Assembly (NCBI RefSeq): GCF_030013595.1
Contig: NZ_CP122768.1
Source of the DNA: Escherichia coli
GTDB taxonomy: Bacteria; Pseudomonadota; Gammaproteobacteria; Enterobacterales; Enterobacteriaceae
Length of the DNA: 64,000 nucleotides
Reading direction: 5' to 3' (one strand)
This document shows, piece after piece, positions 1 to 64,000 of this stretch. The notes beneath the pieces are model-generated. The model made no database searches. It had not been told where the DNA came from and was given only the letters and a program-made list of their open reading frames with translations. Both the position numbers and the translations under genes were made by a program. The first letter of the stretch is position 1; each line of letters begins with the position of its first letter.

Positions 1-1233
1 TTCTCTTTTTAAACTGTATGTCTTCTGGATTTCCCACTAACTGACTGAAATCTCCTTTCATAACTCTTTCGCTTGTTTCAAAGAGCTGTATTGCTATCGA
101 GTCGATTAATTCCTTTTTGGACAGAGATGCTTGTTCATAAAATTTGGTGACTAACTCTGTTGGTAACTTTCTTGAGACGACTTTAATGGACAGTCTCTGA
201 AATAGGTAAGGTGCCACCACGCCCACACTGAAAGGGTGAATCCTCCCTGGATTTAATAATTTTATTGTGACGTTTTCAAAAACTAGCTCATTGATTTTAC
301 TATTTATGAATTCCATTAAATACTTATCTAATGATAATGTTACCGACGCAACCGCTTCTATCACTTGTTTAAATGGCTCGCCTTTCAAGGATTTAAAAAA
401 CTCTTTGTTATAACCAAAGAAATCCACAAAACCTAAATTTATTCGATTTTCTTCTTTAGTATTTGAAATGCGAATTTGAAGTTGTTTTAAGTCTTCATCG
501 GTCAAGTATTTTAAACCATAGTCATCAAGCGCGTTACGTATAACTTTATCTGCAGATTCTAAGTCGATTACAGTTTTTACATTAAAAAACAATGATAACA
601 ATGAATCATACTTATGAACTCGCAAGGTTAAATCTGTTGCATTTGATGCGGTTACATTTATACGTCTCAAAAGATCAATAACTTTACTAATTGGTAGGCT
701 GTTTTCAAAAATTTTGAATGACTCGTATTCAGATACAACATCTTTTATATACTTACTGATAGTATGAGACTTTATTTCCACCTCAACTTCGGTTGAGTAA
801 GAATGAATTAGTGAGTTTGTAGTTTCAGCGATGTCATTTGATACATACAACTTATATTCGAAACAATCAGGAGCGGGAAGCAACTATTATCAATAATGGA
901 AAACAATAAAAATTTAATTATTTCTCTTAATGCTTGCGGTCTAGTTATTCTACCTTGCATTTTTTTACATTGTATTAAACCACTTACAACACCGTTATGG
1001 TATAGCACGCAGTCGCGTCCTCTTTCAGAAACTCCTTGCATTAAAGATATTGAGGATATATTTTTATGCTTTCCATCTTCAATTTCGTTCTTTACTAACA
1101 AATAACATAGCAACTCAAATTCTCGATCACCTAATTCTGAAAAGGGAAGCAATCCGATACCAGAATCTATAGTCCATGGTCTATATCCTGATTGAGCCTC
1201 GATATTAATTTGTTCGTCACTGATTTTTTTCAC
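1..1233 (-). pseudogene. Mrr-type PD-(D/E)xK nuclease-domain protein with a long helical C-terminal region; frame broken near 884-887; 3' end lies beyond the window
   Basis: ORF 808..1233 carries a restriction-endonuclease-like core (GDREFELL...RGRDCVL...IQCKK). Hand translation shows a different frame open from 883 down to position 1 (LLPAPDCFEYKLYVSNDIAETT...GNPEDIQFKKR). This looks like one gene split by a 1-nt frame change. Strongly AT-rich. Confidence 0.6.
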
Positions 1234-1548
1234 TTAAATCTCCTTCTAATCTTATTGACCTACTCCCTACATTGTAACAGGGGATGATGATAAGGTGTAT
1301 CTTTCGAGCTATAAGCACGATAAATAAGTGATTAAAAATGACTCTTTAAACTATTTTAATTTAAAAAATTAATTGTTAGTTCTAATTATGGTATGAGGGC
1401 ATTTTCGGCATAGTTCTAACCATATACTTTGGTAAAAATGACTGTTACGGAACAGACCATAGTAATGCCTGCTATTGGCACGGAGCGGGCCGCCTGAGCG
1501 CCGTGGGGTCTGCAAACGGTAAGCATACCGATAACTATACGCTTGGCC

Positions 1549-1968
1549 TTAGTAACTTTTGCTCCCCTCAATAAATCCGCCATCTTTTATCGGACTGCAA
1601 TGTCCTTCTTCATCAATCAGTTGCTCGTCTTTCAGGTAGGTATATCGATAGATAATTGAGCCATTATCCATCTCACCATTGGTTCGTTTCATTAGGAGAG
1701 TAAAATGTAACGGGCTGTCCCTATATCGAGCTATTCCATGAATATTGGCAAGTACCTCATATTGACGCTCAGGTGATAACCCTTTAAATACATCGAGATA
1801 TCCATGGAATGTTCCATAGAGTGAAGAAGTGTAGATCAGTCGCTGCTCTGGACCAGTAACTTTAAGAGTAATTTGTTCACCCGTATTACAGGTTAGCTTG
1901 GCGGGAAATGTCTCAGCCTGAGCAGAAGAAATAGTCAAGCTTAAAATTATCAGGTAGCAATATTTCAT
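1549..1968 (-). CDS. small secreted protein of unknown function
   Basis: Internal ATG at 1968 gives MKYCYLIILSLTISSAQA/ETF, a typical cleavable signal peptide. AT-rich cargo context. The 5' extension of the listed ORF is unlikely to be real. Confidence 0.6.
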   Translation of the reverse strand: MKYCYLIILSLTISSAQAETFPAKLTCNTGEQITLKVTGPEQRLIYTSSLYGTFHGYLDVFKGLSPERQYEVLANIHGIARYRDSPLHFTLLMKRTNGEMDNGSIIYRYTYLKDEQLIDEEGHCSPIKDGGFIEGSKSY

Positions 1969-2248
1969 GTGATTAGAATGTCCAAAACTAACATGTATAC
2001 TCGGGATTCTATAACTAGTTGGATGTAGACCCAAGATGTATTGGACTATTCTTCGGTTGTAGTTGGTCAAATCATATATTTTATGTCAGCAATGTCTACT
2101 TTTGGCACATAGCAGACCAGAGACACTGGCGTAAAGCCATGGAGGATCGGTGGGAGGAGGTAAAAATCCTCTCATGCAAAAAATACGCAAAATCGATAAC
2201 AGTTGGAAATCATTCAATACTCGCACTATCGGAAGTTCACCAGCCAGT

Positions 2249-2286
2249 CGTAGCACGTTCTTGCATATGACGTGGCTACGGGTTTC
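2249..2286. repeat. imperfect hairpin element, copy A (cgtagcacgttcttgcatatgacgtggctacgggtttc)
   Basis: About 33 of 38 nt identical to copy B at 3270..3305. Internal 9-10 bp stem. Confidence 0.65.
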
Positions 2287-2376
2287 GAGACCGACCCGAT
2301 CATCAAACGAAACATAAAATTAGCTCACATTATGAGGAAAGGTATCTTTTTGCGCTATGTAAATTCAAAGGGTTAG

Positions 2377-3246
<870 letters not shown>

Positions 3247-3269
3247 GTCTTTAAGTGATAAGCATAAAC

Positions 3270-3305
3270 CGCAGCACGATCTTGCATACGACGTGCTACG
3301 GTTTC
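3270..3305. repeat. hairpin element copy B; probable bidirectional terminator between the GIY-YIG gene and pin
   Basis: cgcagcacgatcttgcatacgacgtgctacggtttc has a 10-bp stem with one mismatch. It abuts the pin stop codon (3304..3306). Confidence 0.6.
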
Positions 3306-3858
3306 ATTTATCTCCGACCGGAAACTTCTTATACAAAGTCGATACACCCACATCGTAGATAATCGCCACCTTCTGGCGAGGAGTTCCTGCTGCAATTAAT
3401 CTTCCGGCTTGTGCCCATTGTTCTGGTGTAAGTTTGGGACGACGTCCACCAATTCGTCCCTGTGCGCGAGCAGCTTCCAGTCCAGCTTTTGTTCGTTCAA
3501 CAATCAGTTCACGCTCCATTTCAGCCAGGGCACCCATCACATGAAAGAAAAAGCGTCCCATTGGTGTGCTGGTATCAATTGAATCCGTCAGACTATGAAA
3601 GTTGATGCCTCGTTCGCGCAACTCCTCCACCAACACGACAAGATGCCGCATACTACGCCCCAGCCGATCCAGCTTCCAGACAACCAGAGTGTCACCTGCC
3701 GATAATGTCCTGAGCAGTTTTTTCAGTCCCGGCCTTTCGGACTTTGTGCCGCTTATCTTGTCTTCAAAAATCAGCTCGCATCCTGCACAGTTCAGCGCAT
3801 TACGTTGTAGATCTGTGTTCTGGTCATTTGTTGATACGCGTACATAGCCAATAAGCAT
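3304..3858 (-). CDS. pin: serine DNA invertase Pin (Hin/Gin/Cin family)
   Basis: MLIGYVRVSTNDQNTDLQRNAL... is near-identical, from memory, to the 184-aa K-12 e14 PinE. The start is taken at the internal ATG (3858). Confidence 0.95.
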   Translation of the reverse strand: MLIGYVRVSTNDQNTDLQRNALNCAGCELIFEDKISGTKSERPGLKKLLRTLSAGDTLVVWKLDRLGRSMRHLVVLVEELRERGINFHSLTDSIDTSTPMGRFFFHVMGALAEMERELIVERTKAGLEAARAQGRIGGRRPKLTPEQWAQAGRLIAAGTPRQKVAIIYDVGVSTLYKKFPVGDK

Positions 3859-3912
3859 GGTAGATCCCCCTGACAAAAGCAGGAATGATGCCATTTGCTC
3901 GTTATTTCTGCA

Positions 3913-3938
3913 TTTTCATAAACGTTGGTTTGGGAGAA
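3913..3938. repeat. invertase crossover site (pix/gix type), left
   Basis: ttttcataaacgttggtttgggagaa is the reverse-complement counterpart of the 5774..5799 site. The AAACC-N2-GGTTT core is typical of Hin-family sites. Confidence 0.85.
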
Positions 3939-4283
3939 GCGGCAAAGAGGAATGTGGGGACAGGAGAAAATCAGGTACCGGATATGAACAGCTTTGGTAA
4001 CTCATTGACCGCCAATGGATACCAGAAATTACCTGGGGGGATGATTATTCAATGGGGGAGTTTTTCTGTCTCACCAACCGGAGGAAGTGTTGGAACAGTT
4101 GATATAACATTACCTGTAGCTTTCCCTGCTGCTTGTCGTTCGGTAAACGCTCTTATTTCAACTAATGATCCTTCTGCCCGTTCTGTGGGCTTTGATATTG
4201 GAAGTACCAACAGAACTAAAATCAGATTTACTTACACTTCTGCTACAACAAATTCAATTTACTGGATGGCTGTGGGGTATTAA
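3939..4283 (+). CDS. alternative tail-fibre C-terminal cassette, silent in the present orientation
   Basis: The frame is open through the left crossover site (..INVGLGEAAKRNVGTGENQ..). Inversion would fuse it to the constant N-terminus ending ..ALENLGLGE. Confidence 0.75.
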   Translation, partial: AAKRNVGTGENQVPDMNSFGNSLTANGYQKLPGGMIIQWGSFSVSPTGGSVGTVDITLPVAFPAACRSVNALISTNDPSARSVGFDIGSTNRTKIRFTYTSATTNSIYWMAVGY

Positions 4284-4285
4284 CT

Positions 4286-4717
4286 ATGGAAAAGACATAT
4301 TATTTTAATCCCTCTGATTCGGGATTTTATATTTCACCAGATAGCCAAACCATTCCTGAGAACGCTACGAAAATAAACTTTACTATTTATTCTGAGTTCG
4401 CAGGAGTTGCATGGCCTGATGGTAAAATACTTGGTTCAGATAAAAATGGTTTTCCAGCATGGCAGGATGCGCCACCACTTACCAGCGAAGAATTAATCTC
4501 AATCGCTGAATCAAATAAACAGCGATTAGTTAATCAGGCCAACGAATACATGAACAGTAAACAATGGCCTGGTAAAGCGGCGATTGGTCGTCTGAAAGGT
4601 GAGGAACTGGCGCAATATAATTTGTGGCTGGATTATCTGGACGCACTGGAACTGGTCGATACTTCCAGTGCGCCAGATATTGAATGGCCTACTCCTCCGG
4701 CAGTTCAGGCCAGATGA
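4286..4717 (+). CDS. alternative tail fibre assembly protein (silent orientation)
   Basis: Directly follows the alternative fibre cassette. The C-terminal motif [13 protein letters not shown] parallels that of the expressed Tfa. Confidence 0.8.
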   Translation: MEKTYYFNPSDSGFYISPDSQTIPENATKINFTIYSEFAGVAWPDGKILGSDKNGFPAWQDAPPLTSEELISIAESNKQRLVNQANEYMNSKQWPGKAAIGRLKGEELAQYNLWLDYLDALELVDTSSAPDIEWPTPPAVQAR

Positions 4718-5294
4718 CATCCGGCGCGGTACTGGTATCTGTTGCCGTCACCGCGTCAATGTAATCCAGCACAGTGTTAAGTCGGGTGGTCTCTGCCTGC
4801 ATCAGCTTCCGCCCGGCCTGCAATTTCAGTTGAATCAGACTAATGGAAGCCATTGCAGTATCAATCAGTGACTGACGTTGTGCTTCTGCCGCGTCTACTG
4901 CGGCGCTATGCTGTGTCTCAGTATCCGTTACCCATTTCTCACCATCCCATTTATCGTATGGCGTTAACGGGGCGATAGTGGTTGTTTTTTCGGGGTAATC
5001 ACCCGGAGTTGTGATTTCTTTGGCGTCTCCCGTTTCGGTGTTATAGACGATTTCACCGCGATGGTCTGGTACATATTCCCATGAGTTAAAATCTGCAGAG
5101 CGGCAGATTGCATAACCAGCTTTGTAGGTGCCTGGAGCATCTAAACAGGAATATGCCGGAATGCCGACACCAACAGCAAGATATTCAGTTGAAGCTGAAA
5201 TATACTCCCGACTCATGACGTCAAAGTTATAAACAGTAATTTCTCCTGCCATAGTGGCAATTAATTCACTGTTTAATTCTGCGTTATTCATCAT
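4689..5294 (-). CDS. tail fibre assembly protein (expressed orientation)
   Basis: Tfa-like sequence ([25 protein letters not shown]...). ATGA overlap with the fibre gene. Confidence 0.85.
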
Positions 5295-6076
5295 GCGGCC
5301 CTCACAATATAATTAAAGGCGATGTTACGTGGACGATTTTCATTTGCTGTTGGAACAACATTTGCCGCCGAGAAGTGAACATCTTGTCGGATTTTTCGGT
5401 CATTAGCGTATGTCATAGACACATTGATGTTATTCCGGACTGAGGTACCTCCGTAAAAAGCTCCACTCACACTTTGAACATCGACAATTGCATTAATTTC
5501 GCTGTTTACGCGCAACTGACCAAAACCGCCAGTAATGTTTCGAATAGCATCTCCTTGCGATGAAAGCAGAGTTCGCCCACTATCCACACCACGTTCATCA
5601 TCCCAGCCACGAATAAACTCACCGCGTAAATCAGGCAATTTATTTGTCGGGTAAGACTTTGCCAGTTCCGGGTATTCTTCAGCAGAAAAAGCCGCACCAT
5701 TGCATTTCAGCCAGCCTGTTGGTGGAGTGGCTGAAGGCCACGGAACAGGCACACCAACGGGTAATGCCGAACCTTCTCCCAAACCAAGGTTTTCGAGAGC
5801 TGTTTTCACCGTGCCATCCGATTTGATATCGCCAAACGGATTCTTGCGGCTTAACAGCAGCGCACGAAGCGCGGTAAGCAGCTGGTCATGCCGCCCCTTC
5901 TCCAGGCTGGCACCGGATGCCTCCACAACGCTGCAAAGCTCCTCCTGCAACATGTCAAAGTAGTCATCATCCAGATCGGTGGCAGGCGTGCCGGTCTGGG
6001 GGTTACCACGGGTAAAACCGTTCTTACCCGCGCCGAACTTATCCTTCTGCGCGGTTTTCGTGTCTATACGATGCAT
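5291..6076 (-). CDS. tail fibre protein (constant N-terminus 5800..6076 plus invertible C-terminus)
   Basis: Ends in [11 protein letters not shown], the same type of terminus as lambda Stf. Contains the crossover site encoding [10 protein letters not shown]. Confidence 0.85.
5774..5799. repeat. invertase crossover site, right (inside the fibre gene)
   Basis: ttctcccaaaccaaggttttcgagag, inverted relative to 3913..3938. Confidence 0.85.
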
Positions 6077-6079
6077 GGA

Positions 6080-6664
6080 TTACTCCGGATATTTAAAAAT
6101 CACATAGGTATGCGACGGGCAGAGTTTGTTAAGAACACACTCGACAACGGTGTCCCCCCAGAAGCGCAGCGCGGAATCACAGGGATCGCCACATGTCATC
6201 CAGGTGGTGTTGGTGGCGGCTGGCATGTTGACCTGCCAGTAATACCGCCATTCAGGCGCATTCACCGCGTCAGTACAGGCCGATGAGCAGGTGAACGTGC
6301 TTTTGTCGTATCGCGTGATGTTGGCATCCAGTCTGCCCAGGGCAGCAAGCTGTGCAAGATAAAAATTCTCGTTGATGCCGCCCGCCAGGTTAACCTTCGC
6401 ATCCAGCCGTTGCTGACGCTGGCGAAGGGTCTGTGTCCCTGTAGGAATACATTCATCCGGCAGGCCGCACAGACGCTCCCAGCGATTTATCAGTTCGGTG
6501 GTGGTGCGCGGATCCAGCTCCCGCATCAGGGCATCCGCACGCTGATGAACGCGGGTTAATGACGGTGCCGCACCGGCAATCGCCGGATCGCTGGCTGACC
6601 ACGCCGGACCGGGCGGCAACAGTGCTGACAACAGACGGATGTAATCATCGTTTGTCACGTCCAT
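6080..6664 (-). CDS. baseplate/tail protein (Mu gp48 / P2 gpI-like)
   Basis: Sits between baseplate J and the fibre gene. Resembles e14 YmfQ-type proteins (from memory). Confidence 0.7.
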
Positions 6665-7713
6665 GAAATCGCCCCCAGAACCGCCAGTTCATTTTTTGCA
6701 ATGGTGATATTGTCCGCCGGTGCAAGCAACTGATGGCTGTATTCCCCGTTCGCACCGGAAATCGCTTCACTGATACGTGACACCTTCAGTTCTCCCTGCG
6801 GATAACCATCACGCAGCAGGAACGAACGCAACTCCGCGGTGATGGCAGCCCGTATTTCCGGTGTGTCCGGCGTAACACGGATATGAAAATCCACCGTATG
6901 TGCCACCGGCCTGAACACATACAAATCAGAGCCTGCCACCGGGGCCAGTGGCCCGATATGTTGTCTTGCCGCCGTTTCCGTTGATTCTTCCGGAATGGGA
7001 TTAATCAGGTCACTGCTGGCAATCATCACACCGACAGTCCCCGTTCCCATCCAGTGTCGGTATGTCCATGCGCGGGTAATGCCAGGCACTTCTTTAGCCC
7101 AGACGACATAGTCCCCGTCAGCCCCGCCCTGCGGCGTCCAGTAATACCGCTCAATGACGCGGGCGCGCCACGTTTCCAGCTCTTCAGTATCAAATCCGCC
7201 TGTCAGGGTGTCAGCCACACCGGAAGACGGCAGACCATTCACCGGCGTGACCAGGATTAATGCCGTACCGTCGTCAGCGTTACCGACCGCACCTGCACTT
7301 GAGCAGGCGATCGGCACGCGCAGGACACCACCGGAGCTGATTGCATCGTCAGTTGTCGTGTACTGCACCAGGTCATCGCGCTGAATAACACTCCCGGCAG
7401 TCACCTTCAGGCCATCGCTGACACCTTCCCAGCGCATATACCCGCTGGCAACCGTGGCTCCCTTGCGCGGACACCGTTTCATCGCAGCATGTCGCGCCAA
7501 CCAGGACTCATCGCACAGGTCAGGCAGCATATTCATTGCCAGATAATCGATGTAACCGTAGACCGTATGCAGCGCCGCCGCATACACCTTTGCCCGCACG
7601 TCTTCATCCATGCGCCGGAGCGTGTCGCTGACGTCCAGCCTGGCGAATAAATCGTTACGGAGCATACTGATATTTTCTGCCAGCGTCGGGCGCTGAAATT
7701 CACTGTCCGCCAT
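6655..7713 (-). CDS. baseplate J-like protein (Mu gp47-like)
   Basis: Size, synteny and sequence character. Confidence 0.8.
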
Positions 7714-8128
7714 GCGTTATCGCACTCCACAGATCATCAAAAGAAATCATTACTGGTCCATCACGACGCCAGAGGGTGATACTGTTACCCAGCTCATTAA
7801 TCCCGGTGCGGCGGATATCCAGATCAATACGGGACACCACGCCGTCATCAGTCATCCATTGCAGGCATTCGCGGATATATCCCCTTACCGTCTGCACCAG
7901 CTGATTGGTCAGTTTGCTGCGCTGAAGCAGCCACAGTCGGGAGCCGTAACGGTCATTCTGTACCGCAGGCCAGGTATCCCCCCACCATCCCATCGGGACG
8001 TCGGCATTGTCATCAGGCTCCGCCCGCCGCCAGGTGAACAGGGAAATCACCACGGCGCGGGTCAGCGGATCCAGCGGTGCGCTGGCGCAGGTGCGTTTAC
8101 CGTTCACCGTCAGCCACAGTTCCATCAT
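7700..8128 (-). CDS. baseplate protein (Mu gp46 / gpW-gp25-like)
   Basis: Synteny between the V-like and J-like genes. Confidence 0.65.
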   Translation of the reverse strand: MMELWLTVNGKRTCASAPLDPLTRAVVISLFTWRRAEPDDNADVPMGWWGDTWPAVQNDRYGSRLWLLQRSKLTNQLVQTVRGYIRECLQWMTDDGVVSRIDLDIRRTGINELGNSITLWRRDGPVMISFDDLWSAITHGGQ

Positions 8129-8673
8129 GCCTCCATCGCTTTATCAGGTTTGTCGGTGTTACTGCCCTGACCGTTCTCTCTGTGACGATGCCCGTTATAG
8201 GCAAGCCGCATCGCTGACATGGTGGTGCCGCCGGAGTCGCACAGGTCTTTCACTTGTCCGGTCACTTCCAGATCCATTTCAAAACGTGCTTCAGTTGCAT
8301 TGCGAAACGTGATCGTTTTCCCTGCACCGTCCACCACGATCCCCTCCCGGGTCAGCGTCACAGACTGCCCCTGATCGTCATAGACAGCCACCTCACCCGT
8401 CTGCAGCCCTTTCAGGCGGTAGCGCCGGTCCGACACCGTAACAACCACCGCATGAGAACGGTCGCCATCCGGAAACAACACCACCGCTTCCGCACCGCTG
8501 TTTGCCCTTGCGGTAAAACCGTAGGGTTCAAGATGTTCAACCCCGGCTTTGGGTTCACCGGCAATCAGGGACACATCCACGGTCTGACATTTCGTGGCGG
8601 CACTGATGCTTTTCACCACGGCCCGCCCAATCAGGCCGAGAAGTTGTCGCTGCATGGCTTCAATCGTCCTCAT
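8125..8673 (-). CDS. baseplate assembly protein V / spike (Mu gp45-like)
   Basis: The C-terminal YNGHRHRENGQGS motif is typical of gpV-type spikes. Confidence 0.8.
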   Translation of the reverse strand: MRTIEAMQRQLLGLIGRAVVKSISAATKCQTVDVSLIAGEPKAGVEHLEPYGFTARANSGAEAVVLFPDGDRSHAVVVTVSDRRYRLKGLQTGEVAVYDDQGQSVTLTREGIVVDGAGKTITFRNATEARFEMDLEVTGQVKDLCDSGGTTMSAMRLAYNGHRHRENGQGSNTDKPDKAMEA

Positions 8674-9752
8674 CAGAACGGGTCCTCCTGTACTCTGGCT
8701 TTTTTCTTTTTCCGCGCGCCGGGGGCTTCGGGTCCAGGCAGATAAGCATCAGGCGGGCCGACACGGATTTCCGTCAGGGTGCCGTTCTGGTCCTGAGTAA
8801 ACGTGACTTCCGAGACAAGCAGTTCGGTATTGTCGAAACCACAGACCGGATCGAAGACAATCACCCGCTGGTTGGGCTGCCACAGCGTACCGTTACCCTG
8901 TCGCCAGCCCTGCACCACATAGGTGGTTTCATCCGTCCGCGCCGCCCGTTGCCGGGCTTCAAAGTCAGCACGCGCAATACAGCCTGCCCCCGTAGCCTGC
9001 CCTGTCTGCCTGATATACATCGGACGGTAACGGGCAATAAATGCGTCTTCTGTGCGGGCCCGCAGCGCGGTGGTGGTGGCCTCACCGAAATCATCGTCGT
9101 TTCCGGCACGCTGCCCCGCCACCTGGTAAACAGAAAACCGCTCCCGGATACTCTTCTCCGTATCGCAGGAAAGGATGTTTTCCCCGAGTACCAGCGCGGT
9201 ATGTGCCCGCGTTGAGCCAATACCGCCAATCACCAGCCTGCCGTGCGAGTCGTCGTAAGCCAGCGCCTGCTGCTGACCGAGTATTTTGTTGATCACCTCG
9301 ATCACCGTTTCACCGTGATCAGGCTGGACATCAGGAATAACACCCGACGGCGCACCGCTGTTCACCACCTCAATGCCGAAAGGCGCAGCAAGCGCCTGCG
9401 CAATCTGTACCAGCGATCGTCCGTTAAACTGTGTCGGTTCGGCTGCACAGTCAATCAGGTCAGCGGTCAGACTACGTCCGGCAATACCGGTGCTGACCGA
9501 ACGGGCATCGTAACGAACGGGCGTCGCCTCCACCCAGCCAGTGATCACCAGCTCATCACCAATCAGCACTTCCACTTTTGAACCGTTTTTAATGCGCGGC
9601 TGAAGCGTGGTGATACCCTCATCTCCCGGCCACTGGCGGGTGATCTCCACACTGAAATCCCGCGCCAGTCGTTCAACACCGGCACCGATGCGCACCGATG
9701 TCCAGCCATTCCACTCCCGGCCATTTACCCGTAGCGTGACGTTATCGTTCAT
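8673..9752 (-). CDS. Mu P-like tail/baseplate hub protein
   Basis: Synteny and size. Confidence 0.7.
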   Translation of the reverse strand: MNDNVTLRVNGREWNGWTSVRIGAGVERLARDFSVEITRQWPGDEGITTLQPRIKNGSKVEVLIGDELVITGWVEATPVRYDARSVSTGIAGRSLTADLIDCAAEPTQFNGRSLVQIAQALAAPFGIEVVNSGAPSGVIPDVQPDHGETVIEVINKILGQQQALAYDDSHGRLVIGGIGSTRAHTALVLGENILSCDTEKSIRERFSVYQVAGQRAGNDDDFGEATTTALRARTEDAFIARYRPMYIRQTGQATGAGCIARADFEARQRAARTDETTYVVQGWRQGNGTLWQPNQRVIVFDPVCGFDNTELLVSEVTFTQDQNGTLTEIRVGPPDAYLPGPEAPGARKKKKARVQEDPF

Positions 9753-11083
9753 TGCACTGGCACCTTCAGAGGGATCACCGGCACAAAGCCGGGATGCGTA
9801 ATGGCATTACGCCGGATAATGTCCCCGTCACGCGCCGCGTTATCAAACCAGGTCGCCGCCAGCACCAGCGCGGGTAAAACCTCATCCGGCGTGCGCTGAA
9901 TGATCCGTGCAGACTGTTCAAGGCGCGTGTTGATATCCGCATTCAGATCTGCTTTCACCCGGCGCAGCGCCAGAAACAGCGCATCACTGGTTGTACGGGA
10001 CAACTCCTTATCAATTGCCGTATTCAGTGTGTCGCGAATGTCAGTCAGTTCTTCCCACGTTGGCAGGTCAACCGTGCTTTTCACCGCCGGTGCATTGTTC
10101 AGTGCCGGATGCGTGACGGAAGGCCAGCCAGTGCTCTGCGCGGGTGTTGTTGCCTGCCCCACTGCGGCATTCTGCATCACCGCGGAAGTTGTTGGCGCAG
10201 GCAATCGGGTGACGGCATACGCCGCTTCGCTGATTGCGGTCGTACGAAGGATGCTGGCAACCACGTTACGCTGCTGTGTCGCCGTGGCGGTGGTTTTACT
10301 GTCCGTTTTCCAGACGCCGCGCGGTTGCAGATCGCTGCCAAGGCTGACACCGGAAAGCGTTTTGATCATGGTGACCAGGTCGCTGGCGTTACCATAAAGG
10401 CGTTTCCCGGTACGCCACATTTTCTGCACCTGCTCAACGAAATTTTTGCCTGACGATGGTGGCGGCAGAAGTACCGAGATATCCCCCTGCAACAGCCTGG
10501 CAGCATCCGATACGGCAGAATCCACCACTTTCATCGCATCAGAAACATACCCAAGCATTGTGCTGGCATTACCGACGACGTCGTTCTGCACAAAATCCGC
10601 CACGCCATCGATACTGAAACCGCTGAAGCTGTCACTGATGCAGTTATCCAGTGCAGAACAGGATGACATCAGCGTCTGCGCCGTCGCCGCACCTGATGTG
10701 GGGTAAGAGAGTTCTCCTGCTTCGACAAACTTCAGGTCAAAGCGGACAATACGCCCTTCACTTTTCGATGTGCTGACCCGAACTTCCCCGTCAACACAGA
10801 CTTTCAGCTCACCGTATGTCGGATGGACAAGCGTGCCGGGACCGGGTTTATTCAGCGCGTCAATCAGGCGATCGCGCTGGTCAAAGCAGTCATCTCCCAC
10901 CACATAAGCCGTGATGGACGGGCGAAAAGTGATTTTCCCCAGGTCTTCGGTATAGGGTTTGTCGCGGTTCGGGTATTCATGTGTTTCCACACGGCGACCG
11001 GTTCCCGCACTTTCTTCTTCAACCTTAAACGGCACACCTCGAAATGACGCATCCTGAAGCCTGTCTTTCCACGTCATATACAC
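9749..11083 (-). CDS. DNA circulation protein (Mu N-like)
   Basis: N-terminus MTWKDRLQDASFRGVPFKVEEES is typical of the family (the ORF track shows two extra residues upstream). Synteny after the tape measure. Confidence 0.75.
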   Translation of the reverse strand: MYMTWKDRLQDASFRGVPFKVEEESAGTGRRVETHEYPNRDKPYTEDLGKITFRPSITAYVVGDDCFDQRDRLIDALNKPGPGTLVHPTYGELKVCVDGEVRVSTSKSEGRIVRFDLKFVEAGELSYPTSGAATAQTLMSSCSALDNCISDSFSGFSIDGVADFVQNDVVGNASTMLGYVSDAMKVVDSAVSDAARLLQGDISVLLPPPSSGKNFVEQVQKMWRTGKRLYGNASDLVTMIKTLSGVSLGSDLQPRGVWKTDSKTTATATQQRNVVASILRTTAISEAAYAVTRLPAPTTSAVMQNAAVGQATTPAQSTGWPSVTHPALNNAPAVKSTVDLPTWEELTDIRDTLNTAIDKELSRTTSDALFLALRRVKADLNADINTRLEQSARIIQRTPDEVLPALVLAATWFDNAARDGDIIRRNAITHPGFVPVIPLKVPVQ

Positions 11084-11087
11084 TCCG

Positions 11088-11118
11088 AAAATAAAAAAGC
11101 CACCTATTAGAAGGTGGC
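11088..11118 (-). terminator. rho-independent terminator of the moron
   Basis: Minus strand reads GCCACCT-tctaat-AGGTGGC followed by TTTTTTATTTT. Confidence 0.75.
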
Positions 11119-11138
11119 CTTGTAATGAATTTTATTAA

Positions 11139-21322: not shown

Positions 21323-23056
21323 TTAAAGCGAGCGGATCCCATAGGACTCAATGTGGTCAGACAACGTGTCTTCTTTCTCGTACAGCATGGCTCTGCCAAC
21401 CGCCATAATCAGCGCAACTGCACCATCGATTTTGTTTTCCGCCTGCTCTTTGACGGGCTTCACCACATCATCGTTACCCGGAATGGTTTTGCCGACCACG
21501 TTGCCGATACACCAGGTCATGATGGGATTGCCATCATGATGAAAGCGCCCCGATTCAATTGCCGCTTCCAGCTCTTTCATCGGGTCGGACATGTTGGTGT
21601 AGTTCTGAATGATAGTGATGGGGTTCAGGTCTTCATCAGCCAGGTCATGTGACAGCCCGGTCGCCCCGAAGGGGTCGATGGGTGACTCACTGACCGGGCT
21701 GATTTTGTTCGCCGCTTTGGCCTCCTCGAGGATGTAGCGATAATCCACCTCCGCACCATCGGTAACGGTCAGAACGCCCATTACCACCCATTTCTGAAAG
21801 CGTTCGGCTGTCCGTCGATCTTCATTTTTCTCGACACTGTACACCGTGTCATACGGTACCCAGAAACGCGGGGCCACACTGTAGTAATGCGTTTTACCGT
21901 CAATCTCGCGGGTATAAAGTCGCGCCATGCTGTTCATATCCAGCTTACGCGCCAGGTCAAAGGCCAGAATGCACGGCTGCCCCTCGAACTGCTCAAGGGT
22001 CAGTGATTTATCCTCGCAGCTCTGCCAGCTCACCAGGTTGAAATACGCCGAACGCGCCGACACCCAGATATTGAGGTGCTTTGTTTTAAAGACGTTTGCC
22101 AGACGGGCGTTATTTTTCGCACGCTGCTGCTGACTTAACAAAAATTCGCGATAAACCGACACGCCAATATTCGGGTTAGCTTTTTCCAGCACCTGCGGGT
22201 CGGTCCAGTCATCGCCTTCGTCAACGGTATAGATGATCCCGAACAGTTCATCGTTGGGTACCGACCCGTTGAGCATCTCGATAACTTCCCGCCGCTTGTC
22301 GTAGCACGGCCCCTCAATGTTGTACCCGGCAGTAGTAATGGCCCACATCAGTGGCTGACGTCGCGCCCCCATCCCGGTAAGCATCGTGGTGTAAAGCGCA
22401 TCGGTGGCGTGCTCGTGATATTCATCCACCACCGCACAGTGGGGTGATGATCCATCACCGGGGTTACCGATCAGCGGTTCAAACCGCGCGCCATCCTCCG
22501 GACGGTTCATGTTTGAGGCGTTAACCTCAATCCCGAACGCTTCCGTCAGCATGGGCGTGCGTTTACACATCAGTCGCGCCGGGCGAAAGACTTCCCACGC
22601 CTGTTTCTCTGTCGTGGCACCGGAATACACTTCCGCGCCAAACTCGTTATCACAGGCAAAACAATACAGGGCAACACCGGCAGAGATTGCTGATTTGCCG
22701 TTCTTACGGGGGATTTCGGTATACACCTCCCGGAAGCGGCGCAACCGGGTGCCTTTATTGACCCAGCCAAACGCACAGCAGATCACAAAGAGCTGCCACG
22801 GCTCCAGCGTGATGGGCATCCTCTTGAATGCCCACTCACCCTTGGTGTGCGGCAACAGCTGAATAAATTTGGCGGCCCGTTCAGCCAGGTCCTTGTCGAA
22901 GCGGTAACGAAACGACTTACTTTTTTCCGCCATCAGGTCATCAAGATGGCGCTGGCAGGCCTGAATCACAAACTGGCAGGCCACAATCTTTCCGCGAACG
23001 ACATCCCGGGCATACTGATTGGCAGCATTTACGTTGGGGTAAGATTTCCGGCTCAT
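21323..23056 (-). CDS. terminase large subunit
   Basis: 577 aa; Walker A-like GKSA region; synteny. Confidence 0.95.
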
Positions 23057-23556
23057 GATTCGATGATTTTCAGAAACGGGTTAGTAGCTTTCTTCTGCCC
23101 CGCCAGGCCAATCAGACGCTGGCGGCTGCTGGGGTCGAGTCCGAGCATTGCCCCCGTGCTGCTCATCTCGGACTCCTGTTCTTTTTTGGCGGTCAGCTCA
23201 GGATTTTTGACCATACCGCCCATTGCACCGGTGATGGTGTTGCCCTGTCTGGCAATATTTTTCACGGCACGTCGCCAGAACTCATAGGCCACACACCACC
23301 GCTCAAGCACCGCGAGGTCAGTCACGCACAGCAGGCCCTGACCGCAAAGTTCTTTAGTTGTCAGTTGCCACATGATCGTGGCGAGAGGGAGATCTTCTTC
23401 AGCGAACCACTCCGGTGGCTCAACACCTTTGATGGGCGTAAAAACAGGTTCATCTTTATTCAGGGCTCGCTTGCCGGGGTTTCCGGCCAGCGCCTTGCGC
23501 GCCGTTGGCTTGGGGCGACGCCCGGAACGCCCCGCCGTTCCAGCCATATGCGGCAC
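23053..23556 (-). CDS. terminase small subunit (P27 family)
   Basis: N-terminus [25 protein letters not shown] is typical of the family. Confidence 0.85.
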
Positions 23557-23672
23557 TCCTGGTTAAATTTCATTTTTCGCGGGTATAAAAAAACGATGGG
23601 GCGGGCAGTCCGGAAGACGTCAGGTCACAGAGATTTGACCCGCCCCTCCCCTCAGACAGTTGAGAATTATTA

Positions 23673-24023
23673 TCACTTTAGCCGTTCACGGGCCGTCTTC
23701 GCCTTATGGCACGGCCAGCACAGGCTCTGCAGATTACTGTCTGCATCGGTGCCGCCATGCGCTTTAGGGATGATGTGGTCAACGGTTTTCGCCTCACGCA
23801 CCACACCAGCACGCAGACATAACTGACACAGGCCTTTGTCACGCTTCAATATGCGCGCGCGGATACTGTCCCACTTCGAACCGTAGCCGCGCTGATGACG
23901 GGATTGCCCCGGCTTGTATTGTTTCCAGCCTTCGTTTTTGTGGCTTTCGCAGTAGCCTGACGGGTCTGTAGTGGTATTACGGCAGCCGCGAACGCGGCAG
24001 GCTTTTGGGATTCGTGATGGCAT
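23673..24023 (-). CDS. phage HNH endonuclease (terminase-associated)
   Basis: Motif DHIIPKAHGGTDADSNLQSLCWPCHKAKT. Start at ATG 24023, preceded by GGAG. Confidence 0.85.
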   Translation of the reverse strand: MPSRIPKACRVRGCRNTTTDPSGYCESHKNEGWKQYKPGQSRHQRGYGSKWDSIRARILKRDKGLCQLCLRAGVVREAKTVDHIIPKAHGGTDADSNLQSLCWPCHKAKTARERLK

Positions 24024-24246
24024 ATGTACTCCAATGAAGAAGCCACCGACATAGCCTCCTCCATTCATCGTGAAACTATTTTCATCTACGCAGTCATGAA
24101 TTCTTTGTAGAGTTGTGATCAATACAACTCACTAATGGAGAGGCTTGTCCAACACGTTGGACAAGTTTCCTGTTTGATTTACTGGACACTATAGAAGGAC
24201 AGAATGCCTTCCTCACTCGAATAACATTAATTAAGGAGGTTCAACA

Positions 24247-25575
24247 CTGATGAATCCCCTAATGATTTTGGTAAAAATCATTAAGTTAAGGTGGATACAC
24301 ATCTTGTCATATGATCAAATGGTTTCGCGAAAAATCAATAATCAGACAACAAGATGTGCGAACTCGATATTTTACACGACTCTCTTTACCAATTCTGCCC
24401 CGAATTACACTTAAAACGACTCAACAGCTTAACGTTGGCTTGCCACGCATTACTTGACTGTAAAACTCTCACTCTTACCGAACTTGGCCGTAACCTGCCA
24501 ACCAAAGCGAGAACAAAACATAACATCAAACGAATCGACCGATTGTTAGGTAATCGTCACCTCCACAAAGAGCGACTCGCTGTATACCGTTGGCATGCTA
24601 GCTTTATCTGTTCGGGCAATACGATGCCCATTGTACTTGTTGACTGGTCTGATATTCGTGAGCAAAAACGACTTATGGTATTGCGAGCTTCAGTCGCACT
24701 ACACGGTCGTTCTGTTACTCTTTATGAGAAAGCGTTCCCGCTTTCAGAGCAATGTTCAAAGAAAGCTCATGACCAATTTCTAGCCGACCTTGCGAGCATT
24801 CTACCGAGTAACACCACACCGCTCATTGTCAGTGATGCTGGCTTTAAAGTGCCATGGTATAAATCCGTTGAGAAGCTGGGTTGGTACTGGTTAAGTCGAG
24901 TAAGAGGAAAAGTACAATATGCAGACCTAGGAGCGGAAAACTGGAAACCTATCAGCAACTTACATGATATGTCATCTAGTCACTCAAAGACTTTAGGCTA
25001 TAAGAGGCTGACTAAAAGCAATCCAATCTCATGCCAAATTCTATTGTATAAATCTCGCTCTAAAGGCCGAAAAAATCAGCGCTCGACACGGACTCATTGT
25101 CACCACCCGTCACCTAAAATCTACTCAGCGTCGGCAAAGGAGCCATGGGTTCTAGCAACTAACTTACCTGTTGAAATTCGAACACCCAAACAACTTGTTA
25201 ATATCTATTCGAAGCGAATGCAGATTGAAGAAACCTTCCGAGACTTGAAAAGTCCTGCCTACGGACTAGGCCTACGCCATAGCCGAACGAGCAGCTCAGA
25301 GCGTTTTGATATCATGCTGCTAATCGCCCTGATGCTTCAACTAACATGTTGGCTTGCGGGCGTTCATGCTCAGAAACAAGGTTGGGACAAGCACTTCCAG
25401 GCTAACACAGTCAGAAATCGAAACGTACTCTCAACAGTTCGCTTAGGCATGGAAGTTTTGCGGCATTCTGGCTACACAATAACAAGGGAAGACTTACTCG
25501 TGGCTGCAACCCTACTAGCTCAAAATTTATTCACACATGGTTACGCTTTGGGGAAATTATGAGGGGATCTCTCAG
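24247..25575 (+). mobile_element. IS10, complete (1329 bp)
   Basis: Outside end CTGATGAATCCCCTAATGATTTTGG and inside end ..GGGGAAATTATGAGGGGATCTCTCAG. The flanking 9-mers differ (ggttcaaca versus tattaagcg). Confidence 0.97.
24354..25562 (+). CDS. IS10 transposase
   Basis: 402 aa, MCELDILHDSLYQFCPELHLKRLNS...; ATG at element nt 108. Confidence 0.97.
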   Translation: MCELDILHDSLYQFCPELHLKRLNSLTLACHALLDCKTLTLTELGRNLPTKARTKHNIKRIDRLLGNRHLHKERLAVYRWHASFICSGNTMPIVLVDWSDIREQKRLMVLRASVALHGRSVTLYEKAFPLSEQCSKKAHDQFLADLASILPSNTTPLIVSDAGFKVPWYKSVEKLGWYWLSRVRGKVQYADLGAENWKPISNLHDMSSSHSKTLGYKRLTKSNPISCQILLYKSRSKGRKNQRSTRTHCHHPSPKIYSASAKEPWVLATNLPVEIRTPKQLVNIYSKRMQIEETFRDLKSPAYGLGLRHSRTSSSERFDIMLLIALMLQLTCWLAGVHAQKQGWDKHFQANTVRNRNVLSTVRLGMEVLRHSGYTITREDLLVAATLLAQNLFTHGYALGKL

Positions 25576-26519
25576 TATTAAGCGTCAATGAGCGTCTGGA
25601 AAGAATGAAAGGCAGGCGCTCAGACATTACGGTGACAGAATGGCTTGATAAATATATTTCTATCCAGGAGGACAGGCTGCAACATAATGAACTAAGACCC
25701 AACTCCTATCGGCAAAAAGGCAAACCCATTCGTCTTTTCCGTGAGCATTGTGGAATGCAACACCTCAAGGATATTACCGCACTTGATATTGCCGAAATAA
25801 TTGATGCTGTAAAGGCTGAAGGTCATAACAGGATGGCGCAAGTCGTGAGAATGGTGTTGATCGACGTCTTCAAAGAAGCACAACACGCAGGACATGTTCC
25901 GCCAGGATTTAACCCAGCGCAGGCAACAAAACAACCGCGAAATCGAGTAAACCGCCAAAGATTGTCACTGCCCGAATGGCAGGCAATATTTGAAAGCGTA
26001 AGCAGACGGCAGCCCTATTTAAAATGCGGCATGCTACTTGCTCTTGTTACTGGACAACGTTTAGGCGATATCTGCAATTTGAAATTCTCTGATATATGGG
26101 ACGACATGTTGCACATTACTCAGGAAAAAACCGGTTCAAAACTTGCTATTCCGCTTAACCTGAAATGCGATGCTCTGAATATTACCCTTCGTGAAGTTAT
26201 ATCTCAGTGCAGGGATGCTGTTGTTAGTAAATATCTGGTCCATTACCGTCACACTACCTCTCAAGCAAACAGAGGAGACCAGGTTTCTGCAAATACTCTG
26301 ACAACGGCTTTTAAAAAGGCCCGGGAAAAATGTGGCATAAAATGGGAGCAAGGAACTGCGCCCACATTTCATGAGCAGCGATCTCTGTCAGAACGGTTAT
26401 ATCGGGAACAGGGTCTGGATACGCAAAAGTTGTTAGGCCATAAATCCAGAAAAATGACCGACCGATACAATGATGATCGTGGTAAAGACTGGATTATCGT
26501 AGATATCAAAACAGCATAG
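25576..26519 (+). pseudogene. lambda-family tyrosine integrase lacking the N-terminal arm-binding domain (cut by IS10)
   Basis: Aligns to lambda Int from about residue 60 (ITVTEWLDKY versus VTLHSWLDRY) to the end (HELRSL..LLGH..Y). The frame is open up to the IS10 junction. Confidence 0.85.
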
Positions 26520-26529
26520 AAAATAGCCA

Positions 26530-26565
26530 GTTTTGGGGAAGGGTTTTGGGGAAAGTTTTGGGGAA
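26530..26565 (+). repeat. three tandem GTTTTGGGGAA repeats (12-13 bp period)
   Basis: Read directly from the sequence, between the int stop and the icd terminator. Confidence 0.8.
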
Positions 26566-26580
26566 GATTTTACATCATCA

Positions 26581-26609
26581 TAAAACAACGGGCGTGTTAT
26601 ACGCCCGTT
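26581..26609 (-). terminator. icd rho-independent terminator
   Basis: Minus strand reads AACGGGCG-tataaca-CGCCCGTT followed by GTTTTA. Confidence 0.65.
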
Positions 26610-26632
26610 TCAATATTTAACACATGTAGAGA

Positions 26633-27883
26633 TTACATGTTCTTGATGATTGCATCACCAAACTCGCTGCATTTCAGCAGTTTAGCACCTTCCATCAGAC
26701 GTTCGAAGTCATAGGTTACGGTCTTGGCGTTGATTGCGCCTTCCATACCTTTAACAATCAAGTCTGCGGCTTCAGTCCAGCCCATATGGCGCAGCATCAT
26801 CTCAGCGGAGAGAATAATAGAGCCTGGGTTTACTTTGTCCTGACCGGCATATTTCGGCGCAGTACCGTGGGTGGCTTCAAACAGGGCGCATTCGTCACCG
26901 ATGTTTGCGCCTGGGGCGATACCGATACCGCCGACCTGTGCAGCCAGAGCGTCAGAAATGTAGTCACCGTTCAGGTTCATACAGGCGATAACATCATATT
27001 CAGCCGGACGCAGCAGGATCTGTTGCAGGAATGCGTCAGCAATCACGTCTTTAATGACGATCTCTTTGCCGGTATTCGGGTTTTTAACTTTCAGCCACGG
27101 GCCGCCGTCGATCAGTTCACCGCCAAACTCTTCACGCGCCAGCTGGTAGCCCCAGTCTTTAAACGCGCCTTCGGTGAACTTCATGATGTTGCCTTTGTGC
27201 ACCAGGGTCACAGAGTCACGATCGTTAGCAATTGCGTATTCGATCGCTGCACGAACCAGACGTTTGGTGCCTTCTTCCGAACACGGCTTAATACCGATAC
27301 CGCAATGTTCCGGGAAGCGAATTTTCTTCACGCCCATCTCTTCACGCAGGAATTTAATCACTTTCTCGGCGTCGGCAGAGTCAGCTTTCCATTCGATACC
27401 CGCATAAATGTCTTCCGAGTTTTCACGGAAGATAACCATATCGGTCAGTTCAGGGTGTTTAACCGGGCTTGGAGTGCCCTGATAGTAACGTACCGGACGC
27501 AGGCAGATGTAGAGATCCAGTTCCTGACGCAGGGCAACGTTCAGAGAGCGAATACCGCCACCAACCGGAGTGGTCAGCGGACCTTTAATGGCAACGCGAT
27601 ATTCACGAATCAGATCAAGGGTTTCAGCAGGCAGCCAGACATCCTGACCATAAACCTGTGTGGATTTTTCACCGGTGTAAATTTCCATCCAGGAGATTTT
27701 ACGCTCGCCTTTATAGGCTTTCTCGACTGCAGCGTCGACCACTTTCAGCATGGCTGGGGTTACATCTACACCGATTCCATCACCTTCAATGTAAGGGATA
27801 ATCGGATTTTCAGGAACGTTGAGTTTGCCGTTTTGCAGGGTGATCTTCTTGCCTTGTGCCGGAACAACTACTTTACTTTCCAT
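26633..27883 (-). CDS. icd: isocitrate dehydrogenase (NADP)
   Basis: Full-length 416-aa match to E. coli Icd. The C-terminus reads ..[14 protein letters not shown]. Confidence 0.98.
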
Positions 27884-28054
27884 TCACCTCTCCTTCGAGC
27901 GCTACTGGTTTGCTCGTCTGCCACCACGTTGCATATGCGTTTGCGTCCTGCGATACGGATGCTTTAGAGCAATTTTTTGTTAATGATTTGTAATTGGCTT
28001 GTCAATACTACCCTATTGTTTGCCGTCATGAAAGATGCGCGTTATTAGGCTATA

Positions 28055-28708
28055 ATGCGGCAATTCATAATCTCTGAAAATACCATGCAAAAAACTTCTT
28101 TTAGAAATCACCAGGTTAAGCGATTCAGCTCGCAACGTTCTACCAGGCGTAAACCTGAAAACCAGCCCACGCGTGTGATCCTGTTCAATAAACCCTACGA
28201 TGTTCTTCCGCAGTTCACCGATGAAGCCGGACGCAAAACATTAAAAGAATTCATCCCGGTTCAGGGCGTTTATGCAGCAGGTCGTCTTGACCGCGATAGC
28301 GAAGGGTTACTGGTGCTGACCAATAACGGCGCGTTGCAGGCGCGTTTAACCCAGCCGGGTAAACGCACCGGAAAAATCTATTATGTGCAGGTGGAAGGTA
28401 TTCCCACACAAGACGCACTTGAAGCCTTGCGCAATGGCGTAACCTTAAATGATGGCCCTACCCTGCCCGCAGGCGTAGAGCTGGTTGACGAACCCGCGTG
28501 GTTATGGCCGCGGAATCCACCAATTCGTGAACGCAAAAGTATTCCCACCAGCTGGCTGAAGATCACCTTATATGAAGGACGTAATCGCCAGGTGCGCCGC
28601 ATGACCGCCCATGTTGGTTTCCCCACGCTGCGACTGATTCGCTATGCGATGGGTGATTACTCTTTGGATAATCTTGCCAACGGCGAATGGCGAGAAGCGA
28701 CAGATTAA
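28055..28708 (+). CDS. rluE: 23S rRNA pseudouridine synthase E
   Basis: 217-aa match; synteny. Confidence 0.95.
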
Positions 28709-28717
28709 GGACGCAAA

Positions 28718-29179
28718 ATGTTTAAACCGCACGTTACCGTTGCTTGCGTGGTGCACGCAGAAGGCAAATTTTTAGTCGTTGAAGAGACGATTAATGGTAA
28801 AGCGTTATGGAACCAACCTGCCGGGCATCTGGAAGCCGATGAAACCTTAGTGGAAGCCGCCGCCCGTGAGCTGTGGGAAGAAACCGGCATCAGCGCGCAA
28901 CCGCAACACTTTATTCGTATGCATCAGTGGATTGCGCCAGATAAAACGCCGTTTTTGCGTTTCCTGTTTGCTATTGAGCTTGAGCAAATATGCCCGACCC
29001 AGCCTCATGACAGCGATATCGACTGCTGCCGTTGGGTTAGCGCCGAAGAAATTTTACAGGCGTCAAATCTTCGTTCGCCACTGGTGGCGGAAAGTATTCG
29101 TTGTTATCAAAGCGGGCAACGCTATCCGCTAGAGATGATTGGCGATTTTAACTGGCCTTTTACAAAGGGTGTCATCTAA
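28718..29179 (+). CDS. nudJ: Nudix phosphatase NudJ
   Basis: 153 aa; Nudix box [22 protein letters not shown]. Confidence 0.95.
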
Positions 29180-29232
29180 AAGGCTGCGTGATAGAATACG
29201 CCGCCTTGAAGTTCAATGTCGTGAGTGATCCA

Positions 29233-30339
29233 ATGTCTGAAACCGCAAAAAAAGTAATCGTCGGCATGTCCGGCGGTGTCGATTCCTCCGTTTCTGCCTG
29301 GCTGTTGCAACAACAGGGATATCAGGTCGAAGGCCTGTTTATGAAGAACTGGGAAGAAGACGACGGTGAGGAATATTGCACAGCGGCAGCGGATCTGGCT
29401 GATGCCCAGGCTGTCTGCGACAAGCTCGGCATTGAACTGCACACCGTTAACTTTGCTGCCGAGTACTGGGACAACGTCTTCGAACTGTTCCTTGCCGAAT
29501 ATAAAGCCGGTCGCACGCCGAATCCGGATATTCTGTGCAACAAAGAGATCAAATTTAAAGCCTTCCTCGAATTTGCCGCTGAAGATTTAGGTGCCGATTA
29601 TATCGCTACCGGTCATTACGTACGTCGGGCAGATGTCGATGGCAAGAGCCGCCTGCTGCGTGGTCTGGACAGCAATAAAGACCAGAGCTACTTCCTTTAT
29701 ACGCTCAGCCATGAGCAGATTGCGCAAAGCCTGTTCCCGGTCGGCGAACTGGAAAAACCGCAGGTGCGTAAGATTGCTGAAGATCTCGGTCTGGTCACCG
29801 CGAAGAAAAAAGACTCTACCGGCATTTGCTTCATTGGCGAGCGTAAATTCCGCGAGTTCCTGGGCCGTTATCTCCCGGCGCAACCGGGCAAAATCATTAC
29901 CGTCGATGGCGATGAAATTGGTGAGCACCAGGGGCTGATGTATCACACCCTCGGTCAGCGTAAAGGTCTGGGTATCGGTGGCACCAAAGACGGCACCGAA
30001 GAACCGTGGTATGTGGTCGATAAAGACGTCGAAAACAACATTCTGATTGTTGCGCAGGGCCATGAACACCCGCGTCTGATGTCTGTCGGTCTGATTGCCC
30101 AGCAGCTGCACTGGGTCGATCGCGAGCCGTTCACCGGTACTATGCGTTGCACAGTAAAAACCCGCTATCGCCAGACCGAGATCCCGTGCACCGTCAAGGC
30201 GCTGGACGATGATCGCATTGAAGTGATTTTCGATGAGCCGGTTGCCGCCGTGACGCCGGGCCAGTCTGCCGTTTTCTATAACGGTGAAGTGTGCCTCGGT
30301 GGCGGTATTATTGAGCAGCGTCTGCCGCTGCCGGTCTGA
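29233..30339 (+). CDS. mnmA: tRNA 2-thiouridylase MnmA
   Basis: [22 protein letters not shown]...; start at the internal ATG (29233). Confidence 0.95.
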
Positions 30340-30374
30340 TTATTATCTTTACTTAAAACAAGGAAGCAGTGAAC

Positions 30375-31016
30375 GTGGCAAAGAATTACTATGACATCAC
30401 CCTCGCCCTAGCCGGTATTTGTCAGTCGGCACGCCTGGTGCAACAACTCGCTCACCAGGGGCATTGTGATGCCGATGCGCTACACGTCTCACTCAACAGT
30501 ATTATTGATATGAACCCCAGCTCGACGCTGGCGGTTTTTGGCGGCAGCGAAGCCAACCTGCGCGTCGGGCTGGAAACCTTGCTCGGCGTGCTCAATGCCA
30601 GCAGTCGCCAGGGCTTAAACGCTGAGTTAACCCGCTACACACTCAGCCTGATGGTGCTTGAGCGCAAACTCTCCTCAGCGAAAGGTGCGCTCGACACTCT
30701 GGGCAACCGGATCAACGGCCTGCAACGCCAGCTCGAACACTTCGATTTACAGTCCGAAACGCTGATGAGCGCGATGGCTGCTATCTATGTTGATGTGATT
30801 AGCCCGCTTGGCCCGCGCATTCAGGTAACCGGTTCCCCTGCTGTACTGCAAAGCCCACAAGTGCAGGCGAAAGTTCGCGCAACCCTGCTGGCAGGCATTC
30901 GCGCCGCCGTGCTCTGGCACCAGGTTGGCGGCGGACGTCTGCAACTGATGTTTTCTCGTAATCGCCTGACCACTCAGGCAAAACAAATTCTTGCTCATTT
31001 AACCCCGGAGTTGTGA
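30375..31016 (+). CDS. hflD: lysogenization regulator HflD
   Basis: (M)[22 protein letters not shown]...; GTG start. Confidence 0.93.
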
Positions 31017-32390
<1,374 letters not shown>

Positions 32391-32403
32391 GCCTCAAAAC
32401 AGT

Positions 32404-32430
32404 GCCGGATGGCGATGCTGTCCGGCCTGC
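32404..32430. repeat. REP-like palindromic element downstream of purB
   Basis: GCCGGATGGCGATGCTGTCCGGCCTGC. Confidence 0.5.
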
Positions 32431-32481
32431 TTATTAAGATTATCCACTTTTTCTTTTTTCACTTTACCTCCCCTCCCCGCT

Positions 32482-32498
32482 GGTTTATTTAATGTTTA
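32482..32498 (+). promoter_or_regulatory. PhoP box of the phoPQ promoter
   Basis: GGTTTA-tttaa-TGTTTA direct repeat, about 60 nt upstream of phoP. Confidence 0.8.
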
Positions 32499-32558
32499 CC
32501 CCCATAACCACATAATCGCGTTACACTATTTTAATAATTAAGACAGGGAGAAATAAAA

Positions 32559-33230
32559 ATGCGCGTACTGGTTGTTGAAGACAATGCGTTGTTACGTCAC
32601 CACCTTAAAGTTCAGATTCAGGATGCTGGTCATCAGGTCGATGACGCAGAAGATGCCAAAGAAGCCGATTATTATCTCAATGAACATTTACCGGATATTG
32701 CGATTGTCGATCTGGGATTGCCAGACGAGGACGGTCTGTCACTGATTCGCCGCTGGCGTAGCAATGATGTTTCACTGCCGATTCTGGTATTAACCGCCCG
32801 TGAAAGCTGGCAGGACAAAGTCGAAGTATTAAGTGCTGGCGCTGATGATTACGTGACTAAACCATTTCATATTGAAGAGGTGATGGCGCGAATGCAGGCA
32901 TTAATGCGGCGTAATAGCGGTCTGGCTTCACAGGTCATTTCGCTACCCCCGTTTCAGGTTGATCTCTCTCGCCGTGAATTATCTATTAATGACGAAGTGA
33001 TCAAACTGACCGCGTTCGAATACACCATTATGGAAACGTTGATACGCAATAATGGCAAAGTGGTGAGCAAAGATTCGTTAATGCTCCAACTCTATCCGGA
33101 TGCGGAGCTGCGGGAAAGCCATACCATTGATGTACTGATGGGACGTCTGCGCAAAAAAATTCAGGCACAATATCCGCAAGAAGTGATTACCACCGTTCGC
33201 GGCCAGGGCTATCTGTTCGAATTGCGCTGA
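32559..33230 (+). CDS. phoP: response regulator PhoP
   Basis: 223-aa match. Confidence 0.98.
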
Positions 33231-34690
33231 TGAAAAAATTACTGCGTCTTTTTTTCCCGCTCTCGCTGCGGGTACGTTTTCTGTTAGCAACGGCAGCAGT
33301 AGTATTGGTGCTTTCGCTTGCCTACGGAATGGTTGCGCTGATCGGTTATAGCGTCAGTTTCGATAAAACCACGTTTCGGCTGTTACGTGGCGAGAGCAAT
33401 CTGTTCTATACCCTTGCGAAGTGGGAAAACAATAAGTTGCATGTCGAGTTACCCGAAAATATCGACAAGCAAAGCCCCACTATGACGCTAATTTATGATG
33501 AGAACGGGCAGCTTTTATGGGCGCAACGTGACGTGCCCTGGCTGATGAAGATGATCCAGCCTGACTGGCTGAAATCGAATGGTTTTCATGAAATTGAAGC
33601 GGATGTTAACGATACCAGCCTCTTGCTGAGTGGAGATCATTCGATACAGCAACAGTTGCAGGAAGTGCGGGAAGATGATGACGACGCGGAGATGACCCAC
33701 TCGGTGGCGGTAAACGTCTACCCGGCAACATCGCGGATGCCAAAGTTGACCATTGTGGTGGTGGATACCATTCCGGTGGAGCTAAAAAGTTCCTATATGG
33801 TCTGGAGCTGGTTTATCTATGTGCTCTCAGCCAATCTGCTGTTAGTGATCCCGCTGCTGTGGGTCGCCGCCTGGTGGAGTTTACGCCCCATCGAAGCCCT
33901 GGCAAAAGAAGTCCGCGAACTGGAAGAACATAACCGCGAATTGCTCAATCCAGCCACAACGCGAGAACTGACCAGTCTGGTACGAAACCTGAACCGATTG
34001 TTAAAAAGTGAACGCGAACGTTACGACAAATATCGTACGACGCTCACCGACCTGACCCATAGTCTGAAAACGCCACTGGCGGTGCTGCAAAGTACGCTGC
34101 GTTCTCTGCGTAGTGAGAAGATGAGCGTCAGTGATGCTGAACCGGTAATGCTGGAGCAAATCAGCCGCATTTCACAGCAAATTGGCTACTACCTGCATCG
34201 TGCCAGTATGCGCGGCGGGACATTGCTCAGCCGCGAGCTGCATCCGGTCGCCCCACTGCTGGACAATCTCACCTCGGCGCTGAACAAAGTGTATCAACGC
34301 AAAGGGGTCAATATCTCTCTCGATATTTCGCCAGAGATCAGCTTTGTCGGTGAGCAGAACGATTTTGTCGAGGTGATAGGCAACGTGCTGGATAATGCCT
34401 GTAAATATTGCCTCGAGTTTGTCGAAATATCTGCAAGGCAAACAGACGAGCATCTCTATATTGTGGTCGAGGATGATGGCCCCGGTATTCCATTAAGCAA
34501 GCGAGAGGTCATTTTCGACCGTGGTCAACGGGTTGATACTTTACGCCCTGGGCAAGGTGTAGGGCTGGCGGTAGCCCGCGAAATCACCGAGCAATATGAG
34601 GGTAAAATCGTCGCCGGAGAGAGCATGCTGGGCGGTGCGCGGATGGAGGTGATTTTTGGTCGCCAGCATTCTGCGCCGAAAGATGAATAA
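33230..34690 (+). CDS. phoQ: sensor kinase PhoQ
   Basis: 486-aa match; ATGA overlap with phoP. Confidence 0.98.
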
Positions 34691-34765
34691 ATATGTCCAT
34701 ACTTCACGCATTACGTTAAGCATCCGTTATAATCGGTTGCAGATACCAGCCTGTGGATGCTTAAC

Positions 34766-35887
34766 ATGGAATACCAACTCACTCTTAACTGGCCCGATTT
34801 TCTTGAACGTCACTGGCAGAAACGCCCGGTGGTGTTAAAACGCGGCTTTAATAATTTTATTGACCCAATCTCTCCAGACGAGTTGGCGGGTCTGGCGATG
34901 GAAAGCGAAGTCGACAGTCGACTGGTCAGTCATCAGGATGACAAATGGCAGGTCAGCCACGGTCCATTCGAAAGCTACGATCATCTCGGTGAAACTAACT
35001 GGTCATTGTTAGTGCAAGCAGTGAACCACTGGCATGAGCCGACCGCCGCGCTGATGCGACCGTTCCGTGAACTACCGGACTGGCGTATTGATGATCTGAT
35101 GATCTCTTTTTCCGTACCTGGCGGCGGCGTCGGCCCGCATCTCGATCAGTACGACGTGTTTATCATTCAGGGTACCGGACGTCGTCGCTGGCGAGTGGGC
35201 GAAAAGCTGCAAATGAAACAGCACTGCCCGCACCCGGATCTGTTACAGGTTGATCCGTTCGAAGCCATCATTGATGAAGAACTGGAGCCAGGCGATATTC
35301 TTTATATTCCGCCAGGATTCCCCCATGAAGGCTACGCGCTGGAAAATGCGATGAACTATTCCGTCGGTTTTCGCGCACCAAATACGCGGGAACTGATTAG
35401 CGGATTTGCCGATTATGTGCTGCAACGTGAACTGGGCGGCAACTACTACAGCGATCCGGATGTCCCACCTCGCGCTCATCCTGCGGACGTTCTACCGCAA
35501 GAAATGGATAAACTGCGTGAGATGATGCTTGAATTGATCAACCAGCCGGAACACTTTAAACAGTGGTTTGGCGAGTTTATATCCCAGTCACGTCATGAAC
35601 TGGATATCGCGCCACCAGAGCCGCCTTATCAGCCGGATGAAATCTACGATGCGCTAAAACAAGGTGATGTGCTGGTGCGCCTGGGTGGTCTGCGCGTATT
35701 GCGCATTGGCGACGACGTGTATGCCAATGGTGAGAAGATCGATTCCCCGCACCGTCCGGCACTGGATGCGCTCGCCAGCAACATTGCGCTGACCGCGGAG
35801 AATTTTGGTGATGCATTGGAAGATCCGTCATTCCTCGCGATGCTCGCAGCGCTGGTCAATAGCGGGTATTGGTTCTTCGAAGGGTAA
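34766..35887 (+). CDS. roxA: ribosomal protein uL16 arginine hydroxylase (YcfD)
   Basis: MEYQLTLNWPDFLERHWQKRPVVLKRG... Confidence 0.93.
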   Translation: MEYQLTLNWPDFLERHWQKRPVVLKRGFNNFIDPISPDELAGLAMESEVDSRLVSHQDDKWQVSHGPFESYDHLGETNWSLLVQAVNHWHEPTAALMRPFRELPDWRIDDLMISFSVPGGGVGPHLDQYDVFIIQGTGRRRWRVGEKLQMKQHCPHPDLLQVDPFEAIIDEELEPGDILYIPPGFPHEGYALENAMNYSVGFRAPNTRELISGFADYVLQRELGGNYYSDPDVPPRAHPADVLPQEMDKLREMMLELINQPEHFKQWFGEFISQSRHELDIAPPEPPYQPDEIYDALKQGDVLVRLGGLRVLRIGDDVYANGEKIDSPHRPALDALASNIALTAENFGDALEDPSFLAMLAALVNSGYWFFEG

Positions 35888-35902
35888 GTTTGGATTTAAG
35901 CC

Positions 35903-35934
35903 GGATGCGGCATCACATGCCGCATCCCTTTTCG
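35903..35934. terminator. bidirectional terminator between roxA and pepT
   Basis: GGATGCGGCAT-cac-ATGCCGCATCC followed by CTTTTCGC. Confidence 0.7.
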
Positions 35935-35935
35935 C

Positions 35936-37162
35936 TTACTTCCGTTGCGCCGTCAACTCGGCAATACGGACGATCACCTGCACCGCTTTTTCCATACCTT
36001 CCAGAGTCACAAACTCATGCTTACCATGATAGTTGTAACCGCCAGTGAACAGGTTCGGGCACGGTAATCCCATAAACGACAACTGCGCGCCGTCGGTACC
36101 GCCGCGGATCGGTTTCAGTTCCGGTTCAATATCGCAGTCACGCATCGCCTGCTGGGCGATATCGAGAATATGCGGATGCTCAACCACTTTCTCGCGCATA
36201 TTGTAGTAACTGTCTTCAATCACCAGTTCAATGTAGCAATCAGGGTGTAACCCTTTGCCCACTTTTTTGGCGATCTCCATCATTTTGCGTTTACGCGCTT
36301 CAAACTGCTTACGATCAAAATCACGAATGATGTAGTGCATATCGGCCCGTTCAACGGTGCCTTTCATGCTCGCCAGGTGATAGAAACCTTCATAGCCTTC
36401 TGTCATTTCCGGGCTTTCATTTGCCGGAACTTCCGCATGAATACGTGCCGCCAGCGAAAGCGCATTTACCATCACTCCTTTCGCCGTGCCCGGGTGAACA
36501 TTGTTACCGACAATTTTGATATTGACCGACGCGGCGTTGAAGTTTTCAAACTCCAGTTCGCCTACGCCACCACCATCAACGGTGTAAGCCCAGCGGGCAT
36601 CGAAGGCGTCAACATCAAAATGTTTCGCCCCTTTGCCCACTTCTTCATCCGGGGTAAAGGCGACGCGAATATCACCATGCGGAATGTTTTTTTGTTGTAA
36701 TACCGCCAGCGCGGTCATGATTTCTGCAATACCTGCTTTGTCATCGGCACCTAACAAGGTTTTACCATCGGTGGTAATCAGCGTCTGACCCAGTAGCTGA
36801 TGCAGCACCGGGAACATAACCGGTGATAAAACTTCATCGCCGATACCCAGCGCAATATCGCCACCGCGATAGTTTTCAACAATTTGCGGATTCACATTTT
36901 TGCCGCTGCAATCCGGTGAGGTATCCACATGAGAAATAAAGCCAATCGCCGGGATATCGCCAGGGACGTTAGCCGGTAACGTCGCCATCAAAGTGCCCTT
37001 CTCACTTAAGGTCACATTGATAAGCCCCATCTCTTCGAGCTGCTCTTTCAGCAGATGCAATAACTTCCATTGGCCTTCCGTGCTGGGAACCTGTCTCACC
37101 CCTGCCTTTGATTGGGTATCCAGAGACACGTAGTTCAAAAATCGCTCAAGTAGTTTATCCAT
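35936..37162 (-). CDS. pepT: peptidase T
   Basis: [21 protein letters not shown]...; 408 aa from the internal ATG. Confidence 0.96.
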
Positions 37163-37411
37163 GTAGTCACCCTCACTTTTTGTGACAACATTATTAAGAA
37201 GCAAGAAAAGACAAACATTGCGTCAGGTCACTTTTACCCCTGCAAGCGGGAATATTTATCAGCATTACCTTAATGAATATAAAGCTAAGCCAGTAATTCA
37301 CAACAAAGATTGGCGATTCAAGCGGTTTGCCGTAGAATTACCGCCCTCATTAAGAGTCACCAAGGTGGTTAACCACAAACCCCGCATCGGTAAGCCATCC
37401 GTTGCGTTTAC

Positions 37412-38548
37412 ATGGGACAGAGTAAAAAATTGAATAAACAACCGAGTTCGCTTTCACCGCTGGTGCAATTGGCGGGAATTCGCAAATGCTTTGATGGTAA
37501 AGAGGTCATTCCCCAGCTGGATCTGACTATCAACAATGGCGAGTTCCTCACGCTGCTTGGCCCTTCTGGCTGCGGTAAAACAACCGTTCTTCGCCTGATT
37601 GCAGGTCTGGAAACTGTTGATTCCGGACGCATCATGCTGGATAACGAGGACATCACCCACGTTCCGGCGGAAAACCGCTATGTGAACACTGTTTTCCAAA
37701 GCTACGCACTTTTCCCCCACATGACCGTGTTCGAAAATGTGGCCTTTGGGTTACGCATGCAAAAAACCCCCGCTGCTGAAATTACGCCCCGCGTGATGGA
37801 AGCCCTGCGGATGGTGCAGCTGGAAACCTTCGCTCAACGCAAACCGCATCAGCTCTCTGGTGGTCAACAGCAACGCGTCGCCATTGCCCGCGCGGTGGTT
37901 AACAAGCCTCGTCTGTTGTTGCTGGATGAGTCGCTCTCAGCGCTGGATTACAAACTGCGCAAGCAAATGCAGAACGAGCTGAAAGCGTTACAGCGTAAGC
38001 TTGGCATTACATTCGTCTTCGTGACTCACGACCAGGAAGAAGCACTCACCATGTCGGACAGGATTGTGGTGATGCGCGATGGTCGCATTGAGCAAGACGG
38101 CACGCCGCGTGAAATCTATGAAGAGCCGAAAAACCTGTTTGTTGCTGGGTTTATTGGCGAAATCAATATGTTTAACGCCACTGTCATCGAACGTCTAGAC
38201 GAGCAGCGCGTACGCGCCAACGTTGAAGGCCGCGAATGTAATATCTACGTTAACTTCGCCGTTGAACCGGGGCAAAAACTGCATGTTCTGCTGCGCCCGG
38301 AAGACTTACGTGTTGAAGAGATTAACGACGACAACCACGCTGAAGGGCTGATTGGTTACGTTCGCGAGCGTAACTACAAAGGCATGACGCTGGAGTCGGT
38401 TGTTGAACTGGAAAATGGCAAGATGGTGATGGTCAGCGAATTCTTCAATGAAGACGATCCTGACTTTGACCACTCTCTCGACCAAAAAATGGCCATTAAT
38501 TGGGTAGAAAGCTGGGAGGTCGTACTGGCTGATGAAGAACACAAGTAA
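37412..38548 (+). CDS. potA: spermidine/putrescine ABC transporter, ATPase subunit
   Basis: 378-aa match; Walker [10 protein letters not shown]. Confidence 0.98.
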
Positions 38549-39395
38549 GTTCCAGAATGTAGTGATTGTCACTATTGTCGGTTGGCTTGTGTTGTTTGTC
38601 TTTCTGCCCAACCTGATGATCATTGGCACCAGCTTTTTGACCCGCGACGACGCCAGTTTCGTCAAAATGGTCTTTACGCTGGATAACTACACGCGTCTGC
38701 TCGATCCGCTCTATTTTGAAGTGCTATTGCACTCGCTGAATATGGCGCTGATCGCCACCCTCGCCTGCCTGGTGCTGGGCTATCCTTTTGCCTGCTTTCT
38801 GGCGAAGCTGCCACACAAGGTGCGTCCGCTGCTGCTGTTTCTGCTGATTGTTCCGTTCTGGACCAACTCATTGATTCGTATCTACGGGCTGAAAATTTTC
38901 CTCAGCACCAAAGGCTATCTCAACGAGTTTTTGCTCTGGCTGGGCGTTATTGATACACCAATTCGCATCATGTTCACGCCCAGTGCGGTGATTATCGGTC
39001 TGGTTTACATTCTGCTACCGTTTATGGTGATGCCGCTGTACTCCAGTATCGAAAAACTGGATAAGCCGTTGCTGGAGGCGGCGCGCGATCTCGGTGCCAG
39101 CAAGTTGCAGACCTTTATCCGCATCATTATCCCACTGACGATGCCGGGAATTATTGCCGGATGTTTGCTGGTGATGCTGCCAGCGATGGGCCTGTTCTAT
39201 GTGTCCGACCTGATGGGCGGTGCGAAAAACCTGCTGATCGGTAACGTCATCAAAGTACAGTTCCTCAATATTCGTGACTGGCCGTTTGGTGCAGCCACCA
39301 GCATTACGCTGACTATCGTAATGGGCCTGATGTTGCTGGTTTACTGGCGCGCTTCTCGTTTGCTGAATAAGAAGGTGAGCGATATAGATAATTAA
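38532..39395 (+). CDS. potB: spermidine/putrescine ABC transporter permease, with the last codons replaced by prophage sequence
   Basis: Collinear with PotB up to ..RLLNKKV. It then reads SDIDN*, where K-12 has ELE* (from memory). A GTG start about 33 nt downstream is also possible. Confidence 0.9.
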
Positions 39396-39622
39396 TCCTT
39401 TATATTCAATGAAATAAGTTGGTTTTTAAAGGGTTTTATTGTTGAAGGCAACCGCGTTGTGTCTTTCACCAAAATCAATCAGTTGCGTTCTGGTTTTGGA
39501 GAATGTTTTTTGAGGCTTTTTGTTAAAGCCTGTTATGCATTGCCTCAATTAATAACCGTTTCCCCAGCCCTCCCAACCTTCAAAAGTCGGGAGGGTTCTA
39601 AACACCAGTTGCGATTGATTTA

Positions 39623-40195
39623 TTAGCCAATACCAAACGCTCGGATTGAACCCAAATCCTCCAGATTGTTCAGATCCTCTTTCATTTCACGCTGACGGCG
39701 ATAAATCTCGTCATTGCGATCGACCTGAGCCTGCGCCATTGCTGCCGCCAGCTCCTGAAGCTGTGCCATTGTCAGAGTGACAAGGTTATTTGCTGCATCC
39801 CCCCATCCCAGCGTTGACCGCGTACCTGCAACCTTTGTCGCCATTGCCACGGGCGCAATACGACTTATTGAGTCTGCACCACCATTCCAGGTACGACCGT
39901 TCCATTCGAACGTGAACGGCTGCGCCTCCTGTTCTGTGCGCCATGCTTCGATTTCCTGGCGTTTGGCGGCTTTTGCTGCTTCCAGCATTTCAGGTGATAC
40001 AGTGAACGGGGCTATATCCCCCCATTTACCGCTTTGCAGCTCCTGCCAAATTTGCTGGCCTGTTGTTGCTGTGTCTTCTGGTGTAGATGTGTAGGGGATG
40101 AAATCTTTCATCCCCTCAAATAACACTTCACAGTCAATTGCGCCATTCTCCAGCCTGCGGGCGTTTTTGATTTCTTTTATTTTTATCCCATTCAT
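39623..40195 (-). CDS. tail fibre assembly / chaperone-like protein
   Basis: Directly follows the Stf-like gene with an ATGA-type junction. Confidence 0.6.
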   Translation of the reverse strand: MNGIKIKEIKNARRLENGAIDCEVLFEGMKDFIPYTSTPEDTATTGQQIWQELQSGKWGDIAPFTVSPEMLEAAKAAKRQEIEAWRTEQEAQPFTFEWNGRTWNGGADSISRIAPVAMATKVAGTRSTLGWGDAANNLVTLTMAQLQELAAAMAQAQVDRNDEIYRRQREMKEDLNNLEDLGSIRAFGIG

Positions 40196-41598
40196 CAGGA
40201 AACTCTCACAAACAGACCGAAAATAAAATCGCTGGTCGCCTGAGTGCTGTTGCCCAGAGAGACATAGGCTCCCGAAAAGTGGCGTCCAGTATCCAGCACA
40301 TACCGTGGTGCTCCGTCATTCGACACTATAACAGCGCAGGGAATCAGAGTGCTGCCGCTTACGCTGTCACCACGTTTTATCGTATATTCATCAGTATTTG
40401 CTGCACGGTACGCGGCCTGAGTTAAGCCGCCAACTGCCACATCTCTGAATGGTACGTCGTACCACGGGCCAGCTATGTTATACAGCCATCTCGCACCATC
40501 TATCGCGGTTAAGTTTTGACTCAGGCATGTCCAGCGTATGTTCGTACTGTCCGCCCTGACCTCACAACAATACACGTCCTGATTAACCCCGTTAAAAATG
40601 ACAAACTTATCGCGCCTGTTTTGATTTTCATGCGTTGCTGTTTCCAGCATTTTTATCTCTACCTCTCCGCTAAAAACAACCCCTTCTATAATGTCCTTGG
40701 AATATGGGCCACCATATTGAACGACAAGATAGCGCCCCGGGGGAGTGGTCTGTACCCAAGAAGCAAATGTTGCTGATGTCGCGTATTTATCAAACTCCTT
40801 ACGTTGTGTGGGATACGCGCCATAACCGAAAGCTCCCGGAAGTGCCACACAACCTTCAGTTCGGTTGTAAATGTCTGTTTGTACATCCATCGTTGCAGCA
40901 CTTTTCAACCCCAGATTGTCTCGGGATTCCTGCTGAGCATCTTCCCCCTCTGCTGCAATTTCTGACAGGTGATTCGCCGTTTTCAGCGTTGCAGATAACG
41001 CAACATCAATATCATCTCTGGCCTGCTCTGCATCGGATGCGGCCTGTTTGGCGGCTTCAGCATCCTGCCTGACTTCTTCGGCGGTATCCTCAACCTGCGA
41101 GGCCAGCTGTTCAACGCGCTGCGTGTTTTCCTCCACAGCATTTGTATTCTGCTGAACATTATCTGCCAGCGTTTCAACCTGCTCTTTTATCAGAGCTGCC
41201 GCTTCAGCATGTTGCCCTGCCTGTCGTTCGCTTTCCGCTGCCGCTTCCGCGCTCTGCTGCGCCTGCACCACCAGTTCTTCGAACCGCTTAACAACATCTG
41301 GCTTCAGGTCGCCTTCATCGAGAGCGGTCAGGAAGTCGTTCAGCGTGCCGTGCTTTGAATCGTCGTAAACCGAAATATCACCGACACAATATTCTCTTTC
41401 AATACATGACCGAAGATAAACGTCATATCTTCCGGTCTGAGCCTCAAATGCATATTCTCCTGCCGGCCCCGTCACCACTGTTGCCACCGTTCTCATGACC
41501 ACTGCGGATGTATTCTGTCGGGCTTTCAGAATAATATGGTATCCGGACATGGGGAGTCCCGCACCATCCGTCAGCACACCCGAAATTAATACAGACAT
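40195..41598 (-). CDS. lambda Stf-type side tail fibre with a distinct C-terminal domain
   Basis: The N-terminal ~95 aa are collinear with lambda Stf (ISGVLTDGAG.P....I.LKARQNTS.VV..TV...AGEY......G.YDV.L......G.I.VYDDS.HGTLNDFL). An Ala/Glu/Gln coiled region follows. Confidence 0.75.
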   Translation of the reverse strand: MSVLISGVLTDGAGLPMSGYHIILKARQNTSAVVMRTVATVVTGPAGEYAFEAQTGRYDVYLRSCIEREYCVGDISVYDDSKHGTLNDFLTALDEGDLKPDVVKRFEELVVQAQQSAEAAAESERQAGQHAEAAALIKEQVETLADNVQQNTNAVEENTQRVEQLASQVEDTAEEVRQDAEAAKQAASDAEQARDDIDVALSATLKTANHLSEIAAEGEDAQQESRDNLGLKSAATMDVQTDIYNRTEGCVALPGAFGYGAYPTQRKEFDKYATSATFASWVQTTPPGRYLVVQYGGPYSKDIIEGVVFSGEVEIKMLETATHENQNRRDKFVIFNGVNQDVYCCEVRADSTNIRWTCLSQNLTAIDGARWLYNIAGPWYDVPFRDVAVGGLTQAAYRAANTDEYTIKRGDSVSGSTLIPCAVIVSNDGAPRYVLDTGRHFSGAYVSLGNSTQATSDFIFGLFVRVS

Positions 41599-41622
41599 GT
41601 TTATTTCCTGATTCAGAAAACA

Positions 41623-42711
41623 TTAACCAAAATAATTGACGCCTTTTTTCTTGCCACTGGCTTTCCCCTTTGCAGAAATATCCGTGGTCAGTGACAGATT
41701 CAGCGTAAATCCCTGTCCCGGTACCAGTGAAAACTCCACAGACTCAGCCTGCCAGTGATGGTCCTCACGCACACCAAATCCCTGCGTGACAAAACGCATC
41801 TCCGCCCCTGCTTTCAGCAGTTCCGGCCTGCAGGGCAACGTTATCGTCATCTGGCGTCCGACTTTCTGCACACGTTTAACCTTCGACTCTGCACAGTGTT
41901 TTGCGGTGCCCTGGTCAGGCTGGGTAAACGGATGCCGCTTATCTGTTGACTCCACGTCAACTTTAACTTCACGTGTGCGTCCGTCACGGGCATCAAAATA
42001 CCGGACCCCAACTTTCCCGCTCTTTTTATCCCCCTTCGCACCACCCGCAGCGCCCTGTCGCTCACCTTCACGATAATCCCAGTCTGATACCATACCCGGT
42101 GTAATGGTTATCTCAGGCGCATTTCTGCCCCCCGTACTCTGTGATGCCCCGTATTCCAGAAATAACCAGTAGCCATTGGTCGGTTTACTGGTGGCGCCGT
42201 ACATACCTGCAATGCGGGACAAGAGGGCAGCATCAGATTCTGATGACTGCATCACCCACGGGATATGAATATCAGCAAGCACCGATGAGACGCGCGCCAC
42301 CAGATTATTTTCAGTGGCGATGGTGTTCACCAGGTCGCCCAGTGTGATATCGCTGAAAGCCCGGGTTTTCAGTGCGGTCACGTCTGCGCCATGTTTTGAC
42401 GCATTCATGGGGGCTGCGGTGGCATAAATGGTGAGCCGGCGGGGAGGACCACCGCTTGCCACCTGACAGACGGTAAAACTGCCTTTATTGACCAGATTTC
42501 CGTTGAACCCCAGTCCCAGCGTTAGCACCGCGCCTTTCGGTGGTAACGCCAGCGTCTCGCTGAACAGCGTTATCATCAGTTCATCGGACCGCTTTGTGGC
42601 TGCACCATTATCGGTATATCGCAGTTCAGCCAGCCCCCGTTTCAGGGCCTTCGTGATATCCTGGCCTTCCGCTGTCAGGCTGAAATCCGGCTGATATTCA
42701 TTCAGTCCCAT
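41623..42711 (-). CDS. P2 gpD-like late control/tail protein
   Basis: 362 aa; synteny after gpU/gpX. Confidence 0.85.
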   Translation of the reverse strand: MGLNEYQPDFSLTAEGQDITKALKRGLAELRYTDNGAATKRSDELMITLFSETLALPPKGAVLTLGLGFNGNLVNKGSFTVCQVASGGPPRRLTIYATAAPMNASKHGADVTALKTRAFSDITLGDLVNTIATENNLVARVSSVLADIHIPWVMQSSESDAALLSRIAGMYGATSKPTNGYWLFLEYGASQSTGGRNAPEITITPGMVSDWDYREGERQGAAGGAKGDKKSGKVGVRYFDARDGRTREVKVDVESTDKRHPFTQPDQGTAKHCAESKVKRVQKVGRQMTITLPCRPELLKAGAEMRFVTQGFGVREDHHWQAESVEFSLVPGQGFTLNLSLTTDISAKGKASGKKKGVNYFG

Positions 42712-42920
42712 AACTGAAACGTCTCCTTCACTTCCGGTTCATATACCCAGTCCGGCAACACGATTTCCACTCCCGACGGATAGACCGGACCAAGGTCAGC
42801 CAGCCCGGGATTGGCTTCCAGTACCGCCGCCAGTGACTGGTTAAGCCCGGCACTGCCATAGTGTCTCTGACAGATGTCATCCAGCATATCGCCGTCAGTG
42901 GTCCGCCAGTTTTTCGCCAT
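42702..42920 (-). CDS. P2 gpX-like tail protein (LysM-like)
   Basis: 72 aa, ..GDMLDDICQRHYG....L..VLEANPGLA. Confidence 0.8.
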   Translation of the reverse strand: MAKNWRTTDGDMLDDICQRHYGSAGLNQSLAAVLEANPGLADLGPVYPSGVEIVLPDWVYEPEVKETFQLWD

Positions 42921-43389
42921 AGTATTTCAGCTCCAGTGTGAACGTTTTGTTCTTTGGCGCCCCGCCGGGAAGAAAGGACGTGGTGTTATCTGAATAGGCG
43001 GTTGCCACGAAATACCCCATCACATCGCCTGTACTTGAGACCAGTAACTGCGGGGCCGGATTGTCATCCACCATCTGAACCAGCGTATCAAGGGCATCCA
43101 TTCCCACACCGTCACGAAATCCCGCATGCACCATGCCTTCAAGGGTTATTGTTCTGGCCCCCTTACCGGTATACTGCAGCAGGTCGTTTTTTCCGATAAG
43201 CTGCTGTTCATCCCATCGCCATTCCATAGTGCGCTTCATGGCGTTATAGGCTGCCGTATCAATACTGAATTCAAACTCACCAAACGACAGCATGACGCGG
43301 GAGGCGACATCCGTTAATGAACCCACCGCATCCCATGCTTCACGTTCAAGCCGGTTTACGCCCCAGCCCAGCAAATCCACCATGTTCAC
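42895..43389 (-). CDS. P2 gpU-like tail protein
   Basis: Synteny; start uncertain. Confidence 0.75.
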   Translation of the reverse strand: MNMVDLLGWGVNRLEREAWDAVGSLTDVASRVMLSFGEFEFSIDTAAYNAMKRTMEWRWDEQQLIGKNDLLQYTGKGARTITLEGMVHAGFRDGVGMDALDTLVQMVDDNPAPQLLVSSTGDVMGYFVATAYSDNTTSFLPGGAPKNKTFTLELKYYGEKLADH

Positions 43390-45044
43390 CCCCAGAATGC
43401 ATCACCATCGGTCATGCGGGAACGCTGACCAAAATTAATATCTCCCAGATTTTTCGTTACCCTGTCTGCCAGTTGTCCGGCATCCTCGCCGGGCTTCTGG
43501 GTGATGTTAAATTCCGCCCGTATCTGATACGTGGGTTTTACTTCCACCCGGCTGATACTGCCGGGGGTATGCTGAAGCGCTGAAAGGCGGTCAGCCTCCC
43601 CCGATGCGGGTTCCTGACGAGTTTTCTGTAGTTGATCGCGGGCAGCGCGAACACGCTCCCTCGCCCCATCAAAATCAGGTTCTTCCTTCGGTCCCAGCAA
43701 AGGATCGAGAAATGCATCAAACTTTTTATCGTCATGGTTCCAGGGGAGATAACCGCGGGTGTCTTTATAAGCCTGTACAACCTGTTTCGTCAGCTCCGGA
43801 TTTTTCCTGAGCAGTTCATCAAACCATTCACCCTGACCGTTTTTCTGCGCCACCGCTCTCGCCAGCTCAGGCGAACCCATTTTTGCCAGATATTCCAGCA
43901 CCTCTCGCCGGTCCTCCCGCGAATCATCCGCCAGCCCCCACTCAATGGCTTTCTGCGTTATTCCTGCAAGAACTTTTCCGAATTTCCACATCCACTCGGA
44001 CAAATCGATCAACGCCGGCAGGGCATCATCAAGGATAAATGCCTGAATCTTCTCAAGGCCACCCTCCTTAAACCAAGCCGCAAGATCATCCGTCACCTGT
44101 TGGATACGTGGCGCAAGCTCATTACCCAGTTGTCCGCTGATTTCATCAATGGAAGAACTCAAAACATTACGGAGATTTGACAGCGCCACATGCCCCTGAA
44201 CTGCGCCATCAGCCCCTTCTTTTGTCACCAGGTTATAGCGTTTCTGCTCACTGATAAGCTCCCGGAAGGTTTTTCCTGACAGACGCATCCAGGTCAGAAT
44301 TTTATTGGCCTCCCCCCCAAACAGCGCATCTGCCATCCCCGCCGCCTGCTGCTCATTCTCCACCTGCAGTAAGCGATCAAACAAAAATTCGACCTGTTCC
44401 TGGTTGTTTTTTCCGGCCATTACGCCCGCTTTCAGCCCCAGTTTACCGAATACCTCCTGAATGGCTCCTTTGTCCGTGGCACCATTATCATCGTCAAAAA
44501 CCTTGTTCCGGTATTCCTCAAACAGATCACCAATGTTTTCGCCGTTTAACCCCATCTGACGGCCCAGTGAATCCCACGCCGCATAGGTTTCGTAATCCAC
44601 CCCATAACTCCGGGCTATCCCTGCCCGCTCTGCCGTTTCCGAATTCCGGTTCAGTACCGCGCTGGCACCTGCTGCCAGCGTCAGCCCGGAACCAACAGAG
44701 AGCCCGAGTCCGGTTTTAAGAAATGTCCCTGCCCGTCCTTTCCAGCGTTCCAGGCGCTCTGCCCGTTCAAGCTGGCGATTAAATCGCTCCTGCTCCGCTG
44801 CAGCATCATTGATTTTCCGTTTCAGCTTTTCATACTGCTTTCGCAGATCGGTAATATCCTGCCCTGCCAGTACGCCAGCCTGAATTTTTCGCTTCAGTAC
44901 ATCCTGCTGACGCGTCAGGCGTGCCACTTCCTGTGTCGCACCAGCCAGACCTCGCTTCAGCCCCTCTGTCGATTTTTTCCACGACGGGTCAATAGTGCCG
45001 CCGATCCGGATATTCGCTCTGAGGTTATCGCCCACCGTTGCCAT
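43386..45044 (-). CDS. tail tape measure protein
   Basis: 552 aa; helical N-terminus; synteny. Confidence 0.85.
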   Translation of the reverse strand: MATVGDNLRANIRIGGTIDPSWKKSTEGLKRGLAGATQEVARLTRQQDVLKRKIQAGVLAGQDITDLRKQYEKLKRKINDAAAEQERFNRQLERAERLERWKGRAGTFLKTGLGLSVGSGLTLAAGASAVLNRNSETAERAGIARSYGVDYETYAAWDSLGRQMGLNGENIGDLFEEYRNKVFDDDNGATDKGAIQEVFGKLGLKAGVMAGKNNQEQVEFLFDRLLQVENEQQAAGMADALFGGEANKILTWMRLSGKTFRELISEQKRYNLVTKEGADGAVQGHVALSNLRNVLSSSIDEISGQLGNELAPRIQQVTDDLAAWFKEGGLEKIQAFILDDALPALIDLSEWMWKFGKVLAGITQKAIEWGLADDSREDRREVLEYLAKMGSPELARAVAQKNGQGEWFDELLRKNPELTKQVVQAYKDTRGYLPWNHDDKKFDAFLDPLLGPKEEPDFDGARERVRAARDQLQKTRQEPASGEADRLSALQHTPGSISRVEVKPTYQIRAEFNITQKPGEDAGQLADRVTKNLGDINFGQRSRMTDGDAFWG

Positions 45045-45204
45045 AACACTGCTTCCTCTCTTCCGCCTCTGCCAGCATTATTGCCACAAAATCCTCATAC
45101 GGCAGTGCCATCACATCTCCGGGTGACCACCCGAACCATACTCCGGCACGCCGTATCGCCATCAGGATGTTTTCTTCTTCCGCCGGACCGGCGGCAGCAA
45201 AAAA
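45025..45204 (-). CDS. E' extension reached by a -1 frameshift (gpE+E' product)
   Basis: The -1 frame is open from the slip site: AAAGPAEEENILMAIRRAGVWFGWSPGDVMALPYEDFVAIMLAEAEE.. It ends inside the tape-measure start. Confidence 0.7.
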   Translation of the reverse strand, partial: FFAAAGPAEEENILMAIRRAGVWFGWSPGDVMALPYEDFVAIMLAEAEERKQCYGNGGR

Positions 45205-45464
45205 ACATTAAACTGCCGCTCCAGGGCCAGGTAATCACACGCTTCCATGTTCATCATGTCTGCCGCGTCCATCCCGCACAGACCGGCAATCATATCCAGA
45301 TCAGCCTCTGCTTCCGGTTTGGTACTCCGGCGATGCAACAGACGATCGCGGACGGTGGGCGCACGCATGGTGACGTGCGTGATCGTCTGTCCTGATGCGG
45401 TGACATACGGCACGGATAACACAATTTCCACGCAGCTGGCAGGAACACTGTTTTTTTCCGACAT
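45162..45464 (-). CDS. P2 gpE-like tail chaperone
   Basis: AGGAG lies 6 nt before the ATG at 45464. The gene ends shortly after the slippery site. Confidence 0.75.
   Translation of the reverse strand: MSEKNSVPASCVEIVLSVPYVTASGQTITHVTMRAPTVRDRLLHRRSTKPEAEADLDMIAGLCGMDAADMMNMEACDYLALERQFNVFLLPPVRRKKKTS
45198..45204 (-). promoter_or_regulatory. programmed -1 frameshift heptamer T TTT TTG (identical to the P2 E/E' signal)
   Basis: GTT TTT TTG in the zero frame. Confidence 0.75.
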
Positions 45465-45475
45465 AAGCATCTCCT

Positions 45476-45503
45476 AAAAAAAGAAAAGGCGGCCTGAGCC
45501 GCC
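45476..45503 (-). terminator. intra-operon hairpin/attenuator between the tube and gpE genes
   Basis: Minus strand reads GGCGGC-tcag-GCCGCC followed by TTTTCTTTTTTT. Confidence 0.5.
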
Positions 45504-45522
45504 TGAATGGCAGATCCCCGGA

Positions 45523-46041
45523 TTAAACCCGGATGATTTTTTTCAGATCCGACAGAACATTAACGCCGTTAATACGACGTACAAATTCCTCCGGAATAAT
45601 GCAGATGGTTTCCAGGCCATCGACAGCCTGACGGTAATAACTCAGTGACATTTCCACTGTCACCGAAGCCTCTGCCTGTGATGTTGCCGGACGTGCATCC
45701 GGCGTGATACTGGTGATCATCCCCTGCAGGGTTTCCACCTGTCCGCTGGTCGCATTTCCCACCCGATAAGCCTGGCGCACAACAATCTCCGGCGAATAAA
45801 GCCCGGCCTGCAATCCCAGCAGCGTAAGCATGGCAACATCATAACCATAAATCTTAAACGAACAGGTCAGCGCTTCCATGCCGTCATCCACTGCCACCGG
45901 TGCATCCATTGCGCCGGTTTTGATATCCACTGTCGTGATATTAATGGCAGGCGGCGTGTATTCATGCGCACCCTGAAGGCGGATCCCGCCAGGAAGAAAT
46001 AACGCCCATGCACGCAACAGTTTTTTTTCACCCGTAATCAT
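45523..46041 (-). CDS. tail tube protein (P2 FII-like)
   Basis: 172 aa; synteny. Confidence 0.85.
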   Translation of the reverse strand: MITGEKKLLRAWALFLPGGIRLQGAHEYTPPAINITTVDIKTGAMDAPVAVDDGMEALTCSFKIYGYDVAMLTLLGLQAGLYSPEIVVRQAYRVGNATSGQVETLQGMITSITPDARPATSQAEASVTVEMSLSYYRQAVDGLETICIIPEEFVRRINGVNVLSDLKKIIRV

Positions 46042-47513
46042 ACCGTCAGTTCCTCCAGCGCCAGTTTATTGTTAATCATTGCCCGCAGTGTCAGGCGCTC
46101 CAGTGGTGACTTCGGCCCAAAGTCATAATCGATATACAACTGCCCTGCCGCCAGGGTTTCTGCTGTATTCAGTTCATCATTCAGCCAGGCGCTGCCACCG
46201 TGGATCGCACCCAGATTTTTAAGCTGACGCATATAGGCATTAATGCTGCCAAGAATGTCGTCTGCCACATCCCGATCAAGCGGGCGATCGACATAAGGCA
46301 ACATGGCCTCCTGGATACTGTCCTCAATCACATCTGCAGTGCGACGTACCGGTTCAAAGCGCCACTGACTGTGGGATGTGCACAGACGGTTACCCCAGTG
46401 TTTAAAACCGTCATGGCGAATAATGGTGGAGATATTTTCCATGTTCAGCAGGTTTGCCGTGCAGTTCTGCTCCCCGAGAATAAACGTATCCACCTGCTCC
46501 AGACCGGTGATATTCATCACGTCCTGGTTTGATTTGGACCACCACCACCCTTTTTCATAATCAATACGGGCACGCAGCCCGGCAGCACGAGCCGAATATG
46601 GACGAAATACCGTTTGCCCGCTGTCATCCGTCACTGACACGCGCGGACGCAGCAGCTCCACACGTCCGCCAAATGACGCGCGCCGCTGAACCACATCCTG
46701 CGGCGTTGCCATTGAGGGCGAGTCAATATAGGCCACAGCCCGCAACTTCGCGGCATACGTTTCCAGCGCCTTTGCCACGCCATCATCCTCACTGTACCCC
46801 GTGGCAATGAGGATGCGCGGTTGATAGCCTGTCACGCCCTTACTTTCTGTCAGCGCCTCCATGGCCTGAATCACCGCCGCACGCTGTTCGGCCTCTTTCG
46901 CCTTTGCTTTACTTTCTGCGCGCACCACAATCACCAGCGCACCAGTCTGGTCAAAAATATCACGCAGGGCCGGGTATAATGTTCCGGCTGTGCCCAGTTT
47001 CCCCGCCTGAGTAATGGCCCCTGCCACCACCACCGGTGTGTTGACCGGGAACGCCTCATCTTCCCCGCCGGATAACGTCAGGCTGAACGGCGACACCACT
47101 TTATTTTCAGCGCCTCCTGCATTCAGGGTGCTGGCAGCCGCCGTCACAGGCGAATCCCCCAGCGCATTCACCACTTCAGTCACACAATCCACCGTGGCGT
47201 TAACCTGGCTGTGTTCGTCCGTCCCCAGTGTTATCGTCAGGGTCGTACCTTTCAGCGAGGCCACTGTCTGCGCGTTTTGTTCCGTGGCAGCCACGGCAAC
47301 AACCGAAATCTTATTACCGACCCGACCTTCCTGTTTCGCCGTGAAATCCAGCGCCGTTCCCAGCAGCCAGGAACCGGCTGTGCCGGAAGCGCACACACCA
47401 CCAGAGGCGTCCGGCGCTGTCCCCACCAGGCCAATCACTGCCGTGGAGATGGTTTGCACGGCAACCGTGCCTGTCGTCAGTTCAATGGTTTCAACACCAT
47501 GTAATCCGGACAT
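46038..47513 (-). CDS. contractile tail sheath (P2 FI-like)
   Basis: 491 aa, MSGLHGVETIELTTGTVAVQTISTAVIGLVGTAP. Confidence 0.9.
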   Translation of the reverse strand: MSGLHGVETIELTTGTVAVQTISTAVIGLVGTAPDASGGVCASGTAGSWLLGTALDFTAKQEGRVGNKISVVAVAATEQNAQTVASLKGTTLTITLGTDEHSQVNATVDCVTEVVNALGDSPVTAAASTLNAGGAENKVVSPFSLTLSGGEDEAFPVNTPVVVAGAITQAGKLGTAGTLYPALRDIFDQTGALVIVVRAESKAKAKEAEQRAAVIQAMEALTESKGVTGYQPRILIATGYSEDDGVAKALETYAAKLRAVAYIDSPSMATPQDVVQRRASFGGRVELLRPRVSVTDDSGQTVFRPYSARAAGLRARIDYEKGWWWSKSNQDVMNITGLEQVDTFILGEQNCTANLLNMENISTIIRHDGFKHWGNRLCTSHSQWRFEPVRRTADVIEDSIQEAMLPYVDRPLDRDVADDILGSINAYMRQLKNLGAIHGGSAWLNDELNTAETLAAGQLYIDYDFGPKSPLERLTLRAMINNKLALEELTV

Positions 47514-47525
47514 ACATTTCTCCCA

Positions 47526-47549
47526 TAAAAAAACCGCCCTCAGGCGGTC
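47526..47549 (-). terminator. terminator between the fibre operon and the sheath operon
   Basis: Minus strand reads CCGCC-tgag-GGCGG followed by TTTTTTTAT. Confidence 0.7.
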
Positions 47550-47567
47550 AGATGATTAACTTCTTTT

Positions 47568-48113
47568 TCAGGTATTTTGTGGCTGCTCAGGCCAGCTAAT
47601 ATTGTTGTAAGTGGTCTTATCCGTAATAGCGCTGAAATCCATCGCCTGCAGCGATTTCGCGTAAATGCGGTACGCTTTGAGCTTTTCCCTGTCTTCGTCA
47701 CTGATTAATCCCAGCAGCAGGTCTTTTTCCCATTCGCTGGTCATGATGCTGACCTGTTTTAACAGTGCATCACGCTCATCTTCCGCTTTAAGTTTGTAGT
47801 CAAAAACAAATTCATCATTGCGGTAGAACCAGTATCCCGACGCCTCAATGCGACGATTAGCGGTAATATCCGGCAACTCAATCACACTTTTATTTTCCGG
47901 GCAGATTGAGGTGATGTCTTTTCCGACCCAGACCACTTCGCCAGTTTCAACATAAATAACTTTCAGAGTGTCTGGCTGAAATTTTTCCTGGGCTTCGTGC
48001 CATTCCTGACCATCATCGGAGAACAGCCACAATAAAAATTTATGCTGTCGTGCCAGCTGGTATTGCTCAATTGTTTTAGGGTTTTGTGCCGTAAGATTTT
48101 TTAAGTGCATCAT
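47568..48113 (-). CDS. tail fibre assembly protein (P2 gpG-like position)
   Basis: Synteny. Confidence 0.7.
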   Translation of the reverse strand: MMHLKNLTAQNPKTIEQYQLARQHKFLLWLFSDDGQEWHEAQEKFQPDTLKVIYVETGEVVWVGKDITSICPENKSVIELPDITANRRIEASGYWFYRNDEFVFDYKLKAEDERDALLKQVSIMTSEWEKDLLLGLISDEDREKLKAYRIYAKSLQAMDFSAITDKTTYNNISWPEQPQNT

Positions 48114-48115
48114 GA

Positions 48116-49465
48116 TTACAAACTCGCTACATTTCGCCAGACACCATTAATCAGAACCTGCACCGGGCGTGCATTGGCCCAGTCCACACTTTCACCGCCA
48201 TCAACACCACTCAGTAAATGACCTGATGGCGCATTTCCTCCGCGTCCAATACCAATGGCACCTCCCAGACGCACATCCTGCACACCACCTGTTCTGGTCT
48301 GGTAACGGGCATCAAAATTTCCGTAGTTTGATGGAACCATCTGCCCGTTTACGGCAAACGTTATGCTGTTATCCGTATTCCTCTGACTGTAAAAATGCCA
48401 GCCAGAATCATCACCAAGCTCTGCAACAACAGGCCTTGAGGAATTTCCCCATAGACTAAATCTTGCACTCTTCGTGGAAGAACTGTCACACGACAGCGTG
48501 AACTTTCTTAAATTGCCGGTCGAGAGATTTTCTAATGCCAGCACACCGTTTTTTGTAAAACGAAAGGCGTTGTGTCCCTCTGCAAACACATTAATAACAC
48601 CGCGTCCGCCCCACTTAAAACCGGTATTGCTATCACAGAGCGTGAGTGATTTTTCACCCAGATTGTTCTCATTACCGATGCCAATCCTGTCACCAATAAC
48701 CACATCGCCCTGGCGCAGGTTAATGGAAATGGGCCGCAGTGGGCCAATATCACCATTTTCTCCATGGTCTTCCTGCGTGGGAATGAAGTGCAGGTAATCT
48801 TCTGAACGACGAAAAATCAGGCCAAAAGCCTCGTTGAAAATCCTCAGCGCATTAACACCACGGATTTTCAGTTCCCCGGTCATGGTGTCACCATCACGCT
48901 GAACGGCATTTTTTGCCTTGTCCACCGTGGGTTTTAATCCGAGGTTTTCAACAGCCTCATCCTTGTCTTCCACATCCGAAAGATTCTTTTTTCGTTGCAG
49001 ATAGCGTCTGTCTCCGATTTCCTGAGTAATAATGGCCCTGTCCGGATCAACTTCCAGCACCACGTTTTGTGCGTGCGTCAACCCAAGAACCAGCGTCAGA
49101 ATAACTTCCTTGATAACGGAGTCCGTCTGGTCTGGTAAAAAGGTGTCGGGATAACGTCCGTACGCGATAAGCGTACCTCTGTCGCTGATCATCCCCAGTT
49201 CACGAAGGGTTTTACCGGGGTATGATTTACAGTCAATCACAATATCCCCGCTGATGAAGCCCTCCTCCACCGCACCGTCGGAAAAGGGTTCCTGCCCGAA
49301 TTCGCCGTACAACGATGTCATTGCTGCCATTTCATCCGGCGTGGATGGCAATGCACGCCCGCCCCCGTCACCAAGCAGAACATGCCGGACGGTCACGGTT
49401 TGCCCGTTCTGATATGCTGCTTCAATTTCTGCAGCGCCGGACGTTGTCAGAATCAGTCCATTCAT
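48116..49465 (-). CDS. baseplate-attached tail fibre (P2 gpH position; tail-collar-type N-terminus)
   Basis: Synteny after gpI; N-terminus ..VRHVLLGDGGG. Confidence 0.8.
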   Translation of the reverse strand: MNGLILTTSGAAEIEAAYQNGQTVTVRHVLLGDGGGRALPSTPDEMAAMTSLYGEFGQEPFSDGAVEEGFISGDIVIDCKSYPGKTLRELGMISDRGTLIAYGRYPDTFLPDQTDSVIKEVILTLVLGLTHAQNVVLEVDPDRAIITQEIGDRRYLQRKKNLSDVEDKDEAVENLGLKPTVDKAKNAVQRDGDTMTGELKIRGVNALRIFNEAFGLIFRRSEDYLHFIPTQEDHGENGDIGPLRPISINLRQGDVVIGDRIGIGNENNLGEKSLTLCDSNTGFKWGGRGVINVFAEGHNAFRFTKNGVLALENLSTGNLRKFTLSCDSSSTKSARFSLWGNSSRPVVAELGDDSGWHFYSQRNTDNSITFAVNGQMVPSNYGNFDARYQTRTGGVQDVRLGGAIGIGRGGNAPSGHLLSGVDGGESVDWANARPVQVLINGVWRNVASL

Positions 49466-50052
49466 ACACCTGCCTCACTCTGCCCGCCTGTGGGCACTGT
49501 CTTTGTTGTCACACCGGTACTTCTGATTTTTTCTGTCGCCATCACATAGCCGTAACCAAATCCACGCCCTGTGCTGTTCCCGTAAACGTGAATACTGAAC
49601 CAGCTGCGCAGATTTTTGGCACGGAGCACCGCATGCTTCAGATCCTGATGATCATTCATCAGCACCGGTAAATCTTTCTGCTCCACGTTCAGACGGAAGG
49701 TATACGGCTCCCCGGGTGGGGTCTGCTCATACCACTCAACAATCTGCGACCGGAAGGGACTGTCAGCCAGCGATGCCATCAGCGCCGCTTTAGTCCCTCT
49801 GTGGCGGTGGATGTATGCAGCACGTTTTATCGCAGACCGTTTTTCCGCCTCCGTCCAGTGTTCATTCCAGGTGTCCACCGCCATTTCCCAGGCCAGCCAT
49901 GGCAGCAATTCAGCAGGACATAAATCGGGATTTTTGACATAGCGGATCAGACATACTGCGATTTCCGCCAGCATATCACCGGCGGTACTGTCCACCACCC
50001 GCTCTGCCCGGCTGGCACTGACCGGCAGTATGCTCCTGATATCGTCATTCAT
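49462..50052 (-). CDS. P2 gpI-like baseplate protein
   Basis: Synteny. Confidence 0.8.
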   Translation of the reverse strand: MNDDIRSILPVSASRAERVVDSTAGDMLAEIAVCLIRYVKNPDLCPAELLPWLAWEMAVDTWNEHWTEAEKRSAIKRAAYIHRHRGTKAALMASLADSPFRSQIVEWYEQTPPGEPYTFRLNVEQKDLPVLMNDHQDLKHAVLRAKNLRSWFSIHVYGNSTGRGFGYGYVMATEKIRSTGVTTKTVPTGGQSEAGV

Positions 50053-50959
50053 CAGTTGTCTCCACCTTATTCAGCGTTACCTTGCGGCACCACGGTGCCT
50101 GCCCCATCGCAGGAACGATATCACTGCCCGGAGAGGTCAGATTCACCGTAATCACCCCGGTCTGGTGAAGGGCACCATCCATGCCAGAACGGGATGCCAC
50201 CGAGCCAATCAGGTGGACGCTGTCAGTGTATGACTGCAGCGCCTTGCGGGCATTTGCCATAACCAGTTCACCATCCAGTCCGTAGGGAATATGAATATCC
50301 GCCACCACATCGTAGGGAATAATTTCTGCCGTCCGGACACTGACAAAATCCGTCAGGGGACGGGTTTCATCATCACAGACTGATGCTGCCACCTTATCCA
50401 GCAGGGGTTGTGATGCAGTGCCATTTCCGGACCGGGATAACACATAAAGAAAAACACGCCCTTCCTGTGAATGCGTTTCCGGCCCGTAAGCCTTCACATC
50501 CAGCACATCAGGATCAGCACTTTGCGCAAAATAGTGGTACGCATTTTTCGCGCCGGCGGTGCTCAGCCGTGCCCATGACAACTGGATACGTTCGCGAAAA
50601 GCGTCATCATCTTCATACACCGCAGGCGTGGGCGGAATGGTGCTGTCATCTGCCGGGGTAATCACCAGACGCTGCACCTGAAAATTCGCACCAATCTGAT
50701 CCAGGTCGTTCCTCCGGGCACTCGCAAGCAATACACCCCGGACAGCATCATTGACCTGCTGGCGCATCAGCGCCACGCGAAAAGCCAGCGCCTCTGCCCA
50801 TTTATACGCCGGATCGGATTCCACCAGGGCCGAAAACAACGTGTCCAGCTCCTGATACTTCGTCACTATCTGAGTGACCAGCACAGCAGTGTCCGGCACC
50901 TCCACCGCATCCGGTACCGGTATCGCAGACAGATCAATAATTGCCTGAGACGTTGCCAA
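50045..50959 (-). CDS. P2 gpJ-like baseplate protein
   Basis: 304 aa; synteny. Confidence 0.85.
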   Translation of the reverse strand: MATSQAIIDLSAIPVPDAVEVPDTAVLVTQIVTKYQELDTLFSALVESDPAYKWAEALAFRVALMRQQVNDAVRGVLLASARRNDLDQIGANFQVQRLVITPADDSTIPPTPAVYEDDDAFRERIQLSWARLSTAGAKNAYHYFAQSADPDVLDVKAYGPETHSQEGRVFLYVLSRSGNGTASQPLLDKVAASVCDDETRPLTDFVSVRTAEIIPYDVVADIHIPYGLDGELVMANARKALQSYTDSVHLIGSVASRSGMDGALHQTGVITVNLTSPGSDIVPAMGQAPWCRKVTLNKVETTDE

Positions 50960-51290
50960 TTTTTATCTCCTCGAGTCGAATCGTATCCTGAGTTTCGTTA
51001 TTCACCCCGACAAGCGTCAGCCACGCGCTTCCTTCTCCTGTCCACGTCACTTCCACCCGCCGGAGAGTCAGGCGGGGTTCCCAGCGTTCAAGGGCGGTTA
51101 CCGTTTCGCGAACAATTCTCACCCGCGTGAAATCATCCTGTGGGTTATCAAGCAGACTGAAAAGTCTGCTGCCGTATTCCCTGAGCAGGACCCGGCTGCC
51201 GGCCGGTGTTGACAAAATATCAGTGACGGACTGGCGCAGATGTTCGTTACCGTGCAGATATCTGCCGGTGGCTGAATCAATACCAATCAT
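50934..51290 (-). CDS. P2 gpW-like baseplate protein (gp25 family)
   Basis: 118 aa, ..SVTDILSTPAGSRVLLREYGS.L..L.D.P. Confidence 0.85.
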   Translation of the reverse strand: MIGIDSATGRYLHGNEHLRQSVTDILSTPAGSRVLLREYGSRLFSLLDNPQDDFTRVRIVRETVTALERWEPRLTLRRVEVTWTGEGSAWLTLVGVNNETQDTIRLEEIKIGNVSGNY

Positions 51291-51323
51291 GTTGTTTATT
51301 CCGGAAAAAGAACTGAAAGGAGA

Positions 51324-51947
51324 TTACATTTGCTGACCAGGCTGTCCGGTGCTGCCACCACTGTCGCCCCGGTGATTGTGACCGTTATAGACAATTCTGA
51401 TTTGACTCATCGTTCCGTGATAATCAGAAACCTCACCACCGACCATCAGATCCGCCTTAACCACCGCCTCAGCATTCATGGTTGCTTTACCCTGTACGGT
51501 CAGGGTATCTGTGATTTCTACCGGACCGTCCAGGGTTCCCCTGCCGGTAATTTTATAGCTGCCGCCTTCAGCCAGCGTGATGGACAGGGCATTAGCCTGA
51601 CGGTCGTAACGGATTTCCGTTCCGGTATCAAACAAAATAACATGTTCGTATTCACTGCCCTCAGGGACAGGAATGGCGTCAATATTGGCCCCCGGATACA
51701 CCCGACCGTTACGCAAATCGCCCGCCTCCGATATCACTGTAACGGCATCTCCGGGAGCCGGGTAATTACTGACCTGCATGTAGCGCCCGGACTGTACCTG
51801 AATCCAGGGCAACGGAGGCGAAAGCACATCCCCGATATCCACCCGAACCATCACCGGGCTACCCGGGATCACCTCGTCCACCACGCCGCGACGGACCATG
51901 TCCGCCACCCTGCGGCGTAACTCTGCCACTTCATCTGCCAGACTCAT
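51324..51947 (-). CDS. P2 gpV-like baseplate spike
   Basis: Internal ATG 51947 (MSLADEVAELRRRV..). C-terminus IVYNGHNHRGDSGGSTGQP. The upstream 98 codons overlap the preceding gene. Confidence 0.85.
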   Translation of the reverse strand: MSLADEVAELRRRVADMVRRGVVDEVIPGSPVMVRVDIGDVLSPPLPWIQVQSGRYMQVSNYPAPGDAVTVISEAGDLRNGRVYPGANIDAIPVPEGSEYEHVILFDTGTEIRYDRQANALSITLAEGGSYKITGRGTLDGPVEITDTLTVQGKATMNAEAVVKADLMVGGEVSDYHGTMSQIRIVYNGHNHRGDSGGSTGQPGQQM

Positions 51948-52497
51948 CACCGGTGCCCTCTGTTTTCCAGATAAGACGATAATCCCGCTCATGTTTCTTG
52001 CCGGTTTCCGGAGCTTTCCCCAGCCAGACTTCCTGTAAAGGCGCACCAGCCGGAACCTCGAACGGATCTTCTCCGACAGGAATATCCTGTTCAAAAGAAA
52101 CGCGGAAAACGATGTAGTCATCCAGAAGCCGGTCGAAGGTATCCACCTCAGCATCAATAAAAACAGCCGGATCAACGTTATCCAGCCCGAACGTGGCCCC
52201 CTCAATCCAGTCAGATAAATCCATCGCCAGACAACGGGCAAAAATCTGCGGTTTTGGCACGTTTTCCGTCTTCCCGGCCCGGTCTGTCACCACAAACAGA
52301 TCACATTTCAGCGTGACCCGCGTCTGCCCGTCGGCAAACTGAGCCTTGTCCCAGCCCGGTACATCCACAAACACGGCAGGCGTCACCAGTTGCGTCACTT
52401 TTTCCGGATACTCATCGGCATCTTCCACCCAGGGAATTTGTTTCAGACTGTCAATCACCGCCTGATGCCAGGCGCCCATCATCAATGGCTCCATCAC
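51931..52497 (-). CDS. tail completion/terminator protein (U-like)
   Basis: Synteny between the lambda-type neck genes and the P2-type baseplate genes. Confidence 0.5.
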   Translation of the reverse strand: MMEPLMMGAWHQAVIDSLKQIPWVEDADEYPEKVTQLVTPAVFVDVPGWDKAQFADGQTRVTLKCDLFVVTDRAGKTENVPKPQIFARCLAMDLSDWIEGATFGLDNVDPAVFIDAEVDTFDRLLDDYIVFRVSFEQDIPVGEDPFEVPAGAPLQEVWLGKAPETGKKHERDYRLIWKTEGTGDESGR

Positions 52498-53216
52498 TCC
52501 AGCCCCTTAAATACCCGGAATTTCAGTTCATGCTCAAAATTTTTCAGGATCAGTGCTTCCGCATCCGGAAAAACAAAATCCTCTATACGGTTCAGCATGG
52601 CTTCATAAATATCAATTTCCGCTTCACGCACCCTCCGTCGTCCGGATGCCTGTCGGATCAGTATCGTTTTCCTTTTTGATATACGTCCGTTACGATTTTC
52701 CGCTTCGAACTGGTTGATAAAGGCATCATCCGTTGACCAGGTGGTGACAGGCAGGGATTCCCCGGCAGGTTTAAAACTGATCTCCCGAGCCTTCCTGCGG
52801 CTGGAAGCTGGTGCAAAACGCCCCCGCTCATCGCGCAACTGATGGCGTTCGCCGCGTCGTCCCCCACTGATGCGTCCGCGCAGATCGCGTACTTTGATGG
52901 CGTTCAGACCGAACCATACCTTCGCCTCATCAAACTCATCACCGTTACGACGAATGATAAAATTATGCAGAACACGCTTTTTGATCATTTTCTGACTGCG
53001 TGGCGCAACCTGTTTTTTAAACTCTGCCAGGGCCTTCATCCGCAGTGCAGACGCGGCTCTTTTCAGCGCCACGCCCCAGGCTTTACGGATCTGACTTTTT
53101 GACCCACCCAGTTTAGCGATAATTTTCAGCACCTCATCTTCATCAATATCGACAACGAGGTTTCGTGCCAGCCGTCGCTGCCGGGCACTGCTTCGTTCAT
53201 GCTCTCTGACTGCCAT
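52494..53216 (-). CDS. tail completion protein (lambda Z-like)
   Basis: Start at ATG 53216. Basic protein; loose resemblance to gpZ. Confidence 0.45.
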   Translation of the reverse strand: MAVREHERSSARQRRLARNLVVDIDEDEVLKIIAKLGGSKSQIRKAWGVALKRAASALRMKALAEFKKQVAPRSQKMIKKRVLHNFIIRRNGDEFDEAKVWFGLNAIKVRDLRGRISGGRRGERHQLRDERGRFAPASSRRKAREISFKPAGESLPVTTWSTDDAFINQFEAENRNGRISKRKTILIRQASGRRRVREAEIDIYEAMLNRIEDFVFPDAEALILKNFEHELKFRVFKGLE

Positions 53217-53604
53217 AACGTTTACTCGGTCGTTCCGGTGCAGCAGGTGTATTTCTCCCGGGCTCTCCACGCGCAAGGGTGATGGTAATCACCCCCTGAC
53301 CCGCAGCGCCTGACTCATCCCAGCCGGGATCGACTACCTGATAGGGTTCGCCGTGGATCATGACCCTGTCATATTTTTTCAGACCGGCGGCCCATGCGCT
53401 CCGGGTAAATAACACGGGCGCAGTATCACGAATTTCGCCGCTGCCAGTGTTCATCCCGGTGTTATCTGCCGGGGCATCAAAAACGGCACGGATTTTTCTT
53501 TCCGTGCCGCCCGGATATATGCTGATTTCCGTCCCCATCGTATCCAGGATGATGTCATCCGCATCACTCATGGCCTGATCGAACAGATTATCGAACATCA
53601 TCAC
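53197..53604 (-). CDS. lambda FII-like head-tail joining protein
   Basis: FDNLFDQAMSDADDIILDTMGTE here versus lambda FII FDNLFDAAIARADETIRGYMGTS. Confidence 0.8.
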   Translation of the reverse strand: MMMFDNLFDQAMSDADDIILDTMGTEISIYPGGTERKIRAVFDAPADNTGMNTGSGEIRDTAPVLFTRSAWAAGLKKYDRVMIHGEPYQVVDPGWDESGAAGQGVITITLARGEPGRNTPAAPERPSKRYGSQRA

Positions 53605-53966
53605 TCCCGGATTTTTTCTGCCAGACCGTCTGCCAGCAACGCGGGAACTGTGGCTTCATTAACCAGCACAACACTGGAGGCCCGGGCAAACATCAACATT
53701 TTTCCCGTCACAGCATCACAGGCTGGCATATGCGCCGTTTTCAGCATACGCACCCGGGCGAGTCCCTGCTCAGAATGCATTCCGTCGCCGGATGCATCGT
53801 TGCCCACCTCTTCCTTCCCCGTCTCCTCCCCATCGAATCCAGCGGCCTCCTCCTCCCATTCCGCCAGACGCTGCTCAAGATCGGCTTTTGAACCTGAAAT
53901 ATCTGCTTCACGCCCCAGAATCACTGCCAGTTCCTGCAAACGTTCAGTCATCTGCTCTTTTGTCAT
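53601..53966 (-). CDS. lambda FI-like DNA packaging protein
   Basis: MTKEQMTERLQELAVILGREADISGSKADLEQRLAEWEEE here versus lambda FI MTKDELIARLRSLGEQLNRDVSLTGTKEELALRVAELKEE. Confidence 0.8.
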   Translation of the reverse strand: MTKEQMTERLQELAVILGREADISGSKADLEQRLAEWEEEAAGFDGEETGKEEVGNDASGDGMHSEQGLARVRMLKTAHMPACDAVTGKMLMFARASSVVLVNEATVPALLADGLAEKIRE

Positions 53967-54016
53967 CACATCTCTCCCGTGCGCTAAAGAAAAAGGCGGG
54001 AATATCCCGCCCTGTC

Positions 54017-55045
54017 TTATTTCACCTGAACCACCACAAACGCATCCGGATCCGGCAGCACCATCAACGGCGCAGACTGCGTCATTGTATATTCGCAACC
54101 AGGATCCCCCACTTCCTCCCAGTGTTTCGGATAACGAATCGCAGAGGTGATCCCTTCACTCAGCGCCTGATTATCCTGGATTGCGCCATAGCAACGGACG
54201 CCCTCCGCCTGAGTGTTTCCCAGAATCAGTGTACCTTCCGGCAGATAACGCTGTTCATCCCCGTTTTCGTCAACATACGTTGTCTTCGCCACCACGACAG
54301 CCAGATCGCCGTACCAGCCCTTAAAGGAAACCACGGAACCCAGGTCTTTCAGTGCGGTTTCCAGCTCAGATTTGGAGCCACGGCGGGTATCCAGTTTTTC
54401 ACGGAACAGTTTAAAACCGTTCAGCATACGCCAGACCGTGCCGTCCATAATCGCGATATTGATGGTACCGGAAGCAAAATCGCAGTACGCATCAAGATCA
54501 TGCGTCGGATCAAAGGTGTCAGCATTCTGCTTTGACCATTCGCGTCCGCCAGCCTGCGTAATGTTATTGGCGGCAGAACGCCCAAAATCCACTTCCACCG
54601 TCTCAAACTGCTCGCCGCTCATAGTGTATTTACCCTGCAGAACAGCACTGACTGCCTGCATTTCTTCCACCTGCACAATCGCCTGCTCTTCCTGTTTCAG
54701 GTTGTCCGTCAGAATACGCAGACGGCGGTAAGCCGGGTCATTAAGGCGGGCCGGATCTTCCCCCGGAAGACGTTCTACAGCCTGCTGATAATCAAAGCGG
54801 TGTTTTGGTTTTACATAACCGGGACGTAACACGCGGGTTTCACCACCACGGCTGCGCAGCACTTTGCCTGACACCACCGGAGACACATACGCCGCAACCG
54901 GTGTTTTGCCGGTAATTTTATCCAGCATGACTTCCTGAGTATGGAAAGTGATCGTGCGACGAAAGAACAGCTCAAGAAACAGCGCACGAAATTTCACTTT
55001 CTGCTCGGTGTACCCGAGTAACTGACGCGTGGTAAATAACCCCAT
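54017..55045 (-). CDS. lambda gpE-like major capsid protein
   Basis: Collinear with lambda E over the full 342-aa length. Confidence 0.95.
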   Translation of the reverse strand: MGLFTTRQLLGYTEQKVKFRALFLELFFRRTITFHTQEVMLDKITGKTPVAAYVSPVVSGKVLRSRGGETRVLRPGYVKPKHRFDYQQAVERLPGEDPARLNDPAYRRLRILTDNLKQEEQAIVQVEEMQAVSAVLQGKYTMSGEQFETVEVDFGRSAANNITQAGGREWSKQNADTFDPTHDLDAYCDFASGTINIAIMDGTVWRMLNGFKLFREKLDTRRGSKSELETALKDLGSVVSFKGWYGDLAVVVAKTTYVDENGDEQRYLPEGTLILGNTQAEGVRCYGAIQDNQALSEGITSAIRYPKHWEEVGDPGCEYTMTQSAPLMVLPDPDAFVVVQVK

Positions 55046-55062
55046 AATTTATATTCCTTCAG

Positions 55063-55083
55063 AAACACAAACGGGCCGCATCG
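55063..55083 (-). terminator. hairpin between the decoration and capsid genes (same position as in lambda)
   Basis: Minus strand reads ACGGGTCGC-gat-GCGGCCCGT followed by TTGTGTTTCT. Confidence 0.4.
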
Positions 55084-55114
55084 CGACCCGTTTTTTCAGT
55101 TAATCACTTCACCA

Positions 55115-55450
55115 TCAGGCGTGGCTGATGGCACTTCCCACAAATGCGTTGGCTTTTTTCACCGCATCCACCGAACCAGGCCAGACCAGCGACTCAGTGG
55201 CAAACGTACCGCTTTTGTAGTACGTCAGCATGGGCTCGGTCCCGGCAAGCGCCAGAGCCAGCACACCCACAGCCGTTCCGGCTTTCTGACCATCCCAGAC
55301 AACCAGTTTTCCGGTGGCGTCATCCACCATCAGTGGCGTCAGTGCAGGTGTGGCAGCACTGATACCACTGGTGGCTGTTGCGGTATGCGCCGGATCGCTT
55401 CCGGCAAAAATGCGCGCATCTGCACGCTTTTCCGTGGTGGTTTTAATCAT
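55115..55450 (-). CDS. lambda gpD-like head decoration protein
   Basis: SDPAHTATA....SA..PA.TPLM.D....KLV.WDG...G.AVG.LA...YKSGTF. Confidence 0.93.
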   Translation of the reverse strand: MIKTTTEKRADARIFAGSDPAHTATATSGISAATPALTPLMVDDATGKLVVWDGQKAGTAVGVLALALAGTEPMLTYYKSGTFATESLVWPGSVDAVKKANAFVGSAISHA

Positions 55451-55488
55451 TTTTCAGCCTCCTGATTTATCTGAATTCCGGATATCGC

Positions 55489-56199
55489 TTACGGCATACT
55501 CATCAGCAGGTCTTCCTCACCGCGCCCGGCAGTTCCGCCACCGGAAACCGCACTGGCAGCATGCTGTGCCATAAAGCGATCAAAAAGTGTTTCCTGTGAC
55601 GGTTGCGATGCCGCCGGCGCGGCTGCCAGCAGCGTTTTCGCCTGCGCCACCGTCATTCCCGGTTGTTCTGTCAGTGCCTGTGCAAGTTGCTCGCGCCCTT
55701 TTGCCTCCGGCAGCGCCATAATCTGATCGCCGACACTTGCAGAACCAGCAACCGGTGCCGCCGCCAGTAACGTTTTGGCCTGGTCAACGGTCATTCCCGG
55801 CTGTTCAGCCAGCGCCTGCGCGAGTTGTTCACGCCCTTTTGCTTCCGGTAACGCCATAATCTGATCGCCTGTGCCTGCAGCACCAGCAGCAGGGGCTGCC
55901 GCCAGAAACGCTTTCGCCTGCTCCACCGTCATCCCCGGCTGACCTGCCAGCATCTGTGCCAGTTGCTCACGCCCCTTTGCTTCCGGCAGCCCCATAATCT
56001 GATCGCCCGTGCTGTCAGTACCGGCAACCGGCGCAGCTGCAAGCAACGTTTTCGCCTGCTCAACCGTCATTCCTGGCTGACCTGCCAGCATTTGCGCCAG
56101 TTGCTCGCGCCCTTTCGCCTCCTGACAATTCAGGATCCCCATCACGCGCTGATTTTCCTGGGCCACCGCTTCAGCAACGGTGAGATTTTTAACAGTCAT
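55489..56199 (-). CDS. nested in-frame scaffold protein (lambda Nu3 analogue)
   Basis: In-frame ATG at 56199, preceded by AAGGAGA at 5-nt spacing. Same arrangement as lambda C/Nu3. Confidence 0.55.
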   Translation of the reverse strand: MTVKNLTVAEAVAQENQRVMGILNCQEAKGREQLAQMLAGQPGMTVEQAKTLLAAAPVAGTDSTGDQIMGLPEAKGREQLAQMLAGQPGMTVEQAKAFLAAAPAAGAAGTGDQIMALPEAKGREQLAQALAEQPGMTVDQAKTLLAAAPVAGSASVGDQIMALPEAKGREQLAQALTEQPGMTVAQAKTLLAAAPAASQPSQETLFDRFMAQHAASAVSGGGTAGRGEEDLLMSMP

Positions 56200-57105
56200 T
56201 GCATTCTCCTTCGTAACAGAGTCATTCAGTACAGAAACCATCACTTCAACGGCATCTGCAGCATTAATCAGTTGATCAGCCAGGCCTGCATCAATGCCTG
56301 CCTGACCGTCATAAACGGCAGCCTCGGTATTCATCACCGCCTCTGAACTCAGCCCCGTATAAAGCGCCACCTTGTCGACAAACATCCGGCGGGCCTCATC
56401 AATACGGCGCTGAAAATCTGCACGCACACCTGCCGGCAATGCCTGAATACTGTTGCCGTCAACCTTATGCTGCCCGGAGTAAATCAGCGTGATGTCCACC
56501 CCTTCCTGTGCCAGTTGTTTCTCGTAACTGGTGTGCGCCATCATCACGCCAATCGAACCAATTTTTGCCGTCTGCGTGACCAGCCGACGGGTACAGGCTG
56601 CCGCCAGCAACATGGCGGCTGAACAGGCCATGTCATTACACAGCGCCCACACGGGCTTCTGTTCCCGCAGACGGTAAATCATGTCAGCACAGTCAAACGC
56701 CCCGGCAGCCTGACCGCCCGGGCTGTCGATATCCAGCAAAATGCCGCGCACATCCGGATCATTCACCGCCATCTGAAGGCGGGCCGTCAGGCCGTCATAG
56801 CCAGTCATGCCGGAGTAAGGCCGCAGGGTACCCAGTTTATGCACCAGCGTGCCGCTCACCGGAAGAATGGCGATGCCATTCTTCACCTGGTAACTCTTTG
56901 CCGGACGCTGACCGCCCGCCATATAGTCAGTCACAGCCAGTTGCATACCATCAGCATCAAGCTGAACAGCCTGCTGAGGAACGGCAAGGCTGCCGGCACC
57001 CATCTCTTTACCCAGCGCGCAAAAGAAAACCCGCGCATAGGCGGGTTCCAGTAAAAGCGGCTCATTAAATGCCATGGCGGCAATATGCGATAAATTACGA
57101 CGCAT
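55489..57105 (-). CDS. lambda gpC-like prohead protease (S49/ClpP-type) with scaffold C-terminus
   Basis: IAAMAFNEPLLLEPAYARVFFCAL... is collinear with lambda C. The C-terminal part contains four 46-aa repeats. Confidence 0.92.
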   Translation of the reverse strand: MRRNLSHIAAMAFNEPLLLEPAYARVFFCALGKEMGAGSLAVPQQAVQLDADGMQLAVTDYMAGGQRPAKSYQVKNGIAILPVSGTLVHKLGTLRPYSGMTGYDGLTARLQMAVNDPDVRGILLDIDSPGGQAAGAFDCADMIYRLREQKPVWALCNDMACSAAMLLAAACTRRLVTQTAKIGSIGVMMAHTSYEKQLAQEGVDITLIYSGQHKVDGNSIQALPAGVRADFQRRIDEARRMFVDKVALYTGLSSEAVMNTEAAVYDGQAGIDAGLADQLINAADAVEVMVSVLNDSVTKENAMTVKNLTVAEAVAQENQRVMGILNCQEAKGREQLAQMLAGQPGMTVEQAKTLLAAAPVAGTDSTGDQIMGLPEAKGREQLAQMLAGQPGMTVEQAKAFLAAAPAAGAAGTGDQIMALPEAKGREQLAQALAEQPGMTVDQAKTLLAAAPVAGSASVGDQIMALPEAKGREQLAQALTEQPGMTVAQAKTLLAAAPAASQPSQETLFDRFMAQHAASAVSGGGTAGRGEEDLLMSMP

Positions 57106-58666
57106 CGACTTTTTCTCCCGTTGTCTGTCGGATCTGCTGCTGAAACGTGTCCTTTATCCAGATGGGGCGGGGAAGACCCGCTGCCTGTCGCTCCTGGCTT
57201 TCACGCAGTTGCTGGCGGAAAATCTCCTGATAGTCATCGCCCATCAGGGCCAGCTCTTTCTCATACGTGCTTAAACCACCTTCAATACGCATCACCGCTT
57301 CCTGCACTTCCTTAAGGCCATCAATCGCCATGCGACCGGCACCAATCCACTCGGCACGACACCATCCGGAACGGGCCTCCCAGAATGAAAAACGGGATTT
57401 CGGCGGGCGGATCACACCGCGAATAAGTGCTTCCTCCAGCCAGCAGGCAAACATCTGTGATGCCAGTCGACTGGCCACAAATTTTCGTTTGCCCATAAAA
57501 TACCGCCACGACTCATTGGCGGATGCCCTGGCACTGGAATAACTGACCTGTGAATAATCACGGGAAAGCTGTTCATAGGACACCCCCAGTCCGGCAGCGA
57601 TGTAACGTAACAGCGCCTTTTCCAGTTCAGAGAAACCATTATCTGCATTCTGCGCTGTCTGCAGATTCAGTGAATCCCCCGGATAAAGATGCGGAATACG
57701 GACCCCGCCCAGCTTTACCGTATTGGTGGCGTAATAACGCGCGTAGCCTTTCATGATGGTGTTCAGGGGATTTTTACCGCCATCTCCCACCCCGGCGATA
57801 TATTCAAATGCTTTTTCCGAATCCAGCGTGGATTCAATCGTCGCGGCATACATCGCCCGCACCACCGCCGACTGCAGTTGCGTGGCCTGCAGTGTGTCGA
57901 GCATCTTGAGGCGCTCCATGACAGAATAAAACTGGTTGGCCCCGCGCGTCTGTCCGTCCTCCTGCGGCTGAAACACATGGATCATTCCCGGTCGCCCGGA
58001 GGGCAGCGTCGCCGCAATCCGCGTCCAGTTGCTGACACCGTAACCGGGCCAGTCATCTTCCTGAACATGGTAGGCCAGTGCTTTTCCGTACCGGTTGATT
58101 TCCACCCCGGCACGCATAAAACGATCGCCGGTACCATAACCGGGTGTACTGACACGTTTCGGGCTGATGGTTTTGAATTTCGTCCGGAATAATGACGTGG
58201 ATTCCGTATCCCATACGGGCTGGACAAAAATTTCACCGTTAAATGTATGAACGCCCACCCCTTCACGAATAAATTCGGTAAACGAGCGACGCCCCTCCAC
58301 ATCCATCGAACCAAACACCGGATCGCAGAATTCCATCCACGCCGCCTCCACATCTTCAATAAAGGCATGTGAATCGGCTTCCGACATCCCCAGCCAGCGC
58401 CAGTTGGGCCGGTAACTCAGACGAAACATGTGTCCGACGATATGGTCTTTATGAATTTCAACGGCGTTTGCGGCAATACCGTTATTGCGGACCAGATCAT
58501 CCGCACGGGCGTTACCCAGCTGAATGGAAGGTAAGAGCGCCACGTCGGCACTTTCCGGTGCAGGCAGCCATTCCGCAAGCTGCCCGCCAAATCCGGTACC
58601 CCCTCCGGAATACCCCATACTCTGCCGCAGTGGCTGCCCGTGAAGATCCACCAGTTCCCCGTTCAC
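57095..58666 (-). CDS. lambda gpB-like portal protein
   Basis: 523 aa, collinear with lambda B. Confidence 0.95.
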   Translation of the reverse strand: MNGELVDLHGQPLRQSMGYSGGGTGFGGQLAEWLPAPESADVALLPSIQLGNARADDLVRNNGIAANAVEIHKDHIVGHMFRLSYRPNWRWLGMSEADSHAFIEDVEAAWMEFCDPVFGSMDVEGRRSFTEFIREGVGVHTFNGEIFVQPVWDTESTSLFRTKFKTISPKRVSTPGYGTGDRFMRAGVEINRYGKALAYHVQEDDWPGYGVSNWTRIAATLPSGRPGMIHVFQPQEDGQTRGANQFYSVMERLKMLDTLQATQLQSAVVRAMYAATIESTLDSEKAFEYIAGVGDGGKNPLNTIMKGYARYYATNTVKLGGVRIPHLYPGDSLNLQTAQNADNGFSELEKALLRYIAAGLGVSYEQLSRDYSQVSYSSARASANESWRYFMGKRKFVASRLASQMFACWLEEALIRGVIRPPKSRFSFWEARSGWCRAEWIGAGRMAIDGLKEVQEAVMRIEGGLSTYEKELALMGDDYQEIFRQQLRESQERQAAGLPRPIWIKDTFQQQIRQTTGEKVDAS

Positions 58667-58872
58667 AGCCCCACTCCTGCCGGGCCGCGACGCCGTCCGG
58701 ATACGCCCAGCGCACTTTCCAGCTCTTCAATATACTGACGCAGTTCACCAATCGTCGCCCGCGAATACTGAACCTGACGCCCGTCCTTGCTGACGGAAAC
58801 CACAGCACGTCCGATCATCAGTTCATGTAATGCCCGGCGGGCATCACAAAGCATTTCATGCGTATAAACCAT
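58663..58872 (-). CDS. lambda gpW-like head-tail joining protein
   Basis: 69 aa; ..ARRALHELM.G..V..V.KDGR.V.Y....I.EL..YI.ELE. Confidence 0.9.
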   Translation of the reverse strand: MVYTHEMLCDARRALHELMIGRAVVSVSKDGRQVQYSRATIGELRQYIEELESALGVSGRRRGPAGVGL

Positions 58873-58875
58873 TCT

Positions 58876-60792
58876 TTATCCTCCACTCAGTGCAGCCGCG
58901 ATTTCTTCCAGACTCATCTCATCGTCGTCCTGCTCATCTCTTCTGGCACGGGCCAGTGCTTCAAGATCCAGCTGCCACCGCTGAACTGAAATACGCAGGG
59001 CAGCATAGGCATATACCAGGCAGTCGAGGGCTTCGTTGCGTCGCCCTTTTTTATCCCACAGCAGTTTCACCCTGCCATTAACCACCTTCTCCACCAGCTC
59101 TTCCGCCACGATCTGACGCGCCTCTTCTTCCGAAAAAATGTCGGGGTTATCAGGAAAACGGAAGGTGTACGGGGCGGCTTCACTGGCAGAGACCACTGGC
59201 AGGGCAAAACGGGCGTACAGCATTTCCTTGACGGTATCGGAGCCCACCTCACACAAAAACACACCACGCTGGTTGCGCTTTTTGGGCATGGTGATCACCG
59301 GCTTGCCGTACACCGATGCCCCTTTTATGGGAAGCACAAAAAAAGTGCCGTGTTTCCTTGAACGCTGATACACAATGTCCTGGTCGATACCACCGGTATC
59401 CCAGCAGACACGGGAAATGGAAATTTCAGTACCGTCAGCATGACGATATTTTTTCCGGATCACCGTATCAACACGTTTAAGGGTGTCCTCGTCTTCCGGT
59501 CGCCCCATGATAATTTGCTTATCAATCAGAAAGGCTTCTTCGCCGGGAGCCCAGCCCCAGACATAAATTTCATAGCGATCTTTCTGGGAGTCGATCCCGG
59601 CGGTCAGGTAAACCACCCGCAGGGGAACCTGCGCACCATAGTGGCAGACCTTTTCCAGTAACAACTCAAAACTCAGCTTTTCTGCCACAGCCTCTTCATA
59701 GGGCTCCCCGAGCGTGGTGTTAATAAACGTCTTGACGCCGTTCGGATCCTTCAGCGCATCCAGCCAGTCATAAACAATCTGTACCCAGGTGGTGAACGGA
59801 CTATACGCCGTCCAGATGTGGAAAGTGACGGAGCGCGGCGGTGGCATCTCCTCATCGCCGGCGCTGTAAAATGCCAGGCCGTCGCGCGTCCACATCCCGG
59901 TATTGTCACAAATCCAGCGCCCGTCGGTCTGGTCAAGTTCCGACTGCCGGATCACACAGCCATTATGTTCACACAGGTAATACACCGTTTCCGGTTTACC
60001 CTTCTCCCATTTCAGGCCAAATGGCGTCGCATCATCGCCAAACTTCAGATACTGGGCCTCCCCGCAATGAGGGCAAGGGACATAAAACCGCATGAAATGC
60101 GCTGATTCATTTGCGGCTTTCTCAATCTGGCAGGAGCCTTTAATTTTTGGCGTTGAGCCACGTATGGATTTAGGCCATACCGAGCCTTCGATACGCTTAT
60201 CGCCAAGCAGCGTCGGCGAACCTTCTTTTTCCACATCCGGTTCAAACGAGGAGAGTTCGTCATAGCAGACCACATCCACAGATTTTTCACGGTAGTTTTT
60301 AGCAGCGGCGCCGCCAAGGCACCAGAAACCCACACCGGAGGAAAAACGCTTCAGGGTGAGTGTATTATCGCGGTGCTTTCTTCCGAACCATGGAGCCAGC
60401 TCCAGCAATGCAGGAACATCCCTGATCGTTGGCTCAACATGAGATTTCATGAAATCTTCTGCAGCAGAATCTGTTGGCTGAAAAAGCAGACTGTTACGGG
60501 ATTTATGCTCAATAAAATAAGCCTCCACCCCCAACAGCATTTTGGTGTAACCAACGCGCGCCGATTTAATCAGATTAACGGTGCGGATCCGGTCATTTCC
60601 CATGCTGTTCATAATGGCAACCTGAAACGGCAGGGTTTCCCATTGTCCGGGAGTGTATGAAGATTCTTTCGGCAGATAATAATGTTGATCAGCCCACTGA
60701 ACCGTCGTCAGTGGAACCGGAATATTGAGAGATAAAAGCCCTGTAGCTATCGCACCGGCTGCATTAGCTGCCTTCTGTGCGTCTGAAATCAT
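58876..60792 (-). CDS. lambda gpA-like terminase large subunit
   Basis: Collinear with lambda A ([15 protein letters not shown]...). The ATG at 60792 is preferred and overlaps the Nu1 end, as in lambda. Confidence 0.95.
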
Positions 60793-61312
60793 CAATCCAC
60801 CTGCCCACGTTTTCACCGGCTTTAGCTGCAACATTGGAGGCTTTCGCGATTTCAGTTTTCACCACATCAAGGTGTGACGGTGAAATATCCGGATATTTAC
60901 GCTGTAATGTCAGCGGCACACGTACAAGTATCCCCGAAATCTCCTGTGCCACACGTTGCAGAATGAAGGTAAACAATTCTGTTTCCAGCACCAGCCCTTC
61001 TTCACGGGCATTTTTCAGCTCCTGTGCGTCAGCCTGTGCTTTGGTTAACCGGTAGCGTTCATAGTCAATGGTGCCGGGTTGTAAATCTGATTCTGCAGTC
61101 GCACGCAAATCTTCCAGTTCTTTGCGGAGCTTTTCGTTTTCGATATCTTTTTCCCGCTGCGCATACCACTCAATGGCTTCTGCAGTATTGAACATGGCTT
61201 CGATACCTTTGCCTCCCCCCGACAAAACTCTCAGCCCCTGACTTTGCCAGCCAGTGATTGTTCTGACATCGCACTCAAAAATTTCCGCCAGTTTCTTTTT
61301 GTTAACCTTCAC
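60764..61312 (-). CDS. lambda Nu1-like terminase small subunit
   Basis: [34 protein letters not shown] here versus lambda MEVNKKQLADIFGASIRTIQNWQEQGMPVLRGGGKG. Confidence 0.95.
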
Positions 61313-61327
61313 GGCACATATTCCTCA

Positions 61328-61445
61328 CAAAAAGAAGAAAGGATCTCAAAACGCTTTTTTCAGCGAAAAATCACCGCTGCCAGATCCTTTCTTTTTTTAA
61401 GAAAACTCTATTAAACAACAGGTTAGCCAGAAGAAGAACGGATCT
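61328..61445 (-). promoter_or_regulatory. cosB-like terminase binding region (R3, R2, R1 repeats)
   Basis: Minus strand has AGATCCGTTCTTCTTC (R3), AAGAAAGGATCTGG (R2, inverted) and GAGATCCTTTCTTCTTTTTG (R1). Order and spacing match lambda cosB. Confidence 0.7.
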
Positions 61446-61486
61446 GCTTTTTCCCTGAAAATTTTCATAAATAGCGCGTTTTTGCG

Positions 61487-61498
61487 CGTCCCCAGACC
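61487..61498 (-). other. predicted cosN 12-nt cohesive end (GGTCTGGGGACG on the minus strand)
   Basis: Aligned to lambda GGGCGGCGACCT using the flanks ACGGGTCCTTTC (upstream) and GCTATTTATGAAAATTTTC (downstream), both conserved here. Confidence 0.6.
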
Positions 61499-61612
61499 CT
61501 CGGTGTTTCAGGTTCCAGAAAGGACCCGTTGAAATGGGAGTAATTATCATTTACACGCTCTAACACCTGCATTATCGCAACCCCTCACACAGAAGGGCTG
61601 CTGTAATGCCTG

Positions 61613-62011
61613 TTACTCACGAATCAGGCGAGCACTCTTACCATTCATTTCAATACGCGAATACTGCGGTTTACCATCAATGATGTCTGTCATCACGAAC
61701 ATCTCACCCGGCTGCAGTTCAACTACTGCGCCTTCCGGCAATTTCATGCAGGCAAATACCGGACAACCAGGATGACGATCATCTTCTGTTGCTTCCAGCA
61801 TTGACTCACCAAACCACTCCGTCGTGGCGCGACCATCAGCTGCTTTGTAGTGGATCAAGTACTGGTTTTCGCCATCCGCATACTGCGCGCGGGCTTTAAC
61901 CTCACCCCATTCATCACTGATGCGCATCTCCACCAGTTGAGACAACTCAAACTTAAACGGAGCAGCATCAGCACCAATTACAATCGGTTTGCTTTCTGTT
62001 TTTTCCATCAT
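61613..62011 (-). CDS. hypothetical protein between the lysis region and cos
   Basis: 132 aa; AGGAGA precedes the start; no recognisable motif. Confidence 0.6.
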   Translation of the reverse strand: MMEKTESKPIVIGADAAPFKFELSQLVEMRISDEWGEVKARAQYADGENQYLIHYKAADGRATTEWFGESMLEATEDDRHPGCPVFACMKLPEGAVVELQPGEMFVMTDIIDGKPQYSRIEMNGKSARLIRE

Positions 62012-62182
62012 CGTCTCCTGATATCAAAGCCCGTCGCCGCACCGGGCACTGATCAACATTTGAGTATTCGCGGCGACAGAAAGAATTTATTTTATTGAGT
62101 AGCCACAAACACAGAATTTCATGCTTTCCGGACGCTGGCGCACTCTTCATTTTTCAGCAAAATATTCTGCTCTTACAGGCGA

Positions 62183-62359
62183 TCAGTTCTGCAGACACTG
62201 CCGAACACCGTCGACAATTTCACAGACCAGAGAAGCGGTATCGAAAAGCTGGCGCGCTTTATCCAGGCTGACGCATCCCACCAATAAAAAAGGCACCAGT
62301 ATCGCTACCCATTTCGCCGCCGTTCGCGGCATTCTGTGTGTCCAGTGTTTTCGCGTCAT
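62183..62359 (-). CDS. small lipoprotein (58 aa; not in the ORF track)
   Basis: Hand translation gives MTRKHWTHRMPRTAAKWVAILVPFLLVGCVSLDKARQLFDTASLVCEIVDGVRQCLQN. Lipobox LLVGC; three more Cys in the mature part. Confidence 0.55.
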   Translation of the reverse strand: MTRKHWTHRMPRTAAKWVAILVPFLLVGCVSLDKARQLFDTASLVCEIVDGVRQCLQN

Positions 62360-62360
62360 A

Positions 62361-62474
62361 TCACCACCAACGCACAGCCCAAATCAGAACAGCGACCGCC
62401 ACAAGGCGAATTGCAAAGGCCGCAGCCCTTGTCAAATCAAGGCTCGCGGGAGTTTCCACTTCAATACCTTTCAT
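62361..62474 (-). CDS. 37-aa single-TM peptide (not in the ORF track)
   Basis: MKGIEVETPASLDLTRAAAFAIRLVAVAVLIWAVRWW. The stop is 1 nt before the lipoprotein ATG (TGAtATG). Confidence 0.45.
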   Translation of the reverse strand: MKGIEVETPASLDLTRAAAFAIRLVAVAVLIWAVRWW

Positions 62475-62566
62475 AATGGACAACCTCAAAAAGAATCTTT
62501 TATACTTTCCCACGAGGATTTTCTCCGTACTCACTACTCACAATTTCCTCTCTGACGTGAAAACTC

Positions 62567-62607
62567 AAAACCCCGGACTGTTCCAGCAGCCGGGGTTTTG
62601 TTTTTTT
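62567..62607. terminator. bidirectional rho-independent terminator
   Basis: AAAACCCCGG-13 nt-CCGGGGTTTT, with T-runs on both strands. Confidence 0.75.
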
Positions 62608-62887
62608 ATTTACTGCCCTGGGTGCGGCATCTGGCTATTTCACCCCTGGCTTTACTGTCACCGCGACAGATACAACGCACCGTGTCTCCGGTCAACGTGG
62701 TAATGTAAGCCTCATCCTCTTTTTCTACCGGAATACATGGAATATCCCCGCCCCGGCAATACTCAATTTTTGCTGCAAGATGAGTGTCACGCGGATAGAA
62801 CTCCAGACGATACATATCTCCCAGGACATGCACTTCCTCAACCTGGCGACCATCCTCAGTTACGGTAATTTTTTTCAGTGCGTACAT
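62606..62887 (-). CDS. Cys-rich hypothetical protein (93 aa)
   Basis: ATG at 62887 with a GGAGG 5 nt upstream. The gene is bracketed by terminators. Confidence 0.6.
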   Translation of the reverse strand: MYALKKITVTEDGRQVEEVHVLGDMYRLEFYPRDTHLAAKIEYCRGGDIPCIPVEKEDEAYITTLTGDTVRCICRGDSKARGEIARCRTQGSK

Positions 62888-62919
62888 ACGTACCTCCGTT
62901 CTTTCGTTTTTTGAGCAAT

Positions 62920-62942
62920 AAAAAAGCCGCTCATGGCGGCCC
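62920..62942 (-). terminator. terminator immediately after the endolysin gene
   Basis: Minus strand reads GCCGC-catga-GCGGC followed by TTTTTTATT. Confidence 0.65.
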
Positions 62943-62957
62943 TGTATGTTTTGCAAG

Positions 62958-63341
62958 CTATCGCTTCAATTGAAAATGAGGCCCGTCTTTCAGTGTTTTC
63001 CAGTCCCCGCCCCATTCGATGGCAGTTCCCAGCTCTGCGGCAGCCTGCTTAAATGCCTGCGCGATTTTCTCGTACAGAGGCCAGTCCCATGACACCTGGC
63101 TGCCAACCCAGGCCACAACATCCACCGCATCACCGGTCAGGTGGCGGCTGTTCATGGTCTGGCTCTTACCTTCTGCAACCAGCTGTTTCTGGCGTTCTTT
63201 CGTGCGCAGGCCCTCCGTAATACCGAAATCAACCTCCGACAGTTCAAGGGCGCGGCGAACTACAGCAACCAGCTGTGGTTTGACGCCTTCCAGATTTTTC
63301 TCGCTCCGGCGGCTGAATCTGAATTTACCCGACATATTCAC
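62958..63341 (-). CDS. endolysin, peptidase M15 (L-alanyl-D-glutamate peptidase / VanY-like)
   Basis: SRHLTGDAVDV ... DGPHFQL zinc-ligand motifs. Confidence 0.85.
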   Translation of the reverse strand: MNMSGKFRFSRRSEKNLEGVKPQLVAVVRRALELSEVDFGITEGLRTKERQKQLVAEGKSQTMNSRHLTGDAVDVVAWVGSQVSWDWPLYEKIAQAFKQAAAELGTAIEWGGDWKTLKDGPHFQLKR

Positions 63342-63574
63342 CTCAACAATGGAAAGATTCTTGTGACGTTCCCGCGTGCGCGTATCACCAGCACGCAGAA
63401 CAGCAGATTAAAAAACACATCCAGCCAGCCCGTTGCTAACGGGCGACCACACAGATAGCTGAGAGGCGAAAAGGCATACAGCAGCGTCAGCAGCCAGGCC
63501 AGCCATGACATCAGCGGTTTATGCCTGGAATCGCGACGACGATAAAAAAGAGCGTCAGCACGATAACCGTGCAT
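63338..63574 (-). CDS. small two-TM lysis-cassette protein (holin/antiholin-like)
   Basis: Hydrophobic segments. Overlaps the endolysin start. The true start may be the internal ATG (63511). Confidence 0.5.
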   Translation of the reverse strand: MHGYRADALFYRRRDSRHKPLMSWLAWLLTLLYAFSPLSYLCGRPLATGWLDVFFNLLFCVLVIRARGNVTRIFPLLR

Positions 63575-63601
63575 AACGCCACATTCAGTAATCCGGGAAG
63601 G

Positions 63602-63994
63602 TTACTTAACATTACCGCCTCCTCCGCCTCGCAGGCGGGAGAACCGTCCTGACACCAGCGATGCGATATCCTGCTGGTGGATGAACGACAGAATCTTCAC
63701 CGACACCACAGACACCAGCACTGCACACAGCGCGTCGACAGATTTACTGTGAAGCCCCAGTTTTTCGACCAGATAAGACGCCATCACATCCGCCCCCAGT
63801 ACGCCGATAATAAACGACACCAGAAAATGCGCCGCCACCCGCCAGACAGAAAGCGCCTGCGGCATCGTTGCCACAAACAACGCCCCCGCGAACGCACCAA
63901 ACACAATCCCGAAATCCGTTCCGGTGAACAGCCCGAATACCGTCGCCCCTCCGAGCGCAGCCGCCGTGCCGGAACCGGATAAGGGTTCAGACAT
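63602..63994 (-). CDS. putative holin (multi-TM)
   Basis: 130 aa with 3-4 hydrophobic segments and a charged C-terminus, upstream of the endolysin. Confidence 0.6.
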   Translation of the reverse strand: MSEPLSGSGTAAALGGATVFGLFTGTDFGIVFGAFAGALFVATMPQALSVWRVAAHFLVSFIIGVLGADVMASYLVEKLGLHSKSVDALCAVLVSVVSVKILSFIHQQDIASLVSGRFSRLRGGGGGNVK

Positions 63995-64000
63995 ACTTTT

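What the first reader, a model, noticed from the sequence alone, without database searches (positions are those of the whole stretch)
1..1233. Frameshifted Mrr-like nuclease fusion gene at the prophage cargo end
The N-terminal domain has a PD-(D/E)xK core (RGRDCVL...IQCKK). It is followed by more than 290 aa of helical, Lys/Glu/Leu-rich sequence that continues past the window edge. The two parts are in different frames, with the change localised to about 884-887 (..FSIIDNS | LLPAPDCFEY..). The architecture, a nuclease effector plus a large helical domain in an AT-rich prophage island, is typical of defence effectors. Here the gene looks inactivated, or the break is a sequencing error. The partner genes, if any, would lie left of the window.
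Basis: seen in the sequence. Interest (0 to 1): 0.5.

Follow-up and report, generated by a model that had tools for sequence, protein, structure and literature searches.

The report
Dead copy of orphan Mrr-type nuclease
A one-base deletion has killed a 488-residue nuclease gene carried as cargo at the end of a decaying E. coli prophage; intact copies belong to an unnamed, widespread, stand-alone family that is probably an anti-phage defence protein.

Summary
On the minus strand, a gene starts at GTG 1231-1233 behind an AAGGAG ribosome-binding site and runs off the left edge. It changes frame at window 882-883, where one T of a TTT run is missing compared with 488-aa intact alleles (WP_000723924.1) in other E. 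coli.

The deletion is real. The exact 141-aa truncated product is on record in at least 23 contigs from independent assemblies.

The two halves are one conserved gene of about 485 aa in more than 100 protein clusters across Proteobacteria, Campylobacterota and Bacteroidota.

- Residues 1-117 are an Mrr-type PD-(D/E)xK nuclease; E40, D74 and Q88-C-K90 are invariant.
- Residues 1-237 form a module also found at the N-termini of NACHT/STAND (Avs-like) proteins and matched by a Lamassu LmuA profile.
- Residues about 243-488 are a helical domain with no solved relative. In a few relatives it sits behind other N-termini.

No partner gene is conserved. The prophage border (icd remnant) lies 508 nt past the stop. 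The gene fills the slot that holds mcrA in K-12 e14, next to PD-T4-3.

Verdict: an ordinary pseudogene of an uncharacterised, probably defensive, single-gene nuclease family.

The parts
1..1233 (-). Frameshifted gene (pseudogene) for the Mrr-nuclease/helical-domain protein. The intact allele is 488 aa. The last 77 codons and the stop lie left of the window.
   Evidence: 99.7% identical to WP_000723924.1 genes except for a 1-nt deletion.
1240..1245 (-). Shine-Dalgarno AAGGAG, 6 nt upstream of the GTG start (1231-1233).
   Evidence: Read directly from the sequence. The annotated start in relatives is the same.
883..1233 (-). Codons 1-117: Mrr-type PD-(D/E)xK nuclease core. E40 is at 1114-1116, D74 at 1012-1014, and Q88-C89-K90 at 964-972.
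882..883 (-). Site of the 1-nt deletion: a TTT run in intact alleles is TT here (codon 117/118 boundary).
   Evidence: The same allele occurs in independent assemblies.
808..810 (-). Premature stop of the shifted frame. The predicted product is 141 aa (117 native residues plus 24 out-of-frame).
523..882 (-). Codons 118-237, now out of frame: alpha/beta-helical subdomain that follows the nuclease core. Together with the core it forms the module shared with STAND/NACHT proteins.
1..504 (-). Codons about 243-411, now out of frame: first two thirds of the family-specific helical C-terminal domain. It begins with the conserved LTDxDLKxLQxRI...RxxLGxVDFFGY motif.
1549..1968 (-). Upstream 139-aa hypothetical protein (WP_001333214.1) with a hydrophobic N-terminus. 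It is linked to the nuclease gene only in the E. coli locus.
2473..3246 (+). PD-T4-3, a GIY-YIG single-gene anti-phage system. It is intact and divergently oriented.
   Evidence: PADLOC E 2.3e-140; Pfam LEM-3_GIY-YIG; activity reported in bioRxiv 10.1101/2024.12.20.629700.
3304..3858 (-). Pin-type serine invertase. It marks the border between the tail-fibre module and the cargo slot.

Best explanation
Window 1-1233 (minus strand) is a genuine, lineage-inherited pseudogene of a stand-alone 488-aa protein.

**What the intact protein looks like.**
- An N-terminal Mrr-type PD-(D/E)xK DNA nuclease module (aa 1-237). This module also serves as the N-terminal effector of NACHT/STAND (Avs-like) immune proteins and resembles Mrr-type Lamassu LmuA.
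- A family-specific helical C-terminal domain (aa about 243-488).

**How it most likely works (inferred).** It is a single-gene anti-phage or anti-mobile-element defence. The helical domain keeps the nuclease monomeric and inactive. On an infection cue, the helical domain drives oligomerisation. That brings the nuclease domains together to cut DNA, as in LmuA tetramers and Avs tetramers.

**What has happened here.** Loss of one T at codon 117/118 cuts the catalytic core off from everything downstream, so this copy is dead. It sits with PD-T4-3 in the pin-to-attR cargo slot of a cryptic e14-family prophage, the slot that carries mcrA in K-12.

**Shown:** the gene structure, the deletion and its reality, the nuclease fold and catalytic residues, module sharing, the absence of partners, and the mobile-element/defence context.

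**Inferred:** the defence function, the regulatory role of the helical domain, and activation by oligomerisation.
For: **The deletion.** It is a single base. The exact 141-aa frameshift product is listed in 42 blocks of the collection; the 23 contigs read came from NCBI and SRA assemblies, and two loci are 100% identical to the window over 3.3-3.9 kb.

**One gene.** 120 clusters of about 485 aa. 58 representatives at 50% identity score E<1e-30.

**Nuclease.**
- E40, D74 and Q88-C-K90 are invariant in 38 diverse members.
- Mrr_cat hits 8 of 38 members.
- PADLOC LmuA model PDLC03852 hits 31 of 38 members, best E 2e-9.
- The top Foldseek PDB hits are LmuA chains, probability 0.95-0.97.

**Module sharing.** aa 117-237 recur straight after the same nuclease domain in 600-1365-aa proteins. 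These carry NACHT/NB-ARC/nSTAND3+TPR, HD-CE+HATPase_c_3, or TPR+PIN.

**Swappable N-termini.** The helical domain occurs behind other N-termini:
- P0255, whose N-terminus is related to DUF4062.
- P0167, whose N-terminus is unknown.

**No partner.** No neighbour is conserved in more than 3 of 22 loci, and the one family that reaches 3 contains a Pfam-confirmed integrase.

**Contexts.**
- Next to PD-T4-3 in E. coli.
- In or beside P2-like prophage gene clusters in Enterobacter and Pseudomonas.
- A Bacteroidota conjugative element, about 4 kb from a Gabija-like gene pair (AAA_15/OLD-like TOPRIM plus UvrD helicase) and beside a large methyltransferase-helicase.
- Integrase islands.

**Other signs of foreign, dispensable cargo.** G+C is 33% against 54-59% in the prophage baseplate genes. 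The gene is present in 29 of 5,426 complete E. coli genomes.

**Published parallels.** LmuA is activated by tetramerisation through its C-terminal domain (bioRxiv 10.1101/2025.06.23.660979). Mrr effectors are shared between Lamassu and Avs (PMC12663957).
Against: - No experiment on any family member was found.
- The family is absent from Pfam, NCBIfam and PHROGs, and from the PDB by sequence. In PADLOC v2 it is matched only by the N-terminal part of an LmuA model.
- The Foldseek similarity to whole LmuA is weak (E 1e-3, TM 0.22-0.30).
- Effector swapping rests on two representative sequences.
- At least four further disrupted copies in E. coli could reflect plain prophage decay rather than a cost of the gene.
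- No family member was found in 50,697 phage records.
Confidence: 0.6

Rival explanations
1. The intact protein is a Type IV (modification-dependent) restriction endonuclease. The helical C-terminal domain would read modified phage DNA and the Mrr domain would cut it directly, without killing the host. In effect it would be a replacement for McrA.
For: - The gene occupies the e14 slot that holds mcrA in K-12.
- It lies beside PD-T4-3, which acts on T-even phages.
Against: - The C-terminal domain shows no SRA, winged-helix or other known DNA-reader fold.
- The whole N-terminal 237-aa module is the one used by STAND/NACHT proteins and matched by an LmuA model. Those systems are activated by oligomerisation and cut DNA non-specifically.
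- The helical domain also occurs behind non-nuclease N-termini. That fits a regulator better than a DNA reader.
Confidence: 0.2
2. It is the LmuA effector of a Lamassu system and needs LmuB (and LmuC), encoded next to it or elsewhere.
For: PADLOC LmuA model hits in 31 of 38 members. The top Foldseek PDB hits are LmuA.
Against: - The profile match covers only the nuclease region (aa 36-181 against profile positions 20-167 of 336).
- No ABC-3C C-terminal-domain Pfam family hits.
- No SMC/ABC ATPase gene lies next to the nuclease gene in any locus whose genes were listed, and ORF clustering of 22 loci shows no conserved neighbour family.
- The nearest AAA_15/AAA_23-type genes belong to other systems: a reverse-transcriptase-linked ATPase and OLD/Gabija-type genes.
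Confidence: 0.03
3. The break is a sequencing or assembly error, and the gene is intact in this strain.
For: The change is a single base in a short homopolymer. Read data were not available.
Against: - The exact frameshift product was found in at least 23 contigs from independent NCBI and SRA assemblies, with flanks 99.6-100% identical to the window.
- Housekeeping ORFs in the window (icd, purB, phoP, phoQ) have their full lengths (lengths from general knowledge; compare).
Confidence: 0.03
4. The family is not a defence gene. It could be a prophage or mobile-element maintenance toxin, or a DNA-processing nuclease used by the element itself.
For: - It is always on or beside mobile elements.
- No functional data exist.
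- It is repeatedly inactivated in E. coli.
Against: - There is no conserved antitoxin-like neighbour.
- It sits in very different element types (e14-like and P2-like prophages, a conjugative element, integrase islets), in their variable cargo positions rather than in core modules.
- The effector module is shared with immune STAND proteins.
Confidence: 0.12
5. The two frames are two separate genes or a programmed ribosomal frameshift.
For: A TTG follows three stop codons at the start of the second frame.
Against: - All relatives encode one continuous ORF.
- There is no slippery heptamer and no Shine-Dalgarno sequence before the TTG.
- Other E. coli copies are broken at different places.
Confidence: 0.01

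Closest known systems
Lamassu effector LmuA, Mrr/Cap4-nuclease type (PADLOC PDLC03852; PDB 9hr5, 9nxx, 9ux8)
   Same: - An N-terminal PD-(D/E)xK nuclease is followed by a helical C-terminal domain.
- Profile hits in 31 of 38 members.
- Best whole-chain Foldseek hits.
- LmuA's C-terminal domain drives activating tetramerisation, which is the model proposed here.
   Different: - No LmuB or LmuC partner in any locus examined.
- Sequence similarity stops after the nuclease region.
- The C-terminal domain is about 100 residues longer and matches no ABC-3C C-terminal-domain family.
- TM-score is only 0.22-0.30.
Mrr-type N-terminal effector domains of bacterial STAND/NACHT NLR-like proteins (Avs4-like, bNACHT)
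   Different: There is no NTPase and no TPR or other repeat sensor. A 245-aa helical domain takes their place, and the protein is only 488 aa.
Mrr / MspJI / AspBHI Type IV restriction endonucleases, and McrA as occupant of the same e14 slot
   Same: The catalytic fold and the E...D...QxK motif. The position between pin and attR of e14-family prophages.
   Different: - The domain order is reversed (nuclease first).
- No recognisable modified-DNA reader domain.
- McrA is an HNH enzyme and unrelated in sequence.
HerA-DUF4297 and Hachiman AbpA/HamA nucleases
   Different: Those proteins work with an adjacent HerA or helicase partner. No such neighbour exists here, and Pfam DUF4297 does not hit.

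Membership tests
PD-(D/E)xK nucleases, Mrr_cat type (PF04471) | Restriction-endonuclease-like alpha-beta-beta-beta-alpha-beta core fold. | tested here: met
PD-(D/E)xK nucleases, Mrr_cat type (PF04471) | Catalytic acidic residues and lysine in the E...D...(E/Q)xK arrangement. | tested here: met
   E40, D74, Q88, C89 and K90 are invariant in 38 sequences down to 31% identity. All lie in the in-frame part of the window copy.
PD-(D/E)xK nucleases, Mrr_cat type (PF04471) | Match to the Pfam profile. | tested here: inconclusive
   The E. coli protein itself gives no hit. 8 of 38 relatives hit, best E 5.7e-6.
Lamassu (LmuA-LmuB-(LmuC)) | An SMC-like ABC ATPase LmuB encoded in the same operon. | tested here: not met
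   No SMC/ABC ATPase gene lies next to the nuclease gene in the loci whose genes were listed. No neighbour family is conserved across 22 loci.
Lamassu (LmuA-LmuB-(LmuC)) | An LmuA C-terminal domain of the ABC-3C CTD families. | tested here: not met
   No Pfam hit on aa 240-488. The PADLOC LmuA match ends at aa 181. Only weak Foldseek similarity.
Lamassu (LmuA-LmuB-(LmuC)) | An N-terminal effector domain related to LmuA effectors. | tested here: met
   PDLC03852 hits 31 of 38 members, best E 2.1e-9.
Avs / bacterial NACHT (STAND NLR-like) defence proteins | A central STAND NTPase domain and a C-terminal repeat sensor. | tested here: not met
   No NTPase or TPR Pfam hit in the family. Only the N-terminal effector module is shared.
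Type IV modification-dependent restriction enzymes | A domain that reads modified bases (SRA, winged helix, etc.) and cleavage that depends on modification. | tested here: inconclusive
   No known reader fold in the C-terminal domain. Cleavage specificity cannot be tested with these tools.
HerA-DUF4297 / Hachiman | An adjacent HerA ATPase or HamB/AbpB helicase gene. | tested here: not met
   Absent from all loci examined.
Programmed ribosomal frameshift genes | A slippery site and conservation of the two-frame layout in relatives. | tested here: not met
   Relatives have one ORF. No slippery heptamer at 880-890.
PD-T4-3 (the neighbouring gene, window 2473-3246) | Full-length match to the PD-T4-3 profile and a GIY-YIG domain. 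| tested here: met
   PADLOC E 2.3e-140 over 255 of 256 profile positions. LEM-3_GIY-YIG E 2.4e-14.

The most novel reading that the evidence does not exclude
The helical C-terminal domain (aa about 243-488) is a previously undescribed infection-sensing and oligomerisation module. It opens with the LTDxDLKxLQxRI...RxxLGxVDFFGY motif. It would define a new family of single-protein immune effectors with exchangeable N-terminal effector domains: the Mrr nuclease in most members, and a DUF4062-related or another unknown domain in a few. In effect it would be an LmuA-like effector that has dispensed with the SMC sensor.
Probability: 0.4. Interest if true: 0.55.

Novelty: new variant of a known kind. 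Interest (0 to 1): 0.38.

Why it matters
**For this genome.** Very little: the copy is a dead gene in a cryptic prophage and should be annotated as a pseudogene.

**For the field.**
- The intact family is a clean candidate for a single-gene defence system. As far as the libraries available here show, it has not been named or tested.
- It combines a well-understood immune effector (the Mrr nuclease module of Avs-like proteins and Lamassu) with an unknown helical domain that has no structural relatives.
- Working out how that domain controls the nuclease would show how such effectors can be regulated without an NTPase or SMC sensor.

**For E. coli prophages.** The locus documents the pin-to-attR slot of e14-family prophages as an exchange site for defence cargo: mcrA in K-12, PD-T4-3 plus this gene here.

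Tried and rejected
**Searches that found nothing**
- The E. coli protein on its own against Pfam, NCBIfam, PHROGs and PDB sequences: nothing significant.
- A family profile against PDB sequences: only chance-level hits.
- tblastn against 50,697 phage records: no match. Against plasmids: only the E. coli copy and one 25%-identical Agrobacterium gene.
- Full-text search for WP_000723924 and the supplementary tables of the DefensePredictor paper: no occurrence. The preprint's supplements are not held.
- Literature searches for an e14 hotspot or a stand-alone LmuA: nothing relevant.
- PDB sequence search of the alternative N-terminus of P0255: only a spurious coiled-coil match.

- Foldseek against AFDB50 was not available on the machine.
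- Look-up of P0055 (Marinifilum) failed, not on record.

**Weak signals I set aside**
- The weak Pfam 2CompART hit and the PADLOC WYL hits (E 0.002-0.04) are chance-level matches in helical sequence.
- The promoter/terminator scan of 1-2500 found fewer sites than in shuffled sequence, so nothing is claimed about transcription.

**Idea rejected**
- The upstream 139-aa gene as a partner: it is linked only in E. coli.

Full report
**1. The observation**

The feature is on the minus strand.
- An ORF starts at GTG (window 1231-1233), 6 nt after AAGGAG (1240-1245). It reads MKKISDEQ...GDREFELL...ERGRDCVLY...IQCKK...FSIIDNS.
- It then continues for 24 unrelated residues to a stop at 808-810, giving a 141-aa product.
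- A second frame opens just after three stop codons with LLPAPDCFEY... and stays open for 294 codons down to base 1.
- Alignment with an intact E. coli gene shows one difference that matters. A TTT run at gene nt 351-353 (codons S117/L118) is TT in the window (window 882-883). Apart from that there are one non-synonymous change (D157H) and two synonymous changes.

**2. One gene, really broken**

- megablast finds the stretch in 29 of 5,426 complete E. coli genomes at 99.2-99.7% identity.
- Where it is intact it is annotated as one 1,467-nt CDS, WP_000723924.1, 488 aa, 'hypothetical protein'.
- A search of 5.8 billion proteins returns 120 clusters, nearly all 482-495 aa and collinear over 97-100% of the query. 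They come from Enterobacterales, Pseudomonas, Acinetobacter, Vibrio, Burkholderia and Bacteroidota. Genome loci add Campylobacterota and Syntrophaceae.
- So the two halves are not separate genes, and there is no conserved two-frame layout that would suggest programmed frameshifting.
- The deletion is not a one-off sequencing error. The exact 141-aa product, including its out-of-frame tail, is listed in 42 blocks of the assembly collection. The 23 contigs read came from NCBI genomes and independently assembled SRA runs. Two of these loci are 100% identical to the window over 3.3-3.9 kb, and the others are 99.6-99.98% identical.
- Housekeeping ORFs elsewhere in the window have their normal lengths.

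**3. Other copies are also decaying**

Among the few E. coli carriers there are at least four further, independent disruptions:
- a 1-nt deletion in the K90-K91 A-run (strain B1S11);
- Y243* (strain 1297KP);
- an IS1 insertion with loss of nt 169-1028 (strain PD7);
- a truncated copy (strain ECONIH5).

**4. Where it sits**

- The window's first 24 kb are a prophage with e14-type organisation. The order is packaging genes, tail, baseplate, ymfQ, invertible tail-fibre genes, a pin invertase, and then cargo.
- In a contig with the identical allele, the icd' attachment remnant (icdC of K-12) begins 508 nt after the gene's stop.
- In K-12 e14 the order is pinE-mcrA-icdC. Here the same slot holds three genes:
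  - PD-T4-3, on the opposite strand (PADLOC E 2.3e-140), a validated single-gene GIY-YIG defence against T-even phages;
  - a 139-aa hypothetical protein;
  - the nuclease gene.
- Nothing else can lie to the left. In other strains the same cargo end abuts a LysR fragment and paoD, or an IS66.
- The cargo is 33% G+C against 54-59% for the baseplate genes.
- At the icd side, an IS4-family transposase and a truncated integrase lie right after the terminase and HNH genes. The early region is gone, so the prophage is cryptic.

**5. What the protein is**

- *Catalytic residues.* An alignment of 38 members down to 31% identity has E40, D74, Q88, C89 and K90 invariant, inside the motifs GDREFE, ERGRDC and QCK. 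This is the Mrr-type E...D...QxK site.
  - the nuclease domains of AspBHI and MspJI (8.6, 8.3);
- *Profile matches.* Pfam Mrr_cat hits 8 of 38 members. The PADLOC LmuA model PDLC03852 hits 31 of 38, best E 2e-9, but only over aa 36-181.
- *Whole-chain similarity.* The best Foldseek PDB hits for the whole chain are LmuA structures (probability 0.95-0.97). E is only about 1e-3 and TM 0.22-0.30.
- *Sharing of the N-terminal module.* A profile of aa 117-488 searched against 1.84 billion representatives finds 287 proteins.
  - Besides the 485-aa family, proteins of 600-1365 aa match only positions 1-120 (aa 117-237), always at their own residues about 118-235.
  - These proteins carry NACHT, NB-ARC or nSTAND3 plus TPR, HD-CE plus HATPase_c_3, or TPR plus PIN.
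  - They start with the same nuclease core, with QCK at the same position (E 1e-13 to 1e-42).
  - So aa 1-237 is a complete effector module shared with NLR-like immune proteins. This agrees with the published remark that Mrr and Cap4 effectors are shared between Lamassu and Avs (PMC12663957).
- *The C-terminal domain.* The remainder (aa about 243-488) is all-helical and begins with the strongly conserved LTDxDLKxLQxRI...RxxLGxVDFFGY stretch.
  - It has no Pfam family.
  - Two representatives have this domain behind a different N-terminus. P0255's N-terminus is 40% identical to that of a protein passing the DUF4062 threshold. P0167's N-terminus is unidentified.

**6. No partner**

- I clustered the ORFs within 4 kb of the gene in 22 loci from diverse taxa. 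No family is present in more than three loci, and the one that reaches three includes a gene with a Phage_integrase Pfam hit.
- The contexts are mobile and often defensive:
  - P2-like prophage gene clusters in Enterobacter and Pseudomonas;
  - a Bacteroidota conjugative element, about 4 kb from a Gabija-like gene pair (AAA_15/OLD-like TOPRIM plus UvrD helicase) and beside a 1,508-aa methyltransferase-helicase;
  - small integrase islands;
  - a PAAR/umuDC region in Acinetobacter.
- There is no LmuB, LmuC, HerA or helicase neighbour.

**7. Mechanism**

*Shown:*
- a catalytically complete Mrr nuclease module;
- a large private helical domain;
- stand-alone inheritance on mobile elements;
- inactivation here.

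*Inferred:*
- The intact protein is a single-gene defence.
- Its helical domain holds the nuclease inactive and, on an infection cue, drives oligomerisation so that nuclease domains pair and cut DNA.
- This is how LmuA works once released (tetramerisation through its C-terminal domain, bioRxiv 10.1101/2025.06.23.660979). It is also how Avs-type proteins with the same effector work (general knowledge of Avs tetramers).

*Main rival:* a Type IV restriction enzyme with a new DNA-reader domain. The mcrA slot and the MspJI/AspBHI similarity suggest this. Module sharing with oligomerisation-activated systems and the occurrence of the helical domain behind non-nuclease N-termini argue against it.

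*In the window copy:* the product ends after the fourth core strand and helix. It lacks the fifth strand, the subdomain and the helical domain, so activity is very unlikely.

**8. Comparison and novelty**

- The protein works like an LmuA or Avs effector. It fails the defining tests for Lamassu (no LmuB/C, no ABC-3C C-terminal domain), Avs/bNACHT (no NTPase) and HerA-DUF4297/Hachiman (no partner).
- It is a member of the Mrr-type PD-(D/E)xK superfamily.
- No library available here (Pfam 2025, NCBIfam 2026, PHROGs v4, PADLOC v2.0, PDB 2026) names the family. No paper in the held library mentions the accession.
- I could not run current DefenseFinder models or AFDB searches, so an existing name cannot be excluded.
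- I rate the family a new variant of a known kind: a known effector with an unknown regulatory domain and no partner.
- I rate the window feature itself an ordinary pseudogene.

**9. Scores**

- Interest is 0.38. The window copy is dead, and single-gene PD-(D/E)xK defence candidates are common. The intact family is still a well-defined, testable lead with a structurally novel domain.
- Confidence:
  - gene structure and pseudogene status: above 0.95;
  - nuclease identity: about 0.95;
  - defence role: about 0.65;
  - oligomerisation mechanism: about 0.4.

Noticed in passing
window 2473-3246 (+): An intact PD-T4-3 (GIY-YIG) anti-phage gene lies beside the pseudogene. Together they fill the pin-to-attR cargo slot that holds mcrA in K-12 e14, so this slot looks like an exchange site for defence cargo in e14-family prophages.
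   Followed up: partly
window 1549-1968 (-): A 139-aa hypothetical protein (WP_001333214.1) with a hydrophobic, signal-peptide-like N-terminus (MKYCYLIILSLTISSAQA) lies 315 nt upstream of the nuclease gene. It has no family hit and is linked to the nuclease only in E. coli.
   Followed up: partly
window 23673-26519: HNH endonuclease and terminase genes are followed directly by an IS4-family (DDE_Tnp_1) transposase and a 304-aa truncated integrase next to icd (26633-27883). The prophage has lost its early/lysogeny region and is cryptic.
   Followed up: partly
window 3304-5294: A pin invertase lies next to opposed sets of tail-fibre and tail-fibre-assembly genes (3885-4717 on the plus strand, 4689-6076 on the minus strand). 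This looks like an invertible host-range segment. Relatives show it in both orientations or with different fibre genes.
   Followed up: no
window about 39600-64000: A second prophage-like block. Matching E. coli records annotate tail sheath, tail fibre, tail-collar and 'phage tail protein I' genes under this stretch. I did not examine it.
   Followed up: no
L002, L013, L015 (E. coli B1S11, 1297KP, PD7); hit H29 (ECONIH5): The same gene is independently disrupted in other strains: a 1-nt deletion in the K90-K91 A-run, Y243*, an IS1 insertion with an 860-nt deletion, and a truncation. Codon 157 also varies in two broken alleles (D157H in the window, D157G in 1297KP).
   Followed up: yes
P0255 (L016 1996-3327) and P0167: Two metagenomic proteins carry the family's helical C-terminal domain behind different N-termini. 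One N-terminus is related to DUF4062; the other is a 198-aa helical region of unknown type. This hints at effector swapping.
   Followed up: partly
L042 (Bacteroidota contig, 1-17467): A family member sits in a conjugative element between two other defence-type loci. One is a 1,508-aa N6-methyltransferase/Eco57I/helicase protein with a group II intron reverse transcriptase. The other is a Gabija-like gene pair (AAA_15/OLD-like TOPRIM plus UvrD helicase).
   Followed up: no
P0208, P0226, P0256, P0260 (692-740 aa): A sub-branch of the family has an extra C-terminal extension of about 250 aa with no Pfam match, apart from a weak KOW-like hit in P0208.
   Followed up: no

What the first reader, a model, noticed from the sequence alone, without database searches (positions are those of the whole stretch)
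24024..25604. IS10 without a target-site duplication marks deletion of the whole early/immunity/lysis region
IS10 normally makes a 9-bp duplication, but here the flanks differ (ggttcaaca versus tattaagcg). On the right, the integrase frame runs straight into the IS end and lacks about 55-60 N-terminal residues, the arm-binding domain. On the left, only 224 bp separate the IS from the HNH/terminase genes. No xis, repressor, replication, antiterminator or lysis genes exist between them. The simplest reading is an IS10 insertion in int followed by an IS10-promoted adjacent deletion. That leaves a locked-in prophage retaining an essentially complete virion module (about 20 kb).
Basis: partly seen in the sequence, partly recalled or inferred. 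Interest (0 to 1): 0.55.

Follow-up and report, generated by a model that had tools for sequence, protein, structure and literature searches.

The report
IS10-marked 16.9-kb deletion in prophage
A copy of the jumping gene IS10 sits where 16.9 kb of a virus integrated in the E. coli icd gene has been lost, which is an ordinary and now precisely documented case of a dormant virus being disabled by a mobile element.

Summary
An intact 1,329-bp IS10 (24247-25575) has different 9-bp flanks: GGTTCAACA on the left and TATTAAGCG on the right. A near-identical genome without this IS10 (GCA_900448395.1, contig UFZA01000001.1) matches the window on both sides, with 1 mismatch in 7,918 bp on the left and 0 in 5,563 bp on the right. 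Between the two breakpoints it carries 16,912 bp: bor, the lysis genes, Q, the nin genes, replication genes, cI, a SIR2 gene, kil-gam-bet-exo, xis and int codons 1-67. Contigs of the same lineage end about 750 bp left of the window in a second copy of the icd 3' end. The element is therefore one icd-integrated prophage with an internal deletion, not a chromosomal rearrangement.

Int lacks 67 residues, not 55-60. The virion module is not complete, because the tape-measure gene has an amber stop at codon 256. The intact relatives share that stop, so it predates the deletion.

The data cannot separate IS10 insertion followed by adjacent deletion from recombination between two IS10 copies. IS10's outward promoter pOUT faces the promoterless late operon. 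Overall this is ordinary IS-mediated prophage decay and of low novelty.

The parts
24247..25575 (+). Intact IS10 (IS10R/ISVsa5 type). The outside end is on the left and the inside end on the right.
   Evidence: Sequence and terminal repeats. It is 99.3-99.8% identical to annotated ISVsa5-family copies.
24354..25562 (+). IS10 transposase ORF, 402 aa. Its TGA stop (25560-25562) happens to be in frame with int'.
24292..24361 (-). RNA-OUT, marking promoter pOUT. It is transcribed toward the IS10 outside end and the phage late genes.
   Evidence: Rfam RF00240, 98.8 bits, E=1.3e-20.
24238..24246 (.). Left flank 9-mer GGTTCAACA. It matches 4 of 6 positions of the IS10 target consensus NGCTNAGCN and is a symmetric GTTNAAC. 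Homology with IS10-free relatives ends exactly here.
25576..25584 (.). Right flank 9-mer TATTAAGCG. It matches 4 of 6 consensus positions, with one perfect half-site AGC. Homology with intact int resumes exactly here.
24024..24246 (.). Remaining 223 bp of the HNH-bor intergenic spacer. It contains one plus-strand hairpin with a T-run at 24140-24169.
25576..26519 (+). int' remnant, covering codons 68-380 of a 380-aa lambda-type tyrosine integrase. Only the catalytic PF00589 part is left; the PF09003 arm-binding domain is lost. The first in-frame ATG is at 25605 (304-aa ORF).
26530..26571 (+). Three tandem GTTTTGGGGAA repeats between the int stop and the icd stop. They are candidate P' arm-type Int binding sites (inferred).
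26582..26791 (.). attL side: the icd 3' end, which is repeated at 97.6% identity about 750-960 bp left of window position 1 (attR, an icd' fragment) in contigs of the same lineage.
   Evidence: L027-L029, which are 99.9-100% identical to window 1-833.
26633..27883 (-). icd (isocitrate dehydrogenase, 416 aa), the integration target.
23673..24023 (-). HNH endonuclease, the first gene of the retained late block. In relatives it follows the lysis genes and bor.
23557..23672 (.). HNH-terS spacer, the expected cos region. The SfV, SfII and SfIV genome records start or end at window 23596-23672.
   Evidence: the cos assignment is inferred.
21323..23547 (-). Terminase large subunit (21323-23056, 577 aa) and small subunit (23053-23547, 164 aa), both full length.
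13735..21311 (-). Head and proximal tail genes: ymfR, portal, protease, major capsid, connector, head closure, tail terminator, sheath, tube and chaperone. All are full length compared with relatives.
11761..13593 (-). Tail tape-measure gene, a pseudogene. It has an amber TAG at codon 256 (window 12826-12828), which is CAG in S51, 0H26 and S88.
5291..11669 (-). Mu-like baseplate and tail-fibre genes, full length.
3304..5792 (.). pin invertase gene (3304-3894, minus strand) and the invertible tail-fibre segment 3920-5792, which is bounded by 20-nt inverted repeats. The segment has the opposite orientation in the near-identical contig L027.
1..3246 (.). attR-proximal cargo. It comprises a frameshifted copy of a 488-aa gene (1-1233, minus strand), a 139-aa gene (1549-1968, minus strand) and a GIY-YIG gene (2473-3246, plus strand).

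Best explanation
The window carries one icd-integrated mosaic prophage. Its packaging, head and tail genes are SfV/SfII/e14-like, and it uses a lambda-type Int specific for icd. The prophage has lost a contiguous 16,912-bp block running from the HNH-bor spacer to int codon 67, and a single intact IS10 sits exactly at the deletion joint.

The most likely route is transposase- or IS-homology-mediated. IS10 first inserted at one of the two sites. Then one of two things happened. Either an IS10-promoted adjacent deletion occurred, in which the IS ends attacked a second target site 16.9 kb away in the same prophage. Or a second IS10 copy inserted in the same orientation at the other site and RecA-dependent recombination between the two copies removed the interval and one copy. 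Both routes leave one IS10 flanked by two different target-like 9-mers, as seen here.

The deletion itself, its endpoints and its content are shown. The order of events is inferred.

The consequences follow from gene content. The remnant has no functional Int (the arm-binding domain is gone), no xis, no repressor, no replication genes, no Q or late promoter and no lysis genes. It therefore cannot excise, replicate, switch on its late genes in the normal way or lyse the cell. It was already unable to build tails before the deletion, because of the tape-measure amber stop.

The only promoter now placed upstream of the late operon is IS10 pOUT, which points into HNH-terS-terL. Whether it drives expression of those genes is untested.
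For: - IS10 anatomy and the non-matching flanks are.
- Progenitor-like contig UFZA01000001.1 (L064 and L071) has no IS10 in this interval. It is identical to the window apart from 1 mismatch in 7,918 bp on the left and 0 in 5,563 bp on the right. It holds 16,912 bp between ...GGTTCAACA| and |TATTAAGCG....
- Two more IS10-free relatives (L044, L046) are 99.92-99.99% identical over 17.2 kb, and their homology also stops at window 24246.
- The S51 alignment breaks at the same base.
- Intact int sequences read ...CAAA TATTAAGCG TCAATG. The exact reconstructed 380-aa Int exists in the protein collection on at least 1,000 contigs, and sits next to icd in the ten places shown.
- An icd' repeat lies at the far end of the prophage in contigs of the same lineage.
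- Each flank matches 4 of 6 positions of NGCTNAGCN in exact register with the IS ends. By my own calculation the chance is about 0.04 per flank and about 0.0014 for both. This consensus is recalled from Halling & Kleckner 1982.
- The same right junction occurs in an independent read set (L014, SRR25521803). Three draft contigs start at that base.
- PMC11708052 documents missing TSDs caused by adjacent deletion or by recombination between IS copies, and cites Roberts et al. 1991 for IS10 adjacent deletions.
Against: - No intermediate allele was found. Neither a simple IS10 insertion with a TSD in int nor one in the HNH-bor spacer turned up in 5,426 complete E. coli genomes, in the species-representative genomes (int-site junction only) or among protein fragments.
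- The left junction was not found in any independent data set. It therefore rests on the window assembly alone.
- IS10 transposes by cut-and-paste and promotes adjacent deletions only at low frequency (Roberts et al. 1991, cited; the details are from memory).
- The two-copy route needs two same-orientation insertions within 17 kb.
Confidence: 0.85

Rival explanations
1. The deletion is an assembly artefact. The real genome has two IS10 copies in direct orientation, one in the HNH-bor spacer and one in int, each with its own 9-bp duplication. The assembler collapsed them and skipped the 16.9 kb between.
For: A collapse would give exactly the flanks seen: GGTTCAACA-IS10-TATTAAGCG. Short-read contigs of the lineage break at the IS boundary (L008-L010), so they cannot confirm linkage across the IS. 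The left junction was not found independently.
Against: The window runs uninterrupted for 64 kb through a 1.3-kb multicopy IS, which suggests a long-read or finished assembly. In such an assembly, skipping 17 kb of unique sequence is unlikely. This point is inferred, because I cannot see the reads.
Confidence: 0.05
2. The late module and int' come from two different prophages, one at thrW and one at icd, and were joined by recombination between IS10 copies at two chromosomal loci. On this view the event was an inversion, translocation or duplication joint rather than a local deletion.
For: Closely similar late modules and the same cargo genes are otherwise seen in thrW-integrated prophages. 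The same int type usually accompanies lambda-like late genes at icd.
Against: Contigs of the same lineage show an icd' fragment just beyond the cargo genes. UFZA01000001.1 shows the very same late module, early region, int and icd contiguous at 99.99-100% identity. In addition, both segments have the same orientation relative to the K-12 gene order, so a simple inversion would not produce this joint (inferred).
Confidence: 0.02
3. The deletion and the IS10 insertion were one event. IS10 moved into a double-strand break or deletion intermediate without making a duplication, as Ngan et al. 2024 proposed for IS5 and IS481. Alternatively, its two ends attacked two separate targets.
For: No intermediate with a TSD was found. 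PMC11708052 reports de novo IS movements associated with large deletions that lack a TSD.
Against: Both flanks are in exact 9-bp register with reasonable IS10 target sequences (4 of 6 each), which points to transposase-chosen targets rather than random breaks. The IS10 transpososome normally captures one target and joins both ends 9 bp apart (established knowledge, not tested here). The search for intermediates covered few close relatives of this lineage.
Confidence: 0.08

Closest known systems
IS-associated deletions that leave an IS without a target-site duplication (IS10 adjacent deletions, Roberts, Ascherman & Kleckner 1991; IS150, IS1 and IS5 cases in Ngan et al. 2024, PMC11708052)
   Same: A single intact IS sits at the joint of a large deletion, has non-matching flanks, and shows no microhomology at the endpoints.
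   Different: The present case is a natural isolate, so the order of events was not observed. IS10 is a cut-and-paste element for which adjacent deletion is reported to be rare, so recombination between two copies is an equally good route.
E. coli K-12 cryptic prophage e14
   Same: It is integrated in icd and has SfV-like late genes (ymfQ, ymfR, pinE and tail-fibre genes carry e14 names in the annotations). It also has a pin invertible segment, cargo at the far end, and is defective through large internal loss. PMC3636060 describes the relatedness of e14, SfV and SfI.
   Different: As I recall it, e14 kept int, xis and part of the early region and lost most virion genes. This element did the reverse. 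Here int lies directly next to icd and is lambda-type with a PF09003 arm domain. I did not compare it with e14 IntE.
Shigella/E. coli temperate myoviruses SfV, SfII, SfI, SfIV and vB_EcoM-689R6
   Same: There is about 97% DNA identity over 17-18 kb of terminase, HK97-type head and Mu-type tail genes. The gene order HNH-cos-terS-terL is the same.
   Different: Those phages integrate at thrW and carry gtr O-antigen genes. This element sits in icd, has different cargo and lacks the whole early half.
Tn10/IS10 pOUT activation of adjacent genes (Ciampi, Schmid & Roth 1982; Simons et al. 1983; recalled, not read here)
   Same: RNA-OUT/pOUT points out of the IS10 outside end into the adjacent HNH-terminase operon, on the same strand and 224 bp away.
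   Different: No expression data exist. Without Q antitermination, transcription would probably stop early. The first minus-strand terminator-like hairpin is at 21293-21266, but such sites are no more frequent here than expected by chance.

Membership tests
IS10 (IS4 family) | About 1,329 bp long, with imperfect terminal inverted repeats of about 23 bp starting CTGA | tested here: met
   24247-25575 is 1,329 bp, and 17 of 23 terminal positions match between the two ends.
IS10 (IS4 family) | Single 402-aa DDE transposase ORF | tested here: met
   The ORF at 24354-25562 is 402 aa. The matching RefSeq features are annotated as 'IS4-like element ISVsa5 family transposase'.
IS10 (IS4 family) | RNA-OUT antisense RNA near the outside end | tested here: met
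   RF00240, 98.8 bits against a gathering score of 41.
IS10 (IS4 family) | 9-bp target-site duplication for a simple insertion | tested here: not met
   The flanks are GGTTCAACA and TATTAAGCG. This is the anomaly, and the 16,912-bp deletion explains it. It speaks against a simple insertion, not against the element being IS10.
IS-mediated deletion (adjacent deletion or IS-IS recombination) | A relative lacking the IS carries contiguous extra DNA exactly between the two IS flanks | tested here: met
   UFZA01000001.1 has 16,912 bp between the flanks, and the flanks are 99.99-100% identical to the window.
IS-mediated deletion (adjacent deletion or IS-IS recombination) | An intermediate with the IS and a TSD at one endpoint | tested here: not met
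   None was found in complete E. coli genomes, in the species-representative genomes or among protein fragments. Sampling of close relatives is thin, so this does not exclude the mechanism.
Lambda-type tyrosine integrase | N-terminal arm-binding domain (PF09003) together with the catalytic domain (PF00589) | tested here: not met
   Full-length relatives have both domains. The 304-aa ORF called on the window's int' has only PF00589, and residues 1-67 are absent. It is a truncated member of the family and presumably cannot carry out arm-dependent integration or excision (inferred).
icd-integrated prophage (e14-like integration) | icd 3' end duplicated at both prophage ends, with int next to icd | tested here: met
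   A 210-bp repeat at 97.6% identity lies at 26582-26791 and again about 750-960 bp left of the window in contigs of the same lineage. int' ends 114 bp from the icd stop.
SfV-like temperate myovirus virion module | Complete set of intact packaging, head and tail genes | tested here: not met
   All genes are full length except the tape-measure gene, which has an amber stop at codon 256.

The most novel reading that the evidence does not exclude
The IS10 joint is more than a scar. Its outward promoter pOUT now replaces the lost Q-dependent late promoter and constitutively transcribes HNH, terminase and perhaps the head genes of a locked-in prophage that still has cos. In addition, the stretch of int around codons 56-71 may be a recurrent IS target. 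IS10, two IS629-like insertions and IS2 all hit it in different genomes, which would suggest a hotspot or selection for disabling the arm-binding domain of this integrase.
Probability: 0.1. Interest if true: 0.4.

Novelty: new member of a known kind. Interest (0 to 1): 0.2.

Why it matters
This case shows with base-pair precision how an insertion sequence converts an inducible prophage into a fixed remnant. The progenitor state survives in a near-identical genome. The remnant can no longer kill the cell, because kil, the lysis genes, replication genes and the repressor switch were all removed together. The prophage had already lost the ability to make tails, so the deletion removes a liability rather than a functioning virus.

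The practical value is for annotation. An IS without a duplication next to a truncated integrase is a reliable flag for a deletion. Completeness of a virion module should be checked for point nonsense mutations before tailocin or particle production is proposed. The finding does not change what is known about IS10 or prophage decay.

Tried and rejected
- **Chromosomal rearrangement between a thrW prophage and an icd prophage.** I considered this seriously because the late genes and cargo are otherwise seen at thrW. I rejected it after finding the icd' fragment at the far end and the contiguous progenitor.
- **E. coli S88 'e14' as an intact icd relative.** The SfI paper led me to it, but that prophage lies next to glaH/gabD, not icd.
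- **CH4794 as a relative.** It has the same int at icd and an IS10 nearby, but that IS10 is upstream of xis and the late genes are lambda-like. It is an unrelated event.
- **Predicted precursor junctions.** Neither int-TATTAAGCG-IS10 nor IS10-GGTTCAACA-bor occurs in the complete E. coli genomes.
- **Exact junction scans.** Scans of the species-representative genomes and the JGI metagenomes found nothing.
- **Predicted 81-aa Int(1-67)-IS10 fusion protein.** The protein search found none. It turned up only other IS truncations of the int N-terminus.
- **Roberts et al. 1991.** The paper could not be read because it is not held.
- **Terminator scan of the late operon.** It was uninformative: 25 sites were found against 19.4 +/- 4.8 expected.
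Full report
**What is there**

Window 24247-25575 is a complete IS10 of 1,329 bp. Its left end reads CTGATGAATCCCC... and the reverse complement of its right end reads CTGAGAGATCCCC.... It carries an intact 402-aa transposase ORF at 24354-25562 on the + strand. It is 99.3-99.8% identical to copies annotated as 'IS4-like element ISVsa5 family transposase' in E. coli genomes. Rfam places RNA-OUT at 24292-24361 on the minus strand (98.8 bits). The outside end of the IS is therefore on the left.

The nine bases on either side differ: GGTTCAACA at 24238-24246 and TATTAAGCG at 25576-25584.

**Surroundings**

To the left, on the minus strand, lies a late-gene block:
- HNH endonuclease (23673-24023)
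- terminase small subunit (23053-23547) and large subunit (21323-23056)
- portal, protease and major capsid
- head-tail genes, sheath and tube
- tape measure, Mu-like baseplate and tail fibres
- a pin invertase, a GIY-YIG gene and two cargo genes

This block is about 97% identical to Shigella phages SfII, SfI, SfIV and SfV and to Escherichia phage vB_EcoM-689R6, and to many E. coli prophages.

To the right, the int frame is open up to the IS end. icd follows on the minus strand at 26633-27883, then rluE, nudJ, mnmA, hflD, purB and phoPQ.

**The integrase remnant**

Intact alleles read ...CGACAAA TATTAAGCG TCAATGAGCG.... The full protein is 380 aa with PF09003 (arm-binding) and PF00589 (catalytic) domains. 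The exact sequence formed by the N-terminal 67 residues plus the window's 313 residues exists in the protein collection on at least 1,000 contigs. It lies next to icd, with xis upstream, in the ten places shown. The window therefore lacks residues 1-67.

**One prophage or two?**

This needed checking. The late module and the cargo genes are otherwise found in thrW-integrated prophages. The same int at icd usually accompanies lambda-like late genes.

The window stops short of the far attachment site. However, one cargo gene is frameshifted in the window (ORF 808-1233), and that gave a lineage-specific handle. An exact look-up of this ORF returned draft contigs that are 99.9-100% identical to window 1-833. 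They continue about 1 kb further left and end in a 210-bp copy of the icd 3' end, 97.6% identical to window 26582-26791. The element is thus bounded by icd sequence on both sides. It is a mosaic phage: SfV-like late genes combined with an icd-specific integration module.

**The progenitor state**

A head-closure protein variant led to three IS10-free relatives: L044, L045 and L046. They are 99.92-99.99% identical to window 7057-24246, and their homology ends at base 24246.

I walked along one of them, GCA_900448395.1 contig UFZA01000001.1, in two further steps. This gave a continuous 30.4-kb sequence running from the head genes through to purB. It matches the window with 1 mismatch in 7,918 bp on the left of the IS and 0 mismatches in 5,563 bp on the right. 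It contains no IS10. It holds exactly 16,912 bp between ...GGTTCAACA| and |TATTAAGCG....

That interval encodes:
- bor
- Rz, lysozyme, holin and a DUF3800 protein
- Q, ylcG, rusA, ybcO, ninE and ybcN
- an esterase, an emrE-like gene and ren
- P, O, ydaT, ydaS and cI
- a SIR2-family gene
- kilR, gam, bet and exo
- DUF1317, DUF1382, traR and DUF4222
- xis and int codons 1-67

There is no microhomology at the endpoints. The window therefore equals the progenitor minus 16,912 bp plus 1,329 bp of IS10. By my arithmetic, the ancestral prophage was about 43.3 kb and the remnant is about 27.7 kb including the IS.

All ten HNH-carrying relatives shown have bor and lysis genes next to HNH.

**Mechanism**

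Each flank matches 4 of 6 specified positions of the IS10 target consensus NGCTNAGCN (recalled from Halling & Kleckner 1982), in exact register with the IS ends. The left flank is a symmetric GTTNAAC, and the right flank has a perfect AGC half-site. By my calculation the chance is about 0.04 per flank. This argues that the transposase chose both sites.

Three routes fit the data:
- insertion in int followed by an adjacent deletion leftward
- insertion in the HNH-bor spacer followed by an adjacent deletion rightward
- two same-orientation insertions followed by homologous recombination

I found no intermediate in 5,426 complete E. coli genomes, in species-representative genomes (int-site junction only) or among protein fragments. 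The order of events is therefore unresolved.

The literature treats adjacent deletion and recombination between IS copies as the usual causes of missing duplications. It cites Roberts et al. 1991 for IS10 adjacent deletions at low frequency (PMC11708052). The same paper proposes one-step IS-plus-deletion events, which I keep as a minor rival.

An assembly collapse of two IS10 copies would give the same flanks. It cannot be excluded from the window alone, because the left junction was not found in independent data. The right junction does occur in an independent read set (L014), and three draft contigs start at that base.

**Is the virion module complete?**

It is not. Every late gene is full length compared with relatives except the tape-measure gene (11761-13593, minus strand). 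Its codon 256 is TAG, where S51, 0H26 and S88 have CAG. The same stop is present in the IS10-free relatives L044-L047, and the gene is called as 255-aa and 339-aa pieces in L045 and L047.

The prophage could therefore already not make normal tails before the deletion. Its induction would have killed cells without yielding infectious phage. This makes loss of the early and lysis half plausibly advantageous (inferred). It also makes particle or tailocin production unlikely.

**Expression**

The Q gene was deleted, along with the late promoter that lies just downstream of it in lambdoid phages (established lambda biology; the promoter itself was not mapped here). IS10 pOUT now points into the spacer and the HNH-terS-terL operon on the same strand. 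The only terminator-like hairpin in the spacer is on the other strand. The first minus-strand candidate terminator is at 21293-21266, but such sites are no more frequent than in shuffled sequence. pOUT-driven turn-on of adjacent genes is established for Tn10 (recalled). Here it is only a possibility.

**Comparison and verdict**

This is a documented instance of IS-mediated prophage decay, the same kind of process that produced K-12 e14 at the same site. Other genomes show the same icd prophage cut down by IS1 (L048-L055) and by an IS629-like element without a duplication (L005). The finding is real, and its main interpretation is right. Its novelty and interest are low.

Noticed in passing
window 25576-25610; loci L005-L007 around int'; proteins P0002, P0168, P0170: The N-terminal part of this int gene is hit by several different ISs in other genomes. 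An IS629-like element abuts ...TCA|ATGAGCG only 9-12 bp downstream of the IS10 site. In L005 it carries a group II intron, also lacks a duplication, and has only McrBC and an acyltransferase left of it. P0168 is Int 1-58 fused to an IS629-like end, and P0170 is Int 1-56 fused to an IS2 end. P0002 is altered before codon 22. This may be a hotspot or may be ascertainment bias.
   Followed up: partly
window 11761-13593 (amber at 12826-12828): The tape-measure gene has a CAG-to-TAG nonsense codon at position 256. The IS10-free near-identical prophages L044-L047 share it, so the prophage was tail-defective before the deletion.
   Followed up: yes
window 3920-5792: The tail-fibre segment next to pin is bounded by 20-nt inverted repeats (3920-3939 and 5773-5792). 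It has the opposite orientation in contig L027, which is otherwise 99.96-100% identical. The Pin-type invertible switch therefore still appears to flip in this lineage.
   Followed up: partly
window 26530-26571: Three tandem GTTTTGGGGAA repeats lie between the int stop and the icd stop. They look like P' arm-type Int binding sites, which the truncated Int can no longer use.
   Followed up: no
window 25560-25607: The IS10 transposase stop codon TGA (25560-25562) is in the same frame as int', with no further stop between them. Stop-codon readthrough would give a transposase-Int' fusion. This is probably coincidence (one chance in three).
   Followed up: no
L008, L009 (start at window 25578/25579); L014: Two draft contigs start at the same int base as the IS10 junction, yet their chromosomal flank is about 2% diverged from the window. 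The divergence is about 5% in the icd 3' end. L014 has the IS10 end plus int' with 3 mismatches. The same right junction therefore seems to exist in another genetic background, through either independent insertion or transfer.
   Followed up: partly
window 1-1233: A 488-aa cargo gene of unknown function, intact in thrW-integrated relatives, is frameshifted here. It and the neighbouring 139-aa gene occupy the slot that holds an ATP-dependent nuclease in strain Sx181-0-1. This may be a defence-gene slot.
   Followed up: no
L064/L071 (UFZA01000001.1), the deleted interval: The lost 16.9 kb carried accessory genes as well as phage functions: a SIR2-family gene next to cI, bor, an esterase and an emrE-like transporter. 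The deletion therefore also removed possible host-benefit genes.
   Followed up: no
window 55610-56122: There are three tandem copies of a 237-nt unit at 138-bp spacing (79% identity) in the chromosomal part of the window.
   Followed up: no

What the first reader, a model, noticed from the sequence alone, without database searches (positions are those of the whole stretch)
39623..41598. A second, lambda Stf/Tfa-type fibre module appended after gpD of a P2-type tail
The P2-like cluster already has its own fibre and chaperone at the canonical H/G position (47568..49465). After gpD, where P2 has no structural genes, there is a 467-aa protein. Its first ~95 residues are collinear with the lambda side-tail-fibre N-terminus. 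An Ala/Glu/Gln coiled region, a novel C-terminal domain and a cognate chaperone-like gene follow. A siphovirus-type side-fibre attachment domain on a contractile-tail phage implies dual fibres, and possibly dual receptors. How it docks on the tail is not obvious.
Basis: partly seen in the sequence, partly recalled or inferred. Interest (0 to 1): 0.5.

Follow-up and report, generated by a model that had tools for sequence, protein, structure and literature searches.

The report
Second tail fibre on P2-type prophage
A prophage with a lambda-type head and a P2-type contractile tail carries, after its last tail gene, a second receptor-binding fibre with a lambda-Stf-type anchor and a DUF4376 chaperone; this module is a constant, already annotated feature of several E. 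coli prophage lineages, so the finding is real but fairly ordinary.

Summary

An Ala/Glu/Gln-rich helix and a C-terminal domain follow. The overlapping 190-aa gene (39623-40195) is a DUF4376 protein, not a lambda Tfa. DUF4376 proteins are proven fibre chaperones in Alteromonas phages.

The pair lies inside the prophage, 24 nt after gpD and 245 nt from the potB att core. It is not a one-off. All 28 IMG/VR relatives of this gpD with downstream sequence have the same gene 24-53 nt after gpD. The anchor is conserved and the distal part varies (complete genes 405-1046 aa). phiP27 L56/L57 (sequenced 2002), Rac-SA53 and pPE4 carry the same pair after their canonical fibre.

The C-terminal domain is not novel. 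It recurs in lambdoid Stf proteins, in rV5-like phages and on PF12571-anchored fibres.

Docking is unproven. In the two solved myophages with this anchor fold (XM1, A-1(L)), it holds neck fibres, so neck attachment is my favoured inference.

Verdict: new member of a known kind, modest interest.

The parts
41314..41598 (-). N-terminal anchor (collar) domain of the second fibre, residues 1-95, StfN/PF08400 type
40954..41313 (-). Linker and Ala/Glu/Gln-rich helical shaft, residues 96-215; presumed trimeric coiled coil
   Evidence: Composition A 25, E 17, Q 14 of 120 residues. A single predicted helix spans 101-211, at low monomer confidence. XM1 gp40 and lambda Stf have the same anchor-then-coiled-coil layout (PMC10457771, PMC12617516).
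40195..40953 (-). Distal part and C-terminal receptor-binding domain, residues 216-467 plus stop codon
   Evidence: Residues 263-467 are folded, block-mean pLDDT 47-89, mostly 70-89. No Pfam or significant PDB match. 85.5% identical to SerU-LTIIb Stf and about 31% to rV5-like phage fibres. Residues 183-467 are 89-92% identical to PF12571-anchored 408-aa fibres.
39623..40195 (-). DUF4376 protein, 190 aa; presumed cognate fibre chaperone; its start overlaps the fibre stop codon
   Evidence: PF14301, E 3.9e-16. phrog_1141 full length, E 3.7e-84. Homologues sit directly after the homologous fibre in phiP27 (L57), Rac-SA53 (tail4), pPE4, SerU-LTIIb and L117-L119, and adjacent to it in Av-05 and TH18 by coordinates. 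DUF4376 proteins V22 gp27 and A5 gp9 are described as fibre chaperones (PMC7289586, PMC10579305).
41599..41622 (-). 24-nt gap between gpD and the fibre gene; no promoter, so the pair reads as the end of the tail operon
   Evidence: ORF coordinates. No promoter-like site in the gap. The same 24-25 nt gap occurs in 27 related loci.
41623..42711 (-). gpD-type baseplate hub / late control D; context, the last canonical P2-type tail gene
   Evidence: Weak PF05954 match, E 1.8e-4, below the curated cutoff. Annotated 'phage late control protein' in RefSeq. About 29% identical to phiCTX gene D over 93% of its length. Flanked by gpX, gpU, tape measure, tube and sheath.
39364..39377 (+). att core at the prophage-chromosome junction inside the 3' end of potB (TGAATAAGAAGGTG)
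   Evidence: The near-identical copy TGAATAAAAAGGTG lies before potC at the integrase end of the same prophage in STEC383.
39568..39595 (.). G+C-rich stem-loop (CCCTCCC...GGGAGGG) just downstream of the DUF4376 gene; possible end of the late transcript; no U-tract
   Evidence: Read directly from the sequence. The consensus terminator scan did not call it.
47568..49465 (-). Canonical baseplate fibre (449 aa, PF12571 N-terminus) and lambda-Tfa-type chaperone (181 aa, PF02413) at the P2 H/G position; context
   Evidence: Pfam. No similarity to the second fibre or to its chaperone.
51931..53604 (-). Neck genes and candidate docking partners: FII-like head closure protein (53197-53604), Neck1/tail-completion protein (52494-53276), unknown 188-aa protein (51931-52497)
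   Evidence: PF05354 Phage_attach, E 6e-13. phrog_82 head closure Hc1, phrog_27 tail completion/Neck1 and phrog_1072 unknown function. Their role as partners is inference only.

Best explanation
The pair is the accessory, second receptor-binding fibre of a temperate phage with a lambda-type head and a P2-type contractile tail.

Shown:
- The two genes end the tail operon. They lie 24 nt after gpD with no promoter between, and they overlap each other.
- The 467-aa protein has three parts: a StfN-type beta-sandwich anchor (1-95), a long helix (101-211) and a folded distal domain.
- The anchor is held nearly constant across the lineage, while the shaft and tip are exchanged as a cassette together with the downstream chaperone.

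Inferred:
- The protein trimerises through the coiled coil.
- The DUF4376 protein folds or caps the distal domain, as in Alteromonas phages V22 and A5.
- The three anchor domains of each trimer bind a ring of the virion, and the fibre gives fast, reversible first contact with a receptor different from that of the baseplate H-type fibre, as lambda Stf does.

Favoured docking site (about 45% on its own): the neck, at the exposed FII-like / tail-completion / terminator rings above the sheath. The only two solved contractile-tail phages with this anchor fold use it for neck fibres. The lambda site, the tube-to-distal-tail junction, is covered by the sheath and baseplate in a myophage.
For: -
- The pair lies inside the prophage.
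- All 28 gpD-selected IMG/VR loci with downstream sequence carry an StfN gene 24-53 nt after gpD. In 27 of them the anchor is 89-100% identical. The distant L113 (gpD 48% identical) has a 29%-identical anchor. Complete fibre genes are 405-1046 aa, and DUF4376 follows most of them.
- The same pair closes the late operon in phiP27, Rac-SA53 and pPE4. In 45 of 80 anchor-selected loci the gene directly follows a Tfa-type chaperone gene, most with a canonical-fibre N-terminus just upstream.
- The distal cassette is shared with PF12571-anchored fibres, each followed by DUF4376.
- DUF4376 chaperone function is reported in PMC7289586 and PMC10579305.
- The Stf anchor tolerates foreign distal parts, including P2 gpH (PMC11338833).
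- Lambda Stf accelerates adsorption (PMC12617516).
- The two fibres and the two chaperones of this phage are unrelated to each other.
Against: - There is no experimental evidence for any member of this lineage. No phage in the collection has a gpD more than 50% identical, and I found no virion proteomics or EM for phiP27 L56-type proteins.
- Neck docking is only an analogy. The anchor is much closer to lambda Stf (45% identity), which docks at the tail tip, than to XM1 gp40 (23%).
- Anchors 89-91% identical to this one also occur in true lambda-tailed contigs (L012, L017), so anchor sequence does not track tail type.
- I found no conserved partner. The FII-like protein is only 32% identical to lambda FII, and the neck proteins have no tblastn match in phiP27 or Rac-SA53.
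- The coiled-coil region was modelled as a monomer at low confidence.
Confidence: 0.6

Rival explanations
1. [quoted passage not shown] It would form a collar at the junction of the tube or sheath with the baseplate, giving side fibres next to the H-type baseplate fibres.
Against: The window has no gpV homologue, and U and Z also gave no hit (gpM was not searched). In a sheathed tail the tube is buried. A 12-mer collar sized for a siphophage tube would not fit around a sheath. Both solved myophages with this fold use the neck.
Confidence: 0.2
2. The two fibres are alternatives rather than simultaneous. Particles would carry one or the other, or the second fibre would matter only on particular hosts, as a host-range reserve comparable to invertible fibre segments.
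For: Related tails without the module use an invertase-switched fibre instead: Citrobacter phage Chris1 and the second prophage in this window. The same distal cassette can sit on either kind of anchor.
Against: The two anchors, PF12571 and PF08400, are unrelated and so should not compete for one site. Both genes lie in one co-directional late gene cluster with no switch element.
Confidence: 0.08
3. It is a relic of recombination with a lambdoid siphophage. The genes would be carried along and perhaps expressed, but not assembled onto this tail.
For: Nearly identical anchors (89-91%) occur after stf-tfa in lambda-tailed contigs. The head genes of this prophage are lambda-like, 49-63% identical to lambda W, B, C, D and E, so exchange with lambdoid phages is easy.
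Against: The gene is present in 28 of 28 relatives at the same 24-53 nt spacing. All 15 genes that are not cut off by a contig end are intact ORFs. The anchor is conserved despite extensive turnover of the distal part. That pattern indicates selection on both attachment and receptor binding. One truncated copy exists, in STEC383, where several other genes of that prophage are frameshifted too.
Confidence: 0.07
4. It is not a virion component. It would be a lysogenic-conversion or cell-surface protein expressed from the prophage end.
For: It lies at the prophage end, where morons often sit. DUF4376 ORF-191 homologues lie in the partial P-Eib prophage records that carry the eib genes.
Against: Every detectable domain is a fibre domain. 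PHROGs places both proteins in tail categories. There is no promoter of its own. I did not test for a signal peptide.
Confidence: 0.03

Closest known systems
Phage lambda side tail fibre Stf with Tfa (Ur-lambda; PDB 9e7m)
   Different: The chaperone is DUF4376, not Tfa (PF02413). The distal domain is unrelated to the gp37-like tip of Stf. The protein is shorter, 467 aa against the 776-aa Stf ORF of the Ur-lambda-like contig L012. The lambda partner gpV has no homologue in the window, and the tail here is contractile.
Stx2e phage phiP27 L56/L57, with Rac-SA53 tail3/tail4 and pPE4 gp69/gp70
   Same: These are direct homologues. The fibre is 56% identical over its full length, with an anchor 76-78% identical. 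The DUF4376 protein is 68-73% identical. In each case a second fibre pair lies at the att end of a temperate contractile-tail phage that also has a PF12571-type fibre with Tfa.
   Different: There the pair follows the canonical fibre and Tfa of a Mu-type or other baseplate cluster. Here it follows gpD, because the P2 gene order puts H/G upstream of the sheath. Heads and necks differ; phiP27's show no tblastn match to lambda or to this window. None of these has been characterised experimentally as far as I could find.
Vibrio myophage XM1 collar spike gp40 (PDB 7kjk) and Anabaena myophage A-1(L) neck fibre gp82 (PDB 8keg)
   Different: Sequence identity is low (23%). Their distal parts differ: tailspike-like in XM1 and a bead chain in A-1(L). 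Neck attachment is demonstrated for them and only inferred here.
Alteromonas phage V22 gp26/gp27 and A5 gp8/gp9 (fibre plus DUF4376 chaperone)
   Same: A DUF4376 protein is encoded immediately downstream of the fibre it serves.
   Different: The hosts and fibres are unrelated. I did not compare the sequences directly, so the shared domain is the only link.
P2 gpH/gpG canonical fibre module
   Same: Both are trimeric fibre-plus-chaperone cassettes. The same distal domain as in the second fibre occurs on PF12571 (gpH-type) anchors in other prophages.
   Different: The 467-aa protein lacks the PF12571 N-terminus, so it should not occupy the gpH site on the baseplate wedge.

Membership tests
Lambda Stf-type side tail fibre (PF08400 family) | N-terminal PF08400 domain above Pfam's gathering score | tested here: met
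   182.4 bits against a cutoff of 26.6, profile positions 1-134 of 134.
Lambda Stf-type side tail fibre (PF08400 family) | Fold of gpStfN: six-strand antiparallel sheet followed by a helix | tested here: met
Lambda Stf-type side tail fibre (PF08400 family) | Trimeric coiled-coil shaft after the anchor | tested here: inconclusive
   A single long helix, 101-211, is predicted, Ala/Glu/Gln-rich, but at low monomer confidence. The oligomeric state was not modelled.
Lambda Stf-type side tail fibre (PF08400 family) | Tfa (PF02413) chaperone encoded downstream | tested here: not met
   The downstream gene is PF14301 DUF4376. It shows no similarity to the window's own Tfa, and lambda Tfa gave no tblastn hit there.
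Lambda Stf-type side tail fibre (PF08400 family) | Docking partners gpV (tube) and gpM (distal tail protein) present | tested here: not met
   tblastn of lambda V, U and Z found nothing in the window; only W, B, C, D, E and FII matched. gpM was not queried. The tube here is PF04985, P2 FII type.
DUF4376-type tail-fibre chaperone (V22 gp27 type) | PF14301 domain in the C-terminal part of a protein of about 190-240 aa | tested here: met
   59.9 bits against a cutoff of 25, residues 73-177.
DUF4376-type tail-fibre chaperone (V22 gp27 type) | Encoded immediately downstream of the fibre gene and travelling with its distal domain | tested here: met
   Start and stop overlap at 40195. It co-occurs with the homologous distal domain in phiP27, SerU-LTIIb, Rac-SA53, Av-05, TH18 and L117-L119.
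DUF4376-type tail-fibre chaperone (V22 gp27 type) | Required for fibre folding or host binding | not testable with these tools
   Needs co-expression and binding assays.
Myophage neck / collar fibre (XM1 gp40, A-1(L) gp82) | Ig-like N-terminal anchor of the same fold | tested here: met
Myophage neck / collar fibre (XM1 gp40, A-1(L) gp82) | Attachment to connector and terminator rings at the neck | not testable with these tools
   Needs cryo-EM, or multimer modelling with ring assemblies. Candidate partners lie at 51931-53604.
P2 gpH-type baseplate fibre | PF12571 tail-collar fibre N-terminus | tested here: not met
   No PF12571 match in the 467-aa protein. The 449-aa protein at 48116-49465 has it.

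The most novel reading that the evidence does not exclude
The StfN-type anchor attaches this fibre to the neck of a lambda-head/P2-tail phage. If so, a widespread group of temperate enterobacterial myophages (this lineage, phiP27-like, Rac-SA53-like) would carry exchangeable, receptor-binding neck fibres. One receptor-binding cassette with its DUF4376 chaperone would then move freely between neck fibres, baseplate fibres and siphophage side fibres. Occurrence of the same anchor subfamily alongside a lambda-type Stf in one siphophage (L012) would then mean that two distinct docking sites exist for PF08400 anchors.
Probability: 0.4. Interest if true: 0.5.

Novelty: new member of a known kind. 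Interest (0 to 1): 0.3.

Why it matters
If both fibres are on the particle, prophages of this lineage, common in porcine ETEC and STEC, recognise two surface structures. They can change one by swapping a cassette without touching the baseplate. That bears on host-range prediction and on the spread of prophage-borne genes in these strains. It also bears on engineering of contractile particles, where a conserved StfN anchor could serve as a ready-made grafting point, as already exploited for lambda. Where a StfN collar sits on a contractile tail is a small but directly testable structural question.

Tried and rejected
- A genome-contig scan with gpD found no confirmed relatives. I used IMG/VR instead.
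- I tested whether anchor sequence co-varies with a neck partner. The FII-like protein is only 32% identical to lambda FII. The neck proteins have no tblastn match in phiP27 or Rac-SA53. Yet anchors 89-91% identical occur on lambda-tailed contigs. So there is no partner signal, and I dropped this as evidence.
- I looked for an att repeat of 14 nt or more across the STEC383 prophage and found none at the ends. The 14-nt imperfect core was found by reading both junctions.
- The consensus scan called no terminator after the pair and no promoter before it.
- Literature searches for PF08400, phiP27 fibres and pPE4 gave nothing on function.
- A position-by-position comparison with UMNF18 failed, presumably because of indels. 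BLAST was used instead.
- I considered modelling an anchor-partner fusion and rejected it.

Full report
**What is there**

On the minus strand, a 467-aa ORF (40195-41598) starts 24 nt after the 362-aa gpD-type hub gene (41623-42711). A 190-aa ORF (39623-40195) follows, and its start overlaps the stop codon of the first.

Upstream lies a complete contractile-tail cluster in P2 gene order:
- gpX, gpU (PF06995), tape measure, tube (PF04985) and sheath;
- a Tfa-type chaperone (PF02413) and a PF12571 fibre at the H/G position;
- gpI, gpJ, gpW and gpV.

Beyond these come an FII-like head closure protein, FI, and lambda-like capsid, protease, portal and terminase genes.

The window region is 100% identical to E. 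coli UMNF18 over 39300-42800.

**The observation**

- Pfam PF08400 covers residues 1-134 of the 467-aa protein, the whole profile (E 4.9e-54).
- Residues 1-93 align without gaps to lambda Stf (E 4.4e-16), at 45% identity over 100 residues.
- An AF2 model built on 37 homologues gives a six-strand sandwich (1-77), a helix (101-211) and a folded C-terminal domain (263-467). Mean pLDDT is 65 and the linkers are poor.
- Residues 96-215 are Ala/Glu/Gln-rich.

The similarity is far beyond chance.

**Corrections to the description**

The downstream gene is a DUF4376 protein (PF14301, E 3.9e-16; phrog_1141). It is not a lambda Tfa. It is unrelated to the Tfa at 47568-48113.

DUF4376 proteins of Alteromonas phages V22 (gp27) and A5 (gp9) are described as tail-fibre chaperones that are needed for host recognition (PMC7289586, PMC10579305).

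The C-terminal domain has no Pfam or PDB relative, but it is common:
- 85.5% identical to the 'stf' of the lambdoid LT-IIb prophage;
- 56% identical over the full length to phiP27 L56;
- about 31% identical to fibres of rV5-like lytic phages.

A DUF4376 homologue lies next to each of these.

Residues 183-467 are 89-92% identical to 408-aa fibres whose N-terminus is PF12571, the baseplate type. In those prophages the 408-aa fibre follows a first PF12571 fibre with Tfa, and DUF4376 follows it in turn.

**Does it belong to the prophage?**

Yes.
- The junction with the chromosome is inside the 3' end of potB. The window reads ...CTGAATAAGAAGGTG then AGCGATATAGATAATTAA, giving PotB a phage-supplied tail, ...KKVSDIDN.
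- In STEC383 the same prophage ends, beyond its integrase, with ...TGAATAAAAAGGTGGAACTCGAATG running into potC.
- The core, TGAATAA(G/A)AAGGTG, is at window 39364-39377, which is 245 nt from the DUF4376 stop codon.
- In ETEC1732 a sister prophage at ompW has Rha and ash genes between the pair and the att site.
- No promoter-like site separates gpD from the pair.

**Is it peculiar to this element?**

No.

I selected IMG/VR contigs by gpD alone. Of 31 loci, 28 have sequence beyond gpD, and all 28 have an StfN-type gene starting 24-53 nt after gpD.
- In 27 of them the anchor is 89-100% identical. The distant L113 (gpD 48% identical) has a 29%-identical anchor.
- The complete genes are 405, 465, 467, 654, 667, 726, 757, 877, 1042 or 1046 aa.
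- The chaperone is usually DUF4376. In L099 and L100 it is Tfa-like.

I also selected contigs by the anchor. The 80 loci fall into four groups:

| Gene directly upstream of the anchor gene | Loci | Anchor identity to this one |
|---|---|---|
| gpD | 28 | 89-100% |
| Tfa-type chaperone (most also have a canonical-fibre N-terminus just upstream) | 45 | 74-78% |
| lambda J-lom-stf-tfa | 3 | 75-91% |
| Other | 4 | 73-93% |

Sequenced phages phiP27 (L54/L55, then L56/L57, then attR), Rac-SA53 (tail1-tail4) and pPE4 (gp67-gp70) show the same layout.

More distant P2-type relatives, Chris1 and yong2 (gpD 48-50% identical), lack the pair. Chris1 has an invertase-switched fibre instead.

**How it most likely works**

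Shown:
- the position at the end of the operon;
- an anchor, shaft and tip architecture;
- a conserved anchor with a variable tip-plus-chaperone cassette.

Inferred:
- a trimeric fibre whose tip needs the DUF4376 protein to mature;
- a receptor distinct from that of the H-type fibre, because the two proteins are unrelated;
- a role in fast initial adsorption or in extending host range, as for lambda Stf (PMC12617516).

The engineered lambda-Stf chimeras, including one with P2 gpH, show that such anchors accept foreign distal parts (PMC11338833).

**Where does it dock?**

- In Ur-lambda, twelve StfN domains form a collar at the junction of the gpV tube and the gpM ring, carrying four trimers (PMC12617516).
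- This phage has no detectable gpV homologue, and its tube is sheathed.
- XM1 gp40 is also detectable by sequence (E 4e-6). Its N-terminal 176 residues give a sub-threshold PF08400 match at E 0.002.

On that precedent, and on geometry, I favour the neck, at the FII-like / Neck1 / terminator rings encoded at 51931-53604. This is analogy only. I found no co-varying partner.

**Comparison and novelty**

The module is a member of the PF08400 fibre family by its anchor. It departs from lambda Stf/Tfa in its chaperone, its tip and its tail context.

It is orthologous in kind to phiP27 L56/L57, deposited in 2002. RefSeq routinely annotates such genes as 'prophage tail fiber N-terminal domain-containing protein' plus 'DUF4376 domain-containing protein'.

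I found no experimental work on these second fibres.

The finding is therefore a real, correctly spotted module of a known kind. The open part is its docking site on a contractile tail.

Noticed in passing
window 1-24023: A second prophage occupies the start of the window. It has a phiP27-like Mu-type contractile tail: sheath 82%, hub 64% and DNA-circulation protein 53% identical to phiP27. Its fibre end looks e14-like: a 261-aa fibre, a Tfa, an oppositely oriented Tfa-like ORF at 4286-4717, and a 196-aa ORF at 3304-3894 that I take, unchecked, to be a pin-type invertase. It has no PF08400 or DUF4376 gene, so the two contractile-tail prophages in one window may use different host-range devices.
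   Followed up: partly
window 49193 onward, against L001 (NZ_AGTD01000001.1): The UMNF18 RefSeq record matches the window only from 26580 to 49193. Inside the canonical fibre gene it switches to a Mu-type tail cluster that has its own PF08400 (538 aa) plus DUF4376 pair. This is either an assembly collapse across shared fibre sequence or a real recombinant between two prophages.
   Followed up: partly
window 39364-39398: Integration rebuilds the end of potB. PotB here ends ...KKVSDIDN, using phage sequence. The displaced original end, ...KKVELE, which overlaps the potC start codon, sits at the other prophage junction in STEC383 (L005 48378-48402).
   Followed up: partly
L012 7049-10765 and L017: These Ur-lambda-like siphophage contigs carry J, lom, a 776-aa Stf whose anchor is 100% identical to lambda's, and Tfa. 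A second PF08400 gene follows, with an anchor only 44% identical to lambda's but 89% identical to the one in this window. That is two anchor subfamilies in one phage.
   Followed up: partly
L117-L119 4740-8808: These prophages, with DUF2590, Baseplate_J and HP1_ORF34 tail genes, have two PF12571-anchored fibres in tandem. The first has a Tfa. The second (408 aa) carries the same distal domain as the window's fibre and is followed by DUF4376.
   Followed up: partly
L099 and L100, 7126-9122: In two members of the same gpD lineage the StfN fibre (465 aa) is followed by a lambda-Tfa-like chaperone (46% identical to lambda Tfa) rather than DUF4376. The chaperone type therefore swaps together with the tip.
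   Followed up: no
P0020 and P0018: Two database proteins join about 330 residues of this fibre (96-98% identical from residue 137 or 140) to unrelated N-termini. One of them is annotated as major capsid protein (PF03864). They are probably assembly or gene-calling chimeras.
   Followed up: no
L005 3581-4886 (STEC383): In STEC383 the StfN fibre gene is truncated, missing its C-terminus. Several head genes and gpV of that prophage are frameshifted. It is a decaying copy of the same prophage at the same potB site.
   Followed up: no

Follow-up and report, generated by a model that had tools for sequence, protein, structure and literature searches.

Phage lysis of Gram-negative bacteria ends with disruption of the outer membrane, which is the step least understood, and the accepted solutions to it are either proteins that bridge the periplasm (Rz/Rz1, gp11) or cationic peptides (gp28). 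Lambda Rz1 needs Rz, and we know of no lone o-spanin that is functional. Colicin lysis proteins permeabilize the envelope without a dedicated partner, in dependence on the phospholipase OMPLA, and for some of these the signal peptide is functionally important. Lambda also carries bor between its lysis genes and cos. Among the Stx phages, Rz has been reported in 277 of 279, with a metallopeptidase endolysin pham in two (PMC8136144). For phage phiP27, Kongari et al. 2018 list a homolog of the lipoprotein discussed here as an o-spanin of the “separated” two-component type (PMC6139136, supplementary file 5) and pair it (20706..20861) with a 64-aa i-spanin ORF, while allowing that other topologies, including a C-terminal TMD, are possible for an i-spanin (PMC6139136).

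Here, we consider two small neighboring genes, ORF1 and ORF2, in a 64,000-nucleotide stretch of Escherichia coli DNA (the window; contig NZ_CP122768.1), with the relevant coordinates collected in Table 1. A preliminary description of this DNA had proposed a 37-aa TM peptide followed, 1 nt further on, by a 58-aa lipoprotein ORF, and both are present as described, on the minus strand. They are not unannotated, as had been thought: RefSeq/PGAP carries both as hypothetical proteins, WP_001305859.1 (37 aa) for ORF1 and WP_001138285.1 (49 aa, with the start at Met10) for ORF2. On balance, we favor the reading that ORF2 is a late-expressed, partner-less outer-membrane-disruption lipoprotein that closes a phiP27-type lysis cassette, and that ORF1 is a coupled accessory.

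Table 1. Features at and around ORF1 and ORF2, in order of position in the window.
Feature	Position	Strand	Remarks
132-aa ORF, phrog_1935	61613..62011	-	Unknown-function family, no TM; 3′ of the lipoprotein gene, before cos and terS
ORF2, 58-aa prolipoprotein	62183..62359	-	Lipobox, selection and phrog_7528 match
ORF2 mature peptide (predicted)	62186..62275	-	30 aa, CVSLDKARQLFDTASLVCEIVDGVRQCLQN
ORF2 start codon, ATG	62357..62359	-	1 nt from the ORF1 stop
ORF1 stop codon, TGA	62361..62363	-	
Shine-Dalgarno-like GGTGGTGA for ORF2	62361..62368	-	Made up of ORF1's final codons and stop (…TGG TGG TGA t ATG)
ORF1, 37-aa peptide MKGIEVETPASLDLTRAAAFAIRLVAVAVLIWAVRWW	62361..62474	-	ATG start; C-terminal TM-like segment
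GAGG Shine-Dalgarno for ORF1	62484..62487	-	10 nt 5′ of the ORF1 ATG; kept in both ORF1 lineages
Intrinsic-terminator-like hairpin	62566..62600	-	Stem of ~14 bp, A-run and U-run flanks; -25.7 kcal/mol for an 81-nt segment, z = -2.4
93-aa ORF, phrog_33497	62606..62887	-	Unknown-function family; moron-like insert between endolysin and ORF1
Endolysin, Peptidase_M15_4 family	62958..63341	-	
Second holin, Phage_holin_3_7	63338..63612	-	In this window, broken by the loss of 1 nt from a T-run
First holin, Phage_holin_8	63602..63994	-	

ORF2 is a conserved coding gene under purifying selection with a lipobox. Whether the two frames are conserved had been left as a point to check, and both are kept in relatives, with pN/pS of 0.11 for ORF1 and 0.19 for ORF2 (compared to 1.06 and 1.85 for the two remaining sense frames of the latter). 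The textbook lipoprotein signal that had been noted in ORF2 is seen as the lipobox LLVG/C29, at the end of a signal peptide of residues 1–28 with a conserved n-region, MxRKHWTHR. The mature part, in turn, differs in its cysteines from what had been described (29 aa with three further cysteines): it comprises 30 residues including the lipidated cysteine, and the only cysteines of ORF2 are those at positions 29, 46 and 55, which gives two beyond the lipidated one, both conserved. All three are invariant across the family. Selection is stronger still on the mature part (pN/pS 0.13), and the signal-peptide n-region shows unusual conservation at the protein level (pN/pS 0.16, with pS 0.30). An ATG start is found in 88 of 88 copies, and the length is 183 nt in 53 of 56 distinct coding sequences. 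Homologs have V, T, I or A in place of Met10, which is thus unconserved, whereas M1-x-R-K-H-W-T-H-R hardly varies; the first ATG, which the preliminary description had used, is a better start than the one annotated.

At positions +2/+3 of the mature protein, 104 family members carry VS, 11 AS and 4 VT; the +2 residue is V, A, T, S or G across the family and never Asp, a pattern that by the E. coli Lol rule would predict sorting to the outer membrane. The mature peptide is predicted to be helical and amphipathic, with no proline, a heptad hydrophobic seam and no hydrophobic segment over its 30 residues (mean Eisenberg hydrophobicity of about 0), and AlphaFold2 returns a single long helix with a pLDDT of 66 (moderate confidence). 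On an ideal helix, the C-x8-C spacing of C46 and C55 would set them 180 degrees from each other, and any disulfide they form is putative. Net charge in the family ranges from -3 to +3.

The family of ORF2 (phrog_7528, E = 1e-34) is narrow and enterobacterial. A profile search run exhaustively over 1.84 billion representatives returned 23 proteins, all of them obvious relatives, with no link to any characterized family. Neither ORF1 nor ORF2 matched Pfam, NCBIfam or PADLOC (for ORF2, nothing in Pfam at E ≤ 1), the PHROGs matches are to function-unknown families only (phrog_4493 for ORF1), and a literature search by the RefSeq and PHROG identifiers of both gave no match. No Rfam family scored above threshold, and the subthreshold matches fall on the terminator hairpin. 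Two plus-strand ORFs were also considered as genes and rejected: a 58-aa ORF (62095..62271), the frame of which has a pN/pS of 1.8, and a 144-aa ORF (62121..62555), which is not open in relatives.

The position of ORF2 was surveyed in 85 loci with at least 1.5 kb of upstream sequence. A same-strand endolysin lies close 5′ of ORF2 in all 85, ending no more than 869 nt upstream in 84 of them. In 38 loci the gap is at most 20 nt and the endolysin directly abuts ORF2 with no TM ORF at all; the count rises to 39 with L070, where the endolysin overlaps the ORF2 ATG by 4 nt. The association is independent of the other lysis genes, holding for two holin systems and two endolysin classes: hol8+hol3_7 holins with an M15 endolysin (52 loci), the same holins with a GH108 endolysin (27 loci, plus L070), and a lambda-S-type holin with M15 (3 loci) or GH108 (1 locus). 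In every locus that we examined, the lysis cassette ends with ORF2, and homology breakpoints coincide exactly with the Shine-Dalgarno and ATG of this gene, marking a module boundary. ORF2 itself is ~90% identical and stays with the lysis cassette, while the downstream terminase and packaging genes are 30% to 99% identical or replaced. The interval from endolysin to cos is a known moron hotspot, which in related phages holds LT-IIb toxin genes, a K88 fimbrial-like gene and an LPS phosphatase gene.

In the window, both genes lie behind a terminator hairpin, which counts against a role of ORF2 in lysis here. This hairpin had been described as a strong bidirectional terminator, and with its A-run and U-run flanks it could indeed act in both directions; another scan gave a partial match. 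Two terminator-like hairpins lie on either side of the 93-aa ORF, and this ORF is missing where the endolysin abuts the lipoprotein gene. No sigma-70-like promoter was found on the coding strand between 61300 and 63400, and a related prophage encodes a Q antiterminator. We note that the second holin is frameshifted in the window, and therefore this particular prophage may not lyse normally.

The pN/pS of 0.11 for ORF1 compares to 1.5 and 3.1 in the other sense frames, with the three distinct sequences available amounting to effectively one deep comparison. A GTG at 62534 would extend ORF1 to 57 aa, while the form that is conserved and called elsewhere is that of 37 aa, which is found on >2500 contigs. 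Its C-terminal hydrophobic segment, AAFAIRLVAVAVLIWAV, has a mean Kyte-Doolittle value of 2.45 over 17 residues. From its sequence, the border of the two genes is a translational-coupling junction. ORF1 is optional, being absent from over half of the ORF2 loci: about half of the loci have a small TM peptide immediately 5′ of ORF2, belonging to one of at least four types, and about 40% have no upstream TM peptide of any kind. In the Stx-type prophages L092–L097, an ORF1 homolog (86% identical) is followed, again after 1 nt, by Rz (PF03245), within which Rz1 (PF06085) is embedded; ORF2 and Rz are preceded by the identical junction, TGGTGGTGAtATG, and homology stops at the ATG. ORF1 is likewise followed by Rz in L005, where tandem arrays of ORF1-type peptides lie between endolysin and Rz. 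ORF2 thus sits in the slot that is held by Rz/Rz1 behind the same ORF1 in other prophages.

Taking these observations together, we suggest the following course of events. Q-antiterminated read-through would transcribe ORF2 together with the late lysis genes, and the ORF2 product would be lipidated and delivered to the outer membrane's inner leaflet, where it probably forms a disulfide-linked coiled-coil oligomer. Once the endolysin has removed the peptidoglycan, ORF2 would weaken or breach the outer membrane, taking the place of a spanin with no bridge across the periplasm, in a manner that would be nearer to that of a colicin lysis lipoprotein than to Rz/Rz1. ORF1 is a separate small membrane peptide, optional and with its TM segment at the C terminus, and its last codons may provide the ribosome-binding site for the next outer-membrane-disruption gene, i.e., ORF2 here and Rz/Rz1 in the Stx-type prophages; its most likely role is in tuning expression or timing, and not that of a structural partner. 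More tentatively, and with the balance leaning somewhat against it, ORF2 may be a self-sufficient disruptor, that is, a Cys-stapled, lipid-anchored helix of 30 residues that has no inner-membrane subunit and does not span the periplasm. The case for ORF2 as a disruption lipoprotein draws on its position and on co-occurrence.

The relatives that lack the lipoprotein are also of interest in this context. Ten of 75 hol8-type cassettes (13%) have no ORF2, and in these 10 no lipobox or Rz-like ORF was found as a replacement, such that the idea of another spanin taking its place was not borne out; resident prophages, at least, can thus dispense with ORF2, and some of these are possibly defective. 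In P88, which has a related M15 endolysin and no lipoprotein, the endolysin is followed by a weak match (E 8e-4, below the Pfam cut-off) to DUF2570, which we take to be Rz-like. GER2 carries ORF1 together with Rz/Rz1, and its copy of the lipoprotein gene is a remnant with a frameshift; from this single case it is possible that the lipoprotein is redundant where Rz/Rz1 is present. Decay in the presence of Rz stays anecdotal: GER2 fits, and no Rz is seen in three loci whose family members are truncated.

An alternative that we consider unlikely, although it deserves attention, is that ORF2 is a moron with no role in lysis, namely a lysogenic-conversion or exclusion lipoprotein like Bor, Cor or Llp, as the preliminary description had also entertained. 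The position of ORF2 is equivalent to that of lambda bor, toxin, fimbrial and LPS-modifying morons share this interval in related phages, and both the cassettes that lack ORF2 without replacement and the terminator in front of it in this window would be compatible with such a role. However, we see no promoter-like site on its strand, and the tight junction with the endolysin stop in 38 loci (39 with L070), together with a Shine-Dalgarno of its own, is typical of an operon member. Furthermore, ORF2 remains linked to the lysis genes while packaging varies, which is unexpected for a blocker of the phage's own receptor, ORF2 and Rz/Rz1 swap cleanly, and ORF2 matched no Pfam family (at E ≤ 1) and no PADLOC model.

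Should ORF2 instead be the o-spanin of a true two-component spanin, its inner-membrane subunit would have been missed, whether this is ORF1 or another C-terminal-TM peptide, the phiP27 64-aa ORF, or a distant or host protein. This is an improbable explanation, albeit one with some attraction, as phiP27 has been cataloged in just this way with latitude for other i-spanin topologies, about half of the loci have a TM peptide directly 5′ of ORF2 (the ORF1 type being translationally coupled), and two conserved periplasmic cysteines are a spanin hallmark. No Rz-like gene had been noticed after the endolysin, and none was found there; nor did the 88 lipoprotein loci (L001–L089 minus L005, plus the window) yield a match to Rz or Rz1, and the lipoprotein loci examined showed no conserved type-II (N-terminal TM) ORF or u-spanin alongside ORF2. 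The published Stx-phage counts given above are in agreement. We also scanned a whole prophage, that of E. coli ETEC1732, as a proxy that is only 96% identical to the window, and repeated the scan on the window, which excludes the early region. The related prophage contains no type-II membrane ORF anywhere, and ORF2 is the only credible lipobox ORF in it and in the phage part of the window by a regex and hydrophobicity scan. The 64-aa TTG-start ORF of phiP27 occurs in phiP27 only, with a 43% partial match in L056, where an antisense 90-aa ORF is better conserved; this “i-spanin”, which belongs to the shortest two-component spanin of the 2018 survey, is probably not a gene, which would correct the published assignment.

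Turning to ORF1, this cannot be regarded as the partner of ORF2, because more than half of the loci lack it and it also precedes ordinary Rz/Rz1 pairs, which are complete and have a TMD of their own. In addition, in the loci where the endolysin abuts ORF2, no TM ORF lies between the two. The 30-residue mature peptide cannot span the periplasm, which also counts against a spanin-like ORF2, and adding the at most ~16 extramembrane residues of ORF1 leaves the pair far too short. A partner may be encoded elsewhere in the genome or supplied by the host. The earlier proposal of a noncanonical spanin is thus retained for ORF2 alone, for which it is the best supported of the options offered (by position, slot and the phiP27 listing), and is dropped for ORF1.

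We regard it as similarly improbable that ORF2 and/or ORF1 modulate lysis instead of executing it, by regulating the timing of holin or endolysin from the periplasm or the membrane, for instance, as an antiholin-like or lysis-inhibition factor. Both genes are tied to the lysis cassette, and the tandem arrays of ORF1-type peptides in L005 and the conserved n-region of the ORF2 signal peptide could be read in this way; ORF2, however, occupies an effector slot, and it is kept with two holin systems and two endolysin classes that are unrelated, which speaks against its regulating either one specifically. Finally, that the two form a small membrane toxin/antidote pair, as had been offered and as two tiny, adjacent and coupled genes, one of them hydrophobic, might suggest, is very improbable, since the genes occur independently of each other (ORF1 on thousands of contigs with Rz in place of ORF2, and ORF2 without ORF1 in over half of its loci), and no toxin–antitoxin match in PADLOC or Pfam and no antisense RNA in Rfam was found.

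A lone lipopeptide of 30 residues in the Rz/Rz1 slot, with varied holins and endolysins and no conserved partner, suggests an alternative way of disrupting the outer membrane. If ORF2 is indeed self-sufficient, it would constitute a further class of disruption protein beside two-component spanins, unimolecular spanins and disruptins, and if it permeabilizes the outer membrane by itself, it could be of interest to work on antibacterials that target this membrane. Our analysis also draws attention to the very common 37-aa ORF in front of Rz in Stx prophages.

Among the known systems, the closest is the cataloged o-spanin of phiP27, which is of the same family as ORF2 (~90% identical, and 93% with the 60-aa form of the family) and shares with it the lipoprotein character, a 30-residue, mostly helical periplasmic part and the same cassette. 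The catalog places its start at Met10 (51 aa) and gives it a 64-aa partner that is absent here, in an assignment that is itself predicted (PMC6139136). Lambda Rz1 resembles ORF2 in its ~60-aa precursor, lipobox, predicted outer-membrane sorting, periplasmic cysteines and place at the end of the lysis cassette. Unlike Rz1, ORF2 has no i-spanin gene embedded, overlapping or adjacent, and its mature part is predicted to be helical and lacks proline, of which Rz1 has 10 in 40 residues. Alignment of the two with hhalign covers the signal peptide and lipobox only (probability 46%), and neither Pfam nor hhalign gave any homology of mature ORF2 to Rz1 (PF06085); profile comparison with Lpp likewise aligned the signal peptide and lipobox only.

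T1 gp11 is, like ORF2, a single gene in the lysis cassette with an N-terminal lipobox; however, at 133 aa it is beta-rich and has a C-terminal TMD in the inner membrane, while ORF2 has no second hydrophobic segment and is too short for the periplasm. The phiKT gp28 disruptin is also a single small protein with an amphipathic helix, and it replaces spanins (bioRxiv 10.1101/515445), but it is cationic, similar to an antimicrobial peptide and not lipidated, in contrast to ORF2, a lipoprotein of a family with net charges of -3 to +3. Bor and Cor/Llp are phage-encoded outer-membrane lipoproteins, as is predicted for ORF2, although Bor is larger and non-homologous and is transcribed in lysogens from a promoter of its own, and the linkage of Cor and Llp is to tail or receptor-binding genes, whereas ORF2 is operon-coupled to the endolysin. 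The colicin lysis proteins/BRP (PF02402) differ from ORF2 in belonging to colicin operons rather than a phage lysis cassette, in having Gln at +2 and in not being Cys-rich, and hhalign against ColE1 Kil covers the lipobox only (probability 16%), with no Pfam Lysis_col match. By analogy, we consider these tiny lipoproteins, with mature parts of ~28–35 aa compared to 30 in ORF2, to be the best model for how ORF2 may act.

The window region is a phiP27-like lysis-to-cos segment, in which the minus strand is the coding strand for every gene treated here. The structural genes (41208-61174) share 98.8% identity with the prophage of E. coli ETEC1732, and the lysis region, which is mosaic, 96%. The second holin (Phage_holin_3_7; relatives have 91 aa) lacks 1 nt of a T-run near 63540 (−), T6 in the window vs T7 in ETEC1732, leaving ORFs of 33 and 78 aa; the deletion may truly inactivate the gene, or else stem from a slippery homopolymer or a sequencing error, and because of it the window's prophage copy may be lysis-impaired. 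The Phage_holin_3_7 match is likewise shortened at locus L012. The 132-aa ORF (no TM, no Pfam match) lies ~170 nt downstream of the lipoprotein in more than half of the loci, and in E. coli 99-3165 (locus L005) a shortened copy comes after Rz.

Features of the lysis-to-cos segment of the window
Feature	Coordinates	Strand	Remarks
Holin, Phage_holin_8	63994-63602	-	
Holin, Phage_holin_3_7	63612-63338	-	frameshift-split in window
M15 endolysin	63341-62958	-	
93-aa ORF (phrog_33497)	62887-62606	-	
Terminator-like hairpin	62600-62566	-	
ORF1	62474-62361	-	37 aa, hydrophobic segment C-terminal
ORF2	62359-62183	-	58 aa, lipobox LLVG-C29
132-aa ORF (phrog_1935)	62011-61613	-	
cos, then Nu1-type small terminase	61312-60764	-	followed by large terminase

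ORF1, with its C-terminal hydrophobic segment and a TGA stop 1 nt ahead of the ORF2 ATG, and ORF2, with its lipobox, are built as first described. Two statements of the preliminary description need correction: ORF2 has Cys at 29, 46 and 55, so that two rather than three accompany the lipidated one, and the ORFs are not unannotated, as PGAP has both as hypothetical proteins in a genome with an identical ORF1-ORF2 region and each falls in a PHROG family (phrog_4493 and phrog_7528, no assigned function). The proposed comparison with relatives supports both reading frames. Across 56 distinct coding sequences from related loci, the ORF2 frame has a pN/pS of 0.19 (1.06 and 1.85 in the other two sense frames), with the strongest constraint in the mature part (0.13), and 53/56 are 183 nt long. 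Plus-strand ORFs overlapping ORF2 were rejected, their frames being unconstrained, or closed in relatives. For ORF1, pN/pS is 0.11 (1.5 and 3.1 in the other sense frames; three distinct sequences), which is effectively one deep comparison between phiP27-type and Stx-type lineages; among the 19 family members viewed, the amino acid changes are conservative swaps inside the hydrophobic segment. The ORF2 start codon is ATG in 88/88 copies, M1, R3, H5, W6, T7, H8 and R9 are invariant, a Shine-Dalgarno sequence (GGTGGTGA or AGGTG) is kept 4-9 nt 5' of this first ATG in every context, and Met10, the start chosen by PGAP and Kongari et al., is V, T, I or A in homologs; judged from these alignments, the conserved start is the first ATG. 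ORF2 is thus a real, conserved gene for a predicted outer-membrane lipoprotein, and ORF1 a real, widespread (its 37-aa form occurs in thousands of contigs), optional small membrane peptide. The lipoprotein has no annotation in phiP27 or in Actinobacillus phage vB_Apl-pPE4; in the phiP27 locus (L001), gene L32 (NP_543084, 3981..4136) lies in another frame and overlaps the start of the lipoprotein ORF (4024..4212).

The ORF2 family is narrow, with 131 clusters at 90% identity and just 23 representatives in an exhaustive profile search of 1.84 billion proteins, and all members with a source name are from Enterobacteriaceae. Under the Lol rule of E. coli, lipoproteins without Asp at +2 are sorted to the outer membrane, and ORF2 is predicted to be so sorted since Asp never occurs there in the family. 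AlphaFold2 models the mature peptide (about 30 residues, zero proline) as helical with moderate confidence (pLDDT 66). The peptide has an unbroken 3-4 hydrophobic seam (A7-L10-A14-V17-V21-V24-L28) and a hydrophobic moment of 0.45-0.65 over 18 residues; 25/30 residues are helical in the phiP27 homolog in the tables of Kongari et al. (PMC6139136). The invariant Cys pair is spaced C-x8-C, which on an ideal helix would place the two on opposite faces and so favor intermolecular over intramolecular disulfides. The signal-peptide n-region M-x-R-K-H-W-T-H-R (62333..62359, codons 1-9) is nearly invariant, with a pN/pS of 0.16 while synonymous sites vary (pS 0.30), which is unusual in signal peptides and may point to controlled processing, or to the signal peptide having a function once cleaved.

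Upstream sequence of 1.5 kb or more is available for 85 loci, and in every one of them an endolysin lies close upstream of the lipoprotein on the same strand, ending within 869 nt of it in 84; the gap is at most 20 nt in 38 (39 with L070, where the endolysin overlaps the lipoprotein ATG by 4 nt). The hol8 and hol3_7 holins occur with an M15 endolysin in 52 loci and with a GH108 endolysin in 27 (plus L070), and a lambda-S-type holin (Phage_holin_3_1) with M15 in three and GH108 in one, these four loci having a divergent lipoprotein subfamily (only 48-57% identity). Each of the two holin systems is thus seen with each of the two endolysin classes, and the lipoprotein, like spanin genes, is tied to no one type of holin or endolysin. 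Neighbor-sequence homology ends at the lipoprotein SD/ATG; the terminase module 3' of it ranges from 99% down to 30% identity, or is replaced, so that the gene moves with the lysis cassette and not with the virion module.

The position is one that spanin genes occupy elsewhere. Stx-type lambdoid prophages have, in this order, NanS-p, class II holin, lysozyme, ORF1 (86% identity) and Rz (i-spanin, PF03245) with embedded Rz1 (o-spanin, PF06085); the spacing from ORF1 to Rz is 1 nt, as to ORF2, and the junction TGGTGGTGAtATG is identical before both, divergence starting past the ATG. E. coli 99-3165 likewise has ORF1, then Rz. Between its lysozyme and Rz (L005 2513..3062) lie four tandem small ORFs (47-57 aa, the last called 28 aa by PGAP), all polar at the N-terminus and with a hydrophobic segment at the C-terminus, and across prophages this position is taken by at least four peptide types of the kind. 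In P88, which has a related M15 endolysin, the endolysin is followed by a weak match (E 8e-4, under the Pfam cutoff) to DUF2570, which we take to be an Rz-like family. Among Stx phages, Rz is present in 277/279 and the metallopeptidase endolysin pham in just two (PMC8136144). GER2 (MG710528) has a frameshifted lipoprotein remnant without the lipobox Cys (L099 2980..3180), 3' of an intact ORF1-Rz/Rz1 and an LPS core heptose(II)-phosphate phosphatase moron; decay of the lipoprotein where Rz is present was set aside as an anecdote, three other loci with truncated copies showing no Rz. On balance, we favor with moderate confidence the reading that ORF2 would be the outer-membrane-disruption gene of the phiP27-type lysis cassette, acting with no recognizable partner. 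Against it stand the width of the periplasm, too great for a 30-residue peptide to bridge, and the inactivity of lambda Rz1 on its own.

Directly upstream of the lipoprotein is the endolysin in ~34 loci, an ORF1 type in ~27, one of at least three other unrelated small TM-segment peptides in ~18, and other genes in the remaining loci. Given these varied neighbors, and ORF1 ahead of complete Rz/Rz1, ORF1 and ORF2 are not an obligate pair, which makes a dedicated ORF1-ORF2 spanin unlikely; the noncanonical spanin suggested earlier is best supported for ORF2 alone, by its slot and cassette linkage, and is improbable with ORF1 as partner. The final ORF1 codons (…CGT TGG TGG TGA) are the ribosome-binding site of the next gene. 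Going by this junction, ORF1 is predicted to be translationally coupled to whichever outer-membrane-disruption gene comes next; the simplest inference is that ORF1 would couple or tune its expression, and it may possibly have a membrane function of its own.

That ORF2 is instead a moron or exclusion lipoprotein is a less probable reading, albeit one with some substance. The endolysin-to-cos interval is a moron hotspot, as confirmed by a K88-fimbrial-like gene in L101 (4986..5774) and the LT-IIb enterotoxin genes of SerU-LTIIb (L187, 4982..6131). Among hol8-type cassettes with enough downstream sequence, 65/75 have the lipoprotein; in the other 10 the interval is deleted, replaced or occupied by LT-IIb toxin genes and no substitute spanin is seen, so that the lipoprotein is not indispensable to the resident prophage. 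Against a moron, the lipoprotein stays with the lysis cassette, and no sigma-70-like promoter is found on the coding strand at 61300-63400. The ORF1-ORF2 mRNA would likely come from late read-through transcription; the ETEC1732 prophage encodes a Q antiterminator. Just 3' of that gene, outside the window (L090 6399..6899; ETEC1732 2990398..2990898), at the stx gene position of Stx phages, is a gene for a very basic, Cys-containing protein of 161-166 aa (start-dependent) with a cleavable-looking signal peptide. The hairpin reported as a terminator before ORF1 (62566..62600) is real, and a second terminator-like hairpin comes after the endolysin. The 93-aa ORF (62606..62943 region, −) looks like an inserted moron because it sits between the two; it has a weak, sub-threshold PDDEXK_14 match and is absent in every locus where the endolysin abuts the lipoprotein.

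A missed inner-membrane partner is doubtful. In its favor, Kongari et al. (2018) catalogued the phiP27 spanin as two-component and "separated", both subunits being singleton families and their combined periplasmic length of 62 residues the survey's shortest (PMC6139136). Supplementary file 5 places the o-spanin at 20706..20861 and the i-spanin at 20348..20542 (PMC6139136). The former is the 51-aa MPRTAAKW…CLQN lipoprotein, an ORF2 homolog, and the o-spanin label of the family thus already existed, from computation only. The latter (L001 3699..3893) is a 64-aa, TTG-start ORF antisense to a 90-aa ORF; it is conserved in none of the other lipoprotein loci (80 IMG/VR loci, 3 genome loci and several annotated records), and where a single 43% partial match occurs, the antisense ORF is better conserved. 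No collected lipoprotein locus matches Rz or Rz1, the cassettes and their surroundings share no conserved ORF that combines one N-terminal TM with a periplasmic tail, and ORF1 also stands ahead of Rz/Rz1. The PGAP annotation of the related ETEC1732 prophage contains neither a spanin nor a lysis protein, and our scans there left ORF2 as the sole credible lipobox ORF and turned up no type-II membrane ORF that was credible; the outcome was the same for the window's phage part, bearing out the earlier observation that no canonical Rz-like i-spanin follows the endolysin. As the published partner is not conserved and the TM and Rz searches were empty, it is very probably not a gene, and the call probably false, in which case the 2018 survey loses its "shortest two-component spanin" data point. 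In these genomes, the lipoprotein has no recognizable phage-encoded inner-membrane partner.

A regulatory role for ORF2 is comparably improbable, the lipoprotein being kept with either holin system and either endolysin class, and the toxin/antidote pair once proposed is effectively excluded by the independent occurrence of ORF1 and ORF2. Pfam and profile comparisons gave no homology of mature ORF2 to Rz1, colicin lysis proteins or Lpp. Net charge in the family is −3 to +3, and ORF2 is not a cationic peptide, unlike phiKT gp28. The o-spanin label was already known; the present evidence indicates that ORF2 may work without an i-spanin, for which the lambda Rz/Rz1-amber system is a direct test.
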